NCBI GenBank assembly: GCA_965645705.1
Contig: CBFFWQ010000011.1
Coordinates: 64,001 to 125,036, forward strand
Length of the DNA: 61,036 nucleotides
From: an uncultured Lachnospiraceae bacterium
Lineage (GTDB): Bacteria > Bacillota > Clostridia > Lachnospirales > Lachnospiraceae
Reading direction: 5' to 3'
A program made the translations under genes and the position numbers. The notes beneath the pieces were generated by a model. The model was not told the DNA's origin, did not search any database, and worked only from the letters and a program-made list of their open reading frames with translations. The number at the start of each line of letters is the position of its first letter. Positions within the stretch are counted from its first letter, which is position 1. Of the stretch, positions 1-61,036 are shown piece after piece.

Positions 1-3000
1 AGTTTCAATTTATTAATTTTAACTTCCAAATCCATCTTTTCCTTAATTAATGGATTACCAACAGCTAAAGCTTTAATTTCTGCATACGTCAAAGTAGTTT
101 CATCAACATCATCATAGCGGCGAGAAAGTTCACGATTGGTCATAATCTGGCTAATAAACCTCTGCTTTGCTTCAATGATTTGCCAGTTATAACTATCGAA
201 AGTACCTTTTGTTAAATACCTAAAGATGAATACTTTATCACACTCATTACCTCTACGAAGAATACGACCTTCCCTTTGATCTATATCCGAAGGTCTCCAA
301 GGCACATCGAGATGATGGAGAGCCACTAAACGCTTCTGAACATTCATGCCAGCACCCATCTTCTGCGTAGAACCCATCAAAACACGAACCTTACCTGACC
401 TTACATTCTTAAACAATAAAGACTTCTCCTGATCAGTATTAAACTCATGTATAAAAGCAATCTCTTCTGCTGGAATACCTCTGTCTAGCAAAGCATCACG
501 CATAGCGTCATACACATTAAATACCATAGAACGAATGCCACGACTACCAGACTTCGGAACTGAAATATCACAAAAAATCAATTGCGTATACTTCTGCTCC
601 ATAGTAGATCTCCAAATACGATATACCTTATCTGCACAAATAGCAATCTTACAATTTTTATCTTCCCTTGCATCTGGATTAATGATACGAGGGTCTAAAG
701 CTAAAGCTCTACCCTCTGTTGTAATCTTCAACATATTATCTGTCGCTGGATCAATGCCACCACTTCTAATCAATTCAGCACGTTCTACTAATCCATCAAT
801 CATCAGTTTCTGTTGGTCGCTCGCATCTAAAGTAACGTTCTCATACTGACACTCAGGCAAATGCATATCTACATCTTCCAGCAACTCAATATCTGCAACT
901 TCCTTAAAAATACGAATAAGTTCTGGAATATTATAAAATCTGGAAAATCTATTTCGCACCATGTACTTATTACCTTCTGGTGCTAATTCGATTGCTACCG
1001 TTGTTTCACCAAAGGTGGATGCCCAGTCATCAAAATTCAAAAGCCTCAAGGACTCTAAAGTAGAATACTGAAGATACTTCATATTTGAATACATTTCCAC
1101 CATTGAATTGCTAATCGGAGTACCTGTTGCAAATACAATACCATGCTCACCAGTTAAACGATCCATAAAACGACACTTATCATACAAATTCTTTGACTTC
1201 ACAGAAGCACTTGTAGAAACACCTGCAACTCTTCCCATCTTGGTTTTCAATTCCAAATTCTTATAGTAATGACTCTCATCTATAAACAACTTGTCAATAC
1301 CCAACTGCTCAAAAAAGAGCTTTTTAACTGAACCGTTACTTTCATCTGGAGTTGCTAAAAGTTCTTGAAGTTCTTTCTTTAAATCGTCTGTCTGTTGTTC
1401 CAATTTGTCTGATTCATAAACATCGTGAGCATAATCTACTAAATAATTAATAATTTCATTATTTCTCTTAATCTGTTCCCTCAAACACTTAACTTGATAA
1501 TCACTAGACATCACTATTTTCTCGAATTGACTATGTCCGATAATAATAGCATCATAAGAACCACAAATAATCTGCGTACAAAACGCTTGTAATTGCTTTG
1601 CAGTAAAATCTTCTTTTGCAGATACCAAAATATTGGCAGCAGGATAAAGACGAATAAAATCATTACGCCACTGGTCAATCAAATGGTTTGGCACTACAAT
1701 CAAGGACTTTGTACACAAACCAAGCCTTTTTGATTCCATGGCAGCGGCAACCATCTCAAATGTCTTTCCAGCACCTACTTTCTGGGCTAACAATACATTA
1801 TTACCATACAGAATATGTGCAACTGCATTTCTTTGATGTTTCTCTAAAGTAATATTACTGGACATTCCAGGAAACCTTAAATAAGAACCATCATACTGAC
1901 AAGGAATAATAGAATTAAATAACTCATTATAAAGTTGACATAATTCTGTACACCTACCATGATCAGAGAAAATCCATTTAACAAATTCCTCCTTAATTGC
2001 ATCTTGTTTCTGAGCAGCAAGTGCTGTAGCTTCTTTATCTATTACATACTTATCATTCAAATTATCTTTTTTACGGATAGTAATCGCACGCAAATTCAGT
2101 GTAGACTCCAGAATCTGATAAGCATTCGCATCTGGAATACCGTAAGTAACTGTAGTAAATGTATTTCCAACATCCTCACGTTTACCATTAATAAACCATT
2201 CGCTTGTAGACTTTGAGAAATTCGTTTTAATTCTTTGCTGTTCACCTTCTGGTGGATTAATTAAATACTCTGGCGTTCTAAATACTTCTAGCATAAACTG
2301 ATCAATATATTTAGGATCAATCCATGTTGCACCAAGCCTTATATCTATCTCATGAGCACCTAAAGTTTTCGGTATACAAGCCTCAAGACGTTCTACATTA
2401 ATACTAAAACGTTCATCTTTTTCCATAGCCTTTTTAGCTTTTTCTAATTTTTCTCTCACATTTCCACTCAGATACTTATTTGATTGTTCCCAAACTAAAG
2501 TAACTGGATTGAGGAAAATTTTACCATGAAGCTGTTCTATCAACTGAGATACTTCTATACCTGAAAACATACTCATAAATTCAAGATCAACACCCGCCGT
2601 CTCTGACAAAGACAAAGCTAAAGCTTCCTCCGCTGTTGTCACCTCATTGTAACTAAAGCTATTTAACTTTGTAACTTCAAAGAAATCGGACTTACCAACA
2701 TACTCGCCATCATCATTAAACTTCTCTAAAGCACAAAGACGATAATAACTTGCGTCTTTACTAAATGCCTTTCGAGTTATTTCACTGTTGATATAAGCAC
2801 CATACTCTATATAATAATCATAATTATTAATCAATTCATTTTTGAGAGTCAATAAAGTTTCTTGATCTGCTTCCATCTGTACTGCATAAAGCAATTGATT
2901 TAAAGCATCTCGCACTGGTATAATATTAAATGCAGTTCCTTTTAAAGACAAATCCATACAAGACATATACATACGAGAATTATATCTGTAATACAAATCT

Positions 3001-4256
3001 ATCACACCAGTCTCATCAGTAAATCTTGTGTATGAAAAATTTGGAACATAAAAGAATGCTGGCATCCTATCTAATGCTGCAAAATAATTTATATCATCCG
3101 TATACGGCTCCTCGTACTTAAATTGTATGGAACTAAAGGCTTTATCTAAAGCACTTTCCAAATCTTCACCATCGTATCCACAAAAAACTTCTCCGCTTTC
3201 TTCATCCTTTTGCAACTTGCCGATAACTTGCTCAGGATTACTTTGAAAATACGAATTAATTAAAATACCTTCAAAATCACTTTGCATAAGAGCTTCTGTA
3301 AAATCTTCTATAAAAGCAGAAATCTTAGTCCAAAGTTCTTTACGTATATGAACTCCCAAATCTTTCTGTAAAAATATTAAATCGGAAGTATAATTTGGTC
3401 CAAGATTATCAGCAAACGTATAATCAGGCATTCTAATAGCACCCAATAGTACTGCTCTCTGATTAAGATACTCTAATACCTTACTCGCTTTCGTATCCAT
3501 TACATACGATGGAATAACTAAAGCGAGAATACCTCCTGGGCAAAGCAAATCTAAAGACCTGATAAGGAAATATTCTGGAAGTCTTGATTGCTTTACTCTG
3601 TAGCTAGGGTCAAAAATAAGTTCATCATTAAAAGGAGTTTGCCCTATTACTAAGTCAAAGAAATTATCAGGGTAATAAATATCCTTAAACTCTCCATAAC
3701 TCATCTGAATATTTGTCGTTACACGCATACAAATCTTGTATGCGATCGGATCACACTCTGCTCCATAAAACACACTGTTGCCAAATTCTTTTGGAACATT
3801 GCTAAAAGCTCCTCCAATGCCAACACAAGGATCCAATATATTACCACCATGAAATCCACATTCTACCAATTTCTTGTAAATTAAATCAAATAATTTCACT
3901 GGTGTTCTAAATGAATTGGATACGTGAGCCTTAATTATTTCATACTCTTCTGGATACAAATACTCCTGTAATTGCTTACGGTATTCTTCCCAGTCGGTGT
4001 TATCTTCATCAAAGATTTCCTCTAAACCGCTCCATCCTTCATAAGTCCGTAGGAATGCTCGCTCTTTTTGTAAAGGATCTCGCCCTTCCGTTTCGAGACA
4101 CCGTAGCAGATAAATAATCTGCAAATTATTAGTGTACTTATCAATTTTCATCTGTATCACATCTACTTGCTCAACAGATTGTTCCGCTTCTTCGCTGACT
4201 TCTTGCGTGTCGCTTAAGAAAGCATTCACTTTTTTAGCTTCTAAAATTTCATTCAA
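1..4256 (-). CDS. Partial giant DNA methyltransferase + SF2/SNF2-like helicase fusion; the N-terminal ~1419 aa lie in the window and the C-terminus runs off the window start
   Basis: The minus strand is open from ~4256 to position 1 and no stop-bounded minus ORF is listed here. Translation from 4256 gives LNEILEAKK...DPCVGIGGAF (SAM-binding motif of N6-adenine MTases) and ...GQTPFNDE. Helicase motif I LLAQKVGAGKTFEMVAAA lies near 1740-1800. Helicase motif VI VRVLMGSTQKMGAGMNVQ...LHHLDVPWRPSDIDQREGRILRRG lies near 240-390. The start is TTG at 4256 after AGGTAGGTG, or a downstream ATG. Confidence 0.7.
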   Translation of the reverse strand, partial: MNEILEAKKVNAFLSDTQEVSEEAEQSVEQVDVIQMKIDKYTNNLQIIYLLRCLETEGRDPLQKERAFLRTYEGWSGLEEIFDEDNTDWEEYRKQLQEYLYPEEYEIIKAHVSNSFRTPVKLFDLIYKKLVECGFHGGNILDPCVGIGGAFSNVPKEFGNSVFYGAECDPIAYKICMRVTTNIQMSYGEFKDIYYPDNFFDLVIGQTPFNDELIFDPSYRVKQSRLPEYFLIRSLDLLCPGGILALVIPSYVMDTKASKVLEYLNQRAVLLGAIRMPDYTFADNLGPNYTSDLIFLQKDLGVHIRKELWTKISAFIEDFTEALMQSDFEGILINSYFQSNPEQVIGKLQKDEESGEVFCGYDGEDLESALDKAFSSIQFKYEEPYTDDINYFAALDRMPAFFYVPNFSYTRFTDETGVIDLYYRYNSRMYMSCMDLSLKGTAFNIIPVRDALNQLLYAVQMEADQETLLTLKNELINNYDYYIEYGAYINSEITRKAFSKDASYYRLCALEKFNDDGEYVGKSDFFEVTKLNSFSYNEVTTAEEALALSLSETAGVDLEFMSMFSGIEVSQLIEQLHGKIFLNPVTLVWEQSNKYLSGNVREKLEKAKKAMEKDERFSINVERLEACIPKTLGAHEIDIRLGATWIDPKYIDQFMLEVFRTPEYLINPPEGEQQRIKTNFSKSTSEWFINGKREDVGNTFTTVTYGIPDANAYQILESTLNLRAITIRKKDNLNDKYVIDKEATALAAQKQDAIKEEFVKWIFSDHGRCTELCQLYNELFNSIIPCQYDGSYLRFPGMSSNITLEKHQRNAVAHILYGNNVLLAQKVGAGKTFEMVAAAMESKRLGLCTKSLIVVPNHLIDQWRNDFIRLYPAANILVSAKEDFTAKQLQAFCTQIICGSYDAIIIGHSQFEKIVMSSDYQVKCLREQIKRNNEIINYLVDYAHDVYESDKLEQQTDDLKKELQELLATPDESNGSVKKLFFEQLGIDKLFIDESHYYKNLELKTKMGRVAGVSTSASVKSKNLYDKCRFMDRLTGEHGIVFATGTPISNSMVEMYSNMKYLQYSTLESLRLLNFDDWASTFGETTVAIELAPEGNKYMVRNRFSRFYNIPELIRIFKEVADIELLEDVDMHLPECQYENVTLDASDQQKLMIDGLVERAELIRSGGIDPATDNMLKITTEGRALALDPRIINPDAREDKNCKIAICADKVYRIWRSTMEQKYTQLIFCDISVPKSGSRGIRSMVFNVYDAMRDALLDRGIPAEEIAFIHEFNTDQEKSLLFKNVRSGKVRVLMGSTQKMGAGMNVQKRLVALHHLDVPWRPSDIDQREGRILRRGNECDKVFIFRYLTKGTFDSYNWQIIEAKQRFISQIMTNRELSRRYDDVDETTLTYAEIKALAVGNPLIKEKMDLEVKINKLK

Positions 4257-4554
4257 AATACGCACCTACCTTTCAAAAACAAGGAACTATCAGGATTATA
4301 AACTAAGACACTAAACTACTTCATAAGATGTCACATAAATCACGTACCATAAAGGTGGTATTGCTGTAACAGTTTAGAATCACTAAGCTGACACTACGCA
4401 AAATAGACCTATCCGAGAATCATGATACTTTATTAGTAATTGTTGCAAGCCTTAAATCTACACAACAAAAACTAAACTCTATGACAGAATCCTTGCTTCT
4501 ATATAATGAACTGCAAAAAGCAAAATTCCCTGACAAGTCTAATGCTAATAACAC

Positions 4555-4601
4555 CCATAAAAGCAAAAGGGCATTACCTACAATTAAGTAGATAATGCCC
4601 A
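4555..4601 (-). terminator. Putative rho-independent terminator downstream of the 4641..5072 gene
   Basis: On the minus strand GGGCATTA-loop-TAATGCCC (8-bp stem) is followed by TTTTGCTTTT. It sits inside the small hydrophobic ORF 4420..4602, which argues that ORF is spurious. Confidence 0.4.
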
Positions 4602-4640
4602 ATAAAACGCACCAAATAAATCAGAAATTACACAAAATTC

Positions 4641-5072
4641 CTACATACTAATAGGTGCTTGTTTCTTTTGTCCACCTTGAATTTCTTGTGAATAAGCAGC
4701 CTGCTCTGCATCCTCCAATACTTCTCCTGCACTGTTATCCTGTGCCTCTACAACACGATCCTCTCTAGCAGGAACTGCACCTTCCTCTAACACACTCACT
4801 CTGGATAAAGCTGAGTAAGAATCATACACTTTGCACAATTCAGTCAGATAATCTAAATACTTCGTAATCTTATCAAACTCACCCTGAATTATATCTAGAG
4901 AATCAGTCATCATAGAAGAAAACTTATCATGTTCTGGTCCAGACCAAAAACCTGCTAAACCTGCAGTCATTTTTTCAATAGTTGCCTTTGTGTCAACCAT
5001 CTGACTAAAATGCTCAATCAAACCCTCTTTTGACTTATTCAATTCCGCCTCATCAACTCTTACATCTACCAT
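4641..5072 (-). CDS. Small helical protein, WXG100 (EsxA/YukE)-like candidate
   Basis: 143 aa with a W-S-G motif (LAGFWSGPEHDKF) at about residue 43, predicted helix-turn-helix, and an acidic Q-rich C-terminus. Confidence 0.45.
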   Translation of the reverse strand: MVDVRVDEAELNKSKEGLIEHFSQMVDTKATIEKMTAGLAGFWSGPEHDKFSSMMTDSLDIIQGEFDKITKYLDYLTELCKVYDSYSALSRVSVLEEGAVPAREDRVVEAQDNSAGEVLEDAEQAAYSQEIQGGQKKQAPISM

Positions 5073-5270
5073 TTTTCTTTTCCACCTTTCTTAAATTTTC
5101 TAATTTTCTACTGCTATTCCAATAAAAATTGAAGTCTGCAAATCCTGAACTAAAGGACTTATGCAACACAATGCTCAATTTCTGGAACAATACTACTACA
5201 AAATTATTCAGTACACCACTATCACAATGCACTAAATAATCTTGTGGGTATACTATAAGAAATAAAAATT

Positions 5271-5819
5271 TTAAGTTTTTGAGCCTTCCGTTTGCTCACT
5301 GTTTTTATCTGTATTTCTTGCACGCACGACACTTATCTGCTTTTTTTGCTCATCATAAGATAAGCGATACATACGGTGCGGTACAAGTCTCATTTTGCTA
5401 TCTTGCTTCAGATGTGTATTGAACAATGCATAAGCTGCGTGCGATTTCTTATTTCTTATACACCATAATTTAATTTGCTCTGTACTGTACAGTCCACCAC
5501 CAAATACATTAAAATTCTCTGGCACTTTGTATTCAGTCAACAGATAATCTTTTTTCGTATCTAAAGGAGTGCTATGACTACGCACTACTCCATCCGAAAA
5601 CTGTACTGTTACCTGCTCTAAATAAACAACTGTATTAGTCTGCTCATCTTGCAAGAATTTTTTAGTCACATACGAGGCATTCTGCACCCTATAGGTTTTC
5701 TCCCAATACGAGTCCCAATAAACTGCCCCTACCACATACTGCGTGTTAGAATCTAAAGGCTTAGCAATAAAATCGTTCTCCTTTAGAAAACTATCCAACG
5801 CATTTGAATAAATTACCAT
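5271..5819 (-). CDS. Hypothetical protein
   Basis: 182-aa ORF, co-directional, tightly packed. Confidence 0.5.
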   Translation of the reverse strand: MVIYSNALDSFLKENDFIAKPLDSNTQYVVGAVYWDSYWEKTYRVQNASYVTKKFLQDEQTNTVVYLEQVTVQFSDGVVRSHSTPLDTKKDYLLTEYKVPENFNVFGGGLYSTEQIKLWCIRNKKSHAAYALFNTHLKQDSKMRLVPHRMYRLSYDEQKKQISVVRARNTDKNSEQTEGSKT

Positions 5820-5858
5820 ACTTACCTACCACTTCTGTCCTACAAACGAGGACTGTAT

Positions 5859-6563
5859 TTAATCAATAAAACAATCTACAGTAACTGCCTGATCAATTGG
5901 ATCTGACACACTAACTACTGGAATAAAACGATACAAACGACCATTCCATTCTTCTATACAAAAAGTATCAAGATTCACTACCTTAGAACCTTTATCTATA
6001 CTGTAACCATACCAAACTGTAATTCTGAGATCTACAAAAAACTTATTCGATAACATAATCAATGAACTGACAAGCTGCTCCAACTCCTGAAAAATAAAAC
6101 GCTTACTTCCTTTATGCAAAGAATCTTCAATCCATGCAAGTAACTGGTCATTCATACCAGCTAAACTTTCATAGCCTGCAGTAATCTTTCCAGTTTCCCT
6201 AAAAACCCGAAAAGCTTCCACTGCTTTTACATCACACTTCGAAAAGGAAATAAACAGTGTCATTGGGAAATCTAAAGGACTACTAAGATTAATAAAGTCT
6301 ACTGACTTTACAACGCACCTTTTTCCAGAATCTAAAGCCACCAAGATGCTATCCAGAGCTAAAGCAATAACAACACCTTTTGATAACTCACTCAAACAAA
6401 ATACTGTATCGTAGATACGCACTTCAGGGTACACTCTGAAATTGCTGATAGTTCTACCAAAATCAGAATTACTAATATGCTCAAGCAACTCCATTACACG
6501 CAATTCATCACATACCTCTTGGTTCACTCTACCATCTTGTAAATAAGAAGCATAGTATTTCAC
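5859..6563 (-). CDS. Hypothetical protein
   Basis: 234-aa ORF. Confidence 0.5.
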   Translation of the reverse strand: MKYYASYLQDGRVNQEVCDELRVMELLEHISNSDFGRTISNFRVYPEVRIYDTVFCLSELSKGVVIALALDSILVALDSGKRCVVKSVDFINLSSPLDFPMTLFISFSKCDVKAVEAFRVFRETGKITAGYESLAGMNDQLLAWIEDSLHKGSKRFIFQELEQLVSSLIMLSNKFFVDLRITVWYGYSIDKGSKVVNLDTFCIEEWNGRLYRFIPVVSVSDPIDQAVTVDCFID

Positions 6564-6587
6564 TGTAAACCTGCCTTTCTACACTAA

Positions 6588-6935
6588 TTACTCATTAATA
6601 AAATCGGCATCTCCGTCTTCTGTAAACCAAGTTTCATCAGTTTGGTCTATCTCAAGTGTTTTTTCCTCAGCTGGCTCTAATTCCTCTGTATCTGGTGAGA
6701 TGACAAGATCCTCATCACCTTCACCAGAAGACTCACTTTTCTCAATCTGCTCCTCTGTTTTTGATTCAGTATTCTTCTCACCAGAACCACCATTACAAGC
6801 TGTTAAGCTAAGAACTAAAGCTGCCACTGACAATAAAATAAATTTTCTCAATAAATACACCTCCTCTACACAAAATAAAGACTGCCTGCTCTTGCAATAC
6901 AATACTGCAAAGACGTTGGCACAACTAAATACCAA
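6588..6935 (-). CDS. Small lipoprotein with an acidic tail
   Basis: Signal peptide plus lipobox LSLTAC, followed by a D/E-rich C-terminal half. Confidence 0.5.
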   Translation of the reverse strand: MVFSCANVFAVLYCKSRQSLFCVEEVYLLRKFILLSVAALVLSLTACNGGSGEKNTESKTEEQIEKSESSGEGDEDLVISPDTEELEPAEEKTLEIDQTDETWFTEDGDADFINE

Positions 6936-6951
6936 CGCCTACAAATAAAGA

Positions 6952-8076
6952 TTAATTAAAAGCTATTTTCAAAGAAGCAGAACCGCTATCAGATTCACGT
7001 ACAATTTTTACAAAGTACAAGCCTTCTGGCAAATACTCCGTAGAAATACCATTAGCAATTCTAGTTACTGTAGGTTTCGCATTAACTGGTTTGCTATTTG
7101 GAGGGAACACAACATACCCAAATGACCTAAAGTCCTTGTCCATAAAATAAACTGTAATAGTACTATCAGTGTTACCATCTATAGAAATAACTTTAGGCTC
7201 ACTATCTCTATTATGGAACTTAAACCACTTAGTACTAGAATCCTTGCTAGAACAGAAAAAGGCTGCTCTGCGGTAACCACCTACTTTGACTCCAACTGCA
7301 TTTTTATAAGACTTTTTTGCTTTATTCACAATACTTTTTGTACTGTACTTAATACGTATTACATCCTGACTCACACCAGTAAGACGAAAATAATAAGAAC
7401 CTTTCAGTAAATTAACTTTCTGGAACTCACTAATACTTCCCTGCTTAAGCAAATCTAAAGAACCGTCCTCTTCAATACTATACAGCAAACACTGTTCCTT
7501 TACACTCAGACCCCATGTCTGATTTCTCGCTTTAAAGGAAACCCGTTTGTTTTTCTTTAAATTAATTCGCAAAATAATTTCCCAGTCGCTATTCGATGTA
7601 CAATAAAACGTCTTAGATTCCCCATTCAACTCTACATTAGAGGGTAGTATGTAAGCTGCCCAAGAAACTGAACTATCAGAAAGGCTACTAATTCCTACCA
7701 AATAATCTTCTGCTATCAGATTAAAGGTGTACAATTGATACACACCATAATCTTCAAAAAACGGGCTTTTCTCCTCTTCGTTCTTAACACTTTTAATAGT
7801 GACAGTAGTATCAGCATCTGCACCCTGTAAATAAAAGAATACAGTACCTGTATTCTTAACTCGCACATTAATAATGGATTCTGTACTACTTTCCAAATCT
7901 AAAGGCTCATACTCTAACTCATCATAAGCAACAGATTCAGTATCAATACGAGCTTCAATTGTATGTACTGTATTGTCTTCCGCTGAAACGATAGCAGGAC
8001 AAAGTAACAATGTAATTAAAACAGCAAATACACAAAATAAATTCTTCACTATGATCACCTGCCTTAAATAATACAA
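6952..8076 (-). CDS. Secreted protein
   Basis: 374 aa with an N-terminal signal peptide (VFAVLITLLLCPAIVSAED). Confidence 0.55.
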   Translation of the reverse strand: MYYLRQVIIVKNLFCVFAVLITLLLCPAIVSAEDNTVHTIEARIDTESVAYDELEYEPLDLESSTESIINVRVKNTGTVFFYLQGADADTTVTIKSVKNEEEKSPFFEDYGVYQLYTFNLIAEDYLVGISSLSDSSVSWAAYILPSNVELNGESKTFYCTSNSDWEIILRINLKKNKRVSFKARNQTWGLSVKEQCLLYSIEEDGSLDLLKQGSISEFQKVNLLKGSYYFRLTGVSQDVIRIKYSTKSIVNKAKKSYKNAVGVKVGGYRRAAFFCSSKDSSTKWFKFHNRDSEPKVISIDGNTDSTITVYFMDKDFRSFGYVVFPPNSKPVNAKPTVTRIANGISTEYLPEGLYFVKIVRESDSGSASLKIAFN

Positions 8077-8519
8077 GGTATTAAACGTACACCATTATTC
8101 ACATAACAGTGAAATCTGTGCCAACCATCTTCGATAATACAATTAAAGTCAGGGTCTAGGAAAATAGGTAAAATTTCCTCATAATCTTTTAATTCATGTG
8201 TACTCTTGTACTCCTCATGGTACTCTGCAAACGTACTGTATTTACCGACCTTCGCAGACTGTAGTATACAATCTTCAAGCACTTCTACTGGTACATTCAA
8301 TACTACAAAGAACTCATTTGGATTATAATGCTTAGTTTCAAAGTTCTTGTAATAAAACTTAATTGCCTTTACATAAACTATTGGTAAATTCTGTGCCATA
8401 AACTTACCAATAGAATACTTTTCAATTAAGTTTAAAATAATAGAATCCATTTCCCCGCTCCTTCCGATGATTGCATAATCCCACAATAAATTAATAATTC
8501 TCTGCATGATACTCTGCAA
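8064..8519 (-). CDS. Hypothetical protein
   Basis: 151-aa ORF overlapping its neighbours by a few codons, an operon-like arrangement. Confidence 0.45.
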   Translation of the reverse strand: MQSIMQRIINLLWDYAIIGRSGEMDSIILNLIEKYSIGKFMAQNLPIVYVKAIKFYYKNFETKHYNPNEFFVVLNVPVEVLEDCILQSAKVGKYSTFAEYHEEYKSTHELKDYEEILPIFLDPDFNCIIEDGWHRFHCYVNNGVRLIPCII

Positions 8520-9030
8520 GACTATAATTAGTTACATAATTTTTCTTGGTTAGAGTCGTTTTGTCGTAATAAATTTCAATTACTGCTGGAGGACGATTAC
8601 TTAAAGGAAGAAGTTCACCTTCTACAAATACCCAGTCTTCAATAGTAGCAAAAGTGATTCCATTCTGCACGGTAGTTTTTACAGTGCCATGCAATAACAA
8701 ATACCCTGTTGTATTTTCTACAGAAAACTTACATTTATAAAATCTGGTGTAATCATGATCAAATAATGATTTCAAGCAATCTCTATAAGATACTGATTTC
8801 TTCTCCTTTACTTTTATACGCAAAGTATCGTAATAATCTTCCCATTCCGTTGAGCGTACATAACCATCAAAAAACTCTTTCAGAAACCTTGAATCAAAAT
8901 CATTCTTCTGATTAACATAAATAGTTTTAAGTTCTTCAGAAGCCTGAACTAAAGGATCAGACTTAGCCCCCTTTAGCACCATTACAGCACTGAGTATCGA
9001 ATAAACAACAAATCCTACTTCAAATGCCAT
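8491..9030 (-). CDS. Hypothetical membrane-anchored protein
   Basis: 179 aa with an N-terminal hydrophobic helix. Its start lies 28 bp from the left IR of the IS. Confidence 0.5.
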   Translation of the reverse strand: MAFEVGFVVYSILSAVMVLKGAKSDPLVQASEELKTIYVNQKNDFDSRFLKEFFDGYVRSTEWEDYYDTLRIKVKEKKSVSYRDCLKSLFDHDYTRFYKCKFSVENTTGYLLLHGTVKTTVQNGITFATIEDWVFVEGELLPLSNRPPAVIEIYYDKTTLTKKNYVTNYSLAEYHAENY

Positions 9031-9057
9031 AATAATGGAGATGATACGAAAATACGG

Positions 9058-10939
9058 GGCTGTCGCACTAAGAATTAGTGTGTAGCTCCTTTTTTTTGAA
9101 AAAAAAGACTGTCAGACCTAGAAAAAATCTGACATTTTTGTAAAATATAAGTATGCAATTATTAAATATTTTACAAAAAAATTATAACCTAAATCAGAGT
9201 GGATATCAACTAAAACTTCCACTCAATCTTGAAATTTTAATTCCAGAAGATGATTCTGTGCGGTTACTAAGTCAGTTTGTGGAGGCAATGGATTTGACTG
9301 ACTTATATTCTACTTATGAAAGAATAAATTTAGTATCGCCAAGAACACTTCTTAAAATTGTCCTTTACTCTTATATGAATGGGGATTATTCTTCCCGTTC
9401 TATGGAGTTAAACGGTAAAAGAGATATTAATTTTATGTTTCTTTTAGAAGGTATGCCAGCACCTGATCACTCTACTTTTGCACGGTTTCGAAGCATTCAT
9501 TTTGCACCTTGCTCCAAACGTATTCTTGCAGAAATGTCGAATGCACTTTTTGATCTTGGCGAAATTTCTGGAGAAACTGTTTTTATTGATGGCACAAAGA
9601 TCGAAGCTTGTGCAAATAAATACACTTTTGTCTGGAAGAAAGCAGTCACAAAAAATCAAGCAAAACTTTTGATAAAACTGGCTAATTTTGTGGCAGAATG
9701 TGAACAGCTTTATGAAATAAAAATTGTGCATGGAGATACTATAAAAATGAAACACGTTAAGAAACTCCGAAAGAAACTGTATGCTTTAAAACAAAAGGAA
9801 CAGGTTGTTTTTGTTCATGGTATTGGGAAACGAAAAACTCCACTTCAAAAGAGCATAGAAACACTAGAAAACTACTTAGACAGACTCAAAAAATATAATC
9901 AGGAAATTTATATCTGTGGAAAAAGAAACAGCTATTCTAAAACAGATCACGATGCTACTTTCATGCGGATGAAAGAAGATGCTATGGGAAATGGGCAGCT
10001 AAAACCAGCATACAATCTTCAACACGGTGTAGACTCAGAATATATTTCCTGGGTTACGATTGGACCACAACCAACAGACACAACGACACTCATTCCTTTT
10101 TTAAAAGAGGCAGAAGAATATCTGAAATTTAAGTATAAAAATATCACTACGGACGCTGGGTATGAGAGTGAAGAAAACTATCACTTTTTGGAAACAAATG
10201 GACAGCTTTCCTATATCAAACCCACAAACTATGAGAGTTCCAAAACTCGTAAGTATAAAAATGATATTGGAAAAATGGAAACTATGGAGTATGATGCGGA
10301 ATCTGACAGTTATACTTGTAAAAACAACAAAAAACTGATGGTAGACCATATCCAACATTCGAAAACAAAAACAGGCTATCGCAGTGAAAAAACGATTTAC
10401 AAGTGTGAAGACTGCACTGGTTGTCCCTATAAAAAAGATTGCATCAAAGGAAACAACTGGAAAACACCTCTGGAAGAAAGAACCAAAACGCTACAAGTTG
10501 CCAAAACATTTTTGAAATACAGAGAGGAAGACTTCGAACGGATTCGTTCGGAAGAAGGAACTCTTTTTCGAACAAATCGAAGTATTCAAGTAGAAGGGTC
10601 TTTTGGCGATATCAAACAAGATATGCAGTTTCGGAGATATCTAAGCAAAGGGAACTCGAATGTGCTTGCAGAAAGCATCCTACTTGCTATGGCAAGGAAT
10701 CTAAAAAAACTCCATAACAAAATTCAAAAAGGTAACACGGGAATGCATTTATTTCCACTAAAAAGTGCCTAAATTTTGACCTTTTAAAAAATTTTTTTGA
10801 GCCATGGGAGATGGCTTATTAAAGTACGTCTTTTTTGTAAAATATTAACAGAAAATAGGAATTTTTTAAAAGTTATCCTAAAAAAGAGTAAACATAAGGC
10901 TGTTCTTTTACGATTTCTGAATCGTTAAAGCGACAGCCC
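9058..10939 (+). mobile_element. Insertion sequence of the IS1182/IS5 superfamily (~1.9 kb)
   Basis: Terminal inverted repeats GGGCTGTCGC at 9058-9067 and, reverse-complemented, at 10930-10939. It carries a single transposase ORF. It is the only plus-strand gene in the window and contains no copy of the window-wide CTAAAG motif. Confidence 0.75.
9153..10772 (+). CDS. DDE transposase, IS1182-family-like
   Basis: 539 aa. N-terminal motif PDHSTFARFRS (DUF772-type HTH of IS5/IS1182 transposases). C-terminal DDE region with Cys-rich zinc finger CKNNKK...CEDCTGCPYKKDC. Confidence 0.85.
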   Translation: MQLLNILQKNYNLNQSGYQLKLPLNLEILIPEDDSVRLLSQFVEAMDLTDLYSTYERINLVSPRTLLKIVLYSYMNGDYSSRSMELNGKRDINFMFLLEGMPAPDHSTFARFRSIHFAPCSKRILAEMSNALFDLGEISGETVFIDGTKIEACANKYTFVWKKAVTKNQAKLLIKLANFVAECEQLYEIKIVHGDTIKMKHVKKLRKKLYALKQKEQVVFVHGIGKRKTPLQKSIETLENYLDRLKKYNQEIYICGKRNSYSKTDHDATFMRMKEDAMGNGQLKPAYNLQHGVDSEYISWVTIGPQPTDTTTLIPFLKEAEEYLKFKYKNITTDAGYESEENYHFLETNGQLSYIKPTNYESSKTRKYKNDIGKMETMEYDAESDSYTCKNNKKLMVDHIQHSKTKTGYRSEKTIYKCEDCTGCPYKKDCIKGNNWKTPLEERTKTLQVAKTFLKYREEDFERIRSEEGTLFRTNRSIQVEGSFGDIKQDMQFRRYLSKGNSNVLAESILLAMARNLKKLHNKIQKGNTGMHLFPLKSA

Positions 10940-11044
10940 TTCTTACCATTCAATTTAAACCAAACTAAAGGAATGATGATTAGCACTACAAATACAAAAT
11001 CGACTTTCACAACAAACTCAAGAAAATAACGCACAAGCAATCAC

Positions 11045-12259
11045 CTACTTGCTATCACTGGATTTCTCCGAAGAATTGCTGGAATCAGAAGAGGAAGCAT
11101 CATCAGAGGAAGCGGCTTTCTCTGCTTCACCAATAAAACTCAAAACACTCTCAAATGTAACCGCAGCTAAAGCATCGGAATCAATCTCTTTATCATAATC
11201 CCAATCCTTGTCCTCTTCTTCCTGCCAAACAATCATCTGTTCCGCAAATAAATCACTCTTAATGGAATCCGTATTCTCATTCAAATACTTTGTTGTCTTT
11301 GCTTTATCATATTCACTAACTAGAACAAGAACATGATAAGCATTTTCTGCTTCAATAATCTCGCTGTAATCTCCCTCTTTCTTCAAACTATTTGCAGCTT
11401 TAATTAAATCCTCTGAAAAGGAATCTTCATTTGCTTTACAATACACAATTTCCCCTGATAGGGAAGCATCTAAAGACTTCTTTACTTTACTATAAGAAGT
11501 GCCTGACTTTAACATAACTAAAGCTTGTTCTGCCTTAGCTTTCTGACGCTTTTTCTGCTTCTTTGTCATAGTAACAGCTTCCGTCATTCCACTCTCGTTA
11601 CCACTTTTATTCTTATAAAGTTCGAATTGTATATCGTACACAACTCTTTGACGATAATTCTTTTCGTCCAACTTTTCATACAATTTCTTTGTAACTGCAT
11701 CATAAACCTTATCAGCAATTGTGTTTTCAAGCAAAACTTTCTCAATGATACCAGAATTAAGTTCTGCAGTTTCAATTTGATCTTCTGTTAAATTAGCCAT
11801 AAACTGATCTGCATTAGCTACAGACTTTTCTCTTTCTTCATCCGTTAATTCTACCCCATACTCAGCTACTTTCTCATTCATCATAGCGACCATCATAATC
11901 TGATCCATTAAGCCGCTACGTACACTGTCTGCAAAAGTATAAGTATTTCCATCACCATCTTCTCCAACTGGTGTAGACCATACATCAGTACCGTAGACTT
12001 CTTCGTACTGTGCTTGCATAGCAAATGCATACACCCATAACTCCTGCATCGTGATTTCATGATTATGATAAGTACCAATCACAAAATCTACTGGGTACTC
12101 CTTTTCTTTCTCTGTTTCATTTGATTCTGTCCTGACTACATCATCCTTACTCGCTGAACACCCTGTTACTCCAGAAGATAATACTGCTGTCGCAAGTAGC
12201 AGAACTAAAGGTTTCCTCACACTGGATAATGCTTCAAGCACTAAATACTTCTTTTTCAT
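11045..12259 (-). CDS. Lipoprotein, PrsA/SurA-N-terminal-domain-like candidate foldase, with a Ser/Asp-rich tail
   Basis: Lipobox SGVTGC after a signal peptide. The central region resembles parvulin-type PPIase/PrsA. The C-terminus is SSDDASSSDSSNSSEKSSDSK. Confidence 0.45.
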   Translation of the reverse strand: MKKKYLVLEALSSVRKPLVLLLATAVLSSGVTGCSASKDDVVRTESNETEKEKEYPVDFVIGTYHNHEITMQELWVYAFAMQAQYEEVYGTDVWSTPVGEDGDGNTYTFADSVRSGLMDQIMMVAMMNEKVAEYGVELTDEEREKSVANADQFMANLTEDQIETAELNSGIIEKVLLENTIADKVYDAVTKKLYEKLDEKNYRQRVVYDIQFELYKNKSGNESGMTEAVTMTKKQKKRQKAKAEQALVMLKSGTSYSKVKKSLDASLSGEIVYCKANEDSFSEDLIKAANSLKKEGDYSEIIEAENAYHVLVLVSEYDKAKTTKYLNENTDSIKSDLFAEQMIVWQEEEDKDWDYDKEIDSDALAAVTFESVLSFIGEAEKAASSDDASSSDSSNSSEKSSDSK

Positions 12260-12295
12260 TAATTAAATCTCCTTTCGCACCCACCATACAATACT

Positions 12296-13066
12296 CTACA
12301 ACACAAGTCCTTCTATAGTACGTTCTTTTTTAATTTCTTTCGTTGTCATGAATAAGTATTTATAATTACACCCATAGTCAGTGTCCATCCAGCAAGTATC
12401 TAAATGATACTTTACGTCTTTCAATACAACAGAATTCCATGAATGATACTCGCCCGAACTACGAATAAATCCCGTTTCCAGATGGCTCTTGATACCAGCC
12501 TTACAAAGTAATTTATAAACTAAAGAACTGTATCCCTGACACACTGCACTCTGATGAAACAACGCATCATACCCACTGTAATTTGTCAATGAATCATCAT
12601 ACGAAACTCGATACACTACAAATTCACAAATACGCCGAATTTTCTTGCGTTTACTCAATCCCTCTAAATGCAGTTGATCAATTACTCTCTGACACCCAGC
12701 ATCCAACCTCTTTACCTGCTCATAACTCATAACATACTTTGCTTCAAATTCCACTTTCATACCTTCAGCAGTTTCTATTTTTCTTGCACTAATTTCCTTT
12801 AAGTTATTAGACAAAAATTCCCCATCATTCGTTGAATTCTTAAAGTCTACTTTCATAGCTTTTTCAAAAAGTTTCTTGCATTCTATCGTTGAAGGAGAAT
12901 AATCATTCTCGCAATACAATACAAACTCCTCATTGCATAGCACAAGGTTTTTGGCAAGCTCGACAAAAAACTCGGTTTCAGTTCTAACTGCTGCTGAGAC
13001 TGGACACGGCTTCAAACACACTATGAGAAGAACTGCAAATACAAACAATAAAACCTGTTTTCTCAT
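12296..13066 (-). CDS. Secreted transglutaminase-like cysteine peptidase
   Basis: Signal peptide. Core motif AVCQGYSSLVYKLLCKAGIKSHLETG...YHSWNSV (Cys...His transglutaminase-like fold). Confidence 0.65.
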   Translation of the reverse strand: MRKQVLLFVFAVLLIVCLKPCPVSAAVRTETEFFVELAKNLVLCNEEFVLYCENDYSPSTIECKKLFEKAMKVDFKNSTNDGEFLSNNLKEISARKIETAEGMKVEFEAKYVMSYEQVKRLDAGCQRVIDQLHLEGLSKRKKIRRICEFVVYRVSYDDSLTNYSGYDALFHQSAVCQGYSSLVYKLLCKAGIKSHLETGFIRSSGEYHSWNSVVLKDVKYHLDTCWMDTDYGCNYKYLFMTTKEIKKERTIEGLVL

Positions 13067-13078
13067 ACCAATACCTTT

Positions 13079-13936
13079 CTAACCTAAAGGATTGTTCACG
13101 GAATCCTGCTCAGAATCTGAAGAATCTATTTTTAAATTAAATGCACCTACAATTGATTTCTCCTTTAAGGATTTCTGTAAGCCTTCTATTTCGACAACTA
13201 AAGAATGACTATCTAAATCAACGATACAATAATAAAATACTTTCTGCTTACTACCGTCCTGATAAGTAATTTTATAGTATACAAAATCAACATCACCATA
13301 ACTGACACTCTTCTGTACACCTACTTCGACGTTATCATACACGCTAGTGTATACTGTATACACATCATGCACACTATCCGTAGCTTCCAATAAACTCTGT
13401 CCATTCAAATAGTAAGTTACTGTATTCTCACCTTCAGCATCTGAAAATACCGCAACACTATCCAATAAAGCTTTTTGCTTCATCCCCTTAAACAACGGTA
13501 CGGTTAAGATTGCCTTATACTTATGGTCACGAATGATGCACCCTTCTGTTCCAAAAGCGAAGTCATTTGCCTTATACTTAATTTCCTTGTTGTTAACAAC
13601 AGAAATACCGTCAAAAGCACTAGTATTAGAAATGCTACTGGAAATCTCTGCAACTGCTGGATCAGCATACCCGCCAGTGTCAGGATCTACACTTTCCGTA
13701 GCAACACCAGAATTGAAACTTGCATCTATGTTCTCTACAATGCTACTTCCATCATACACAGACAAGTTCTTCATTAATTTCACCTTATCTACTTCTGGTA
13801 AATTCATCACTACTTGAGCGTTAGAATCCTGAGAGTGAAAGACATACCCATAGAAACTATACAAACTACCTACTGCCATACACAAAATAGGAACAATTAA
13901 TAAATTTTTAGCTTTCATTCGACACCTCAATTGCAC
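13079..13936 (-). CDS. Membrane-anchored/secreted hypothetical protein
   Basis: 285 aa with an N-terminal TM/signal segment. Confidence 0.5.
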   Translation of the reverse strand: MQLRCRMKAKNLLIVPILCMAVGSLYSFYGYVFHSQDSNAQVVMNLPEVDKVKLMKNLSVYDGSSIVENIDASFNSGVATESVDPDTGGYADPAVAEISSSISNTSAFDGISVVNNKEIKYKANDFAFGTEGCIIRDHKYKAILTVPLFKGMKQKALLDSVAVFSDAEGENTVTYYLNGQSLLEATDSVHDVYTVYTSVYDNVEVGVQKSVSYGDVDFVYYKITYQDGSKQKVFYYCIVDLDSHSLVVEIEGLQKSLKEKSIVGAFNLKIDSSDSEQDSVNNPLG

Positions 13937-14013
13937 AAACCAAACTCATGAGCTTTCAATATTTTAAGAAAATACTGCTGTCGCAAACGAATCTAAAGGC
14001 TCATGAATCTAAA

Positions 14014-14832
14014 TCAGTCACTGTCAAAAATCTCTTTTTTAATCAAATCCTGCAATGACTCGAAAGATTCTAAATTACCAGGATCTTCATAATCATAAAT
14101 TGCAATTACAACATTACTAAACACTTTTCTATAAGATTTTAAAATACTACCCAGTACCTTAACTATCGTACTTTCTTTATAACCACGCTGCTGAAAATTC
14201 AAGTCATTTAAAACAACAGTATCTATGGAATGCCTACAAGCTACCTTAAAAGCAAGAAGTAATTTCTCTGTCAAATTACTTCTCAAAAATAATTCATCGT
14301 ATTCAATTCCTTTTACACTAGGAGCAGCAATTGTAATCACATCTAACAAAAACCAATGCTGTAAAAATTCAGCATTGAAATCATCCGTCTTTATCTGTAT
14401 CACTTTTGGTGAGTACACTACACTACTTGTTCCATAGACAGGATCTCCTTCTCCATAAAATCGAGTCATTACTTTGGTGCAACTGAGACTTCTATACAAA
14501 TTTGTACTACGGCACAAAGACTCTTCTGTAAAAGGATAACCTAAAGTTACTCCGCCACCAGGAATACTTCTATCGCCACAATTGATAACACAAATTTTAG
14601 AATGCTCATTAGCATTCAATTTTGTAGCTGCATTAAGAATTCTATCATTAGTAAAAATTAATCTTCCGCTTCGTACAGGATCTAAAGATTCCTCGCACTT
14701 ACTATACACAATTGTTTTTTCCACCATATTTCTTGTGAACATCCTAATTTTATTAGGACGTTCTATAACAGCATTCAAGTGCATGAAATCCTGCATTAAC
14801 TTAGCCCTGACACCTTCTTTCATTTCTAACAC
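14014..14832 (-). CDS. Macrodomain protein of the bacterial PARG-like family (DUF2263/TIGR02452-like)
   Basis: Motif ICVINCGDRSIPGGGVTLGYPFTEESLCRSTNLY matches the PARG signature GGG-x6-8-(Q/T)EE of ADP-ribose glycohydrolase macrodomains. Confidence 0.55.
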   Translation of the reverse strand: MLEMKEGVRAKLMQDFMHLNAVIERPNKIRMFTRNMVEKTIVYSKCEESLDPVRSGRLIFTNDRILNAATKLNANEHSKICVINCGDRSIPGGGVTLGYPFTEESLCRSTNLYRSLSCTKVMTRFYGEGDPVYGTSSVVYSPKVIQIKTDDFNAEFLQHWFLLDVITIAAPSVKGIEYDELFLRSNLTEKLLLAFKVACRHSIDTVVLNDLNFQQRGYKESTIVKVLGSILKSYRKVFSNVVIAIYDYEDPGNLESFESLQDLIKKEIFDSD

Positions 14833-14986
14833 TTTTCATTCTCCTTTCTTTATTCTGACTTAAGTTAATTGACTTAGTTCCTTAGCGAATGCTACTTAAA
14901 GACTGTCACAAACTGACTTAATCCGCTTCAAACTAAACTGTCATAATAAAAAGGAGTATCGTAATAATTTATTTTCTAACTGATTA

Positions 14987-15610
14987 TTATTCTTTGAATA
15001 ATAATGCGGGAGATTCACCTAAAGAAATTACATAATCAGTACAACCTACTGGGATTACAAAAATAAACCTTCCTTTACACGGAGTATTACCAATAAAATA
15101 ATCCCTATCAGTTTCGATAAATCTTGTTGTACTTACCTTATAACTTTTTCTCTCAAATACAATTTCCAAGGACAAATCTAAAGAGAGGATCTCTGATGCA
15201 ATACGAGTATGATAATACGCATAAAATTTATCCACCTCTGGAACAATGGTGTATTCAGCAATTGCAAACTCCAAATCTTTATTTTTCAAATTTGCAATCG
15301 GTCGTAGCTTTGTTTCCTGATTATAAGCAGTTACAATGGCAAGTGCCTCTTTTCCACGAATTACACGATCTAAAGAGACCTTCGCCTCAAACACTTCAAC
15401 TGTCTGATCGCTATGCTTCTTAAAATCTGGATTGTAAAGTTCCGTTTTTCCAGACTCACCTACACTTAATGCAAAATCCTCCAGCAAGGCTTCTTCCTGC
15501 AAATCTTCTGTATACGACTGCCGTACTTCTCGCTGTTCCCATGGTTCTATAATAATAAACACAATAGCAATAGCCATCACAACCATGCCTATACATAACT
15601 TTTTACGCAT
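14987..15610 (-). CDS. Membrane-anchored hypothetical protein
   Basis: 207 aa with an N-terminal TM helix. Confidence 0.5.
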   Translation of the reverse strand: MRKKLCIGMVVMAIAIVFIIIEPWEQREVRQSYTEDLQEEALLEDFALSVGESGKTELYNPDFKKHSDQTVEVFEAKVSLDRVIRGKEALAIVTAYNQETKLRPIANLKNKDLEFAIAEYTIVPEVDKFYAYYHTRIASEILSLDLSLEIVFERKSYKVSTTRFIETDRDYFIGNTPCKGRFIFVIPVGCTDYVISLGESPALLFKE

Positions 15611-15618
15611 GAACTAAA

Positions 15619-15861
15619 TCACCACAGTTCCTCTTCAGCAAAATTATTCAAACGCCTTGACTCATTTTCATTATCCAATAAGCCATCAAGCTCTTTACGA
15701 ACCTGTCGCTGTTGCTCTCCTGTCAACGCACTTTCCTCTTCTTCTTTCATCATTAATTGATAGGCTAACATCTCCGTTGCCTCACTTAAAGATGAAAGAA
15801 CAGATTCATCTACAATAACTGCCATAAAGCCACCACCTCTCAATAGAACTAAAGGGAACAC
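15619..15861 (-). CDS. Small acidic hypothetical protein
   Basis: 80-aa ORF abutting the upstream gene. Confidence 0.35.
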   Translation of the reverse strand: MFPLVLLRGGGFMAVIVDESVLSSLSEATEMLAYQLMMKEEEESALTGEQQRQVRKELDGLLDNENESRRLNNFAEEELW

Positions 15862-16026
15862 AGAACAGCAAAAGCTGCACTATGATTCCCTACGTAATCA
15901 GTGCATACCTAAAGGCGTACACTGTATAATTATCACTACAACCCAAAAAGTCACTGGATGCTATTAACGCCCAGTGACTTACACAACCCACAACAAATAC
16001 TTTCAGACTACAATACAAAAATCGAA

Positions 16027-18102
16027 TTAAATGCGAGGAATATCATAATACTTCAACAAAGTGTTCAAAACACTAAGATTAGCAACATCACTCAAATCAA
16101 TACAATAAACTTCAACCAAGCCTATAATCTCTTTCTTTACATCAGCTAAAGCTTCATACATAGTTTCTGAAGTGTAAGAAGTGCTTCCCTCCAAACCAGC
16201 TACTAGATAATTATGCTCACGATTAAGTTCTTCTACCTTGTTAATAATCGCAGCAGTAGAAACAGCTTTTGCAGACATCACATACTGACCATCTACCATG
16301 CGGCACAACTTCCAGTAATTCTCACGAGCTTGAACATAATACGGATACATCTCAAAATCACTTGTTGCTAGACCACTGACACTAGCCAATGCATCTTCAA
16401 CAGCACTACGTGCTCTGCCTAACTTTGTCTGTAGAATCCTTAATCTAGCAGAATCACCACTGTACTCGGTTACATTAATTACATTCGAGTCATTCATTAA
16501 TTCTTCACGAATAACCTTATTGACATTGTCAATCTTTGCCTGCTGTTCCGCAGAATACGAAATTGCCTGTACTGCCAGAGTTACACTTGCTACTTGAGAA
16601 GCACAAACACCATAAATAACTACTTCGCCTTTCTTCTTAGCTGTTACAAGACCAGTCGTACTGTTCACTGTAGCAACACTTGTATCAGAAGAAACAAAGG
16701 AAGTATTCTTCTGGTTGGATTCGACCATGCAAGTATCTCCTTCTTTCAGAATAGTAGCAGAAGGAGTTAACTGCAATACCTCAGCAGAACCAACATAATC
16801 CACTACAATCTGCGTCTTAATGGACACTCCGTTATGGTATGCAAAAATATTACAAGTCCCAATATTGTTTGCAGTTAAAACACCAGTCTTAGCATCAATG
16901 GAAGCAATCTCTGGATTATCACTTACAAATACAGCATCTTTCTTATTCACTGTAATTGTTGCAGTAGTACCCACTTTATAAGAAGAAGCTACTTTCTCAA
17001 AACCTAAAGGCTGCGTATCATTGGATACCACTACTTGGAATACTATAGTTTCAGTACCAGAAATAGCGTAAATGGTAGTAGTACCTGGGGCAATCGCTTT
17101 CACAAGACCAGAAGCAGAATCAACGGTCGCAACTTCGGACTGCTCAGAAATCCATGTTACACCAGCTTTATTTGCTGTAAAAATCTTCTGATCACCTACA
17201 GTTAAATAAGTAACCTTATCTGTAGTAGCTTCAAGAGAACCTACCTCTTTAGCATAAACCGTAATAATTACGCTAACTGTAGCACCTTCATAAGTCGCAT
17301 AAATAGTGGTACTTCCCGTAGCTAAAGCCTCTACATTACCGTTCTTATCAATCGTAGCAACCTTTGGATCAGAGGACGAGAAAGAAACACCTGTCTTGTT
17401 TGTTTCGATTTTCTGTTTCTTCCCAACTACCATTGCCGCACTAGATTTCGTGATTTTTAAAGGTTCTGTAGACTTAGCTACAACCGTAACTACTTTAAGA
17501 ATAGATACACCCTTAAATGTAGCAGTAATTACCGTACTACCTGGAGCTACTGCTGTTAACCTACCAGTAGTAGCATCTACCGTTGCAGCTGCTACATTAG
17601 AAGACATGTACACAATTCCTTTATTCTTTACATTAGTAACATAATCAGAAGTCTTCCCAACCTCCAAACTATCGGCACCTGCTTTAAACTTCATCTCGCC
17701 CACACTCACACGATAATGAGCATAAGCAATCTGCGTACCATAAGTCCTTGTAACACGAATAATGCAAGTACCTACACTAATACCTGTAATTGCTCCTGTT
17801 GATGCATCAATAGTCGCAATCGCAGGATTAAGACTCTCATACTTATAAGAAATCGTACTTCCAGTGCTATACCGTGGTAAGCACTTAGAAACCATTCCTT
17901 TCAAAATCACATAATTTCTTTTAATCTTAACAGTTTGTCCTGCCACCTGCACTATGTCAGAAGTAGCTGAAATTGCCTCCACACCAGATGCTTCAGCTAC
18001 GCTGTTACTAACTACAGGTGTACCACTAAAGCACAAAGATGCTGCTATTACAGCAGCCAAAATTTTCTTTTTCAATTTTATACCTCCTGTTTCATGTAAC
18101 AA
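16027..18102 (-). CDS. Surface protein with six bacterial Ig-like (Big_2) repeats
   Basis: Signal peptide. Six repeats of the pattern A(T/S)(I/V)D..TG.(L/I)TA...G...I.A. Confidence 0.7.
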   Translation of the reverse strand: MLHETGGIKLKKKILAAVIAASLCFSGTPVVSNSVAEASGVEAISATSDIVQVAGQTVKIKRNYVILKGMVSKCLPRYSTGSTISYKYESLNPAIATIDASTGAITGISVGTCIIRVTRTYGTQIAYAHYRVSVGEMKFKAGADSLEVGKTSDYVTNVKNKGIVYMSSNVAAATVDATTGRLTAVAPGSTVITATFKGVSILKVVTVVAKSTEPLKITKSSAAMVVGKKQKIETNKTGVSFSSSDPKVATIDKNGNVEALATGSTTIYATYEGATVSVIITVYAKEVGSLEATTDKVTYLTVGDQKIFTANKAGVTWISEQSEVATVDSASGLVKAIAPGTTTIYAISGTETIVFQVVVSNDTQPLGFEKVASSYKVGTTATITVNKKDAVFVSDNPEIASIDAKTGVLTANNIGTCNIFAYHNGVSIKTQIVVDYVGSAEVLQLTPSATILKEGDTCMVESNQKNTSFVSSDTSVATVNSTTGLVTAKKKGEVVIYGVCASQVASVTLAVQAISYSAEQQAKIDNVNKVIREELMNDSNVINVTEYSGDSARLRILQTKLGRARSAVEDALASVSGLATSDFEMYPYYVQARENYWKLCRMVDGQYVMSAKAVSTAAIINKVEELNREHNYLVAGLEGSTSYTSETMYEALADVKKEIIGLVEVYCIDLSDVANLSVLNTLLKYYDIPRI

Positions 18103-18152
18103 TCAACTCTGCTACAAGTTAATTGTAAAATAAGTTGATGAACAATACGGAA

Positions 18153-19316
18153 TTAGGTTTCGCCTGCTACAGCACCTTCTTCCTCTATGTTATCATTGGA
18201 TTCTTCAGATTCAACAGAATCTAAAGGACTATCATCAGTGACAGTAAGTGGTAGGGATAAATAATACTTCTCATCTCGCCAATAGATTTCCTCTGTATCG
18301 CCAGGAACTACAAGCACTGCTACCAAATTCACCTTATTCGCTACGGACGGGTCAATTACTCCAGAACCTGTAAACGCTAAATCCTTAATACCATTGCTTA
18401 CAACTTTCCGATACAACTTGTCCATAGCAATAAAATTTGATTTTACACTATGCTTCTTACTATCTAACGATGATAAACTGTATTTTAAATAAACGACTTT
18501 AGCATCCTCCTGAACGCTAATGTCGCTATTCACAACATTTATGGAAGCTAAAGCTTCCAGTGCAGCATCACCAACACACAATTCTTGTACGCTCAATACG
18601 GCTTTGAAGTGTCCGCCATCATCCTCCATCCGTACAACCTTAGCATCATTCAAACCAATTTTAGAAAATAAAGAAGAGTTCTCTCCTCTATTTGACTCTT
18701 GTTTCGTAAGTAAAATTTTAATACTATTCACTGCCTGAAATACAAAAGGCTCTAACTCACTCACTAAAAAGGAATCTGACTCCAGAGAATCCCCAACTAA
18801 AGGAATCTCTACTTCTTTTGTATCTAAAGGAACTTTCCCGTTAGCAATACCTGATGCTATCGCAGAAACTAAAAAGCTATTTAACTCGTATTCGGAAACA
18901 CCTAAAGAAACGAGATTTACATACTCATCTTTTATAGAAGGATTTTCCTCTACAACCATCTCCATTGATTTTGGAAAATTAGGAAAACTGTACTCTACAA
19001 CAGCGGTCTCCTCATCGCTTAAAACAACAGAATGAATGCTGGACTTACCTAACACAGCATTTACAATAAATTTAGCACCTGTAACACTGTTTTGTTTTTC
19101 AAGCATTCCACTACCTGTATGCTCTGCAAACAGGCTCGAATTAATAAAATGATCAAAATCGGTGAACCCTACATCATAAAAAGCTACTTCTGAAACACTC
19201 TCAGAGACACTTTCGCCATCAATCACACTATCGATTTTACTACTATCATCGAAACCAGCACAACCCGAAAGGGTTAAACTAAAGGTAGTGAGAAAAACTA
19301 ATGTTCTAATCCGCAA
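18153..19316 (-). CDS. Lipoprotein
   Basis: Lipobox LTLSGC; 387 aa. Confidence 0.55.
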   Translation of the reverse strand: MRIRTLVFLTTFSLTLSGCAGFDDSSKIDSVIDGESVSESVSEVAFYDVGFTDFDHFINSSLFAEHTGSGMLEKQNSVTGAKFIVNAVLGKSSIHSVVLSDEETAVVEYSFPNFPKSMEMVVEENPSIKDEYVNLVSLGVSEYELNSFLVSAIASGIANGKVPLDTKEVEIPLVGDSLESDSFLVSELEPFVFQAVNSIKILLTKQESNRGENSSLFSKIGLNDAKVVRMEDDGGHFKAVLSVQELCVGDAALEALASINVVNSDISVQEDAKVVYLKYSLSSLDSKKHSVKSNFIAMDKLYRKVVSNGIKDLAFTGSGVIDPSVANKVNLVAVLVVPGDTEEIYWRDEKYYLSLPLTVTDDSPLDSVESEESNDNIEEEGAVAGET

Positions 19317-20556
19317 GACTGACCACCGCCTCTTCTTCTATTGGTGTCATCTCGGACAAACCAAGTTGATAAACTACATACCGACCATCAAAATCAAGCA
19401 TTTCTTCATCTGTACGGACGGCACGTTCCTCTGGAAACTCTACTACAATCCTTACATACTCACCTATACTATCCTCTAATACATTCACTAAATTGGTTCG
19501 CATTTCTAAGCTTTGCCCAACACCTAAAGGAGTAGCAGGTGTCACATAATCATACAATTGATAATCTTTCTCTATTCTTGCTGTAGAAGCTCTAGTTGTA
19601 CACTTTGTATCATTCAAACTTGATACAAGATAAAAACTAAGTTCAGGGTTCGCTTTATTTTTTGTAAAGGAATCAAATCTTGTTACACCACGATTATTAT
19701 CTGGCTTCTTCAAGTATTTAAAAACATAATTAATGTCAAATACACGAACTCTGTCATCTACATAATAAGCTTCCGTATCTGCACGAAGATTATCCTCTAC
19801 CCTAGTAAAAGAGAACTGATATTCTGCACCACAAATAGAAACCAGCTTCACTAAATCATTTGCAGTACGCAACTTCGCTCCCTGCTTTGCATACTTTAAA
19901 GGTGTAATGTCGTAATAAATAGTGTCAAAGTTTACATCAGAAGCGGTATCTACTAATTCGATTTTCAATCTATAATCACCATGAATAGAAGATGTATAAG
20001 GTTGCATACCAACTTCAACTGCTTTTATTTTATCTCCTTGATAGACTTCTAGCTGTTCATCAAACCCACTCCAACCAACACTGCACGCTGAACCAACAAC
20101 ATCACCTAAAGAATCAACTAGCGAAATCGTTGGAACTATTTTTGCAGTTAGACGATTAGATAAGTAATCACCAACATCAAAAACCAAGTTAAAAGAATAA
20201 CTATTTCTAACTCCATAACGAATTGCACTAGAATTATACCAATCCCAAATACCCAACAACTCTACTTGTCGAATACCTAAAGTACCATAGTAAACTCCAT
20301 CTGCAATCAAGGCAGCACTTTCTCCCCATGAATAAATAGGTTCTTCATACGGTGATACACTCAATTCGTCCTTTACCTCATAAGATAATTTAATAGAATT
20401 CTGTTCTGCATCTAAAGCTGAGTCAGAATCACTATTACTACTGTCGTTCTGAACAATTGGAGTATCGACCTGCTTACCCCCAGAGTTAAAAAAAGAACAG
20501 CCTTCCAAAGAAGAAAGACTGCTCAATACAATTAGAAAAAATAATTTACGCTTCAT
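19306..20556 (-). CDS. Lipoprotein
   Basis: Lipobox SLEGCS; 416 aa. Confidence 0.55.
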   Translation of the reverse strand: MKRKLFFLIVLSSLSSLEGCSFFNSGGKQVDTPIVQNDSSNSDSDSALDAEQNSIKLSYEVKDELSVSPYEEPIYSWGESAALIADGVYYGTLGIRQVELLGIWDWYNSSAIRYGVRNSYSFNLVFDVGDYLSNRLTAKIVPTISLVDSLGDVVGSACSVGWSGFDEQLEVYQGDKIKAVEVGMQPYTSSIHGDYRLKIELVDTASDVNFDTIYYDITPLKYAKQGAKLRTANDLVKLVSICGAEYQFSFTRVEDNLRADTEAYYVDDRVRVFDINYVFKYLKKPDNNRGVTRFDSFTKNKANPELSFYLVSSLNDTKCTTRASTARIEKDYQLYDYVTPATPLGVGQSLEMRTNLVNVLEDSIGEYVRIVVEFPEERAVRTDEEMLDFDGRYVVYQLGLSEMTPIEEEAVVSLAD

Positions 20557-20557
20557 C

Positions 20558-21403
20558 CTAGCTCACCACACTTACTGTATACACACCATCACTTACACTA
20601 CACGATAAAGGAGTTCCTGAATTACCTACTTGAGCAAACCATTCTAAATCTGACAAAGTAGAAAATTCCTCAATAATCTGCTGCACACCTAGCTCTAAGT
20701 GATAGTCTTGTGTCTTGAATACTAATTTCGTAATATCATTTTTTACCCAATTCAAATCTAAAGGGATGCTATAACAAGCAAATAATCCTTTTGATGCAAA
20801 AGAAAGTAAAGAATCCCCCACCGTATACACTGGCTTTAAACTATCAATAAACTGTACTGCATACTCTCCATAACTAAAGAGTGGATCAAATGAAGATGCA
20901 ACACTACTGGAAAGAATACTCTCCAAGACTCCTATACACGTCACCTGCTCAGAATCTAAAGGGAGATTTAATGGTTTCTCTTCAAAAGCGGAAACTGGAA
21001 TAGCAAGGTAACCATCAGTCAAAACACTGTCATGCGTTACTGGTACTGGTCGTTCAAAAGCAACTTCCGTTACATAAGGCTGATTATTGCTTACATCAGT
21101 AAGATAAGCGAGATACAATAAATGCATCAAATTTACACTATACTTTTCACTATTACCCTTAAAATACCTATTGCAAAACAGAATTTCATCTACGCAAAAC
21201 CAACCATTCTGTATCATAGTAGTTGCTAATGCAATTATTTGTGGATCATTACACAAGATAGATTCCATAAATTCTTGTGCTGTTTCATTTGAATACTCTG
21301 GTCTATCACAATTGACAAGACCTAATTTATTTGCAGACAAAGGAGAACGTCTTAGAATAATTCCCTCAAAATCTTTTATATTTTCACGCATACTTCTATC
21401 CAC
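20558..21403 (-). CDS. Hypothetical protein
   Basis: 281 aa; its stop abuts the start of the next gene. Confidence 0.5.
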   Translation of the reverse strand: MDRSMRENIKDFEGIILRRSPLSANKLGLVNCDRPEYSNETAQEFMESILCNDPQIIALATTMIQNGWFCVDEILFCNRYFKGNSEKYSVNLMHLLYLAYLTDVSNNQPYVTEVAFERPVPVTHDSVLTDGYLAIPVSAFEEKPLNLPLDSEQVTCIGVLESILSSSVASSFDPLFSYGEYAVQFIDSLKPVYTVGDSLLSFASKGLFACYSIPLDLNWVKNDITKLVFKTQDYHLELGVQQIIEEFSTLSDLEWFAQVGNSGTPLSCSVSDGVYTVSVVS

Positions 21404-21549
21404 CTTTCATGATGTGATTAAAAACCGGCAGAATAAGAAATTTCTGATAACAATGCACGCAATCCAACTACCAAAATAAAAAAGAATAAACCTGTTCGGA
21501 AATTTCGCTGGTGATAATACAGTGCTTAAAAATACACCAAAGCAATGAA

Positions 21550-21650
21550 TTTCTATACTCACGAACTTTTAGATTTGCCAGTAAAATACTTATTATAGTT
21601 GGTATATCTTTTTAGTTAGCGGTAAATTTTACAGCTCGTGAGTATAGCGA
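21550..21650 (-). promoter_or_regulatory. Inverted pair of conserved 12-13-mers (TATACTCACGAAC ... CTCGTGAGTATAG) upstream of 20558..21403
   Basis: Arms at ~21553-21565 and ~21637-21650; same element as at 32205-32282 and 59797-59850. Confidence 0.4.
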
Positions 21651-21651
21651 A

Positions 21652-21993
21652 TCAACTAAAGTGGTAAACAAAAAATTCCTTGATACTCTGTAAGACATTT
21701 TTACCACTATCCTCAAAACCTTTCAGTGGAGTGTCATCGTTCATGCCCTGTCCATAATCTTTTTCTACGAAAGAGTCTTCTGCCTTATCCAAACCAGAAT
21801 CAATTTTATTATTTATTTTCTCTCTAAGACCATTAATTTTCTTCTCACTATCATTAGAAAGATTTACGTCCACATTCTTTTCTGCCATTGTTTTTGTTTC
21901 TTCTGCAGAATCAAAAACACCCTGATCAGCACAACCTGTCAATAAAACTAAAAACAATACAGAACCTAAAGCTAATCTTCTCATACACTCCAC
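21652..21993 (-). CDS. Small lipoprotein
   Basis: Lipobox LLTGCADQ. Confidence 0.45.
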   Translation of the reverse strand: MECMRRLALGSVLFLVLLTGCADQGVFDSAEETKTMAEKNVDVNLSNDSEKKINGLREKINNKIDSGLDKAEDSFVEKDYGQGMNDDTPLKGFEDSGKNVLQSIKEFFVYHFS

Positions 21994-22042
21994 CTACCTT
22001 GAAACAGAATTTACAAATCTAAAGAATCATAAGTATAGCCTA

Positions 22043-22405
22043 CTACTTAATCACACCTTGCTCTATCATCTTTGCAATTTTCTCATCGGTAACAGGTTTT
22101 ATTAATTTATAGTCAACGGGATAAGTCGGACCTCCAACTACGAAAATTGCCTTCTCTTTTTCACAAATCGCAATACGCTTTGTATTAATATTTGCCTCAC
22201 TAAGAGCCATCAATATTGCTAATTGTTCATATTTAGTAGATGAAAGCTCATAATCATAAAGACAAGCTGATACTGCGTTATTAGCGACAAAATCAGCGAT
22301 CTCATGAATGTTATCTGTTACAATGCCAACCTCTATACCAGCGGCTTCTAAATTAGTCTGTAACACGAATGCGTTAAGACCTCGTTTCTGATAAACTGCT
22401 ACCAT
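22043..22405 (-). CDS. Receiver (CheY-like)-domain-like protein, possibly a pseudo-receiver
   Basis: C-terminal DYKLIKPVTDEKIAKMIEQ resembles the receiver alpha5 motif (D-YL-KP). No N-terminal acidic pair is present. Confidence 0.3.
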   Translation of the reverse strand: MVAVYQKRGLNAFVLQTNLEAAGIEVGIVTDNIHEIADFVANNAVSACLYDYELSSTKYEQLAILMALSEANINTKRIAICEKEKAIFVVGGPTYPVDYKLIKPVTDEKIAKMIEQGVIK

Positions 22406-22491
22406 AGTAACCCTTCTTTCTTTTTATTATTTGTTTACTGTTGCATTCACGAACCTTAAAATTTGCTAAACAAAAAGCTCGTACCTAAAGC

Positions 22492-23202
22492 CTATATCCT
22501 GATGCCATAAAGATCTTGAGCAAAAACTCTAAGGATAGGACTTCTTCTTAATTTAACAAGACTACGATGTACACGAAGTCTTGCTGCATCATACGTAATC
22601 CCAACTCTTTCTGCAATTACAGAAAATTCTACTCCTTCCACAAATCTTGCATACACCATAGCATAATTTTCAGGAGTTAATAATCTGCGTGCCTCTTCCC
22701 AAATCTGATTCTTGTACAATTGGCATTCTATGGCATCTAATTCTTCCATACCACACGACTTCACCACTGAATACTCTGTCTTGAAACAATCATCTATAGG
22801 TAGAATCTTTATCTTAGGTAATTCATCTCGTGCAAAAGTACTCGCTTCTCTCTCTGGTACATGAAATTGGCAAGTTGATTTCATTCTAAAATTATAAACA
22901 TAGCGTTTCATCCAGAACCTAAAGTAAGTAATAAATTTAATTCCTAAACCAAATTTAAAGCGTCTCACTGCACTAACCAATGCTAAATAAGAAACCTGCA
23001 GATAATCCTCATAATCCCTTGCATGATAATCAACTAATAGACCATACTCCTTAATACAATTTACAATAAAACCTAAATTCTGTCTATACAATAAAACAAG
23101 ATCCGTTGCTACTGCACGATTATCACTGGATTGAATTTTCCACACCAATTCAGCATTTTTATCAACGGTTTCCAAATTATTCTTTATCATTCTGACCTCC
23201 AT
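22492..23202 (-). CDS. RNA polymerase sigma-70 family factor
   Basis: Region-2-like YLQVSYLALVSAVRRFKF...FITYFRFWMKRYVYNF and region-4 HTH YAMVYARFVEGVEFSVIAERVGITYDAARLRVHRSLVKLRR. Confidence 0.6.
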   Translation of the reverse strand: MEVRMIKNNLETVDKNAELVWKIQSSDNRAVATDLVLLYRQNLGFIVNCIKEYGLLVDYHARDYEDYLQVSYLALVSAVRRFKFGLGIKFITYFRFWMKRYVYNFRMKSTCQFHVPEREASTFARDELPKIKILPIDDCFKTEYSVVKSCGMEELDAIECQLYKNQIWEEARRLLTPENYAMVYARFVEGVEFSVIAERVGITYDAARLRVHRSLVKLRRSPILRVFAQDLYGIRI

Positions 23203-23309
23203 ATTCCAGAAGGGTCACTTGGCAACTAACTAATACTGCCAAAATTTGGAAACCGTTCAATCTTTTGATAAAGTTTTTTAAAAATTATGATAGTTTGTGA
23301 AATTGGTGA

Positions 23310-23750
23310 CTATAAATACTGATTATCATAATACTGATTGTAAAACACTTGCACCTTTTCATAATCAATAAAAGAACCATCTTCTGTAAAAACAAGATTT
23401 ATATCGAAATTTTTTATGCACATCAATAAGGTTAGCTGCTTTACTCCATTTGGGGGAGCATCTGTATTAACTTCATTAATCAAATCAACTTTATGATCTA
23501 AAGCGAATACAGCGGCTTCTACACTTTCCGTACTTAAACGCTCTATCTTCAATCTTTTGTAAATTGCAGGACCAAATGATTTAATTCTATTTAATAGACT
23601 TTTACGACGCTCAAATTTATCACAATGACCAGAATCTAAAGGATTGACCACCCTGTTATTGGATTCATCAGCTTGAGCATTCTCTGCAAACAATTTACTG
23701 CCAACTTCAACAAAGGCATCACTTTCTTTTGCTTTATTCATAGTCCTCAT
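23310..23750 (-). CDS. Hypothetical protein
   Basis: 146-aa ORF. Confidence 0.45.
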   Translation of the reverse strand: MRTMNKAKESDAFVEVGSKLFAENAQADESNNRVVNPLDSGHCDKFERRKSLLNRIKSFGPAIYKRLKIERLSTESVEAAVFALDHKVDLINEVNTDAPPNGVKQLTLLMCIKNFDINLVFTEDGSFIDYEKVQVFYNQYYDNQYL

Positions 23751-23756
23751 GCCTTT

Positions 23757-26048
23757 CTATCGAATATCAATAATAAGATCCTCAGCACTCGTCTCGCATA
23801 AAAATACAAAATGCTTTTGTGATTGATTTTTATAAGCATCCAGCCTGCGGTAAAGTGCTTCAAACGCTCTCAAAAATTGTGAGAAGCTTCCATTAAAAAT
23901 AACACTACCAGCCTGCTGTACAATAATAGTAGTATCAGAAGTTTCCTTATATAAATTAAGCTGTGGTTTCTCTATACCTAAATGTTGTAAGAATTGTTTA
24001 CATACCATAATGAAAAATCTTGCATACATCTGCTTACTATTAGGCATAAATTTAAACCTAAGTAGCACACTTGCTACCTGAAAGAAACTTGTCTTTGTAA
24101 TCATCTCTTGATTAGAATCCCTAAAATAATAAAAAATACTGTCAAGTTTACTTGACAGCCCCTCACTCTTTACAAGTTGTTTTAATTTTTCTCTAAGCAT
24201 TCTTCCTGATTCTCCGTTCTTACTAATTCCAGGACCTTCCTTATCTTCAATAAGATCAGAGTCATTACCTTTCACTGGAGTCGTACTATCCAGTAAATAA
24301 TACAAATTATAAGAATCTAAATGTGACAATTCGATTGAAAATTTATGCTGACCTAAATCTTTACACCATGCCTGTAACGAACACAAAAGCTTGTCATTCT
24401 GTTGAATAGACTTAACACAATCTCTTGCATTACAAGCAATAGAATAACCATTTGAACTATCTAAAGGTTCAACGAAAAGCTCTCTACCAGAAGCTAAACA
24501 CCCTTTTAAAAACTTTTTTGAATAATCGTCTACGTTCATTATAAGCTCTAAATAATGCAAGGTTAAAAATGGCTTTTTATTCACAACAATAGAAACTATC
24601 TCCATGTCATAATTTCTGTTGCTTCTTACAGTAAATCCATTATTATTAGCTAAATAAATCAAGTAATCATGAACTAATTGTTTGATTGGAGGAAGTGTTT
24701 CATAACTTCCTACAAACGTAATTATTTGCAGATTTTTCTTCTTTGTTGTAGCTAAATCAATCTGCAAATACATGAAAATATCCTGATAAGAAATTCTATC
24801 TGCTATATAAGAATCATACACACTCTCAATAAGATTAGTATGTAAATCGTCTATATCCAAAATCAAATTCTCATGCTGAACTAAAGCATTAATCGTTGTG
24901 ACTTTATAACTATGTCTACTTAAGAACTCAAAATCGAAATCCTTGGCTAAGACAATAGTACTTAACAAATCAATACTCTTTGAATGTTCTGACAACATCC
25001 CCTGTGTTACATCGCCAAATGCGTAATCATTCTCCAATAACTTTTGCATTAATTCAGGGTATACACAAACATCCTGATCAAAACTTTCTCCATTTAATTT
25101 ACGATTTACATACGATTTAAATGTTTCAAAATTTTTGTAATAATTCAACACCTGCACTATATCAAAGCAATTGCTTGATTCTAAACTAAAGATCAGGTCA
25201 TTATAACTTGGACTAAGAGAATACTTAAAATAATGCTGCTTTTCAAAACATGGTGATTGATAATGAGATAAAAAGAAATCTATATCTTCCAAAGTAATTG
25301 GTCTTTTATCCAGCACGCAAAGTTTGATTTCATCCATACTTAAATCAAATATCTTTTCGTAAACAATATCATCTGCAACAATCTTATATTTAAGAAGTAA
25401 ATACTCTTTCAATACACGCTTTTCTACAGCTTCAAAAGTGTCCCCTTCCCAAAATGCAATCGCTCTTGAATTAGGATAAAGTTGCTGATAAACGCTAATC
25501 AAGAATTCCTCAAATTCGTAATCATTTGCCGAATCTAAAGGAACTCCCTTTGAAAATGCAAAAGCTATAAAATCATTTTCTAGGTCGGTTCTATCCCATG
25601 AATCATAATATTCTCCTGGATCTTCTTCTTCTCCTACTCTTAAATTAAAATTTAATACAAGTGGTTCTTGCATAAAATAACTAAAATTAGCTGTATTACC
25701 ATTTGCTGGAGTATGATCACCATCAAAAGTATCTATAGAAGATGCAGGTTCATCCTGCATACTGACACTTTGTAAATCATTACTTCCGTATCTTTCACTA
25801 AGATTACTTGCAAAATTTCCCCACTTTTTTGCTGCACTACTTGAACGACTGGAATTAGATTTCTTTCGCTGCAACTGTTCTGTAGAAATTCTACTCTTAC
25901 TAATACCCTTAATAGCACTATCCCAAGCCGATTCGCTACTTTTGGAGGATCCTGGAAGACTATACAATGAATCCTCTGTATCATCTTCTATTGTAGGGAC
26001 AAATGCATTAGACATATTTGCTCTTTCAATTCCACCTGGCATAATCAA
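23757..26048 (-). CDS. Large hypothetical protein (763 aa)
   Basis: Long uninterrupted ORF. Confidence 0.55.
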   Translation of the reverse strand: MIMPGGIERANMSNAFVPTIEDDTEDSLYSLPGSSKSSESAWDSAIKGISKSRISTEQLQRKKSNSSRSSSAAKKWGNFASNLSERYGSNDLQSVSMQDEPASSIDTFDGDHTPANGNTANFSYFMQEPLVLNFNLRVGEEEDPGEYYDSWDRTDLENDFIAFAFSKGVPLDSANDYEFEEFLISVYQQLYPNSRAIAFWEGDTFEAVEKRVLKEYLLLKYKIVADDIVYEKIFDLSMDEIKLCVLDKRPITLEDIDFFLSHYQSPCFEKQHYFKYSLSPSYNDLIFSLESSNCFDIVQVLNYYKNFETFKSYVNRKLNGESFDQDVCVYPELMQKLLENDYAFGDVTQGMLSEHSKSIDLLSTIVLAKDFDFEFLSRHSYKVTTINALVQHENLILDIDDLHTNLIESVYDSYIADRISYQDIFMYLQIDLATTKKKNLQIITFVGSYETLPPIKQLVHDYLIYLANNNGFTVRSNRNYDMEIVSIVVNKKPFLTLHYLELIMNVDDYSKKFLKGCLASGRELFVEPLDSSNGYSIACNARDCVKSIQQNDKLLCSLQAWCKDLGQHKFSIELSHLDSYNLYYLLDSTTPVKGNDSDLIEDKEGPGISKNGESGRMLREKLKQLVKSEGLSSKLDSIFYYFRDSNQEMITKTSFFQVASVLLRFKFMPNSKQMYARFFIMVCKQFLQHLGIEKPQLNLYKETSDTTIIVQQAGSVIFNGSFSQFLRAFEALYRRLDAYKNQSQKHFVFLCETSAEDLIIDIR

Positions 26049-26317
26049 ACCTCCTCTGCTAATCCGACAACATCAATAATTCTAAACAACTACCAGAGCA
26101 ATAAAAATGCACAACAATACAAAATAAACCGTAAATACTCTCACAATCTAAAGAACTATATAAAAATAAATTTATACTATTGATAAGTAAAATACCTAAA
26201 CAAACACTATAAATTTGTTTTGTATCAATTCCTTAGAAAAGCTTGTAAGTAGAGTACTGATAACAACAAAAAGATTCATTACGCTCTTAACGCAATGAAT
26301 CAGCAATTTAGAAGTGC

Positions 26318-27088
26318 CTAATAAACACAAATTAAGCTATAATAAACAGCACCATAATCTACATAACTATCTATTCGATTTTGTTCTATCTTCTCGCAAT
26401 GTATTATTTCGCCATAATGATTGTGCAAATACAAATACACAATAAAATCACTAGAATGCTTAATAATACCCTTAATCCTGTTAATACCCTTTTTCTTTAA
26501 GGAAACCTTTACAAACTCATTATCCAATTTGTAATCTAAGGGGTGTAATACACTAAAGTCAGCATAAACCAAAGCATCAGGTGAAATAGAATCAAAATAC
26601 ACCTCACCTAGAGCCAAATACTTTGCATCAATAGGAATTGTAAAAGAAAGTGTCTTAAGCTCCCTAGGATTATAATAATCTAAAGAAACTGTATCCGAAC
26701 ACAATAATTCCTTATTCTCACCATAAAACTCTATCTCTACACTCAAAAACTTTCCTAACAAGGAATGACTTGTATCAAAATTAATGCTTGCTCTATTACA
26801 CCTAATAGAAATGCCATAGAACCTTACAAAATCATCCTCATAAATAAGAACATTATTATCATAAACTAAAGGAATAAGGTCAGTATCAAGTCTTACATCA
26901 TACCCTGAAAATACCTCGTTCTCAAAATAATTAGCATAATTATCCATACTCAATTGCATAGAATCAGTTGCTTCCGAATACAATACCTCTTTGCTAACAT
27001 CAATTTTACGAGAATCTAAAGTACAGCCTACAAACAAACTACTTACTACTAACAGCAACGTACTCACGAACCGTAGATTCTTTCTCAT
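26318..27088 (-). CDS. Lipoprotein
   Basis: Start moved to internal Met: MRKNLRFVSTLLLVVSSLFVGC (lipobox). Confidence 0.5.
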   Translation of the reverse strand: MRKNLRFVSTLLLVVSSLFVGCTLDSRKIDVSKEVLYSEATDSMQLSMDNYANYFENEVFSGYDVRLDTDLIPLVYDNNVLIYEDDFVRFYGISIRCNRASINFDTSHSLLGKFLSVEIEFYGENKELLCSDTVSLDYYNPRELKTLSFTIPIDAKYLALGEVYFDSISPDALVYADFSVLHPLDYKLDNEFVKVSLKKKGINRIKGIIKHSSDFIVYLYLHNHYGEIIHCEKIEQNRIDSYVDYGAVYYSLICVY

Positions 27089-28754
27089 TGTCAAACACCT
27101 TATTCCCAATAACAGTTATGCAACGAACTCTCTCCATCTTCCTATTAAAGAAAGTCACTGAATGCTCTGATTCAAATTTCAGTCTATAGTCTAATAAATA
27201 CAATAACAGTCCATACTTCGGAGCAAATACATAACCGTAACCATACTTAAGCCCTTTTCTAATGTATTCACGCAAAGAAGTGTACTCTTTTGTCTTTTCA
27301 TTAGAAAGAATTGGTACATCTGGTAGTACACTTAAAGCTGCAATACACGAACGTCTTATTAACAAAAGATCAGGAAAAGCGTCCAAATCTGTTCTTGTTT
27401 TATCATTAAGTCTAAGTTCTATCTCATCAGCATGACTAATGCCATGCCTGATAAACATCTCTATGAAAGGAGTACTTTGATTAGAATGCTTGCAACCACC
27501 CAACAAAACATTATGAAGAGACTGTTTATTCCGTAGCCACTCTGTACGAAATCCATGTGACCTCATAGACCGAAAGAAAGACAATGGAGATACACCATTT
27601 ACCTCATTCTCAGAATAACCTAAAGAACGGAGACGATTAATCTCTTCCTCATCTTGAGAATACTTATAAGCATACAAATCCTGTATCGCTGAAAAAGATA
27701 AATTACGCAATAAACTGTTTACATTATACCTCTGCAATGCCAGATCTGTAAGAAATTTACTTGCTTCGTCATCAATATCCTGAAATAGAAAATCGTAAGG
27801 TACAAAACCATTGATACACTTAATAAGGCACTTCAACTTAACTTCACTCAAATCATTCTCCATTACTATGGAGAAATCCATCTTATTACGAATCATAGTA
27901 TTTATAGCAGAAACCTTAGATGAAGCAAGGCTACCCAACTCGTAAATAAATGCATTCATGTTTATCATAGTATCTGGATCCCATATCCAAATATTAACCA
28001 TCTCATTTGATGCATAGGAGAACTTAAAAAAGCCATTCTCCCTAAAACTCTTATAACTCTTATAAGGCATCTTATAACTCTCTTGATGGAGTTCCGCTAC
28101 TTGATAACCCATAGTCATCTGGTCATAAACTAAAGTAGTCTCCTGTAAAAATACTGGCTGCATATCTTTATCAATACCATCATCTAAAGAGCTGTCTGGT
28201 AGTCGAACAAAGAAAGTTTGTCCAGTCAAATACTGTCGTTTCAGCTTTTCACAATACACAGGATCGTTAAAAGTTTTCGTCCATCCTATAAAATTCTCCA
28301 TACCACCTTCTATTGGATACAAAACCAAAGCAGGTCTATCTGATACAGGACCAAATGTTGGTCTTATGTTTGCTGCAGCTGCAACATCAGGATAATCTGA
28401 TAACAAAGTAACTGTTGTTAGAAATTTATTAACCGAATTTATTTTTTGCTTAGAAGCAGTCATTTCATCATAGTTTTGCAAGTTCTTTACGAAATTGCCA
28501 AAACCAATTAAAATACCATAATACTCAGCACTCCACATACTATCAGTATCTTCTAAGCTAACCTGCTGATAATAATTAGTCTCATAAATCTCCGAAGAAC
28601 CTTTGACACGCTCCGCTATGTCTTTATCTTCAAGAAACAAATAACAATCTTTTCTCCGAAAATTACCAGAACCCTTATAATTTAATTCTACCCAGCCTCT
28701 ATCTAATAAAAGTTTTGTTATAGTAGGTAGATACTTATTCAAATCCGCTCGCAT
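27039..28754 (-). CDS. Hypothetical protein (571 aa)
   Basis: Long ORF. Confidence 0.55.
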   Translation of the reverse strand: MRADLNKYLPTITKLLLDRGWVELNYKGSGNFRRKDCYLFLEDKDIAERVKGSSEIYETNYYQQVSLEDTDSMWSAEYYGILIGFGNFVKNLQNYDEMTASKQKINSVNKFLTTVTLLSDYPDVAAAANIRPTFGPVSDRPALVLYPIEGGMENFIGWTKTFNDPVYCEKLKRQYLTGQTFFVRLPDSSLDDGIDKDMQPVFLQETTLVYDQMTMGYQVAELHQESYKMPYKSYKSFRENGFFKFSYASNEMVNIWIWDPDTMINMNAFIYELGSLASSKVSAINTMIRNKMDFSIVMENDLSEVKLKCLIKCINGFVPYDFLFQDIDDEASKFLTDLALQRYNVNSLLRNLSFSAIQDLYAYKYSQDEEEINRLRSLGYSENEVNGVSPLSFFRSMRSHGFRTEWLRNKQSLHNVLLGGCKHSNQSTPFIEMFIRHGISHADEIELRLNDKTRTDLDAFPDLLLIRRSCIAALSVLPDVPILSNEKTKEYTSLREYIRKGLKYGYGYVFAPKYGLLLYLLDYRLKFESEHSVTFFNRKMERVRCITVIGNKVFDNEKESTVREYVAVSSK

Positions 28755-29123
28755 TAAATCCCTGCCTTTCCCAAATATTAAAAATTTAAAACCAGACTCA
28801 CTAGCTGTAAAATTTACTACTAACTGAAAAGATATACCAACTATAACAAATATTTATTGGCAAATCTAAAACTCGTGAGTATATGCTAAACTTTCTTAAT
28901 GCATTTATTGCAAAAAAATAAAAGAGGTCAGTTAAGACTTCTTCTAATAACTTTCAAACTATTGTTTCAATCCACTCAGCAGTTAGGAGCAAGACAATTA
29001 CGTGGATTGCTTCATGACAAAGGATACCGCTTTCGCTCCGCCAGCTACTACCGTTACACTTGTTCCTAGCAATTCCTCCACCTACCTCAGAGGAAGAGGA
29101 ATCCTTACTGTTAATTGTTGAAT

Positions 29124-29668
29124 TTATTTTCTCCGATTATTTCCTAAAAAAGCATTTACTGGTTTTGCATCTAAAGAACTTGCATCAGTGTCACTTGTCT
29201 TTTTCTTCTTAGAAAAAATCTTATCATAATATTTTCTACTTGCTTCTGAATAATTATACTCTTGTTCTGCAATCTCATGTGCAGTAGTCACAGAATAATC
29301 GGGATTTTGCAACAGTATGGTAATCTCATACAACTCATGTTGGAGCATAAGTACATCATGAGGTTCTATATGTGCAAAATTTTTTCTGTCAATCGTCCCC
29401 ATGACTCAGCCATAGCATAATCAGGATCAAACGTTCTAAACCTACCGTTCCTACGCCAATGACAATTTTCAAAAATATAATCCCTTACAATCATAATCTG
29501 TTCAATAGAAAAATCGGTACGATCTGCAATTTTCGCACAATCAATAAATTTATTCCTGTTTCTAAACTGTTCGTATATTTTTTTGCAATATCTAGTGACT
29601 CAGGATCTCTATCAGGATCGTGAGCACCACTTTGCAAAAAATTCCTTTCATTCTCTTGCATAATCTAC
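29124..29668 (-). pseudogene. Possible frameshifted gene (three frame segments)
   Basis: The minus strand reads MQENERNFLQSGAHDPDRDPES...LNRL*, then in another frame IDCAKIADRTDFSIEQIMIVRDYIFENCHWRRNGRFRTFDPDYAMAESW, then the annotated ORF MGTIDRKNFAHIEPHD.... The junctions are in A/T runs. Confidence 0.3.
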
Positions 29669-29901
29669 CCCCACATTACTGAATAAATTTCTGGCAAAAA
29701 ACCGTCTTCTTCCATCGCAAGTAATAAATTTCCAGTAGCTTTAAAAACCTCCCAATCACGGTCATCTGGTGAAATCTCCCATCTTCTTTCCTTTCTAAAA
29801 ATTTTTACATCAAAATACCTGTTTGTTTTTGGATGATACGCCTTTGCCCAAATAAAATCATCATCATACCTAATTTCCATAAAATCAACCATTTTACACA
29901 C
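29665..29901 (-). CDS. Small hypothetical protein (78 aa)
   Basis: ORF MCKMVDFMEIRYDDDFIWAKAYHPK...; a degenerate internally deleted second copy follows at ~29960-30150. Confidence 0.4.
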   Translation of the reverse strand: MCKMVDFMEIRYDDDFIWAKAYHPKTNRYFDVKIFRKERRWEISPDDRDWEVFKATGNLLLAMEEDGFLPEIYSVMWG

Positions 29902-29959
29902 TCCTTTACTGTTCTAATTTTTAAACTATTCTTATGAAATCTTTTACAATACGTAAGGA

Positions 29960-30150
29960 TTCAGGATTTTCCCCAGAATTTCAAACACCACTTTGCAACA
30001 AATTACCCCCACATTACTGAATACTCTTCTGGCAAAAAATCATCTTCTTTCCTTTCTAAAAATTTTTACATCAAAATACCTATTTATTCTTGAATGATAC
30101 GCCTTTGCTCAAATAAAATCATCATACCTAATTTCTGTAAAATTAACCAT
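29960..30150 (-). repeat. Degenerate, internally deleted tandem duplicate of the 29600-29905 unit
   Basis: Near-identical strings (caccactttgcaa...cccccacattactgaata...ctttctaaaaatttttacatcaaaatacct...gatgatacgcctttgc...aaataaaatcatcat...cctaatttc) with a ~70-bp deletion and point changes. Confidence 0.6.
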
Positions 30151-30384
30151 AGTAAAAACTCATTTACTATTTTAATGGATCTCTCATATAATGAAGACGT
30201 AATTTACCTCTTGTTCTTGCATCATACTGCATACCACCTATTAGTATCTCTACATCAGCAGAATCATTATTAGGTTCAATTTATTTTAATACTTTTTTAC
30301 ATTAAAATAAATACTTTGCTTAATAATTTTTCTTTACAAAATAATCTATAATCTAAAGTGTGGAGTTCTGTTATAAAAACCACA

Positions 30385-31269
30385 CTAATTATCTACCGAA
30401 TCTGTCGGTGAAACTGAAACACTGGAAGAATCGTCAGAAGGAACAGAATCACCTGAATCAGCAATAGAAGAATTACCTGAACTGGAAGTACCAGAAGATG
30501 GATTCAAAACACTCTCTACCAAAGAAGCATCCTGTAATTCACGATCTATGAAAAAATCAATACCTCGTGTAATAATAAGAGGACGCATGAATACATCTAT
30601 TAAAATACAAACAAAAGCTTGCATAATACACAAAGAATAAAGTAAACCTAAACGACCCTGACCTAAAGTAAGAGTATAAGTGAAATTACCACGAAACAGA
30701 AATACGCCTAAAATCTGACAAATACTATAAACCCCAAAATCTTTCCAATCATAAGTAAGACACTCATTTAGATTTTCTTTGAATAATGCTAAAGCTTTCG
30801 CATACACACTCACATACTTATCCTCGGGTTGACCATATTTATAATAATACTTCATTACGCATACATTAATAGAGTCATAATACAATAAATTTAATAAAAC
30901 ACGTGGCTGGATAATTTTCCAAGCAATCCCTTCCTTACTCGGAATACCCTCTGCAAACTGCTTGCTAACGAAATTACTGCTAATGGTCACTAACCTAAAG
31001 GTTTTTAATGGAGATAAATCAGGCATAGCAGAACCTTGTTTCCCTTTTAAAGAAATTGACCATAACCAATACAAGACAGAATACCGTATTAAATAAAATA
31101 CTGCTACGCCAAATACAAAGAAAATAACTTCCCCGAAGAACCCAATCAAACTCGTATTAACACCGATAGCACGAATCATAAATGACGCACCGAAGTACGT
31201 ACACGCATACACCAGCAAGAAACTCACTAGTTCAATAAATGCACACAAAATACTATTCAATACACCCAT
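30385..31269 (-). CDS. Polytopic membrane protein with a Ser-rich C-terminal tail
   Basis: Multiple hydrophobic helices. The C-terminus is SSGTSSSGNSSIADSGDSVPSDDSSSVSVSPTDS. Confidence 0.55.
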   Translation of the reverse strand: MGVLNSILCAFIELVSFLLVYACTYFGASFMIRAIGVNTSLIGFFGEVIFFVFGVAVFYLIRYSVLYWLWSISLKGKQGSAMPDLSPLKTFRLVTISSNFVSKQFAEGIPSKEGIAWKIIQPRVLLNLLYYDSINVCVMKYYYKYGQPEDKYVSVYAKALALFKENLNECLTYDWKDFGVYSICQILGVFLFRGNFTYTLTLGQGRLGLLYSLCIMQAFVCILIDVFMRPLIITRGIDFFIDRELQDASLVESVLNPSSGTSSSGNSSIADSGDSVPSDDSSSVSVSPTDSVDN

Positions 31270-31280
31270 AATATACTTTC

Positions 31281-31799
31281 CTATTTTACACGTTTAAACT
31301 TTGGATAAAAGGTAATAAATGCTTTACCCAGCACATACGACTTATAAATATAAGGTTGTTCCCAATACCTTGCATCAGATGAATTAGATCTGTTATCACC
31401 TAAAAACAAATAACAATCGTCTGGCACAGTAAACGTCCCTGTATAATCAAAATTATTCTTCACATAATCTTCGACTAGCAGCTCACCGTCCACATACACA
31501 GTACCATTACGTATTGCTATTGTTTCTCCAGGGAGACCTACCACACGTTTTATTAAATTAATACGCTTTTCAGCAGAATAAAACGCTATTACATCGCCAC
31601 GTTCAATGGTGTCCTCCCCAACACGTAACAAAATAACTTTGTACCCTGCACCTATTGTTGGTGACATACTACCTGTTGGAACATTGATAACAGAAAATAA
31701 AAAAATCCTACCAATAATTAAAACTATACTTACTACAATTAAAAACGAAACTAAAAATACTTTAGCACTTCTCTTAAGTTTTGTTATGATACTAGTCAC
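31281..31799 (-). CDS. Signal peptidase I (S26 family, SipW/LepB-like)
   Basis: N-terminal TM. Box B PTGSMSPT (catalytic Ser), box D KRVVGLPGE (catalytic Lys), box E GDNRSNSSDAR. Confidence 0.8.
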   Translation of the reverse strand: MTSIITKLKRSAKVFLVSFLIVVSIVLIIGRIFLFSVINVPTGSMSPTIGAGYKVILLRVGEDTIERGDVIAFYSAEKRINLIKRVVGLPGETIAIRNGTVYVDGELLVEDYVKNNFDYTGTFTVPDDCYLFLGDNRSNSSDARYWEQPYIYKSYVLGKAFITFYPKFKRVK

Positions 31800-32176
31800 C
31801 TACTTCCTGCCATCTGTACTTCAAAACTTGCACTCAGTATACTGAACATAAATTGACAAAAATTAAATTCTGCAAACTTATTTTCGCAAACAAGATTAAG
31901 AAATTCAAAATGCCTTGAAAATTCTTTTAGTATAAAAAAAGCTGTTGTATTCTGTAACAAAAATTCTTTATAACTCTTTTCAAAAATTTCCACCAAATAA
32001 GTGGAACTATTCTTGTTTTCTGCAATCATAGCCTTTAAAAAAATAGGTGGTTCTAACTCAGGAATTTGAATTAAATTATCTTTATAATTGCCACAAATTT
32101 CTGTAGATACAGCAAAACCTAAAGAATTTTGCTGAGTTGTCGAGAAATAATTTTCCGAATTAAAAATAACAATCAA
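31796..32176 (-). CDS. Hypothetical protein
   Basis: 126-aa ORF. Confidence 0.4.
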   Translation of the reverse strand: MIVIFNSENYFSTTQQNSLGFAVSTEICGNYKDNLIQIPELEPPIFLKAMIAENKNSSTYLVEIFEKSYKEFLLQNTTAFFILKEFSRHFEFLNLVCENKFAEFNFCQFMFSILSASFEVQMAGSR

Positions 32177-32204
32177 CTTCGTCTCCCCCCTTCAAACAGA
32201 ACTA

Positions 32205-32282
32205 AAGAACTGTACTCACGAACCACAAAACTAAAGAGCAAACAACTTACTTGATAGAACTAAAGGCTCGTGAGTACGACTG
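32205..32282 (-). promoter_or_regulatory. Inverted pair GTACTCACGAACC ... GGCTCGTGAGTAC upstream of 31796..32176
   Basis: 13-bp arms about 45 bp apart; three CTAAAG copies between and around the arms. Confidence 0.4.
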
Positions 32283-32342
32283 CTTTGATGGCTTTTGAAA
32301 CACATTAAAAAGATAACTAGAAACTCTATACCATCAAAGTAA

Positions 32343-34322
32343 TTAAACAACGGAAAGCGTATTTATTACTGGGAATAAATTGCACGCTATACACGAAAAT
32401 AAATAATCTTTTGTTCTGCAAAGCTCAAGAGAATCACAAGACTCAGTGGTAGTAGCAGCATACTCCCTTAGTGATTTATAATAATCATAAGTTTCTGGAA
32501 TTTTATAGGACATCCAATATACATGTGCTTCCAAAACTGTTACAGTTCCTAAGTCTATAACATGAATTTCTTCCTCTTTATCTACGCTTCCTATTACTGG
32601 AATTCTTTCATCCACATAATCAACAAAGTGATCATCAAAAGAATTGCCTGCATTATCAACAAAAGCGTTAATGTACTGTGCTCTGTCGTTGCTTGAAAAA
32701 TGGAAATCATCTGCTGGTTGTAACTCTGCTGCCATAAGAAATGCAGCATCCCCATCGTCCCCACCGTTAACACAATCCCTGTTATTACTACTCTTATCAA
32801 TGCACTCCTTATAAATATAAGATAGCATACAAGAAATAGCCACTGACATGGAATCTAAAGGAATGTTATTTTCGACACTATTGTTATCTTTGAATGTATA
32901 CTTCACTGTTTCAGAATAACTACTTTCTTCCCTGTAATCATTTATCAGAAAGCAAAAACTTTCGGGTTCAAAAATAGATTCTGTACTTTTCTTGTTCTCT
33001 GTAATTAGTACTGGAAACTCCCTGTAATCCGCACAAAGATCGGTAGTAATCTTTTCACCAATTTTAAGTCGAAGATTACGTAACTCTTTCTTTACACTGT
33101 CTAATTTTTCTTGCACACCCTTAGACGCTTCCTTAGAAAGTTTGGCTTTCCTTTGTTGCAGTTCCAATAAATCACCAGAATACGAAAAACTAAACATCCC
33201 ACGAGAAACTGTATCAAACTGTAAATACCTGCCACCCGATACAATGCCTCCTTGATTCTCATTGTAACTTTGCAAATCCCCGCAAATCACCTGAAAATCT
33301 ATAGTATTGATAGCCAAGTATTCGCACTCCTCAACTAAAGGAGGCTTCACAAAAGTGAATTGACTCCAACTGGTATCAGAACTATACAAAACATTCGGCT
33401 CTTCCGTAATGCCATTGAAATGCTCTGGAGTAAAGTCTATATAAATAGCAGCATTATTATTACACAAGAAAATATTCTCAGCCATGAATAAAGAACAAAC
33501 TAAAGCTCTCCTATTATAAATCTTTCTGTTACTACAAAGAAACGCTCTAATTTGTGAAAATAAATACTTCACTTCATTTTGATTAAGTAATAATGCAACG
33601 CCAGAAGCATCTTTATACTTATCACCTAAAGAAACTAAAGAGTCAATACTACAACAAGATTCTTCTCGCATTTCCAAAATACAATTCACTGTTTCCGTAA
33701 TGACTTCTTTTAAATTCAAAACATTAGGTGTACCATGCTTAACTCCTTTCACAAGGTCTATACCATAGTCACCATTCTTAATTAGGCAAAGATCGTTATT
33801 TAACCACATCTCTGTAGTGTCTTCTTCTATGGAATCAGACACAAGTACATAAAAGGAAGTCAAATAATCAATTAATTCGCCAACAGTCTTTACAACGCCA
33901 TTGGAATGCAACTCCATCATAATAGATAAAATTTTCATACAGGACTTAAAATTTCCTATAAACTCATAACTACAGAACTTTCGAAATACTGTAGAATAAG
34001 ATTCTTTCCAGTATCGTATAGCTTCTCTAAAATCATCATCGGTTTCGAAACCATCTCCAGATTGCGTATACACGATATCATCATAATTCGACAACAAATA
34101 AATTCCGCCATGCACACTTCTTCTTACATTAATCTGAAAATCGTTCATAACTTCAGAGAAACTAAAGGACTGATTTGAATCAGCCGACTTCTCCAGTCCC
34201 ATAAATTTAACATAACAGGAATAATAATCTGGATCCATTAAAGCGATAATACTATGCAAACACTCGTAATATACAGCATTACTATTTCTCGAATTAGCGG
34301 TTTTATACCTAAATAAGGTCAT
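32343..34322 (-). CDS. Large hypothetical protein (659 aa)
   Basis: Long ORF. Confidence 0.55.
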   Translation of the reverse strand: MTLFRYKTANSRNSNAVYYECLHSIIALMDPDYYSCYVKFMGLEKSADSNQSFSFSEVMNDFQINVRRSVHGGIYLLSNYDDIVYTQSGDGFETDDDFREAIRYWKESYSTVFRKFCSYEFIGNFKSCMKILSIMMELHSNGVVKTVGELIDYLTSFYVLVSDSIEEDTTEMWLNNDLCLIKNGDYGIDLVKGVKHGTPNVLNLKEVITETVNCILEMREESCCSIDSLVSLGDKYKDASGVALLLNQNEVKYLFSQIRAFLCSNRKIYNRRALVCSLFMAENIFLCNNNAAIYIDFTPEHFNGITEEPNVLYSSDTSWSQFTFVKPPLVEECEYLAINTIDFQVICGDLQSYNENQGGIVSGGRYLQFDTVSRGMFSFSYSGDLLELQQRKAKLSKEASKGVQEKLDSVKKELRNLRLKIGEKITTDLCADYREFPVLITENKKSTESIFEPESFCFLINDYREESSYSETVKYTFKDNNSVENNIPLDSMSVAISCMLSYIYKECIDKSSNNRDCVNGGDDGDAAFLMAAELQPADDFHFSSNDRAQYINAFVDNAGNSFDDHFVDYVDERIPVIGSVDKEEEIHVIDLGTVTVLEAHVYWMSYKIPETYDYYKSLREYAATTTESCDSLELCRTKDYLFSCIACNLFPVINTLSVV

Positions 34323-34344
34323 CTAATCACTCCTCTCTTACAAA

Positions 34345-35355
34345 TTACTTTAATTCTTCATGCCATGGAACATCCATAAGCACTACATCCAAAAAAGCTT
34401 TTTGATAATGCTTCTTGTGTATCATGAACATTAACATGATTTTATTTGGATCAAGTTCAAAACCAAACTGCCATTGTAATTCCACTAAATACTTCTCTGG
34501 TAGTACCGTAACAGAACTTGACCAATTACTTGTTGCCATCCGAATATTGTCATACTTATTATACTCATCGTTAAAGACTAAATATACCTGCTCAAAAAGA
34601 TGATAATTACGACCCAAATGCTTATACATTGCTTCTATAGTCCCATCTAAAGACGACTTTTCCACATACGCATAAAACACAAGAGAAACATGACGAGACT
34701 CCTTTATACCATGAATCTTCATAAAACCATCTGGTGTACGAGAATACAGTAAGTAACCGCAGATAATACCTAAAGCATCGAAAGAATCATAATCCTTACT
34801 AAAATGAGTATCTCTATACTCGGACGTTCCTGGAAACAATTGTGCTACGTCATAAGAAACACAGGATTTACTATTACAACGTTTCCTAAATTGCTGATCG
34901 TTATCTTCTGCTAACTCTTTATTCACTACATACTTCTTCCAAGTCTGCGGAAACATCTTTTCATACAGTGCATCTTTCAACTCAGGTAAGATTTTAACCC
35001 AAGCATCCATACGTCCAGCCAATTCCTCAAGTACACGATTTGCATACTGATGAGATGGAACAGGACACTCTCTTACAACAATACAAATCTTCTGATTACG
35101 TATAGTATCACTTAAAACCTGCAACAGGATACCGTAAAAGGCATCCTTGTTATGTGCATCTCTACGTACATCTAATAACACAACTACACTGTAATCAGTA
35201 CTTACAATTGCAAAACCAGTACAAGAGGAAGACTGGTCGATCCCAATCATATATTCTTTTTTATCTGATAATTGTAATTTGAAATTATTATGCATTTGCG
35301 GTCTGATAAAATTAATTTTACCACCTACAACTACACACCCAGCTATTGTAGCCAT
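34345..35355 (-). CDS. RNase H-fold (RuvC/YqgF-like) protein candidate
   Basis: Near the N-terminus MIGIDQSSSCTGFAIVSTDYSVVVLLDV resembles the RuvC-like beta1-beta2 motif (IGIDxG...GxAv). Confidence 0.3.
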   Translation of the reverse strand: MATIAGCVVVGGKINFIRPQMHNNFKLQLSDKKEYMIGIDQSSSCTGFAIVSTDYSVVVLLDVRRDAHNKDAFYGILLQVLSDTIRNQKICIVVRECPVPSHQYANRVLEELAGRMDAWVKILPELKDALYEKMFPQTWKKYVVNKELAEDNDQQFRKRCNSKSCVSYDVAQLFPGTSEYRDTHFSKDYDSFDALGIICGYLLYSRTPDGFMKIHGIKESRHVSLVFYAYVEKSSLDGTIEAMYKHLGRNYHLFEQVYLVFNDEYNKYDNIRMATSNWSSSVTVLPEKYLVELQWQFGFELDPNKIMLMFMIHKKHYQKAFLDVVLMDVPWHEELK

Positions 35356-35428
35356 TTCTCACCAACTTTCTAAATTTTTAAATACCAGTAACCTAATCTA
35401 AAGGAATCATGCAAGCCTATAATAAACT

Positions 35429-36094
35429 CTAATCATCCGACAAAAGTTCATCCAAATCTAAAGCGGACTTTTTCGGACTCTCAGCAAAACTAAAGGCGGA
35501 TGATGCCTCCGCCTTAATAGGCACACTCTTCTTGAACACTTCCTTATAAATCTCTTGTACTGACACATCATGCTGCATAAGCGAAATCATCTTCTTTATC
35601 TCCTGCAACGAACACTTTTTAGCAATCATCAATTTGCTTAATCCTACAAAACTGTCTGGTACATACAAATCGTAAGCATCTGTTTTAGCGACATCAAGAT
35701 GTGGCAACTTTTCATAAGAATCAATTTCAGGTTCTTTCTGATAAATCGTGTTGTTCCCTACGAATGCCTGCATACTAGGGTCACTCTTTAGAAGCTTCTC
35801 AGCTTCTGCATAAAAATTTGTAGTATTGCCGAGCTTCTCCGATTTATACATAGAAACAAACTTGATATAATTACCAGATCTTCCACAAGAAAAACAATGG
35901 AATCCATGAGTGGTGTCATTAAAAGAACACGAAGCATTCTCATCTAAATGAAAGGGACAACGTACCCAAAAATCGCTTCCTCTTTCATTGTAGCCAGACA
36001 ATAAATTATTCTCTCCGAGAAACTTCTTAAAACTATAGTCTGGGGAGTTATTTACAAATCGAATTACATTGTCAAGCACTTCTTTATTTATCAT
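35429..36094 (-). CDS. CHC2 zinc-finger protein (DnaG-primase-type zinc-binding domain)
   Basis: CPFHLDENASCSFNDTTHGFHCFSCGRSGNY matches the CPFHxExTPSF...CFGCGxxG primase zinc finger. No TOPRIM is evident in the 221 aa. Confidence 0.55.
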   Translation of the reverse strand: MINKEVLDNVIRFVNNSPDYSFKKFLGENNLLSGYNERGSDFWVRCPFHLDENASCSFNDTTHGFHCFSCGRSGNYIKFVSMYKSEKLGNTTNFYAEAEKLLKSDPSMQAFVGNNTIYQKEPEIDSYEKLPHLDVAKTDAYDLYVPDSFVGLSKLMIAKKCSLQEIKKMISLMQHDVSVQEIYKEVFKKSVPIKAEASSAFSFAESPKKSALDLDELLSDD

Positions 36095-36266
36095 AGAAAC
36101 ACCTGCCTATACTATCAACTAAAAGATTAGTAGTTTCCACTCTACGAAAACTAAAGCTTGTAGATAAAAACAAAAAAGTTATTGTAATTTCGAAGTGCAA
36201 AATACAATAACCTTAAAAATCGTTATACCTACTAAGTATAACGATCTATTACTACAATTCTAAACC

Positions 36267-38114
36267 CTATCTCGTTATTTTGGTGCGGTGTTCATTTGCA
36301 AACCGCTTCGCATCATCTAAAGTGAAGAGACTACCGATGTTATCCAAAATATATAAAAACTCTTCCCTATTTTTAGGACTCATGTTCTCTGCTGATTTAC
36401 GAAACATATAAATCCTCTTCTCATCTTTTGTCATGTTTTTAATTAATTCTTTCTCTTGTGCTTCACGTATCTTATCCTCGGAAGCTGATGCATTAAGATT
36501 AATAAGCAAACTTCTTCTAATTGGTTCAAGTGTTGGATTAATCAATTTACCTGTTTCAAAATCTTTTTTACTTCGTATCAGCACTTCACAATGCATCACA
36601 CAATCTGCATCAATAGTAAACTCTGCAGAAATATCTATAGAACCTTTTGGCACAGCAGGAACTTTATCAATCACTAACTGACCGACACGATTATAACCAC
36701 CGATACCACACGAAGACTGCTGATACAGATCCAGAATAATTAAATCTTGATCATCATAAGAATTTGTAAACGATTCCATAACGGAAGCTGGAATAGTGGA
36801 ATTCTTACTAAAGATAGGCTGCACTTTACCATCAACGTAAATACCGATTGTCAAAGGTAATACATCATGTATTATTATATCAGTATCACCATACAAAATA
36901 CCCTTAGACATAATACCAGCACCACGAGCGACTGGTTCATACTCAACAGAACTGTCATCTACAATAATTTCATACTTCTTTAAATCTCTGGCAAGCCACT
37001 CTTTCAAAGCATAATAACGACACGAATTGCCAACGAGAATCAGGGAATAAATTGGGACACGACTATCCATAATAACATTCTCTGTAATTTTTAACAGACG
37101 CTTATACAATGGAACAAATGCTTTCTCTACATCGTCTGTAGTTATTTTAACTTCAAACTCTGTCGCATCTTCCCTTAATTGACCTTCATACCAGATTGGT
37201 ATTTTACTAAGTATAACCTGTCCTTTACTACAATGCTTATAAGACTCTGCTTTAGAAATAAGGCTTGCTCTACAAGCTTGATCTAAATCCTCTACATCGA
37301 CACCTAAAGTCTGCAATTTCTCATACAAAATCTCCACAATACTTTTATCAAAGTCATCACCACCTAAAGCAGTATCACCATCAACGTTGATAGGCTCTAC
37401 TAACTTTGAGCCTTCTTTTAAATCTTCACACTCAATACCATACAAATCGTACAGTTCACGCAATAATCCAGTATCGGTTGCATGAACTAAAGATACATCA
37501 AAAGTACCACCACCAAAATCAAACACCAAATTATAAGAACTTCTCATTTGTGTTTCATCCAGATTATAGCACATGGCAGCAGAAGTAGGTTCTCGCAGAA
37601 TATACAAACAATTCATCCCAGCTAAAGCACAAGCTTTCTTGGTATTTTCAACACCTACGTTATCAAATTTAGCTGGGACTGTTACTACTACATCCCTAAC
37701 TTTTCCTTCATAACCTTTCGTTTGATCTGCAATTCCCTTTAAAATCATTGCAGAAACTTCTGTTGGTGTTTTTACAACACGCTCGCCATTATACTCGAAT
37801 ACTACCATTGCCGTAGGATCTTGCATCTTGCTCTTTACTGAAGTACATACATTTGGATTACCTTGATGGGCGTACTTATAAGCTTCATCACCAACTACCC
37901 AATTGTCACCGCCAAGCCACATAACTACTGACGGCATTGTTAATTTACCGCTCTTCAGCACTATGTTTTCAGCAGCATGATTCTTTAAACCGCAACTGAT
38001 AGAACTATTTGTAGTTCCTAAATCAATCCCAAATGGAATCGATTCCACTACATCTGACTTTTTACTTGATGCGGAAGATGTAAAAGCATCCACTTCTCTA
38101 GCATACTCTGACAT
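36267..38114 (-). CDS. Hsp70/DnaK-family ATPase, divergent
   Basis: GIDLGTTNSS; VVVTVPAKFDN...ILREPTSAAMCYNLD; FDFGGGTFDVSLV; ALGGDDFDKSIV; LILVGNSCRY. Start moved to MSEYAREV at 38114, preceded by AAAGGAGAA. Confidence 0.8.
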   Translation of the reverse strand: MSEYAREVDAFTSSASSKKSDVVESIPFGIDLGTTNSSISCGLKNHAAENIVLKSGKLTMPSVVMWLGGDNWVVGDEAYKYAHQGNPNVCTSVKSKMQDPTAMVVFEYNGERVVKTPTEVSAMILKGIADQTKGYEGKVRDVVVTVPAKFDNVGVENTKKACALAGMNCLYILREPTSAAMCYNLDETQMRSSYNLVFDFGGGTFDVSLVHATDTGLLRELYDLYGIECEDLKEGSKLVEPINVDGDTALGGDDFDKSIVEILYEKLQTLGVDVEDLDQACRASLISKAESYKHCSKGQVILSKIPIWYEGQLREDATEFEVKITTDDVEKAFVPLYKRLLKITENVIMDSRVPIYSLILVGNSCRYYALKEWLARDLKKYEIIVDDSSVEYEPVARGAGIMSKGILYGDTDIIIHDVLPLTIGIYVDGKVQPIFSKNSTIPASVMESFTNSYDDQDLIILDLYQQSSCGIGGYNRVGQLVIDKVPAVPKGSIDISAEFTIDADCVMHCEVLIRSKKDFETGKLINPTLEPIRRSLLINLNASASEDKIREAQEKELIKNMTKDEKRIYMFRKSAENMSPKNREEFLYILDNIGSLFTLDDAKRFANEHRTKITR

Positions 38115-38252
38115 AAACAAATTCTCCTTTCTTGAATGCAATAGAAACTGTACAAAAAATAAATTTATAAATGTAACAAAAATGAACCTTGTTACACCCA
38201 TACAATTAAAATAACCTAAAGCTTGAAAGTACATCAATGCCTACTTCAACTT

Positions 38253-38292
38253 AAAAACTGCTATGCTTTACGCACAGCAGTCCATAATTTAT
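38253..38292 (-). terminator. Putative terminator after the Fic gene
   Basis: On the minus strand CTGCTGTGC-loop-GCATAGCAG is followed by TTTTTAAG. Confidence 0.4.
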
Positions 38293-38346
38293 TGTCTTAT
38301 TAAAAAATTCTTTGTAAGTACACATAACTGTTAAATAAACAAACAT

Positions 38347-39141
38347 CTATTCTAAGAATGAAAATATAGGAAGTGCCTTTGAATTCGTATTTTCATTATT
38401 AGCTTTTGTACTATCTATTAATCCTTCAACAGTTTTTTTATACCAATCCTGTTCAACTTTAAAATATAAAATTAAATCTTCAAAAATTCCCATTTTCTGT
38501 GCTTTATTTATTGCAGTAATATACTGTAATTTATTAGAATCCCTTACAATAAAAGGAATCAAATTATTATTAAGGCACTCACGAAATAAGAGCATCCGTC
38601 CTGTTCTACCATTACCATCTTGAAAAGGATGTATGGCTTCATATAAAGCATGAAACTCAGCTAAGTCATCTAAGGTTTTATTAGAATTTCCATAACGTTC
38701 TAATAATTTTCTCATTGCTGCAGGAACATCTTTTGGTAGTATAGTTTGAATATCATTTACGACATTTGCACGTGTCTTATAATCCCCAATAGCATATCCA
38801 TTAGCTATATCCTCAAAAACCCCTTGTTTCAATATTTTATGAAAGTTCTTAATTAATTCCTCAGATAAGTTATCTTCCAATGTTTTAAGCATAAAATTAA
38901 ATAATGCAAAATGTCCAGATGTTTCTTCAATATCTTTAGCTCGGTAAATGCCATCTGCATAAATAGTTCCTGTACTAAATAAAGAAGCAGTTTGATCCTT
39001 ACTCAACTTGCTACCTTCTATTTTGTTTGAATTATAAGCAAACTCTCTTTGAGTAAAACCGTAAACTCCGCTACGAATTTCATGTTCTTTTTCTTGAATT
39101 AAAGCAGTTAATAACAATTGATTAAAATCATTCATATGCAA
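38347..39141 (-). CDS. fic: Fic-domain AMPylase with an N-terminal inhibitory helix
   Basis: Fic motif HPFQDGNGRTGR. Inhibitory motif S-x-x-x-E-G (SNKIEGS) upstream of the Fic core (class II arrangement). Confidence 0.85.
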   Translation of the reverse strand: MHMNDFNQLLLTALIQEKEHEIRSGVYGFTQREFAYNSNKIEGSKLSKDQTASLFSTGTIYADGIYRAKDIEETSGHFALFNFMLKTLEDNLSEELIKNFHKILKQGVFEDIANGYAIGDYKTRANVVNDIQTILPKDVPAAMRKLLERYGNSNKTLDDLAEFHALYEAIHPFQDGNGRTGRMLLFRECLNNNLIPFIVRDSNKLQYITAINKAQKMGIFEDLILYFKVEQDWYKKTVEGLIDSTKANNENTNSKALPIFSFLE

Positions 39142-39587
39142 TTTTCTCCATTCCTATTGAAATATACTATTGATTTAACGATACCTACACAATAATCATT
39201 CTCTTTTAAATAATCAACCACTTTCAACCGACAGGAATATAAACAACACATCATACTAAAAGTAAATTTTTCATCTGATGTTTCCTACAAACATCATTAA
39301 CTTGCTGCATCTGGTTGTTCTAAATAAACAATTTCTATATCATAATCCCTATCATTCCTTTCTTTTGAAAATTTATGAAAACCTCAATATTTTACTATTT
39401 TATCATTACAGCAATACAATGTCAAACAAATAAAGATTTCCAATAAAATAAATTCTACTATTCTTTACAAAACCTAAAGGAACAGTATAAAACAGCACCC
39501 CCAATAAAGGAAATGCTGTTAATACTATCTAATAAAAACCAGCAATTGCCTTATGTTACTGAAAGATCTTGAGTCATATAACCCTAC

Positions 39588-41192
39588 CTAAAGTGTATAC
39601 AGAGAATCATCACCTTCGCCATACTGTGCTTCCAAAGAAGCAATTGCTTGATCAGCATCCAGTACCTCTTGAAAATCACCGCCCTGCAACGACTCATCAT
39701 AAACAAAACCACAAACATCAAAGAACTTTTTCATTGTGATTCTATACGTAATAGGTCTTGCTCTACGCTTATGAACTTCTATCTGTATTAAGTTCTGCAA
39801 ACGCAAAGTTTCATTCTCACGCAAAATGATACACATATCAGACTCTGCTTCCAAAGTCTGACTTTCTCTCGTTGTTGGTACATCTTTTGGTACATCTTGG
39901 TCACGCTGTAAATAGTACCTTGCTTCGGAGCTAGGGTGTGATGTAACCAAAACACACACTGGATAATTCCTCTTAAAGTTACGCAGACATACTGACAGCT
40001 TATCTATATTTTCTTTCTTTGTACTTCTCGGACCTTCTAATAAAGCAAGTGAATGGTCAACTACCAGTACATCAAACTTTATCCGATTATAATCAGCCAC
40101 CAATTCCTCACCCAAATTGTCATAATGATAAGCTTCTCTCAAATTGATATTTCCACTTTCCATTGTACTCATAATAGACATTCGTATTACCTTACTTACT
40201 TCATCACCATAATCATCTGGATTCTTAACCATATCTGGAGTAATGAATTTTCCATACTCCTGCCATACATAATTCACAATGATTAAAGCCCATACTTGGG
40301 CTTCTGTATTTTCAGAATACATAAACAGTACACGATACCCTGCACGCAACACTCTGACCACTGTATGTATACAAAGCATGGTTTTACCAACACCTGCGGA
40401 TGCTACAATACTATACAGTTTATTTCGCAATAAAGGAGTTTCATCGTCTAGATCTGGAATACCCCATAAACAAACGGGAATAAACGTCATTCTCAAATCC
40501 TCTTGAATCTTCTGAACGTCTGATAAACTTTTAATAGATACTACATTGTTTGCATTATCTATGTCGTCAATACGATTACGAATCTCTATCGAAGCTAAAG
40601 AAGTGTAACGTAGCCAATCTTCGCTACCTCCATAAGTCTCTCTGCCAATTCTTATCTGTCCGACAAGAATCTTGCCTTGCAACTTAACAGTATCTTCTCC
40701 TGCCTTACGAAGAAATGCGGATTTATACAAGGGCATAGAGTTAATGATAGAATCTGATTCCTGAGCTAAAACGAAACAATTATCATACAACTCGATAGTA
40801 CGAGAATAAATAATCTCTGCCGCTTTCTCTCTGACAACACCATTCGATAAATCGGAATCCATAGCCTCGCTATCAAGAAACTCCTTCATACGCACAAAGG
40901 AATTAATTGTCAAATCAAACGCATTATCTTCGACAATCTGTTTTACAATTTCTTTTGTTGCATAAGGCTTGTAATCAACCAAACCTAAGGCAATCTGATT
41001 CATTTGATTTAGTACACTAAGAAGTGTATAGTATTCCATATTAAACTCTTCCAATTTAATATAGCTGAAAACACAATCCATTACTGTTGAAAACATTCCT
41101 GGATTATAATTCTTATGTGGAAGTGCTGCACTAATAAATGTATTTACAACACCCATCAAATACTCGTCCTGTAAAACATTCAAATAGATCAA
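39588..41192 (-). CDS. DnaB-like/RecA-fold ATPase (replicative-helicase C-terminal-domain-like)
   Basis: Walker A SAGVGKTMLCIHTVV...VLFMYSENT; Walker B VLVVDHSLAL; CVLVTSHPS. Confidence 0.5.
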   Translation of the reverse strand: MIYLNVLQDEYLMGVVNTFISAALPHKNYNPGMFSTVMDCVFSYIKLEEFNMEYYTLLSVLNQMNQIALGLVDYKPYATKEIVKQIVEDNAFDLTINSFVRMKEFLDSEAMDSDLSNGVVREKAAEIIYSRTIELYDNCFVLAQESDSIINSMPLYKSAFLRKAGEDTVKLQGKILVGQIRIGRETYGGSEDWLRYTSLASIEIRNRIDDIDNANNVVSIKSLSDVQKIQEDLRMTFIPVCLWGIPDLDDETPLLRNKLYSIVASAGVGKTMLCIHTVVRVLRAGYRVLFMYSENTEAQVWALIIVNYVWQEYGKFITPDMVKNPDDYGDEVSKVIRMSIMSTMESGNINLREAYHYDNLGEELVADYNRIKFDVLVVDHSLALLEGPRSTKKENIDKLSVCLRNFKRNYPVCVLVTSHPSSEARYYLQRDQDVPKDVPTTRESQTLEAESDMCIILRENETLRLQNLIQIEVHKRRARPITYRITMKKFFDVCGFVYDESLQGGDFQEVLDADQAIASLEAQYGEGDDSLYTL

Positions 41193-42538
41193 TCACGACC
41201 ACCACCTATCAATTCATTGGCAACATCTGTAACAGCTGTATACTCCACATTTACAATATCTTTGACTAACTGAGTAAGTGGCAGAATGCTATCTCTAAAA
41301 TACTCTACTTCCTCTGACTCGGCTACCATCATGAAATACACATCTAAAGTTTTCGTATACAGACCACGATAAGCACGACCTACTACCTGATCTACATTAA
41401 TAGTCAATTCGTAAAACAATACATACTCGCAGTCCAAATTTAATGCCTCTTCTACAGAGGTGATTACTACGTCATACTTACCATGTTTATTAAATTCCTT
41501 CATCACGCAATTACGTTCTTTTAAAGACGTATAACCATTAATACAAGCATACTCAATACCTGCCTGCTTCAAAAACGGCAATACAAATTCTCGTACTTCA
41601 TGCATCCTTACATACACAATTCCACGTCTATGCTGATTCTTTTGACTAACAATAAGATTAACCAAGGCTACTACAGAATTAATCGCACCTTGACCTTTAC
41701 AAATTAAAGAACGGTCAACACGTTTTGCACGCTTCTGATGATCTAAAGCTGGCACAATTACAGGAATTCCTCGCACACAGGAATCAAAACCTAAATCTTT
41801 CCTTGTTCTTTGAATAAAAAAACAAGGGTCACAATCGAAACTAATCTCATGACGAGTTAATTGTCTGTTAAGTCTCTCTGGATTAGGATACTTATCAGGA
41901 TCAAGCATACAAGCCAATCGTACAAATTGATCTAAAGAGGATACGATTGGTGTCGCTGTAAGTGCCCACTTATACTCAAAATGATTACACACTCCACGCA
42001 ACATACCTGCTGTACTTGCTTTATGAACATTATTAAGATTGTGGGCTTCGTCAATAATAAGAGCATTAAAATCATTTTTATACTTGAAAATAAGTCCCAT
42101 TAAATCACGATTGCCCAAACACTGATGAGTTAGCATCAATACACTACAACGTAAAAAGTCACCGCTTTCAAACAGAGTTTGTAAACTCTTTTGAGTGGCA
42201 TTACTCGACTCTACCCTCAATCCAGTTAATTTTTCTACATCAGCAGGGGTTTGTGATAACTGGTTATTCTTTACAAACATCAGCACCCTGCTTTCTGGAT
42301 TCAATAAGTAAAGCCATCTTATCAATGCTGACGCAATATAAGTTTTGCCTGTACCAGTTCCATACATACACAATGCAGTTTTGCGTGCCATCATCTTAAC
42401 CACATCTAAAGCCTGCAAAGGGTGAAGTGTTTCTTCATTAACAAAAAGTCCAATAACTTCCTCTAAGTTAACAGCATCTAATAACTCTTTCTCAAACGAA
42501 GTTAATGACCACTGGCTTACAATTTCCTCATTACTCAC
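41189..42538 (-). CDS. SF2 DEAH-box helicase
   Basis: Motif I YGTGTGKTYIA; motif II LIIDEAHNL; motif VI QVVGRAYRG. Confidence 0.7.
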   Translation of the reverse strand: MSNEEIVSQWSLTSFEKELLDAVNLEEVIGLFVNEETLHPLQALDVVKMMARKTALCMYGTGTGKTYIASALIRWLYLLNPESRVLMFVKNNQLSQTPADVEKLTGLRVESSNATQKSLQTLFESGDFLRCSVLMLTHQCLGNRDLMGLIFKYKNDFNALIIDEAHNLNNVHKASTAGMLRGVCNHFEYKWALTATPIVSSLDQFVRLACMLDPDKYPNPERLNRQLTRHEISFDCDPCFFIQRTRKDLGFDSCVRGIPVIVPALDHQKRAKRVDRSLICKGQGAINSVVALVNLIVSQKNQHRRGIVYVRMHEVREFVLPFLKQAGIEYACINGYTSLKERNCVMKEFNKHGKYDVVITSVEEALNLDCEYVLFYELTINVDQVVGRAYRGLYTKTLDVYFMMVAESEEVEYFRDSILPLTQLVKDIVNVEYTAVTDVANELIGGGRD

Positions 42539-42577
42539 AATACCTCTCCTTTCAGATTATCATACGCTCTAACTAGG

Positions 42578-42606
42578 ATCATAAAAAAGTACCCCGATAG
42601 TTGCAA
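42578..42606 (-). promoter_or_regulatory. Sigma-A-like promoter candidate for the helicase gene
   Basis: On the minus strand TTGCAA-17 bp-TATGAT, about 40 bp upstream of the start codon at 42538. Confidence 0.3.
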
Positions 42607-42712
42607 ATTGAACCACACAAACTACGCAGAATCAATTGCATTCGCCAGCCACAAATCTGTAACTCACGAACCTTACTATCAGAGTACTGCCAAAGAGAAC
42701 TACAATTCAGGA

Positions 42713-43051
42713 TTACAAAAAACCTGCCAGTTCACCTACATCACTTTCCGTTTTACACTTTAACCCTGGAAACACTTCCATAACACTGGCACGAATCATC
42801 GGATTTCTTAAAGTAGAATATTCCAAAATTCCACCCAATGTATCATCAGTCTTAGCAAAATTAGCGGACTTAAATACATCATTAGTACCGCAAAAATGCA
42901 TAGAATCTAAAGTAAGAACTCTCAAAAGAGCAAGCTGCTCTTTATCATTCAATGCATTGACCTCATCTAAGGAAAACTGTACCTCCAATGGATTAATGCC
43001 ATTGATTAGCTGTTTCTTCTTTTCCTTTAAAATTTCAGCTAACTGCTCCAT
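42713..43051 (-). CDS. Hypothetical protein
   Basis: 112-aa ORF. Confidence 0.4.
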   Translation of the reverse strand: MEQLAEILKEKKKQLINGINPLEVQFSLDEVNALNDKEQLALLRVLTLDSMHFCGTNDVFKSANFAKTDDTLGGILEYSTLRNPMIRASVMEVFPGLKCKTESDVGELAGFL

Positions 43052-43566
43052 TACTTGCTCCCTCCATACGTCACTAATTGACTCAATAATAAATCTGCAA
43101 TTATGGACGCATCACAATAATTCTCGCACAAAACAAGAACTATAAAAATTCTCAAATACATGTACGACAATGTCTGCATCACTGCAGCGTCCTTTTCGTC
43201 AAACTCACTCAGTATTAAACATAATTCGCCAATCGCAAGCTTATTTTGCATACTTATGCGACTAGCGTTACAGAAGGGCAGTAGGATTCTTACTATCTCA
43301 TTTATCCTCTTGTACCTTGTAAAGTTTAAACGAGTTATCCCATAAAACTTTAATCTAAAGTCCATGTAGGAAATAATCGCAAATTGTGTAGAAGCAGATT
43401 GATTCCGCTGTTTTAAATCCTCTGTTGATAACTCGTCCAAAAGCTGTTCGAACTTAGGTTTAAATTGTGCCATCTTCAACGTATGCAATCTACTATCGCC
43501 ACGCAATCCATAGCACTCTTCTAGCCTCTTTATACTTGATGAAAATGCACTAATATAGGAATCCAT
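43051..43566 (-). CDS. Hypothetical protein
   Basis: 171-aa ORF. Confidence 0.45.
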   Translation of the reverse strand: MDSYISAFSSSIKRLEECYGLRGDSRLHTLKMAQFKPKFEQLLDELSTEDLKQRNQSASTQFAIISYMDFRLKFYGITRLNFTRYKRINEIVRILLPFCNASRISMQNKLAIGELCLILSEFDEKDAAVMQTLSYMYLRIFIVLVLCENYCDASIIADLLLSQLVTYGGSK

Positions 43567-43619
43567 TTCCTCACCTGCCTTTCTTAATTAGCAACACTGC
43601 ACCGTAAACTAAAGTCTTA

Positions 43620-44552
43620 CTAAACAAGTTCGTATTTCTGTATAAACAACTTAAGTTCCTTTTCAAAATCTTTCGTAGCATCTTTAGTAATGGCTTTGTC
43701 ATTAGAGGCAAAAAGTTCTAGAATATCTTCTACGCACTCTTGACTATTTGGCAACATACCTTCTACTGAATCAATTAAATCTTTATAACCTGCTTCACTT
43801 AATAGAGTAAAAAATGGATCTGCTAACGATGGATACTTCTCAAAAATAGTAAGTTTTGGTTCATAGCGTTCTACAATACTATGAACGTTCTCAATGACAA
43901 TCTCAACACTATCTTCTAAATAAGATAAAGCTTCATTGACGCACTCATCTAGAACTAGTTCACCTTGCTTAGGACTATCAATAAATGCATTCGATGGTTT
44001 TGCTACACCATCTATGCCATCTTCCGCCTCAGAACTATTCAGAGTGGCGTATGATTTATCAATCTGAAAATCTTTCCACAAGAAACAACCAAGAGTACTA
44101 ATTAACTCTAGCACTTCCTCCTTAAGAATTTCAAAATCTTCCTCACTGATACTGTATGTGGATACTACTATTTCCGCATTATCACAAAATTTCTGTAATA
44201 GAGCCGTATCTGTCATAACCTCTTCACTTTCCTGTACTTCACCATCACTACTGTATAAATTAGAACTTCTATCAATAAAAGCTCTATACATCAATCGAAA
44301 TCTATAAGGTGCAGTAGGACACAACTTATTAATATAAGTAATCACATTAGACGATAATGCAAACTGGCACCCTGCTAAAGAATCCAATAAATCACAATCA
44401 TAAGAATCATCCTGCTCGTATTCTTCCATTAAATTAATAACTTCCATCAGCTTTATCATAATGGTATACGCTTCACAAAAGGTTTGTGAGGAAACTGCCC
44501 TATCACAACCACCTAACGACATATCAACTACATGATTAATCAACTTTGCCAT
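43620..44552 (-). CDS. Hypothetical protein
   Basis: Start moved to MAKLINHV, preceded by GGAGG. Confidence 0.5.
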   Translation of the reverse strand: MAKLINHVVDMSLGGCDRAVSSQTFCEAYTIMIKLMEVINLMEEYEQDDSYDCDLLDSLAGCQFALSSNVITYINKLCPTAPYRFRLMYRAFIDRSSNLYSSDGEVQESEEVMTDTALLQKFCDNAEIVVSTYSISEEDFEILKEEVLELISTLGCFLWKDFQIDKSYATLNSSEAEDGIDGVAKPSNAFIDSPKQGELVLDECVNEALSYLEDSVEIVIENVHSIVERYEPKLTIFEKYPSLADPFFTLLSEAGYKDLIDSVEGMLPNSQECVEDILELFASNDKAITKDATKDFEKELKLFIQKYELV

Positions 44553-44628
44553 CTTTAAAACCCTCCTTAGAATTTTACATACACGATAAATAGCACACAA
44601 TAAATTTACAGTTTACAGACCTAAAGGA

Positions 44629-45624
44629 TCATAATGCCAAGCACTCGAATCCACCAAAGGAGTCCACTGAGAAACTACTAAAAGTATCTTCAACTTCCAT
44701 TACACTCTTTTTAAAACGCTTTTTTGTAGCCTCACTAAAACTTAGCATTTCTTTTTGTTCATCACTCAATTCAGCTAAGAAATCCTTATAATTTTTAACT
44801 TCTTCTTCTGGAACTTCTTCTACCATTTTTTCCGCTTTCATCTGAGTTTCAGTAATCTGCTCAATAATCTGCAATGGATCATCTAAAGGAGCATTAAGCT
44901 TAAAGCCATCTGGTAATGAAACGGATGAAGCGGGAGTTTCAGAAACAACGGGAGCTGGAGAAACAACGGGAGCTGGAGGCGGTGAAACAGGAGCTTCAGA
45001 GACTGGAGCAACGAGACCATGCACCATATCACTATCTGAATCATCTAACTCATCTGAATCTTCTTCAACACCTTTCAAATTATTTAATACAGCTTTCTTG
45101 GAAGAATTTATTATTTTGGGTGGTGCTGGTGGTGCTGGGACAGGCTCACTATCCTCTAACTTTTTCTTTTCCTCTACAATGGGAGGAGTAGGAGGCAACG
45201 GAACTTTCTCTGCCTCTGCCTCTGATTCAAACTTCGATTTAGGCTTCTCAGACTCCTCCTCTGGCTTTGGTAACAAATTCTCAGCAGTCTTATAAATACT
45301 GAGATCGCTTATTTCATACCATGCATAAACACCGAGTAACCCAATAAAAGCTACAATCTGCAAAATAATAGGATTCTTTCCTGTAAACAAATTAAACCGA
45401 CCTAAAGAAATCAACCGCACTGCATTCAACACAATATCCAATAAATTGAACACCATTGCTGCTATCAAAATTGATTCTATATTTTTCTTAGAAAAGAAAG
45501 GTAATTTAGTTGCAACCTCTCCGACTAACCTAGATGGTGCTCTGATCACCTTCACGATAATAGTCTTAATGGCATTCGTGCCATCAAACGAACCATCATC
45601 ATACTCTTTTTCTGTATACCTCAT
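44629..45624 (-). CDS. Membrane protein with a Pro/Val/Ser-rich repetitive segment
   Basis: TM helices plus PVSEAPVSPPPAPVVSPAPVVSETP, encoded by 18-bp tandem repeats at 44940-45010. Confidence 0.5.
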   Translation of the reverse strand: MRYTEKEYDDGSFDGTNAIKTIIVKVIRAPSRLVGEVATKLPFFSKKNIESILIAAMVFNLLDIVLNAVRLISLGRFNLFTGKNPIILQIVAFIGLLGVYAWYEISDLSIYKTAENLLPKPEEESEKPKSKFESEAEAEKVPLPPTPPIVEEKKKLEDSEPVPAPPAPPKIINSSKKAVLNNLKGVEEDSDELDDSDSDMVHGLVAPVSEAPVSPPPAPVVSPAPVVSETPASSVSLPDGFKLNAPLDDPLQIIEQITETQMKAEKMVEEVPEEEVKNYKDFLAELSDEQKEMLSFSEATKKRFKKSVMEVEDTFSSFSVDSFGGFECLAL

Positions 45625-45750
45625 AGTAGGACTATCACCATCCTTAGTAAGACCGCCGTAATAATAAAGTCTAACAGAATACCTGATCGGTTATGCCCTG
45701 CCAGCAATACATACCCACACAAGATAAAGAACAACATTGAGGTAAGTACC

Positions 45751-46281
45751 TTAATACAAATAATCAACATCTTCAATAAAATCAAGGCATTCACACTCCT
45801 TTATTTTACTAATACGACCATGACTTACTTCAAAAATCATAATAAACAGACGGTCAGGTTCTACACAATTGGACTCAATACGATACAATACGTACTTATC
45901 TGTAGCCTCTACTACATTAATTATACTCTTGTTTCCATAATACCGTACATACGTATACAACTGTCTATTCTCGTTATCAATCGTAAGACCAGCATAGGTA
46001 TCTTCATCCATAATCTGAGCAAGACGTTTTTGATTTTCTTGTACCTCATCTAAAGAATCGAAGTCATACATCAGCATAACCGCTTCTACACCTAAAGTTC
46101 TCTTCAAGGAAACACTTGCTGAACTCAAAAAAAATACCACAATAGAAATTAATGCAGCAACAAAAACAAGTACACGCAATCCAATCCACACCACGGACAC
46201 AACGGATACTTTAGAATCCGCAGAGAAATCATCATACTCTTCTTCACTCTTTGCCATGCTATCAATCCTTTGCAAAAGCAT
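45751..46281 (-). CDS. Membrane-anchored hypothetical protein
   Basis: TM helix plus a C-terminal domain. Confidence 0.45.
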   Translation of the reverse strand: MLLQRIDSMAKSEEEYDDFSADSKVSVVSVVWIGLRVLVFVAALISIVVFFLSSASVSLKRTLGVEAVMLMYDFDSLDEVQENQKRLAQIMDEDTYAGLTIDNENRQLYTYVRYYGNKSIINVVEATDKYVLYRIESNCVEPDRLFIMIFEVSHGRISKIKECECLDFIEDVDYLY

Positions 46282-46855
46282 TCACTGTTTCTGCTTGTTC
46301 TACAAAATCATCCTCAGATGCAGTCAACCGCTCATCCTTTGGGTTTGTGATACCCATCTTTAACATTTTCAGTGCTAAAGATTGTGGTAATTTCTGTACA
46401 CTGTACTTCAATTCACCTATTTTCTCATGAATAGTGTATTCACCTGAAACGCTATTAATAAGTGCCCGACCTAAAGTAGAGTCTGTAGAAAGAACCCTCT
46501 TCCGTGGATCAGGATCTCTAGTATCACCCTCATAGTCCACACGAAGAATACGTGGGACAAACTTAGGATCAACAGGGGACAACAAATTAATAAGTACAAA
46601 AGAGCCAACTCCTATTCTCGGACCATCATCAGGCGGAATAACTGTTAATGAAGGAGACGAAATTTTATTTCGTAATTCCTTAATACGAAATGACGTTTTA
46701 TCACACGCCATACGAGCTGCCTCATATTCAGCATTCTCAGATAAATCACCTAAAGCACGAGCTTCTTCCTTCTCAACATTCTGTTTTTCTAAAAGTTTCT
46801 CTAATTCGAATAATTCCGCCTTATACTCTTCCAACTGGAAAGATGAAATTTCCAT
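46262..46855 (-). CDS. greA: GreA/GreB-family transcript cleavage factor homolog
   Basis: ARALGDLSENAEYEAAR (E. coli GreA: AREHGDLKENAEYHAAR). C-terminal FKBP-like LSTDSTLGRALINSVSGEYTIH (GreA: VNSPIARGLIGKEEDDVV). Confidence 0.8.
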   Translation of the reverse strand: MEISSFQLEEYKAELFELEKLLEKQNVEKEEARALGDLSENAEYEAARMACDKTSFRIKELRNKISSPSLTVIPPDDGPRIGVGSFVLINLLSPVDPKFVPRILRVDYEGDTRDPDPRKRVLSTDSTLGRALINSVSGEYTIHEKIGELKYSVQKLPQSLALKMLKMGITNPKDERLTASEDDFVEQAETVNAFAKD

Positions 46856-46856
46856 G

Positions 46857-47645
46857 CTATTCTCCTTTCATTTTCTCCCGATAATCAGTAAACCTAATTA
46901 CTACAGGATACTTCAACGGATTGTCAACTTCATTCACATCTAAAGCAGATGATTTGATGGCATCAAAAGAACGCCCCCAATCTCTTTTACTCATCGTTTC
47001 AAGCGAATAACGTGACATGAAAAAAGTCGGTAGTCCTTTACGACTCCGCTTATCCAATAAATCTTCTATGATCATATATGCCTCTTCACGGTACACAGTT
47101 TTTATTACTGTTACAAATACAACATCAGCCGATACATACTCATCATAAGTTACGCCTAATAATTCCTTCATCTGCTTATCTGCTGATGGACGGTCAGCTG
47201 CCAGTGTACACAATCGCTTGACTTCTTGTGTGTCAAGCAATGGTGCAACTGTAAAACCTTTTAAAGAAGCATACTGCATACAACTATACGCAAAGGTTAT
47301 TTTACCAAACTTAGGTGGTGCGATAATTATCGCAGACTTTGTAGGTATTCGACCATTAGCAAACAACGTATGAATCTTTTCCAACTGATCAACTACAAAT
47401 AAAAAATACTGATTAGAAAGTAGCTCAGCGTGCGTAGTTATTAAAAATTCTTTATTCCATGAAACACCTACATACTGATCTGGAATACGCTTCAGCTTTG
47501 AAGTAATTAACAAGTTTTTCTTTGTTTCTGGATCTTGAATCAAATTAAAACTTGTCCCTGTCTTTTTCTTACCACAGGTCGGACAATCCTTATCTGGAAA
47601 ACCATGCCCACCGCAATCAAAGCATACTCTTGTTTCTTTACTCAA
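46857..47645 (-). CDS. Zinc-ribbon + P-loop-like protein (possible DnaC/IstB-like loader)
   Basis: N-terminal CFDCGG...CPTCG. IIAPPKFGKITFAYSCMQYASLKGFTV resembles an IstB/DnaC Walker A region but deviates from it. Confidence 0.3.
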   Translation of the reverse strand: MSKETRVCFDCGGHGFPDKDCPTCGKKKTGTSFNLIQDPETKKNLLITSKLKRIPDQYVGVSWNKEFLITTHAELLSNQYFLFVVDQLEKIHTLFANGRIPTKSAIIIAPPKFGKITFAYSCMQYASLKGFTVAPLLDTQEVKRLCTLAADRPSADKQMKELLGVTYDEYVSADVVFVTVIKTVYREEAYMIIEDLLDKRSRKGLPTFFMSRYSLETMSKRDWGRSFDAIKSSALDVNEVDNPLKYPVVIRFTDYREKMKGE

Positions 47646-48035
47646 CCTCTTTACCCCTTTCTAAAGGAATTGCATAAAATAAATTCACACTTATTTCTAT
47701 ACTTACAAAATGTAAAATCTTACGAATAAAATAGCAACCCCATCACAATACCTGCAAAGAATTACAGGCTTGTTCGTATTACCATTAACAATTCTCTGCA
47801 GTACCTATTATTACACCATATAACGATAGTAACACGATACATTTTGTATTGTTTTCTTATGCTTGTAAATACTGGAATACAACAAGGAGAGACAACAATT
47901 TACTACAGAACCCAGTCATAAAACAGTAAAACTCACCAGCACACCAAGTATTATGACTGCCTTCATACCAAACAACAGTACTTTAAAGTCACAATACACA
48001 AAATCGTGCAGCAGTATTAATACTACACGACTAAA

Positions 48036-48614
48036 CTAAAGTAAACCTTGCCTGAATCTTTCCATCAAGTATTCGTACTCTTTCGGAATACCGTAATACA
48101 ATTCTCGATAAATAATATCTCTATCTATTGCTGAACTCTCAGATTCTACCTGACGTATACGAGTATACAGCTCTGAGGCATGGACGACTTCTTTGCAAGA
48201 ACTTCTGATTCTACAAGAGTCAGGAACAACTACAAAATTATGAACCATTACCCAGACACCAAATCTATCAAAAATAAACTTTTTAATAAACCTGATATGA
48301 GCAAGATTCTGATGTATCGGATTATGAATTGTAAGAATACGAGGATTCCTTGCCCGACCGAGCCATTCGTAATCTCGAAACTCCCCTTTAATAAAGGAAG
48401 GAAAATCTTTAGATTCTATGGAATAAATAGCGTGATTTGTAATGGCAATAATATCCACTTCTGTTTCATGTGCTGGTAAATACCAACAAAAAAATTTCTG
48501 TCCTGCCAAAATTAAAGCAGATGGTTCTGCATTAGAAATACACTGAGCAATTGCCATCTCACACGTAGTTCCTACGAATTTTACATTTTCTCTATCCATG
48601 GAGAAATCCTCCAT
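48036..48614 (-). CDS. NERD-domain protein
   Basis: VDIIAITNHAIYSIESKDFPSFIKGEFRDYEWLG...HNPIHQNLAHIRFIKK fits the NERD pattern. Confidence 0.5.
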   Translation of the reverse strand: MEDFSMDRENVKFVGTTCEMAIAQCISNAEPSALILAGQKFFCWYLPAHETEVDIIAITNHAIYSIESKDFPSFIKGEFRDYEWLGRARNPRILTIHNPIHQNLAHIRFIKKFIFDRFGVWVMVHNFVVVPDSCRIRSSCKEVVHASELYTRIRQVESESSAIDRDIIYRELYYGIPKEYEYLMERFRQGLL

Positions 48615-48637
48615 ACACTGACCTAAAGGTTACTAGA

Positions 48638-49624
48638 CTAATAATCTTTACTAAAATAATGGTCTTTGTATTTAAACAAAGGCTTGCAATCACTATGATA
48701 GCCATACATTTTAAAATAGATGGCATTCTGTGCCTCATTAATACCATCTTCTAATGCTTCAATTACTTTTTCAATATCTTCTTTTTCATCCCTAGAAAGT
48801 TTTCCATAAGCCGTCTCGTAAGTACCATTAGATACGGGAGAAAACTGATGAGGTGAAAATACTACTTCTTCTACACTCTTTTTATAACGTACACACCTAT
48901 TGCGAATAACTTCTCCTACATACTGCATACCAGTGAATCCTTGATCACCAGCTTCTGCAGCAATAATTTTCCTTAAAATAGACTTATCATCTTCAGAATA
49001 AGTCACCTTCAAATCTTTACTATAAGAAGAAGTTTCATCTAAAGGACTCTTATTGGAAACTGCTTTAGCTTTCTCTGCTGCTATAGTAGCTTCTTTAGCC
49101 TCTTTTTCTGCTTCCTTAGCAGCTTTTTTAGCCTCTTCAGCTTCTCGTTGTGCTTTCAATTTTTTAGCTTCTGCTTCCTTAATCTTCTCCTCCAGCTTAC
49201 TCCTTGCTTTCTCAGAAGAACGCAATTGTTCTTCCATCTCCGATAACTTCTGTTCAGCTAAAGAAAGTTCCAGCTTCTTCGCAAGCTTCTCATCTTGCAA
49301 AGCTTCTTCTTCTACCTGATTATAAAAATCATCATCAATGACAGGACTTGCCTGCCTTCCATCCGAAATCTCTGTAACAAGACGAGTTGATTGAACTGCA
49401 GAACCGGTAACCAAATCTAAAGGACTCTGTTGCTCTGCAATCAAGCTATCAAGTGAATTCATGTAATCCACTTTGACAATACGAACGCTTGCATACCGTT
49501 CTCTCTCGCTCATGTTTTCGTCAGCGTAAATATCTGTAACACTGAACAAACAAAAAGAGGTCGCAACAATACAGGGTACTGCTGCCACCAAAAGCATCTT
49601 ACTAAGTTCCCTCATAAAGCACAC
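48638..49624 (-). CDS. Secreted SleB/CwlJ-like (Hydrolase_2) cell-wall hydrolase with a coiled-coil linker
   Basis: Signal peptide; K/E/A-rich coiled coil; C-terminal IIAAEAGDQGFTGMQYVGEVIRNRCV...VVFSPHQFSPVSNG. Confidence 0.6.
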   Translation of the reverse strand: MCFMRELSKMLLVAAVPCIVATSFCLFSVTDIYADENMSERERYASVRIVKVDYMNSLDSLIAEQQSPLDLVTGSAVQSTRLVTEISDGRQASPVIDDDFYNQVEEEALQDEKLAKKLELSLAEQKLSEMEEQLRSSEKARSKLEEKIKEAEAKKLKAQREAEEAKKAAKEAEKEAKEATIAAEKAKAVSNKSPLDETSSYSKDLKVTYSEDDKSILRKIIAAEAGDQGFTGMQYVGEVIRNRCVRYKKSVEEVVFSPHQFSPVSNGTYETAYGKLSRDEKEDIEKVIEALEDGINEAQNAIYFKMYGYHSDCKPLFKYKDHYFSKDY

Positions 49625-49841
49625 TAGCAGTCAATACTACTAAACCACTAATGCTTATACACCTACCTTTCACAATACTACCATACTACGAATACAGTAC
49701 GATAGACTAAATAATACTCCACTGCACCAAACCTAAAGGCTTTGAATGCAATAAGAATACAGCACTACCTCAAAACAGCAGTTTAAGAATGCTACCTACC
49801 CACTGACACTGAAGTAACAATACTGCACTACAAAAGAATAC

Positions 49842-50156
49842 CTAAAGGAAAGCATACACTTTCCTTGCGACTGTTTTAATTACAGGTTCAGGTCTGCTTA
49901 CATCTACCTCAAACGTTGAAATAGAATCTGGATCTGTAAACACCTTTAAAATGCTCTCACCGTAATTCTTGTGTCGAACACCATCGAAAGGAAACCCTTT
50001 TATCTTTCCTAAATCCTCTAGTGTCCTTGGTTGTGCTTTTAAAAGAGCCTCAATATCCTTATCACGATAAATTGTATAAGGAAGCGTCTTATTCGCTCCG
50101 ACTAGCTTAGATCTTAAATCCTTCAGTAACTTTCGTTGCTTAACTAAATCTGCCAT
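49842..50156 (-). CDS. HRDC-domain-like small protein
   Basis: DKDIEALLKAQPRTLEDLGKIKGFPFDGVRHKNYGESILKVF. Start moved to MADLVKQ after AAAAAGGAGAG. Confidence 0.45.
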   Translation of the reverse strand: MADLVKQRKLLKDLRSKLVGANKTLPYTIYRDKDIEALLKAQPRTLEDLGKIKGFPFDGVRHKNYGESILKVFTDPDSISTFEVDVSRPEPVIKTVARKVYAFL

Positions 50157-50275
50157 AATTCTCTCCTTTTTCAAAAATTGCAATGCCATAAAACATTGCA
50201 TACGTAATTTACAGTTTTTATTCCACGTGAAAAATACTATTTTCTTTTAAAAAAAAAAGAAAAAACATAATTTTT

Positions 50276-50316
50276 TACGCAAAAAAGCACCGAAATCTTT
50301 TAAAATTTCGATGCTA
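50276..50316 (-). terminator. Rho-independent terminator after the 50406..53936 gene
   Basis: On the minus strand GCATCGAAAT-loop-ATTTCGGTGC is followed by TTTTTTGCG. Confidence 0.55.
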
Positions 50317-50405
50317 CAAAATACTGCTATCAGACGAACAAAATCCAAAATTCTTAGGTCATGAAGCATTATAATAAGGAAATAATCTAAAGGTGCAAGC
50401 AAGAG

Positions 50406-53400
50406 CTATCCCTTATACTTAATTAGCCAATAATACTTACAAGCACCACGTATCTCACTTTCTGAAAATGCCCGTGTACGGTTTACAGTCGAATACATAC
50501 CAGAATCACCGACACGAAACTTACCTTTTGAATAATCAAAAATCACAACGTAGTGACCACCTAAAGTAAACAGATTATTTTTAGAGCCACTCGCTGTACC
50601 AGACATAGAACAAATCAAAACACCTCCACTCCTGATATGCTTCTCAGCAGTCTTGATAAATTCATTGTCATCGAAATAAGGACTGCATTCATGCCGAGTA
50701 CAACTAAACTTACCAGGTGCCATTCCATCTAAAGTTCTTTTTATTGCTCCACCATCTTTATTGGTGAAATAAGATGTTGTACCTGATGCTAAATACTTAC
50801 TTCTCTGCCATGCTCCAATTTCACCAGGATTCAGTCTGCGGTCAACAAAGGTTGACAGAATCATGGAAAGAGAACAAGCACCACAAGCTTGAGCACTCAT
50901 TGTTTTATCGTAATACTTTTGATTCCACCAGGAACCTCCACCTATTTCCTTAGAACCTTGTCCTTGTTTATAATGTATGAACCATCCATCCAGTACATCT
51001 TTATTCCCAATTAATTCTGTAGTAATTTTACCTGTCACACTAAATTTATGCGAAGGATCTAACTCCCAATTCAGCATTTCTTTTGTAATACCATTTGTAG
51101 TATTAGAACCATAATTAATCGAACTGCCTTGTTTACCAGAATGAGTAACTCCCTGCTTCTTTTCTTTCTTAGCAGTCTGTTCACTCTCCTTTACAATAGC
51201 TTTTTCTTCCTCAGATACAGCACTCTGTGGAACTCCTAGCAAATGAACCCCATCTAAAGTAGTGTTAGAGGCTGAAGAAACACTATAAATAAACTGATTA
51301 TCCAACGACCTCGAAATACTAGAATCTTCCGATACTGCATAAGAATCTTGATACTCTAAAATCTTTGCAACATTTGACCTAAAGGAGACTCCCGACGCTT
51401 CCTGATTCTGTAATGATTGTGTAAGATTCTCATTCCCACCTGTATAGAAGCCGCCTTGATTCTCTAAACTTGCTGTTAAATTCGACACGTAATACGAAGC
51501 AATCGTATAATCATCTAAAGTAGTAGATACACTGGACTGCTGAATACTTGCACCAGATACAATGTCCTGCTCGTGAACATAGTTGTTATAATTCCTATTA
51601 GTAACACTTGAACCATTACTTGACACGCTACCACTACTGCTGCTTTCGCCTTTAGAATCAACCTCTTCACCCTTTGGTGAAGAATACTCAATCTTCCCAG
51701 AACTCGTAATAAATACAGTATTAAATTTTCCTGACTTATCCAATACTGTATTGCTAGAAGAATCTTGTAACTTCAACACTGTAAAATCAGCAGCATCGTT
51801 ACGAGTATACAAGCTAGTGCCGCTATCCGTACTATGGGCACCTATAGTCCAAAATCCACTTTTGTTTTTAGCTACAAAAATTTCTACATGACCTGATTTC
51901 CATAATACATCTCCTGGCTTCGCCTTACTATAATCTCCTTTGTCACTTGCTTTCAAATGACTGCTGCCACCAATGGTACTTGTAGTACCTAAAGGGAATC
52001 GGGAAAAATCGGGAGTGCCTCTTCCTACTAAACCGTAAGTCCAACTTACAAAACTAGAACAGTCAAAACCACTTACTACATACCTATTCACATCTTCTAT
52101 AGTCACTTTACTGAAATCCGTAGGATAGCTATGCCCACCACCCCATACATACTTAGGACGTAATTGTGTAAGCTCATAAGCCTGTATTAAAATAGCAACC
52201 CTGCGTGGTGTTAAATCTTCTTCCTTAATTCCGCATTTTGCATAAGCATTCGGTAAATACTCTGATAGCTTTACATTACTATCTATCGCTATAGATTCAG
52301 TACCTTTTGCATTCATTAAACTAAAGGAATACAACGAACTTTCTAACTCAACCGCCTCAAGTGCATGAGCCTTCGCAAGTTCATTTTGATAAGTAGAAGG
52401 ATCTGTTACCTTAACAGAATCAAGTCCACCTTTTTTCAATAGCCTTGCATAAACACCAGGACCTAAAAGAGAAGCCAAAGTGGACTCACCACAACACACA
52501 ATATCAATTCCCCATACATGAAAAGGAGTAGAACCATCAGAATAATTATGTGTGTATGCTTTTAACTGTGAATCGCTTACATAATACAAATAACCATAAA
52601 CTCTTCCGTTGGATACAAAATAAGGACAATCATCATAATCACTTGCAGTTCTATAAACCCGCTTTGTATCATCGGTACTTACCTTGATACCGTTTACTTT
52701 CTCTAAAGCTTCGTTAAGATACATACATCTTTTTTCCGCCAACTTTACAATCTCATCGTAAGAAGATACAAGATCTTCTGGGAACAAGGTATTCCATAAA
52801 TCCAAGCACTTAGACTGACCGCCGCTCGGATCTTTTAAAGTTTTCAAAGCACCTCTGCTAAGAAACCAATTATCTTCGTGAATTGCAAGCATCATGGCAA
52901 TAATGCGACCGTACTGAGGATCGGAAAACTTCGCAATCTCTCCTAACTGTTTCCCATGCGTCTCAATATACGCATCCAATAAATTTGACAGCTGTGATCC
53001 AGTACCTAACTTTTTCTCCTCAGAAATAGAACTGTATTTCACATAACTGCTTGTACCACCATTTGGATCATACGCAATCCCTGTACTAGCCATACTTACA
53101 CCGCCAAGACCTCTATTATGTGAAATTGCTACAAGTACAGAAGAAAGGGCAGGATTAACATCCTTTACATCTTTCAAATCTAAAGTACCTAAAGCCTCTG
53201 CATACTTCTCATCTAAAGCTGCAAGGTTATCCGCATAATTATAAACATCAGCGGAATCAGATTTATTGTATACGGACTTCCTGCCATATGTACCCCAATC
53301 TTCCATACAAAACGGACCATAATCTATTCCTGTCGTTAATCCGTTGCTTCCAAGAACATTCACACCTTTTTTTCCATAATTCTTTAATGTCATGTAATCT

Positions 53401-53936
53401 GCACTTAAATCTCCATACACTTTACCCCATTGATTAAAAGGAAGATAAGCTTTTAATACTCCATCACTGCTATAACCTGTTTCTGCACACTGAATACCCA
53501 ATATAGTTGAAACCGAAATATGCGTGGCAGCACTGCTTTTATACAAAGTGCCTTCTTGCGTTTCTCTGCACAAAGTAAGCATCTCTTTCACATAACTATC
53601 ACCCAGCTTATCAATCAATGATAAATTAAGATCTCCCGTTGATGTTTGACTATAGCTGGTATCAACACTCAAATTCTTTAACTTTGTTTCTGGAGTTACA
53701 TCTGTTAAACCAAAATCACTTACAGACTGATCAGAGCTATTTCCGAATACACTAACAACAGAATAATTCTGCGTGCCTCCACGAATGCTGTTTCTAAACA
53801 GAACTAAAGGGTCACTATCTGCCAACATAAAACACATTGGCACGCACGTAAGTAAAATGATGAAAGCTCCTGCTATGGTAAATGGATTCACCGTGGACTT
53901 ATGCCTAATCTTACGAATAAAAGCATTTCTTGTCAC
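50406..53936 (-). CDS. Large secreted multidomain peptidoglycan hydrolase (NlpC/P60 endopeptidase plus additional domains)
   Basis: N-terminal TM. NlpC/P60 motif YVWGGGHSYP...SGFDCSSFVSWTYG. C-terminal Cys-peptidase-like QACGACSLSMILS. Ser-rich linker. Confidence 0.65.
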   Translation of the reverse strand: MTRNAFIRKIRHKSTVNPFTIAGAFIILLTCVPMCFMLADSDPLVLFRNSIRGGTQNYSVVSVFGNSSDQSVSDFGLTDVTPETKLKNLSVDTSYSQTSTGDLNLSLIDKLGDSYVKEMLTLCRETQEGTLYKSSAATHISVSTILGIQCAETGYSSDGVLKAYLPFNQWGKVYGDLSADYMTLKNYGKKGVNVLGSNGLTTGIDYGPFCMEDWGTYGRKSVYNKSDSADVYNYADNLAALDEKYAEALGTLDLKDVKDVNPALSSVLVAISHNRGLGGVSMASTGIAYDPNGGTSSYVKYSSISEEKKLGTGSQLSNLLDAYIETHGKQLGEIAKFSDPQYGRIIAMMLAIHEDNWFLSRGALKTLKDPSGGQSKCLDLWNTLFPEDLVSSYDEIVKLAEKRCMYLNEALEKVNGIKVSTDDTKRVYRTASDYDDCPYFVSNGRVYGYLYYVSDSQLKAYTHNYSDGSTPFHVWGIDIVCCGESTLASLLGPGVYARLLKKGGLDSVKVTDPSTYQNELAKAHALEAVELESSLYSFSLMNAKGTESIAIDSNVKLSEYLPNAYAKCGIKEEDLTPRRVAILIQAYELTQLRPKYVWGGGHSYPTDFSKVTIEDVNRYVVSGFDCSSFVSWTYGLVGRGTPDFSRFPLGTTSTIGGSSHLKASDKGDYSKAKPGDVLWKSGHVEIFVAKNKSGFWTIGAHSTDSGTSLYTRNDAADFTVLKLQDSSSNTVLDKSGKFNTVFITSSGKIEYSSPKGEEVDSKGESSSSGSVSSNGSSVTNRNYNNYVHEQDIVSGASIQQSSVSTTLDDYTIASYYVSNLTASLENQGGFYTGGNENLTQSLQNQEASGVSFRSNVAKILEYQDSYAVSEDSSISRSLDNQFIYSVSSASNTTLDGVHLLGVPQSAVSEEEKAIVKESEQTAKKEKKQGVTHSGKQGSSINYGSNTTNGITKEMLNWELDPSHKFSVTGKITTELIGNKDVLDGWFIHYKQGQGSKEIGGGSWWNQKYYDKTMSAQACGACSLSMILSTFVDRRLNPGEIGAWQRSKYLASGTTSYFTNKDGGAIKRTLDGMAPGKFSCTRHECSPYFDDNEFIKTAEKHIRSGGVLICSMSGTASGSKNNLFTLGGHYVVIFDYSKGKFRVGDSGMYSTVNRTRAFSESEIRGACKYYWLIKYKG

Positions 53937-54070
53937 GTAACCACCTGCCTTTCAAGAAAGCAATAAACTCTACACTCATACAAGACAATACCCTGATGCC
54001 TGTCTAAAGATGTAACAGGGCATAAATAGAAAACTCCGATACCTATCTAAAGGCATCGGAGTACACAAAT

Positions 54071-56071
54071 TTACAAATTCATGCGATCTCTTGTATTGAA
54101 ATTCTCTTCTATTTCTAACGGGAGGAAAGTTTTAAAAATAGCTTTATCCGAATGCAATCCAGTATCGTACTGAATTGCAAAGCAATTATTATACTTCGTA
54201 GATTCTGGATCAGCAATTGCTTTCAACATACCTTCTATCGGTTTACAGCCAAAATCAGCAGATAAAATCTTAATATCTTCCTCATTCATTTTTCCAATAA
54301 TACGTGTAGTTATATTGGATTTTATCTGAGCCAGTTCCCCATTTCTAAAAATACTAATGGCATTAAATAAAAGAAATACTGATACATTAGAACTACGAGA
54401 ACCTGTTACACGTGAACTGATATAACTAATTAATTTCTCTGATTGCTGACAACGCTGTAATTCCTCATAAAAAGCAAAGGTATGCAATTTCTTACGCTTA
54501 CGAAGTTCCTGCTTTTTACTATCAAGGAACTGCACCATAAATACTTTAAGCGTATCCAAGTTATCCAATTCACCACCAGCATTCTTATTAAAAGAATAAA
54601 TAACTAAAGGAGAATTAAGTATCTCTCCTACTGTAATTTCATTACGAAATAAATATGAATACAAACCCTCTGGTGCAAAATAATTAGCACACCTACTCTT
54701 AATTAAATTACACATCTTATGCTGCTCTTCATTGAAGGAGTTGGAACTCATTAATTCGTCAATAATCTCTAACAAAGCACCATACTTCATTGACCTTGTT
54801 TTATAAAAAGTAGCTGGATTTTCTGCAATCACTCCATTCTTGGAATACAATTTATTAATTGCCAAACGTAATACTGCTTCCAAATCAGTAGGATTACCCT
54901 CTATTTCCATTAAATTAACTATGATACTCATAAGCATAATTGTCCCATTAACAGCTGTATTAAACATATCTAAGCAATTACTCTCATCACAATCTAAGTC
55001 ATCTAAACGAAGAGTATTAACAAAACGAGAGTCTGCCTCATCCATACTGATAACCAATGTATCAACAAATGGTGACAACTTACACCATTCATTTCCTTTC
55101 AAATCTAAAGCGGAAGCATGAACTCCAATACCAATAGCATTAACACATACATTAAATGCGGTATACGTTTTACCACAACCTGTCTTACCGCAAAGCATAA
55201 TGACTTGTGCTGCTGAACTCTCAAAAAAATTAATCATCAAAGGGAGCTTATTTGTCCATTCAATACCGAGCATTAAACCATTACCACCAACTAATCCTTG
55301 TGTTTTATTTGGCATAAATAAACTCAAATTTTGTTCACTCATTAACATTGGATAAGTTTTCTTCATCTCCTGTTGCTTATAAACTGCTGGACAATAATTG
55401 TTAAGATAAGGAGTAAGTTCACCTGTAATATCTCCATAAGCAACTTTGAACTTATCCAGTAAACCATACAGCTCGCCTTCGTACAAATTTAATTCTTCAA
55501 TATCAGGAGCACTTGCTTGCACAAACATATAAGTAAGGAAAAATGCTTGATTGCCAGTAACGCTCTCAAAAATATAATCATAGCTATCCTTATTATCCCT
55601 GATGGCTAGCAAATGTTCTTTGTTAATACTTACTTTACTTCCATTACCGACATTAAACTCTGCACCGAGCATACGTTGGTCGTCTGACAATTGCGTGTAA
55701 ATTTGGGCATAACGATCAAACTGTCTTGTTGCCGAAGTAAGTTGTGTTGTAAATTTTCTACTTCGCACATCAATTCGTACTGGCTTATTATAAGTATGCA
55801 CTATTGTTTTGACTTTGGGGTGCAATTTAAACATTTGGGTACGAATGTGATAAGGGAGATTATTTTCAAAATGTACGGGTACTGCTAGAATAGTCCATAC
55901 TCTTGTAACCCTTTTTCTTGTAAGGAATCTATCAAAAACTGGTTTCAGACCTAAAGAAGTAATCTTCTCTTTTACAATCAAATTACCTTTTGTCAACCAG
56001 TTAGCTATGTACTCTGCATACACGGTTGCTAATAAATTCTTTTCTTTCTTTGCCATGCAACGATGCACCAC
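54071..56071 (-). CDS. P-loop ATPase, VirB4/TrsE-like conjugation ATPase candidate
   Basis: Walker A LCGKTGCGKTY at about residue 300 of 666. It lies immediately upstream of the wall hydrolase, as in conE-cwlT-type arrangements. Confidence 0.4.
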   Translation of the reverse strand: MVHRCMAKKEKNLLATVYAEYIANWLTKGNLIVKEKITSLGLKPVFDRFLTRKRVTRVWTILAVPVHFENNLPYHIRTQMFKLHPKVKTIVHTYNKPVRIDVRSRKFTTQLTSATRQFDRYAQIYTQLSDDQRMLGAEFNVGNGSKVSINKEHLLAIRDNKDSYDYIFESVTGNQAFFLTYMFVQASAPDIEELNLYEGELYGLLDKFKVAYGDITGELTPYLNNYCPAVYKQQEMKKTYPMLMSEQNLSLFMPNKTQGLVGGNGLMLGIEWTNKLPLMINFFESSAAQVIMLCGKTGCGKTYTAFNVCVNAIGIGVHASALDLKGNEWCKLSPFVDTLVISMDEADSRFVNTLRLDDLDCDESNCLDMFNTAVNGTIMLMSIIVNLMEIEGNPTDLEAVLRLAINKLYSKNGVIAENPATFYKTRSMKYGALLEIIDELMSSNSFNEEQHKMCNLIKSRCANYFAPEGLYSYLFRNEITVGEILNSPLVIYSFNKNAGGELDNLDTLKVFMVQFLDSKKQELRKRKKLHTFAFYEELQRCQQSEKLISYISSRVTGSRSSNVSVFLLFNAISIFRNGELAQIKSNITTRIIGKMNEEDIKILSADFGCKPIEGMLKAIADPESTKYNNCFAIQYDTGLHSDKAIFKTFLPLEIEENFNTRDRMNL

Positions 56072-56136
56072 CTTTATTCAAATACTAAAATAAAAAAATA
56101 GTGTACGGTTAAATACACTATTCTAAAGAAAAATGC

Positions 56137-57012
56137 TTAGGATACTGCCCTGCTAATTTGCGTGATGCTTACTGTATCAGCTAAAAATAGATGACCTAAA
56201 GGATCCGTCACAATAATTGTGTAAGAACCATTTTCTGTACACCTAAAGTATGGGGATTCGTCACCATAAATACGATTGAAATCATACTTGTCTTTAACGA
56301 AACAAAGAGACTTCTCGTAAGTCTTACCCTTCTTAGAAAACCAAGAAAGCCATTCTTTCTTTGGATCATACGCACCATCTACAATACAAACAAGACAACC
56401 TGTTAATGATGGTGAACAATTCAATTCAAATTCAACCGCCTTACCACCGTTTACCAATTTAGCATTCTTAATACTGAATAAATTTTTATTCTGTAATAAA
56501 ACTGCGTGAAGCGTAGTACCTAACTCTGCCTGTACTTTAAATTTATAAATTCCTGAAACTAAAGGGACAGAGTACAATAGTATTTCCTTACCATCTTTAT
56601 ACTGAAACATTCTGCAATGGTTATACACGTTATTACTATCTGTCGAAGAAGAATCTAAAGTAGAGCCATTGGAATGCTTTAGTACCTTTTCTACTTTATC
56701 TTTTCCATTAGCACATTGTAATACAAAATCATACTTGCTACTGGAACCGTTCTTAGACAGAAACTCAAATACAAAATAACTTTTCTTTGTTACACTGAAT
56801 TGTAATTCATGCATCTTGGTATCTTCAAAAGAATACGTTTTATTTAGCTTAGCTAAATAACCAGCGTAATCAAAAACAGAATTAATACCAGTTACTTCTG
56901 GAGAAATTAATTCTATTGTACTAGTAGCACAAGCTGTTCTAAAAAATGGCGATAGTAAGAAAGACAAAACGATAATAAATGGCACTATTCTATAATTACA
57001 AAATTTGCACAT
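56137..57012 (-). CDS. Secreted protein
   Basis: Signal peptide FIIVLSFLLSPFFRTACA. Confidence 0.5.
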   Translation of the reverse strand: MCKFCNYRIVPFIIVLSFLLSPFFRTACATSTIELISPEVTGINSVFDYAGYLAKLNKTYSFEDTKMHELQFSVTKKSYFVFEFLSKNGSSSKYDFVLQCANGKDKVEKVLKHSNGSTLDSSSTDSNNVYNHCRMFQYKDGKEILLYSVPLVSGIYKFKVQAELGTTLHAVLLQNKNLFSIKNAKLVNGGKAVEFELNCSPSLTGCLVCIVDGAYDPKKEWLSWFSKKGKTYEKSLCFVKDKYDFNRIYGDESPYFRCTENGSYTIIVTDPLGHLFLADTVSITQISRAVS

Positions 57013-57127
57013 AATGATAATCCTTTCTATTATAAAACAGAGATATTCTATGATAACCTACCTACAAAAACTAAAGGGAGTATAAGCTATCAGAATGAGT
57101 GGCAGCAATAGCAGCAGGAATAAAGAA

Positions 57128-58387
57128 CTAGATTGCTATATCTGAAGAGTCTATTAGTTTATAAATTTTTTGGCAAACGGGGCGAGAAGATAAAAATAAA
57201 AACTTATCTTCATCGTGCTCTATTTTATCTAATTCCTTAAAATCTCCCCAATACAATTCTGACTCTGGGTCGCCTGAAATAGTCATACTTGGCAATAAAC
57301 TAAAGGTTTCAAAATACTTTGGATTCCTACAAATTGGTAGCTGAATCATAGAGCCTGACAAAACAATATCTTGTACAGACTTACAATCTATTACCAAAAG
57401 CAAATCTAAAGAAGATTTATTAGAAAGCAATAAATCAAAAATTTCCAAATAATTACCTGACTTTGCAATGAAATCATTGGCAACTACATCACTATTGGTA
57501 AATGAATTATGAATGATTTTATAATAGGAAGGAAGCATTTGTAATCGCCTTGAAGTTTTACTATCATACAAAATAACTACTTTGACACTCATCTTACATT
57601 GTAATTTAACCACATCAAATAATACAGAAATAAGAGTAAAGAAGTTATCTACTAACTCGAACTCCTTTAAATAAACAATCTTTGGGCGATTCGGATAATT
57701 TGATAAAATAACTTTATCGTAGATATCCTTTGTAATGATACTCTCATACTGCAATAAAGTTTTATTTAATTTACGTGCATCCTCTAGTATACTCGCATAA
57801 CCACGCAGATACTTTTGATTTTCTCTTTCAAATAAGGCACATTGTTTTTCCAATTCACTATTCTTTTGCTCTAATTCTGTAATCTTATTCTTGTACTCTT
57901 CTACTATACTATAAAGAAAAGAATACGTATCTGCCAACTCTACTACTTCTTTCGTATAAAGCTCACTATGCTTCTTAATAAGATTTACATCATCTAAAGC
58001 AGAACGAAAATGCTTATTTGAGACTGGATCTGTCTTGTAAGCATTATCGTTATACAATGCGGCTGTAATAATTTTTATATCTAAATACTCAATACTGCAC
58101 TCATAAATCCGCACTAAATCTTTAACACTGTTATACCAGAATGAATCATCTCCGATGTAAATAAACTCTAATCCCAATAAATTTTTGTACAATTTTAACT
58201 GGGATACTACATTAGGCAAACGCATAATTCCTTCCAAAACAATGCAGATCTTAGTCTGTTTTACAATCTCCTCTGTTATTTCTGTTAAGGAATTAATAAA
58301 AATGGCTCCCTGCTGCGTGAGATCCATAATGTTATTCTTCACTATCTTTTTACTCACGTGGTCGTAAAGAATAATAAAACTATTCAT
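57128..58387 (-). CDS. Coiled-coil hypothetical protein
   Basis: Start moved to MNSFIILYD after AAAGGCGGTG. Confidence 0.5.
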   Translation of the reverse strand: MNSFIILYDHVSKKIVKNNIMDLTQQGAIFINSLTEITEEIVKQTKICIVLEGIMRLPNVVSQLKLYKNLLGLEFIYIGDDSFWYNSVKDLVRIYECSIEYLDIKIITAALYNDNAYKTDPVSNKHFRSALDDVNLIKKHSELYTKEVVELADTYSFLYSIVEEYKNKITELEQKNSELEKQCALFERENQKYLRGYASILEDARKLNKTLLQYESIITKDIYDKVILSNYPNRPKIVYLKEFELVDNFFTLISVLFDVVKLQCKMSVKVVILYDSKTSRRLQMLPSYYKIIHNSFTNSDVVANDFIAKSGNYLEIFDLLLSNKSSLDLLLVIDCKSVQDIVLSGSMIQLPICRNPKYFETFSLLPSMTISGDPESELYWGDFKELDKIEHDEDKFLFLSSRPVCQKIYKLIDSSDIAI

Positions 58388-58400
58388 TTTAACACCGCCT

Positions 58401-59744
58401 TTATGCAGAGGATACTGCAAAAATACTATCATACAAATCTCTGTCTACATTCAAATCATCAAAATGGATACTATCCACGATTCGTGTTTTGAAATTCAAG
58501 AATGATTTTACTTCTTTATAATTGTAATACGCTATATTTCCAAATAGCTGTACTTCTTTATTGAGGAAGATTGTTAATGGAAAAGAATAAAAAATCTCAA
58601 TTAATTTTGTGCGTGCCGCCTCCAAATTACTTTTTAAAGGTGTAATGAAATAAAATACATTTGTAATTTTATTCTTATGCGTCCTACATAAATACTGAAT
58701 TATTTCTTTTTCAGCAACAATGAACACCTCATCTAAATTACTATAATCAAGCTTTTCCAAAAAGCTAAAGAGAAAGTCTTTGATAACTTCAAATTCTTTA
58801 TCACTGTTTGGGGTACAAACATTTATCACGCCTTGCTTTAACTCACTTTCTGAAAGTAAATTAAACATAGAGACTTCTTTAAAGTTACTACCACCTATTT
58901 CCAATAAAGACACAATATCTCTATTTTTAGCAAAATTAAGTACAAGAGTACACTTATCTGCATCTATCGCTGAAGAAGCTAAAGCAGAAGCCCAAATACT
59001 CTTTCCTGATTTTGCGTCACCCATAAACAAAGTAATATGTGTCTTAAGCAATACACCAGAATCCTGCAAAGTTCCGATAACGGGATTATCATAACTTGCT
59101 ATATCTTTATCATCTAAAGATTCGAATTTCTGCCCTGACTCTATCTTTAGAGCATTTGCCTTTGCTTTATCGTACTTATAAACACTCTCATGCTGAAAAG
59201 GTTCAATAATATAAGAACCTGCTTTTTCTGGCACATAAGCTTTGTTAGCTGGATTCCCCTTCTCATACCTATAAAATTTACTTTTAGTATTATGGAAATC
59301 CTCTACTTGGGTTGTGCCAAGTAGATAACTATTAATTTCCTGAAAGGAAAGTTTACCTTTTACTGTATTGACGCTGTACACGATATTAAATCGTTTGCCA
59401 GTTTCTTTAGCTTCTAACTTACATTCACTCATTACAGCCTGAAAATACTTACTTGCTTCAATAGCATCTTCACTTTCCTTTTGTATAAAAACAATTTCCT
59501 TTGTTTTAAAAAAGCCATCATTTACAATCAAATTTTGTAAAATAGACATATCTAATCGACTTTTCATTTGAGCAGACTGATAAACATAAAGAAATTTATC
59601 TACCGTAATAATAGAATTACGAATTTCTTCTTCATACTCATACAGATTTTTATAAGCGAAGTCTACCTTGAACACGCCAGAACTTCCTAAATGCCTCGCT
59701 AATTCGTTGGTCTGTTCACCAGCTACTATCATTAACTTAATCAT
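58401..59744 (-). CDS. P-loop NTPase
   Basis: Walker-A-like FMGDAKSGKSIWASALA. Confidence 0.45.
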   Translation of the reverse strand: MIKLMIVAGEQTNELARHLGSSGVFKVDFAYKNLYEYEEEIRNSIITVDKFLYVYQSAQMKSRLDMSILQNLIVNDGFFKTKEIVFIQKESEDAIEASKYFQAVMSECKLEAKETGKRFNIVYSVNTVKGKLSFQEINSYLLGTTQVEDFHNTKSKFYRYEKGNPANKAYVPEKAGSYIIEPFQHESVYKYDKAKANALKIESGQKFESLDDKDIASYDNPVIGTLQDSGVLLKTHITLFMGDAKSGKSIWASALASSAIDADKCTLVLNFAKNRDIVSLLEIGGSNFKEVSMFNLLSESELKQGVINVCTPNSDKEFEVIKDFLFSFLEKLDYSNLDEVFIVAEKEIIQYLCRTHKNKITNVFYFITPLKSNLEAARTKLIEIFYSFPLTIFLNKEVQLFGNIAYYNYKEVKSFLNFKTRIVDSIHFDDLNVDRDLYDSIFAVSSA

Positions 59745-59796
59745 ACAAGCTACCTGCTTTCTACTAATGCAAAAATTACTGAATGCAAACTATACT

Positions 59797-59850
59797 TACG
59801 AACTATAAAATTTACCACTATCTGAAGGTTCGTGAGTATAAATAATCACT
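59797..59850 (-). promoter_or_regulatory. Inverted pair ATACTTACGAAC ... GTTCGTGAGTAT upstream of 58401..59744
   Basis: Two arms about 25 bp apart. Confidence 0.4.
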
Positions 59851-59897
59851 ATCGCATAAAAAGTAGCCTAAACTTTCGTCATGGCTACCTAAAAGAA

Positions 59898-60875
59898 CTA
59901 ATTAATAACTTTTACTCCCGTATCTGGCTGATAACCTTTATTAGCTGTAAGAGTACGGTTATCTTCTGTAGTGAATTGGTACAAGCCAACAATGTTTGCA
60001 AAAATTGGAGTATCTTCCTCTCCTGCTAATGCCATTACTCGCATAGTAGATAAGTCAATTGCTTCAAGAGAATAAAATTCTCGATAAAACTCCATTAGTT
60101 TTGCCCAATTCAAAAATTCTATAGTACGTAAAGCATTACGTGAAGATTGCGTATCTGCAATCATTGACCTAATGCAAGACTCCAATTGAGGTAATTGATA
60201 ATTTCGCTGCGTTTGAATAACTAAATACAATGTACTTGTATTATTCATACTTTCTACTGTTGTATTAATTAGTCGTAATACTTTCATTAAATAAACGGCA
60301 AGTGTTTTATCTTGAATTTTATTTAGCCGTTTTGAATAACGGTCAATCTCAACAGAGTTAGCAAAATTCTCCGTAGCTTCTATTGTACGGAATTCTAAAT
60401 CATGAGCAGCGATTGTATGAAAATACTGTTCCATTAAATACTGAGTATTGCGTGATTTCACTTTATCATTACTACCATAACGAAGTTGAACTACACAAAA
60501 ATTATTACCATTAATAAATTCAAAAATACTTATTTTGTACCCATTAACATCTAAAGTGAATGTAGCATCTTTACGAATTTGTACATACTTAGCAAAGTTA
60601 TCAGAACTTTGTGATTTATACTCATAAATTTTAGCTTGTTCATCAAAGACAACGAATCTAAAGAAGGATACTCCAATGCATAAAACTATAGCTAAACCTC
60701 CTAAAAAAGCAAACCATACTGAAATACGAAGATACTTATAACAAATCCAGCATCCACCTAAAAGAAGTATAGCACCGAAAAATACTATTATTTGACCGTA
60801 AAATTTATTCTTATCTGATTCAGACATTCCACCGCTTCCAGATACGGAACGGTATACATTATGCGGAAAAACCAT
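59898..60875 (-). CDS. Membrane protein (2 TM helices)
   Basis: 325-aa ORF with hydrophobic helices near the N-terminus. Confidence 0.5.
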   Translation of the reverse strand: MVFPHNVYRSVSGSGGMSESDKNKFYGQIIVFFGAILLLGGCWICYKYLRISVWFAFLGGLAIVLCIGVSFFRFVVFDEQAKIYEYKSQSSDNFAKYVQIRKDATFTLDVNGYKISIFEFINGNNFCVVQLRYGSNDKVKSRNTQYLMEQYFHTIAAHDLEFRTIEATENFANSVEIDRYSKRLNKIQDKTLAVYLMKVLRLINTTVESMNNTSTLYLVIQTQRNYQLPQLESCIRSMIADTQSSRNALRTIEFLNWAKLMEFYREFYSLEAIDLSTMRVMALAGEEDTPIFANIVGLYQFTTEDNRTLTANKGYQPDTGVKVIN

Positions 60876-61036
60876 CTCTAAACAACACCTACTTTCATCT
60901 AAAGGACTACATGCACAAGTCAGGAACTAAAGGAATGCCCAATCTCATACGCTGAACTATACTAAAGAACGATAAATATTTCCTAAAATTTTATAAAAGA
61001 TATGGAATATCTGAGTTATTTATGGTAAACTATAGG

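Follow-up and report, generated by a model that had tools for sequence, protein, structure and literature searches.

A Fic gene beside a divergent Hsp70 gene on a giant gut mobile element: an adjacency best read as a consequence of the insertion site

In a 61,036-nucleotide stretch of DNA from an uncultured Lachnospiraceae bacterium (the window), a Fic gene lies directly upstream of an Hsp70 gene, both on the minus strand, which raises the question of whether the two products work together. The original prediction described this adjacency correctly and proposed that the genes form an enzyme–substrate module resembling FICD and BiP, a toxin with a chaperone-like partner, or a defence pair; as a fallback, the Hsp70 was suggested to act with the replication genes that follow it. 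With a probability of about 0.65, we regard the two as side-by-side genes that are functionally separate, Fic being recent cargo in a variable hotspot and the Hsp70 a core gene. The adjacency itself is best read as a consequence of the insertion site rather than as a conserved functional pairing.

The Fic gene and its motifs are located as follows.

38347..39135, minus strand: Fic protein, 262 aa, single-domain, glutamate-bearing class-II-type (Pfam Fic, PDB and PADLOC matches)
39013..39030, minus strand: N-terminal inhibitory-helix motif SNKIEG, Fic residues 36-41 (S36..E40-G41), aligned with CdFic 4X2E
38596..38631, minus strand: Fic catalytic motif HPFQDGNGRTGR, residues 169-180

The open reading frame spans 38347..39141, and the likely start is the ATG at 39135 behind GGAG, giving a protein of 262 aa. 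Its match to Pfam Fic (PF02661) has an E-value of 3.6e-16 and a score of 60 bits (cut-off 24), and no further Pfam domain was found in it. The catalytic motif, identical in all nine loci of the window's own lineage, conforms to the Fic/Doc superfamily pattern HxFx(D/E)GNGRxxR. An (S/T)xxxE(G/N) motif lies in the same chain, N-terminal to the Fic core, and the predicted class-II-like Fic with an SxxxEG motif was thus recovered, the class being assigned from motifs. The C. difficile Fic protein (CdFic, PDB 4X2E) is likewise a single domain of about 235-262 aa with an N-terminal SNKIEG and the catalytic loop HPFxDGNGRxGR. The two proteins align over residues 7-231 (E 6.5e-27), and SNKIEG aligns residue for residue with 4X2E (ANKIAG in the S/E-to-A mutant 4X2C). 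However, the similarity is only moderate, and the window Fic has a 30-residue C-terminal tail. CdFic (Dedic et al. 2016, cited in PMC7479194) has no known physiological target and was reported to auto-AMPylate independently of the inhibitory motif; because of the latter, the term "autoinhibited" is not certain for the CdFic-type subfamily.

Thousands of ordinary Fic proteins from Butyrivibrio, Lachnospiraceae and Clostridiales share 60-66% identity with the window Fic, and homologues also occur in phages and in many Streptococcus phage satellites. The PADLOC model PDC-S04 was matched over its full length (PDLC04836, 2.7e-88, residues 6-240 against model positions 3-238 of 244), and SoFic was matched more weakly (1.9e-22, model positions 61-256 of 361). 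The origin of the gene is best read as a CdFic/PDC-S04-type gene pool common to Clostridia and mobile elements.

The Hsp70 gene lies downstream of Fic.

36267..38114, minus strand: divergent full-length Hsp70, 615 aa, with nucleotide-binding domain, linker DIIIHDVLPLTIG, beta substrate-binding domain and helical lid
36513..36569, minus strand: expanded loop L7,8 of the substrate-binding domain, KKDFETGKLINPTLEPIRR, specific to the window's lineage (clade alignment)

Its open reading frame spans 36267..38237, and the real start is the ATG at 38114 behind AAAGGAG, giving 615 aa. The Pfam HSP70 match (PF00012) reached 7.2e-65; the HMM searches proposed at the outset therefore returned strong family matches for both proteins, beyond what chance would give. 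In an alignment to DnaK 2V7Y, the catalytic D, K, E, D and T residues are retained; the motifs GIDLGTTNS, the K, REPT and DFGGGTFD are kept, and the adenosine motif is changed from GGSTK to GNSCR. The AlphaFold (AF2) model (pLDDT 80) aligns with full-length DnaK and BiP over 560-640 columns (Foldseek E 1e-45 to 1e-41), in agreement with the description of the protein as full-length but divergent and DnaK-like. The scores were 228 bits against 648 and 218 against 823 for the DnaK equivalog cut-offs (NCBIfam NF001413 and TIGR02350) and 221 bits against about 708-709 for HscA, and an identity as DnaK or HscA was ruled out because these values fall far below the curated cut-offs. The protein is at most 33% identical to any cellular DnaK recovered, and a search with the profile of its clade gave scores above 400 bits for more than 100 clusters (50% identity), in one stretch. 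Judged by its sequence, the Hsp70 is a member of a large, diverse and so far undescribed separate subfamily.

The Pfam scan, which covered 48 proteins of the window, gave no J-domain or GrpE match, and neither family appears in the lists precomputed for the relatives. DnaK R167 is the canonical J-contact arginine, and an Arg occupies this column in none of the 24 Hsp70 clade members. With no J-protein or GrpE genes nearby and R167 unconserved, the protein departs from a canonical DnaK-DnaJ-GrpE system. It probably works without a canonical J-domain co-chaperone, although it may use co-chaperones of the host.

The genes around the pair belong to a conserved block.

41189..42538, minus strand: SNF2-family helicase, first gene of the conserved block (Pfam ResIII, Helicase_C, SNF2-rel_dom; syntenic)
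39588..41192, minus strand: DnaB-like replicative helicase (Pfam DnaB_C 2.7e-9, phrog_19 6.9e-13)
35429..36094, minus strand: DnaG-type CHC2 zinc-ribbon protein, 221 aa (Pfam Zn_ribbon_DnaG 2.8e-12)
34345..35355, minus strand: RuvC-like (RNase H fold) protein, 336 aa (phrog_159 9.7e-9)

The last two entries are the primase zinc-finger and RNase H-fold proteins that had been predicted downstream. Sixteen related loci, in which the Hsp70 is 33-41% identical, were mapped by phmmer on contigs of up to 527 kb. The conserved order is SNF2 helicase, DnaB-like helicase, variable cargo, Hsp70, zinc-ribbon protein, RuvC-like protein and S26 peptidase; this block is common to six Hsp70 relatives and to eleven loci that were reached independently through the zinc-ribbon protein. 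The element contigs, which come from gut metagenomes, measure 172-285 kb in the window's lineage, and outside this lineage no backbone protein has a relative above about 41% identity. Carriage on a mobile element was borne out in the form of a giant, unclassified gut element family, close relatives of which were absent from the INPHARED (phage), PLSDB (plasmid) and IMG/VR collections.

The DnaB-like gene, syntenic in all long relatives, forms the upstream edge of a variable hotspot. Among relatives, the interval between it and the Hsp70 gene ranges from 0.57 to 7.25 kb, and the cargo differs: a conserved 185-aa protein, an AAA_14 ATPase, BspA-type LRR proteins, an HD-domain protein and unknowns were found. 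The 185-aa gene, which normally lies directly upstream of the Hsp70 gene, is missing from the window's lineage, and Fic sits in its place. At a second variable spot, the sister lineage carries a RES-domain-like gene.

In the window, this interval holds a stand-alone Fic cassette of about 1.25 kb with the following boundaries.

39397..39425, minus strand: predicted sigma-70-like promoter of the Fic cassette (TTGACA, 17 nt, TG-TAAAAT; consensus match only)
38253..38283, minus strand: predicted intrinsic terminator of the Fic cassette (12-bp hairpin and UUUUU)
39491..39520, minus strand: hairpin with U-rich tail just past the DnaB-like stop (12-bp stem in the computed fold)

The promoter-like site (39425..39397), located inside a 450-bp AT-rich non-coding gap, gave the top score in a 6-kb scan (11/12, with an extended -10). 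The terminator that Fic had been said to own was found at 38283..38253, with a dG of -20.1 kcal/mol and a z of -4.98, and none of 200 shuffles folded as well; the consensus terminator scan did not list this site. The hairpin past the DnaB-like stop is predicted to end the upstream operon before the Fic cassette, and the 101-nt segment holding it has a z of -2.55 as a whole. The GC content of the cassette is 0.27-0.31, compared with 0.35-0.39 in the flanks.

Compared with the sister lineage, the backbone genes show 88-92% nucleotide identity and a pS of 0.32-0.44, whereas Fic shows 96.7% identity, a pS of 0.115 and a pN/pS of 0.11, and the tract of high identity is restricted to the Fic ORF. 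The pN/pS ratio indicates that Fic is under purifying selection. The synonymous divergence of Fic is about one third of that of the Hsp70 gene, and therefore the two genes have no shared history. The lower synonymous divergence of Fic may partly reflect codon or composition constraints instead of recent exchange. In the preferred reading, the Fic cassette would have been inserted in the variable interval between the DnaB-like and Hsp70 genes, having entered or been exchanged into the lineage recently, and selection would keep it there.

Within the window's own shallow lineage, Fic is present beside the Hsp70 in 9/9 loci (motif count). It was found in none of the 16 related loci with the same Hsp70 block (phmmer map and motif count), and no Fic motif lay within 10 kb in any of 160 control DnaK loci. 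The closest Fic homologues (60-66% identical) lie in a serine-recombinase island, in a chromosomal RsmF/pseudouridine-synthase/RecU region and in a Heliusvirales phage, and in none of these three contexts is an Hsp70 gene adjacent. Co-occurrence of the FICD-BiP type was thus not observed, as Fic stands beside this Hsp70 only in the one lineage. The neighbourhood comparison, for which loss of the pairing in related elements had been named in advance as the refuting outcome, gave exactly that outcome, and the idea of a conserved enzyme-substrate, toxin-partner or defence module is not supported.

A narrower version of the pairing, in which Fic, in this lineage alone, would both AMPylate and de-AMPylate the Hsp70 of the element in the manner of FICD and BiP, appears very unlikely. 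Metazoan FICD (HYPE) and BiP resemble the window pair in combining a glutamate-bearing Fic with an Hsp70, and the modelled Hsp70 superposes on BiP, including AMPylated BiP, with an rmsd of 5-6 A over about 570 columns. The adjacency in all nine lineage loci, the intact catalytic and inhibitory motifs and the low pN/pS are in line with such a pair, and glutamate-bearing Fic proteins can be bifunctional, with no physiological target known for those of bacteria (PMC6408439). In the relatives, the L7,8 loop has 3-4 residues and no Thr, and only the window's lineage has the Thr-bearing expansion (clade alignment). We take this expanded loop to be the position equivalent to BiP Thr518, on a reconstructed BiP numbering. 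The Hsp70 of this lineage also carries 10 private substitutions at otherwise invariant columns, which together with the loop and the loss of the 185-aa gene could mean that Hsp70 regulation changed when Fic arrived. In its detailed form, the incoming Fic would have displaced the 185-aa gene, taken over its regulatory slot and come to modify the Thr-bearing loop; the loss of that gene from the lineage fits this sequence of events, which we nevertheless consider improbable.

All of these supporting points stem from one evolutionary event, and they stand against the absence of Fic from the related and control loci, the lack of an Hsp70 neighbour at the closest Fic homologues, the separate predicted promoter and terminator, and the threefold lower synonymous divergence of Fic. 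The loop bearing the Thr518 equivalent is not conserved across the Hsp70 clade. FICD is anchored in the membrane and docks on BiP through its TPR domains (FICD-BiP complex, PDB 6ZMD, 7B7Z); the window Fic has neither an anchor nor TPR domains, and FICD chains match it weakly (about 5e-5) and over the core only, unlike what would be expected of a FICD/HYPE orthologue.

Fic as functionally separate cargo could still act in several ways, and we infer a role in regulated AMPylation of a host or invader protein that would benefit the element through defence, competition or host manipulation. One specific version of this cargo-gene reading is that Fic protects or stabilises the giant element as a single-gene abortive-infection or defence toxin of the PDC-S04/SoFic kind, or as an addiction toxin; this is possible but doubtful. 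PDC-S04 and SoFic are, like the window Fic, stand-alone genes carried on mobile elements, and PDC-S04 was matched over its full length and SoFic in part. For SoFic, abortive infection through toxic AMPylation has been reported (PMC12249575). The homologues in phages and phage satellites, the variable cargo hotspot and the RES-domain-like gene of the sister lineage also favour a toxin. However, PDC-S04 is a computational candidate that gave no defence in one native-host test (bioRxiv 10.1101/2024.12.20.629700), and close homologues are also found in housekeeping chromosomal neighbourhoods. SoFic proteins exceed the window Fic by about 100 aa and have a C-terminal domain, and one of them is followed by a small antitoxin (PMC12249575); the window Fic lacks both features: it ends at 262 aa and so misses the toxicity-regulating C-terminal domain of the SoFic proteins of about 360 aa (PMC12249575).

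The target of such a toxin might be an essential host protein such as GyrB or ParE, to which the Hsp70 would be irrelevant; we hold this only tentatively. Both proteins are AMPylated by bacterial Fic toxins (PMC7479194), and the class I FicT/VbhT modules that modify them share with the window Fic the catalytic motif and a possible link to DNA replication or topology. In those modules the inhibitory helix lies on a separate antitoxin, whereas in the window Fic it is intramolecular. No credible small antitoxin ORF was detected in the Fic cassette, as a class I toxin-antitoxin system would have, nor is there a conserved antitoxin-like small ORF adjoining Fic, and the spacers on either side of it show poor conservation in the sister lineage. 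Among class II Fic proteins, several that were tested neither modified GyrB or ParE nor were toxic (PMC7479194).

As for the Hsp70, every long relative recovered has it in one block with the DnaB-like helicase, the zinc-ribbon protein and the RuvC-like nuclease. The zinc-ribbon gene lies directly downstream of the Hsp70 gene in 14 of the 16 related loci, and the Hsp70 stop overlaps its start in three (L003, L005, L011). The PDB profile matches of the zinc-ribbon protein were to primase zinc-binding domains only (2AU3, 1D0Q; profile positions 40-89), and it differs from a bacterial DnaG primase in that the CHC2 zinc ribbon was detected without a TOPRIM catalytic domain. Its structure model has a pLDDT of 55.6, and the C-terminal half is too poor to classify. 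The RuvC-like protein, syntenic in relatives, conserves the GIDQSTTCTG, EEP and DxDxFDA motifs. Judged from gene order alone, the Hsp70 probably serves replisome or helicase remodelling. The fallback of the original prediction is consistent with the conserved synteny as far as the association with helicase and primase-type genes goes, and we infer the role itself from gene order. The Hsp70 would be a chaperone devoted to remodelling the helicase and primase-like proteins with which the element replicates or recombines, with the zinc-ribbon protein as its likeliest partner or client. No origin, initiator, polymerase or catalytic primase was identified within the window.

Host DnaK, DnaJ and GrpE act in the replication initiation of lambda and of plasmids P1, F and RK2. 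In those systems the Hsp70 is functionally tied to a DnaB-type helicase and to initiator or loader complexes, whereas here the tie is gene order; and they use the host Hsp70, whereas this element encodes its own, without J-protein or GrpE genes or a conserved R167. Jumbo phages (moraphages, Lak and other huge phages) and giant viruses likewise carry an Hsp70 gene on a very large mobile genome. Moraphage DnaKs, however, are recent acquisitions nested within host DnaK clades, often together with DnaJ (PMC12619734), whereas the window Hsp70 is a core syntenic gene of the element family and forms its own diverse clade.

An unlikely alternative is that the Hsp70 is a general folding or secretion chaperone for the many very large or exported element proteins and that it stands among the helicase genes for historical reasons. 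The window encodes at least six lipoproteins, a Big_2 surface protein, an S26 signal peptidase and a PrsA-like foldase, as well as proteins of 1176, >1421 and (just upstream) 2202 aa; the S26 peptidase belongs to the same conserved block, and jumbo phage DnaK/DnaJ homologues are thought to aid virion or host-takeover proteins (PMC12619734). On the other hand, the Hsp70 has its tightest and most constant neighbours in the DnaB-like helicase, the RuvC-like nuclease and the primase-type zinc-ribbon protein, whose start often overlaps the Hsp70 stop, and the missing J-protein, GrpE and J-contact Arg would be unusual for a broad-specificity foldase. A further reading, separate from that of Fic as a regulator of the Hsp70, would make the Hsp70 clade a replisome chaperone that needs no J-protein and pairs with a primase-type zinc-ribbon protein, in a giant gut element family that is new; it, too, is a long shot.

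As a Fic/Hsp70 module the locus has little value, since insertion brought the two genes together by chance, recently and only locally. The Fic cassette illustrates cleanly how a hotspot can hold selected, independently transcribed cargo, and it is a possible test case for PDC-S04 candidates. The remaining value lies in the context, an undescribed Hsp70 subfamily as a fixed core gene of very large unclassified gut elements. If the Hsp70 is indeed a replisome or helicase chaperone, a mobile element would have internalised a step for which lambda and many plasmids depend on their host, and it would offer a natural example of an Hsp70 with a non-J partner.

Both members of the gene pair were identified in family searches, and the original prediction was accurate in every detail, the terminator included: a Fic protein carrying an SxxxEG motif and a full-length but divergent Hsp70.

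38347..39141, minus strand: Fic ORF (Pfam PF02661, 3.6e-16)
36267..38237, minus strand: Hsp70 ORF (PF00012, 7.2e-65)

The likely start of Fic is the ATG at 39135, which has GGAG in front of it, giving a protein of 262 aa. In the translation, SNKIEG occupies residues 36-41 and HPFQDGNGRTGR residues 169-180. The closest solved structure was that of the C. difficile Fic 4X2E (6.5e-27), whose inhibitory motif is in exact register with SNKIEG; the mutant 4X2C reads ANKIAG at this position. More than 4000 homologues were found at E <1e-10, labelled 'Fic family protein' (Butyrivibrio, Lachnospiraceae, Clostridiales), and homologues are frequent in phages and Streptococcus phage satellites. Fic belongs to an already known kind of protein. 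A small antitoxin ORF beside Fic was considered and rejected.

The real start of the Hsp70 is the ATG at 38114, preceded by AAAGGAG, and the resulting 615-aa protein is identical to one called on an NCBI metagenome-assembled contig. AlphaFold predicts a complete Hsp70 fold (pLDDT 80), which full-length DnaK and BiP match over 560-640 columns, and the catalytic Asp, Lys, Glu, Asp, and Thr are kept together with the hydrophobic linker. The curated NCBI cut-offs exclude DnaK (228 vs 648 bits) and HscA (221 vs 709), and the protein is neither of them. A profile of the clade returned more than 100 clusters (50% identity) that exceed 400 bits within one stretch, indicating that the subfamily is large. 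The window Hsp70 is the most deviant in an alignment of 24 sequences; its adenosine-binding motif, invariant in the clade as GGSTK, reads GNSCR (residues 360-366), and the conserved RW tryptophan is replaced by Phe at residue 571. As a candidate defense component, the Hsp70 had no PADLOC match.

Beyond its own 90% cluster, the Hsp70 has no relative above approximately 41% identity. About two dozen proteins that are 33-41% identical form a clade, and the contigs of these relatives range from 61 to 527 kb and come mostly from human gut samples. The gene order in the relatives is fixed (NERD, an unknown, GreA-like, four unknowns, SNF2 helicase, DnaB-like helicase, a variable stretch, Hsp70, zinc-ribbon protein, RuvC-like protein, a short gene, S26 signal peptidase, and sigma factor), and that of the window is identical. 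When the metagenome collection was searched with the zinc-ribbon protein, Hsp70 was located just upstream in every full-length relative with enough flank, and a phmmer map of 16 relatives showed the Hsp70 block in all long loci. Fic was present in none of these 16 relatives (phmmer map and motif scan). By the motif scan, it was found in 9/9 loci of the window's own lineage and in 0/160 control loci around ordinary bacterial or viral DnaK genes. The control loci were reused from scans of genome and viral contigs with the Hsp70 clade alignment, which were overwhelmed by ordinary DnaK, the derived patterns GIDLGTTNS and YDLGGGTF being universal, and were uninformative on host and clade. The nearest Fic homologues (60-66% identical) reside in a serine-recombinase island and in a chromosomal RsmF/pseudouridine-synthase/RecU neighborhood, and a 42% identical homologue occurs in a Heliusvirales phage; no Hsp70 was observed near them in the neighborhoods inspected. 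On these counts, the pairing is not conserved across genomes, and the proposal that Fic and Hsp70 form an enzyme-substrate, toxin-partner, or defense module finds no support outside a single shallow lineage.

The interval between the DnaB-like gene and Hsp70 is a hotspot. In the simplest relatives, it measures 0.57 kb and contains only a conserved 185-aa protein; in others, it reaches 7.25 kb and holds an AAA_14 ATPase, BspA-type LRR proteins, an HD-domain protein, and unknowns. The window has Fic alone at this position. RNA folding revealed a hairpin at the end of the DnaB-like gene, upstream of Fic, followed by a 450-bp AT-rich gap with a sigma-70-like site (TTGACA, 17 nt, TG-TAAAAT) that was the best of the whole 6-kb region in a consensus scan. 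The terminator predicted after Fic was not picked up by the consensus terminator scan but was clear on folding (a 12-bp hairpin plus UUUUU, dG -20.1, z -5). The GC content is 0.27-0.31 over the Fic cassette, compared with 0.35-0.39 in the flanks. Fic is a cassette inserted in the hotspot and is predicted to be transcribed separately from Hsp70.

The 185-aa protein, which has no Pfam match, is encoded directly upstream of Hsp70 in almost all relatives. The window lineage lacks it, and Fic fills its slot there. Its gene was located in the following related loci.

L003:9428-9985, 185-aa gene
L005:9431-9988, 185-aa gene
L008:8870-9445, 185-aa gene
L009:9420-9989, 185-aa gene
L011:9150-9710, 185-aa gene

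This protein could be a co-factor of the Hsp70. A degenerate Fic, GrpE, or J-protein was considered and rejected, there being no Pfam match and no similarity to Fic. In the sister lineage (L324), a RES-domain-like gene at 16003-16818 is absent from the window (at about 28754..30385), and its site is a second variable cargo spot of the same element.

The search with the zinc-ribbon protein yielded three matches, one of which led to the sister lineage; a 92%-identical zinc-ribbon protein is present in >50 assemblies, with contigs reaching 285 kb. DnaB-like, Fic, Hsp70, and zinc-ribbon genes followed in the same order in all eight sister-lineage loci inspected, indicating that Fic is stably retained in the lineage. 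Between the window and the sister lineage, backbone genes showed 88-92% nucleotide identity and a synonymous difference of 0.32-0.44; for Fic, the values were 96.7% and 0.115, with a pN/pS of 0.11, and the tract of high identity matches the extent of the Fic ORF. The simplest account of these sequence comparisons has the cassette spreading, or being exchanged, once the two sub-lineages had separated, and being kept by purifying selection.

The PADLOC model of the single-gene candidate PDC-S04 spans the full length of Fic (2.7e-88), whereas SoFic gave a weaker match (1.9e-22) and has a C-terminal domain that is absent from the window Fic. PDC-S04 is without experimental support, and a single test in the native host saw no defense (bioRxiv 10.1101/2024.12.20.629700); for SoFic, a validated system, toxic AMPylation has been reported as the mode of action (PMC12249575). 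Known bacterial Fic toxins target GyrB and ParE, but tests of several class II proteins gave no such activity (PMC7479194), and no targets are known for enzymes of the CdFic and EfFIC type (PMC6408439). Therefore, we treat Fic as a selected cargo gene, with defense or competition as the leading guess for its role.

A functional link between Fic and Hsp70 that is specific to the window lineage is improbable. Such a link would accord with this lineage alone having Fic and lacking the 185-aa gene, and with its Hsp70 carrying 10 private substitutions at columns that are otherwise invariant (GGSTK to GNSCR among them) and a uniquely expanded loop L7,8 (residues 516-534, KKDFETGKLINPTLEPIRR), at a site that we take to correspond to BiP Thr518. 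However, all of these points go back to a single evolutionary event, which lies on a long branch, and the lineage-specific traits are therefore a lead, not evidence.

The primase zinc-finger and RNase H-fold genes predicted downstream were recognized as a 221-aa protein with a DnaG-type CHC2 zinc ribbon only and a 336-aa RuvC-like protein; the DnaB-like and SNF2 helicases lie upstream of Fic. For the zinc-ribbon protein, four sequences were available to AlphaFold, and the resulting model was poor (pLDDT 55.6). Constant in the neighborhood of the Hsp70 are a replicative-type helicase, a RuvC-like nuclease, and a primase zinc ribbon that lacks a catalytic domain. The stop codon of the Hsp70 gene overlaps the start of the zinc-ribbon gene in several relatives, and together these features point to a remodeling role. 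Host DnaK acts at lambda and plasmid origins, and by analogy the Hsp70 may be a dedicated remodeling factor in replication or recombination, as judged from gene order. Neither the 48 scanned window proteins nor the annotated neighborhoods of the relatives included a detectable J-domain or GrpE protein. DnaK R167 contacts the HPD motif of the J-domain, and Arg was present at this column in 0/24 clade members.

A further conserved 262-aa protein (46857..47645, minus strand) is encoded by a gene flanked by the NERD gene and the GreA-like gene. The protein combines a DnaJ-style CxxCxGxG zinc motif (CFDCGGHG) with a P-loop-like segment, had no family match and no PDB sequence match, and is a possible helicase loader or co-chaperone. 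The element also encodes its own sigma-70-family factor (22492..23202, minus strand) and a GreA-N-terminal-like protein (46262..46855, minus strand), both conserved in the relatives, which suggests that the element is partly autonomous in transcription control.

Apart from one insertion-sequence transposase (9153..10772, plus strand; IS-type DDE, DDE_Tnp_1_6, DUF772), every gene of the 61-kb window lies on the minus strand; the identical transposase protein occurs on 19 contigs of up to 366 kb. Exact window proteins were found on 50-60 contigs, which reach 172-285 kb. The window belongs to a family of unclassified elements of very large size (contigs of 172-285 kb in the lineage, up to 527 kb in relatives), in which nearly all genes run in one direction, GC skew is strong, and most of the proteins are without a match in Pfam, PHROG, or NCBIfam. 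No related phages were found by megablast of 15 kb or tblastn of the DnaB-like protein against phages, and the Hsp70 had only canonical-level matches (27-33% identity) in phages and plasmids. INPHARED, PLSDB, and IMG/VR contained no relatives; in IMG/VR, no family member was recovered by the window Hsp70 or by the zinc-ribbon and RuvC-like alignments, the zinc-ribbon alignment matching only the generic primase zinc finger. Among 30 window proteins compared with PHROGs, only replication proteins, Fic, Hsp70, and an Ig-domain protein were matched, and no capsid, terminase, or portal gene was recognizable in the window (PHROGs and family searches). Nine large window proteins of unknown kind had no NCBIfam match, and the window has no tRNA and no Rfam family.

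The window also codes for many lipoproteins, a SleB-like hydrolase, and the proteins below. A cluster of exported proteins at 11045..27109 (minus strand) includes at least six lipobox lipoproteins.

3..4265, minus strand: N6-adenine-methylase-like and SNF2 helicase giant fusion of >1421 aa, running off the left end
4641..5072, minus strand: small WXG-motif protein (FWSGPEHDKF), adjoining the fusion
11045..12259, minus strand: PrsA-like PPIase (foldase) lipoprotein
12296..13066, minus strand: transglutaminase-like protein
14014..14832, minus strand: microbial-type poly(ADP-ribose) glycohydrolase domain protein (PARG_cat_microb, 1.4e-17)
16027..18102, minus strand: Big_2 surface protein with six repeats
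31281..31799: S26 signal peptidase, further along

The PARG protein possibly counters ADP-ribosylating defense or toxin systems. A giant 1176-aa NlpC/P60 and C39-like protein adjoins a 666-aa P-loop ATPase (GKTGCGKT; together 50406..56071, minus strand), the latter without a family match or PDB sequence match, and the pair is reminiscent of Gram-positive conjugation genes.

Taken together, the interpretation of the Hsp70 as a replisome factor, which the original prediction had offered as a fallback, is favored. The Hsp70 is a variant form within a known family, and its genomic setting is interesting and has not been described before.

What the first reader, a model, noticed from the sequence alone, without database searches (positions are those of the whole stretch)
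46262..46855. GreA-family transcript cleavage factor on a mobile element, with a C-terminal extension
The GDLSENAEYEAAR coiled-coil signature and the FKBP-like domain are unmistakable, but the protein is about 40 aa longer than chromosomal GreA. It sits among unknown genes rather than in the housekeeping context. Accessory Gre-like factors (Gfh, TraR/DksA analogues) can act as RNAP secondary-channel regulators or inhibitors.
Basis: partly seen in the sequence, partly recalled or inferred. Interest (0 to 1): 0.5.

Follow-up and report, generated by a model that had tools for sequence, protein, structure and literature searches.

The report
Megaplasmid-encoded GreA-like transcription factor
The gene is real and encodes a divergent GreA-type RNA-polymerase rescue factor with an intact catalytic tip, but it is not the host's housekeeping greA: it is a conserved core gene, next to a helicase-loader gene, of a large and poorly described family of roughly 200-385 kb plasmid-like elements of gut Clostridia.

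Summary
The ORF at 46262..46855 (-), 197 aa, is a real Gre-family protein. Pfam GreA_GreB_N scores 44 bits. An AlphaFold model matches GreA, GreB and Gfh1 over both domains. The tip (ARALGDLSENAEYEAAR) is identical to the GreA consensus, and D37/E40 align with E. coli D41/E44.

It is not the host greA. It scores far below the NCBIfam GreA cut-offs (62 vs 139 bits) and is at most about 35-40% identical to any GreA in 185,579 species genomes.

In 8 of the 9 divergent relatives whose contigs I checked, it sits in the same block: VirB4-like ATPase, NlpC/P60 hydrolase, HRDC, NERD, DnaC/DnaI-like loader, Gre-like gene, membrane proteins, SNF2, DnaB-like, Hsp70, DnaG-like. These contigs reach 385 kb and include a cultured Clostridia isolate.

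Selection on the core is very strong (32 synonymous vs 1 non-synonymous change, omega about 0.007).

The extension has two parts: a short helix conserved across the subfamily, and a 30-aa acidic, disordered tail. Similar acidic tails recur across the wider family.

Most likely it is an active anti-backtracking factor that works on host RNA polymerase for a co-directionally organised megaplasmid. An inhibitor role is not excluded. It is a new variant of a known kind, of moderate interest.

The parts
46262..46855 (-). Gre-like gene, 197 aa plus stop
   Evidence: ORF. Pfam GreA_GreB_N 44 bits. NCBIfam greA 62 bits, below the cut-off of 139. AF2 and Foldseek match GreA/GreB/Gfh1. omega 0.007 over residues 1-167 against L002.
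46631..46855 (-). N-terminal antiparallel coiled coil (aa 1-75)
   Evidence: AF2 helices 5-34 and 42-66. Pfam match spans residues 7-66.
46724..46747 (-). Coiled-coil tip DLSENAEY (D37-Y44), carrying the two catalytic acidic residues D37 and E40
   Evidence: Aligned to E. coli GreA D41/E44. The D, E and N equivalents are invariant in all 150 best representatives.
46385..46630 (-). Divergent C-terminal globular (RNAP-binding type) domain, aa 76-157
   Evidence: PF01272 scores only 13.4 bits, but the fold matches the GreA/Gfh1 C-terminal domain. Subfamily-specific 'RILRLDxEGxT..P..RVL' insertion, and the SP of the canonical SxxSP motif is replaced by ST.
46355..46384 (-). Extra C-terminal helix (aa 158-167), conserved in the subfamily
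   Evidence: AF2 helix 158-167. Aligned 'LxxDEAxK'-type segment in P0002 and P0050-P0056.
46265..46354 (-). 30-aa acidic tail (aa 168-197, net charge -5), predicted disordered; overlaps the downstream gene's start
   Evidence: pLDDT below 50 for residues 182-197. Charge computed. omega 0.10 overall and 0.29 for residues 180-197. Among the closest relatives it is present only in P0001, but acidic tails recur in the wider family.
46862..46868 (-). Shine-Dalgarno AAAGGAG inside the 3' end of the upstream gene; stop TAG, then 1 nt, then ATG
   Evidence: Read directly from the sequence.
46857..47645 (-). Upstream partner gene: zinc ribbon (CxxC..CxxC) plus a DnaC/DnaI/IstB-type AAA+ helicase-loader fold, 262 aa
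   Evidence: AF2 pLDDT 84. Foldseek: 6qem_G DnaC E 2e-7, IstB, DnaI 2w58. C8/C11/C21/C24, K115, D174 and R200 are invariant. It lies immediately upstream of the Gre-like gene in L001, L002, L085, L088, L089, L093 and L097, and a protein of similar size (not aligned here) takes that place in L102 and L103.
45751..46281 (-). Downstream 176-aa membrane protein, overlapping the Gre-like gene by 20 nt
   Evidence: ORF. A gene of similar size follows the Gre-like gene in the related loci, also in L095, where the upstream gene differs and the 153-aa protein resembles the window's by eye.
47841..47869 (-). Promoter-like site upstream of the loader/gre unit (weak evidence)
   Evidence: Consensus scan, 9 of 12 matches; the number of sites in the region is not above the shuffle expectation.
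48002..48032 (-). Terminator-like hairpin just after the NERD gene, separating it from the loader/gre unit
   Evidence: 12-pair stem; terminator-like sites are enriched over shuffles (10 found vs 3.8 expected).
39588..42538 (-). SNF2-family helicase (41189..42538) and DnaB-like replicative helicase (39588..41192) of the same conserved block
   Evidence: Pfam. Syntenic in the related loci.
35429..38237 (-). Hsp70-like protein (36267..38237) and DnaG-type zinc-ribbon protein (35429..36094)
   Evidence: Pfam. Syntenic.
50406..56071 (-). Transfer-like module: P-loop ATPase of VirB4/DUF87 type (54071..56071) and a 1176-aa NlpC/P60-type cell-wall hydrolase (50406..53936)
   Evidence: Walker A GKSGxGKT. 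Some family members hit PF01935 or PF19044. Weak tblastn matches to Bacillus and Paenibacillus plasmid proteins, none to phages. Pfam for the hydrolase.
22492..23202 (-). Element-encoded sigma-70-family factor, a second transcription-machinery gene on the element
   Evidence: Sigma70_r2 27.5 bits, above its gathering score of 24; r4 below threshold.

Best explanation
The gene encodes a functional, divergent Gre-type transcript-cleavage (anti-backtracking) factor. It belongs to a very large plasmid-like element, not to the host chromosome. Its C-terminal domain would dock on the host RNA polymerase. Its coiled coil would enter the secondary channel, and D37/E40 at the tip would position the catalytic Mg2+ and water so that backtracked RNA is cleaved and elongation resumes. 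The element has about 60 kb of genes all on one strand, co-oriented with the strand's G-richness (inferred to be replication direction). It also carries its own helicase loader, DnaB-like helicase, primase-like protein and sigma factor. For such an element, the factor would keep long co-directional transcription units moving and remove backtracked polymerases that block its replication forks. The extra C-terminal helix and acidic tail probably add a partner contact or regulation specific to the element. Shown here: family membership, fold, intact tip, strong purifying selection, and conserved position in the element. Inferred: RNAP binding, cleavage activity, host RNAP as the target, the link to replication, and any role for the tail.
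For: Fold and domains.

Tip: residues 32-48 (ARALGDLSENAEYEAAR) are identical to the consensus of 44 Gre sequences. D37/E40/N41/Y44 align with E. coli D41/E44/N45/Y48. The D, E and N equivalents are kept in 150 of 150 nearest cluster representatives.

Selection: against an 86-91% identical sister element there are 32 synonymous and 1 non-synonymous changes in residues 1-167, omega 0.007. The tail also stays in frame, omega 0.10.

Expression signals: strong SD and translational coupling to the upstream gene.

Core-gene status: the same gene order holds in contigs of 121, 158, 213, 233, 310, 326, 333 and 358 kb, with Gre-like proteins down to about 32% identity to the window's.

Replication neighbourhood: the upstream gene has a DnaC/DnaI-type loader fold. 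DnaB-like, SNF2, Hsp70 and DnaG-like genes lie downstream.

Co-orientation: every ORF of at least 100 aa outside the IS element, apart from four short ones that overlap longer minus-strand ORFs, is on the minus strand, and GC skew is uniform at about -0.26.

No RNAP beta-prime DFDGD motif occurs in any frame of the window.

Background: Gre factors rescue backtracked RNAP, and backtracked RNAP is toxic to replication forks (PMC13296718, PMC4598747).
Against: There is no biochemical evidence. Acidic tip residues are necessary but not sufficient: Gfh1 keeps them and inhibits rather than cleaves (PMC4598747). The C-terminal domain is strongly diverged (13 bits on PF01272; the P of the canonical SxxSP motif is replaced by T; a 2-residue insertion), so RNAP docking could be altered. 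The host is not identified directly. Only 61 kb of a 285 kb or larger element was examined, so an element-encoded polymerase elsewhere is not excluded. The link to replication rests on gene neighbourhood only. The promoter prediction is no better than chance.
Confidence: 0.6

Rival explanations
1. It is a cleavage-incompetent secondary-channel competitor or regulator, working like Gfh1, Rv3788 or TraR. It occupies the host RNAP channel, displaces host GreA (or another channel-binding factor), and so reprogrammes or dampens host transcription in favour of the element. The acidic tail could modulate binding.
For: Plasmid-borne secondary-channel regulators exist: TraR on F and related plasmids (PMC2613031, PMC9239242, PMC4598747). 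Gfh1 keeps acidic tip residues yet inhibits (PMC4598747). The C-terminal domain is diverged and there are extra C-terminal segments. The predicted fold matches the Gfh1-RNAP complex as well as it matches GreA.
Against: The whole 17-residue tip, not only D and E, is identical to the consensus of genuine GreA proteins. It is invariant across very divergent family members, which fits a retained catalytic role. omega of 0.007 shows constraint but does not discriminate between the two readings.
Confidence: 0.2
2. It is a cofactor for a polymerase encoded by the element itself, somewhere outside this window.
For: The element carries its own sigma-like factor. It is large enough (285-385 kb) to hide further transcription genes. 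Most of its proteins have no detectable family.
Against: No DFDGD-type motif occurs in the 61-kb window. No RNAP domain was found in any ORF scanned here or among the Pfam families on record for the genes of the related loci, though many of those genes have none. A sigma-70-type factor implies use of the host core enzyme.
Confidence: 0.05
3. It is simply the host's housekeeping greA, and the region is chromosomal.
For: Intact tip. The best non-family matches are Lachnospiraceae GreA proteins.
Against: It scores 62 bits against the 139-bit cut-off of the NCBIfam greA model, and is below every GreA equivalog cut-off. It is at most about 35-40% identical to the GreA regions recovered from 185,579 species genomes. 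The 61 kb contain no tRNA or Rfam RNA. The neighbours are a methylase-SNF2 protein typical of plasmids, a VirB4-like ATPase, an IS element, and Fic, PARG and NERD genes. The same block occurs on 121-385 kb contigs, two of nearly equal length (333,348 and 333,418 bp) with the gene at different coordinates.
Confidence: 0.02
4. It is a decaying gene copy with a run-on C-terminus and no function.
For: The last 18 residues evolve faster (omega 0.29), and the tail is predicted disordered.
Against: Core omega is 0.007, with 32 synonymous changes against 1 non-synonymous. Synteny is conserved across deep divergence. The SD is strong.
Confidence: 0.01

Closest known systems
GreA (bacterial transcript-cleavage factor; E. 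coli GreA, PDB 1grj)
   Same: Two-domain architecture: an N-terminal coiled coil and a C-terminal globular domain. The tip motif GDLSENAEY is identical, with D37/E40 matching D41/E44. The core length is comparable. The predicted fold superposes over 156-159 columns.
   Different: Only about 32% identity to E. coli GreA, and 35-42% over partial alignments to the best ordinary GreA proteins. Below the NCBIfam and Pfam C-terminal-domain thresholds. Shorter N-terminus ('MEIS'), loss of the RP motif in helix 1, an insertion in the C-terminal domain, and the P of SxxSP replaced. Extra C-terminal helix plus acidic tail. Encoded as a core gene of a large extrachromosomal-type element next to a helicase loader, not in a housekeeping locus.
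Gfh1 (Thermus/Deinococcus) and Rv3788 (M. tuberculosis): Gre homologues that inhibit RNAP
   Same: Gre fold. They are accessory paralogues present alongside a housekeeping GreA. Gfh1 keeps acidic tip residues. The Foldseek match to the RNAP-Gfh1 complex (3aoi_X) has TM 0.77.
   Different: There is no specific sequence relationship. The PDB sequence search finds GreA, a GreA/Gfh1 chimera and GreB, but not Gfh1 itself. The tip here is the canonical GreA motif. Those proteins are chromosomal and lineage-specific. Inhibitory activity is untested here.
TraR / DksA family (F-plasmid TraR, lambda Orf73)
   Same: The concept is the same: a mobile element encodes its own RNAP secondary-channel-binding factor within or next to transfer genes, to act on host RNAP (PMC2613031, PMC9239242).
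   Different: Unrelated fold class (zinc-finger DksA type, 73 aa). TraR acts at initiation and does not stimulate cleavage. Its hosts are Proteobacteria. The resemblance is functional analogy only, not membership.
Large extrachromosomal elements of Bacillota described recently: 'Hodor' conjugative megaplasmids (PMC12934698) and 'Inocle' (PMC12340149)
   Same: Size class (hundreds of kb). Bacillota hosts in human-associated microbiomes. [quoted passage not shown] T4SS-like genes and surface-protein genes. Inocles have low GC (32%), IS elements and a GC-skew replichore structure.
   Different: Hodors have 45-47% GC, against 35% here. Inocles are assigned to oral Streptococcus, whereas the relatives here carry Lachnospiraceae and Anaerotruncus labels. 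Neither paper mentions a Gre factor. Whether this element belongs to either group was not tested with marker genes.

Membership tests
GreA/GreB family (Pfam PF03449 + PF01272) | N-terminal antiparallel coiled-coil domain (GreA_GreB_N) | tested here: met
   PF03449 44.1 bits against a gathering score of 24.5. AF2 helices 5-34 and 42-66.
GreA/GreB family (Pfam PF03449 + PF01272) | Two conserved acidic residues at the coiled-coil tip (E. coli D41, E44) | tested here: met
   D37 and E40 align with D41 and E44. They are invariant in 150 of 150 nearest representatives.
GreA/GreB family (Pfam PF03449 + PF01272) | C-terminal globular RNAP-binding domain (GreA_GreB, PF01272) | tested here: inconclusive
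   By sequence it is below threshold: 13.4 bits against 26.9. By predicted structure the whole protein superposes on GreA, GreB and Gfh1, TM 0.69-0.79. The P of the SxxSP motif is replaced by T.
GreA/GreB family (Pfam PF03449 + PF01272) | Binds the RNAP secondary channel and stimulates endonucleolytic transcript cleavage | not testable with these tools
   Needs biochemistry with backtracked elongation complexes.
Housekeeping GreA (NCBIfam TIGR01462 and NF0012xx equivalogs) | Score at or above the curated equivalog/subfamily cut-off | tested here: not met
   Best score is 62.2 bits against a cut-off of 139. All 10 Gre models are below their cut-offs.
Housekeeping GreA (NCBIfam TIGR01462 and NF0012xx equivalogs) | Chromosomal, single-copy housekeeping context | tested here: not met
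   The context is plasmid-like genes. The gene is absent as a close homologue from GTDB species genomes. It is syntenic on 121-385 kb contigs.
Gfh1-type inhibitory Gre homologues | Lack of cleavage stimulation; inhibition of catalysis; pH-dependent domain flip | not testable with these tools
   Only fold similarity was seen. Gfh1 itself is not among the phmmer matches to PDB sequences.
DksA/TraR family | DksA C4-type zinc finger with coiled coil (TraR: single helix) | tested here: not met
   No DksA/TraR family hit in Pfam or NCBIfam. The protein has no cysteine cluster, and its fold is Gre-type.
Known anti-phage defence systems (PADLOC) | Match of the Gre-like protein or its immediate neighbours to a defence-system model | tested here: not met
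   No hit for the NERD, loader-like or Gre-like proteins or the five downstream proteins. Only generic SNF2 and HRDC hits.
Tailed phage genome | Phage hallmark proteins, or similarity to known or predicted viral contigs | tested here: not met
   No PHROG hit for 11 proteins. No megablast match to 50,697 phage records. No relatives of three core proteins in IMG/VR. The ATPase has no tblastn hit in phages. Only 61 kb of the element was examined.
Conjugative plasmid of Bacillota | T4SS ATPase (VirB4), cell-wall hydrolase, coupling protein, relaxase, replication/partition genes | tested here: inconclusive
   A VirB4/DUF87-like ATPase is supported only through distant family members (PF01935, PF19044) and weak plasmid hits. 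An NlpC/P60 hydrolase is present, as is a plasmid-typical methylase-SNF2 protein. No relaxase, coupling protein or Rep/Par genes were seen in the window.

The most novel reading that the evidence does not exclude
A Gre-type factor with a family-specific C-terminal acidic module is a core, vertically inherited gene of a large and essentially undescribed superfamily of 200-385 kb elements of gut Clostridia. Its tail tethers it to the element's own replication machinery (DnaC/DnaI-like loader, DnaB-like helicase or Hsp70). In this way it clears backtracked host RNA polymerases ahead of the element's forks, in a genome where nearly all genes are co-directional. This would be an element-encoded, replisome-coupled device for resolving transcription-replication conflicts.
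Probability: 0.12. Interest if true: 0.75.

Novelty: new variant of a known kind. Interest (0 to 1): 0.45.

Why it matters
Secondary-channel factors carried by mobile elements are so far known mainly from the DksA-like TraR family of proteobacterial plasmids and phages. In the searches I ran, I found no paper describing a true Gre-fold factor kept as a core gene by very large plasmid-like elements of gut Clostridia.

If it is active, very large elements supply their own anti-backtracking activity together with their own sigma factor and replication proteins. That bears on how megaplasmids sustain long co-directional operons and avoid transcription-replication conflicts.

If it is inactive, it would be a plasmid-borne analogue of the Gfh1 and Rv3788 inhibitors. 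Either outcome can be tested with standard cleavage assays.

The recurrent acidic C-terminal module is a defined, unexplained feature, and it can be probed by truncation. The host element family (up to 385 kb, present in at least one cultured isolate) also deserves a description of its own.

Tried and rejected
1. Host greA or chromosomal region: rejected (and the synteny calls).

2. Known phage or plasmid: megablast of 12 kb found nothing in the phage or plasmid collections. tblastn of the protein found only ordinary GreA at 31-38% identity.

3. PHROGs gave no hit for the Gre-like protein or for 10 large neighbours.

4. IMG/VR scans with three core proteins gave no relatives.

5. PDB sequence searches for the 666-aa ATPase and the 262-aa neighbour, single and as profiles, gave nothing significant. 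The neighbour was resolved only by structure prediction.

6. PADLOC: no defence-system membership.

7. Rfam and tRNA scans of the window found nothing.

8. A search for an RNAP catalytic motif in all six frames found nothing.

9. I first thought the long tail was unique to the window's lineage. This was revised after inspecting the tails of the 150 best representatives.

It was repeated with database homologues.

11. Literature searches for plasmid-, phage- or megaplasmid-encoded GreA found no direct precedent. The word-start search 'grea' also matched 'great', so those counts are meaningless.

12. The HiBC megaplasmids are unrelated to this element.
Full report
**1. The observation**

An ORF of 197 codons with an ATG start lies at 46262..46855 on the minus strand. 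Only four sense codons lie upstream of the ATG in the open frame. The upstream gene's TAG stop, one nucleotide, and then the ATG follow each other directly. A strong AAAGGAG Shine-Dalgarno sequence sits at 46862..46868.

The protein matches Pfam GreA_GreB_N at 44.1 bits against a gathering score of 24.5. It matches the C-terminal family PF01272 at only 13.4 bits against 26.9. NCBIfam GreA and GreB models match over residues 5-155, but far below their curated cut-offs; the best is TIGR01462 at 62 bits against 139. PHROGs gives nothing.

The best solved relative by sequence is E. coli GreA (1grj, E 2e-6). That alignment places query D37 and E40 on GreA D41 and E44.

An AlphaFold2 model built on 44 sequences has mean pLDDT 79.6. 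It shows helices 5-34 and 42-66, a beta-rich domain, a further helix at 158-167, and a low-confidence end with pLDDT below 50 for residues 182-197. Foldseek against the PDB returns GreA, the Gfh1-RNAP complexes, GreB and the GreA/Gfh1 chimera as the top hits. These cover 156-159 aligned columns with TM 0.69-0.79 on the target.

The one qualification is that the C-terminal domain is recognisable by fold, not 'unmistakably' by sequence.

**2. It is not the host greA**

- A search of 5.8 billion proteins found only two close relatives. P0001 is 97% identical and 198 aa. P0002 is 41% identical and 165 aa. Everything else is ordinary GreA at 30-45% over partial lengths.
- A scan of one genome for each of 185,579 species found nothing better than about 35-40%. 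Lachnospiraceae GreA proteins were at the top.
- IMG/VR holds no relative. Annotated phage and plasmid collections hold only ordinary GreA at 31-38%.
- The window has 35% GC. Every ORF of at least 100 aa outside the IS element, apart from four short ones that overlap longer minus-strand ORFs, is on the minus strand. GC skew is uniform at about -0.26.
- The window has no tRNA and no Rfam RNA.

**3. Gene content of the window**

| Coordinates | Product |
|---|---|
| 3..4265, running off the window end | methyltransferase-SNF2 protein of at least 1,421 aa; 38-44% identical homologues on more than 2,000 plasmid records |
| 9153..10772 (+) | IS transposase |
| 12296..13066 | transglutaminase-like |
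| 14014..14832 | PARG-like |
| 16027..18102 | protein with six Big_2 domains |
| 22492..23202 | sigma-70-family factor |
| 31281..31799 | S26 signal peptidase |
| 35429..36094 | DnaG-type zinc ribbon |
| 36267..38237 | Hsp70 |
| 38347..39141 | Fic |
| 39588..41192 | DnaB-like helicase |
| 41189..42538 | SNF2 helicase |
| 48036..48614 | NERD |
| 48638..49624 | SleB-type hydrolase |
| 49842..50201 | HRDC |
| 50406..53936 | 1,176-aa NlpC/P60 protein |
| 54071..56071 | P-loop ATPase |

Distant members of the ATPase family hit DUF87 and P-loop_TraG, which points to a VirB4-like protein. Its only annotated relatives are hypothetical or DUF87 proteins on Bacillus and Paenibacillus plasmids. One lies near a C40 peptidase and an FtsK/SpoIIIE protein. 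There is no match in phages.

**4. A conserved block on very large contigs**

I looked up the contigs of nine Gre-like cluster representatives (P0001, P0002, P0050, P0051, P0052, P0055, P0056, P0058, P0075, P0089 among them, of very different divergence) and of one neighbour protein.

The order recurs: two proteins of about 430 aa, the 659-aa ATPase, the big hydrolase, HRDC, hydrolase, NERD, a protein of about 250-280 aa, the Gre-like gene, a membrane protein of about 150 aa, four or five unknowns, SNF2, DnaB-like, Hsp70, DnaG zinc ribbon.

It occurs on contigs of 121, 158, 213, 233, 310, 326, 333 and 358 kb. The identical neighbour protein P0255 occurs on a contig of up to 385 kb.

Two independent assemblies of 333,348 and 333,418 bp carry the gene at different coordinates. 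This suggests a complete circular molecule, but that is an inference and was not verified.

The window's own ATPase (98% identical, P0201) is on a 285-kb contig.

One relative is in the genome assembly of a cultured isolate labelled Anaerotruncus sp. 1XD22-93 (a 206-kb contig). Another is in a Lachnospiraceae MAG.

The one exception is a hyper-acidic 274-aa relative, P0097. It has a different upstream neighbourhood on a short contig.

The Gre-like gene is therefore a vertically inherited core gene of a diverse family of very large elements. I call these elements plasmid-like for three reasons: VirB4-like and cell-wall-hydrolase genes, a plasmid-typical methylase-helicase, and no phage signal in PHROGs, the phage records or IMG/VR. 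No relaxase, coupling protein or rep/par genes were seen in this window, so the call is provisional.

**5. The immediate neighbour**

The 262-aa protein encoded directly upstream is translationally coupled to the Gre-like gene. It has four invariant cysteines (CxxC..CxxC) and invariant K115, D174 and R200. Its AlphaFold model has pLDDT 84.

Foldseek puts it with DnaC in the DnaB-DnaC complex (6qem_G, E 2e-7), IstB, DnaI and related AAA+ loaders. From my own knowledge, an N-terminal zinc-binding region is a feature of Firmicutes DnaI.

The Gre-like gene thus lies inside a replication-type module, between the loader and the SNF2, DnaB-like, Hsp70 and primase-like genes. A terminator-like hairpin follows the NERD gene, and a weak promoter-like site precedes the loader gene. 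The promoter scan is not above chance.

**6. Is the protein functional?**

The sister element (L002/L003) is 86-91% identical in DNA.

| Region (residues) | Synonymous | Non-synonymous | omega |
|---|---|---|---|
| 1-167 | 32 | 1 | 0.007 |
| 168-197 | 10 | 6 | 0.10 |
| 168-179 | 6 | 0 | 0 |
| 180-197 | 4 | 6 | 0.29 |

Residues 32-48 (ARALGDLSENAEYEAAR) equal the consensus of 44 Gre sequences. D37, L38, E40, N41 and Y44 are invariant in an alignment that includes E. coli GreA. In the 150 best representatives from an exhaustive HMMER search of 1.84 billion proteins, the D, E and N equivalents are present in all 150.

This argues for a retained catalytic role. Still, Gfh1 also keeps acidic tip residues and is an inhibitor (PMC4598747), so activity must be shown experimentally.

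**7. How it differs from ordinary GreA**

- The N-terminus is shorter ('MEIS...').
- The conserved R-P in helix 1 is lost.
- The C-terminal domain has the motif 'RILRLDxEGxT..P..RVL' with a small insertion.
- 'SxxSP[IL]G' becomes 'STDSTLG'.
- There is a short extra helix after the last strand.

**8. The C-terminal extension**

Relative to E. coli GreA, the excess is a helix (158-167) and then 30 residues (168-197) with net charge -5, predicted disordered.

Among the closest clusters (P0002, P0050-P0056; 152-168 aa), only the helix is present.

In the wider set, 43 of 150 representatives extend at least 11 residues beyond the canonical end. Twenty-two share an 'F/YxxxY[PKL]' core, and 16 fit a two-helix pattern of the type 'K[IL]xxP[DN]xxxFxxxYP[SD][DE][DE]x[VI]Lxx[LF]F'. 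Two carry 130-150-residue tails with net charge about -30.

Two motif-bearing or acidic-tailed members, P0075 and P0089, lie in the same gene block. MAFFT does not align the window's tail to that motif, so homology of the last 30 residues is open.

A C-terminal acidic appendage is therefore a recurrent family trait. Its partner is unknown.

**9. Mechanism**

The best-supported reading is an active Gre-type anti-backtracking factor that acts on host RNA polymerase for the element.

- The element supplies a sigma-70-type factor, which implies use of the host core enzyme.
- No beta-prime catalytic motif occurs in the window.
- Gre factors restart backtracked polymerase, and backtracked complexes are potent blocks to replication forks (PMC13296718, PMC4598747).
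- An element with tens of kilobases of co-directional genes, and a gre gene embedded among its replication genes, would benefit from this. That step is inference.

The main rival is an inhibitory or competing channel binder, with F-plasmid TraR as a conceptual precedent (PMC2613031, PMC9239242).

**10. Comparison with the literature and novelty**

The searches I ran returned no paper on plasmid-, phage- or megaplasmid-encoded Gre homologues.

Large Bacillota elements have been described recently: Hodor conjugative megaplasmids (PMC12934698; 45-47% GC, Rep_3, sortases) and Inocles (PMC12340149; about 32% GC, Streptococcus). Neither paper mentions a Gre factor. Membership of this element in either group was not tested.

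My rating is a new variant of a known protein kind, in an under-described element family, of moderate interest.

Noticed in passing
window 3..4265 (-), runs off the window start: A giant ORF of at least 1,421 aa with an N-terminal methyltransferase-like region and an SNF2 helicase. It has 38-44% identical homologues on more than 2,000 plasmid records, including pCW3-like C. perfringens plasmids, Streptococcus plasmids, and Monoglobus and Subdoligranulum plasmids of 300-500 kb.
   Followed up: partly
window 46857..47645 (-): A protein with no Pfam, PHROG or PDB sequence match turns out, by AF2 and Foldseek, to be a DnaC/DnaI/IstB-type AAA+ loader with an N-terminal four-cysteine zinc ribbon. 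Its Walker-A-like motif is unusual (APPxF[GS]K[VI]T). The family has at least 60 clusters, all unannotated.
   Followed up: yes
L089 and L090 (contigs of 333,348 and 333,418 bp); L097-L101 (206-358 kb contigs); (385 kb): The window belongs to a diverse family of very large elements found in many metagenomes. One neighbour protein occurs, with identical sequence, in 420 index blocks. The family is also present in the assembly of a cultured isolate (Anaerotruncus sp. 1XD22-93, GCA_003612655.1). It is absent from IMG/VR, and no close match was found in PLSDB. It appears largely undescribed.
   Followed up: partly
P0080 (294 aa), P0097 (274 aa; L105 4200..5024), P0088 (216 aa): Some Gre-like relatives carry 75-150-residue hyper-acidic C-terminal tails (net charge about -30 in the two longest) after a conserved 'FxxxYPSDDxxLxxYF' motif. 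The one context examined (P0097) lies next to a HipA_C kinase-like gene, not in the standard block.
   Followed up: partly
window 22043..23202 (-): A sigma-70-family protein (region 2 above threshold, region 4 weak) lies next to a small receiver-domain-like protein (weak hit). The element may carry its own transcription-initiation control.
   Followed up: no
window 36267..38237 (-) and 38347..39141 (-): A divergent Hsp70 (220 bits) is conserved in the element family between the DnaB-like helicase and the DnaG-like zinc-ribbon gene. A Fic-domain gene lies beside it in this window only.
   Followed up: no
window 9153..10772 (+): The only long plus-strand gene is a DDE transposase (DDE_Tnp_1_6 / DUF772), that is, an IS element inserted against the otherwise uniform gene orientation.
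   Followed up: no
window 14014..14832 (-), 12296..13066 (-), 11045..12259 (-), 16027..18102 (-), 31281..31799 (-): A cluster of accessory genes: a microbial PARG-like macrodomain protein, a transglutaminase-like protease, a PPIase-like protein, a surface protein with six Big_2 domains, and a type I signal peptidase. Together they suggest a secretion or surface module and ADP-ribosylation reversal.
   Followed up: no
window 29665..29901 (-) and about 30004..30176: A 78-aa ORF has a degraded tandem paralogue about 260-340 nt away (direct repeats of 46-85 nt at 83-94% identity). It lies in a 1.6-kb stretch without long ORFs.
   Followed up: no
window 44629..45624 (-) and 43620..44600 (-): Two conserved genes downstream of the Gre-like gene encode a membrane protein with a long proline- and acid-rich low-complexity region and a highly acidic 326-aa protein. 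Neither has a family match. Counterparts of similar size follow the Gre-like gene in the related loci.
   Followed up: no
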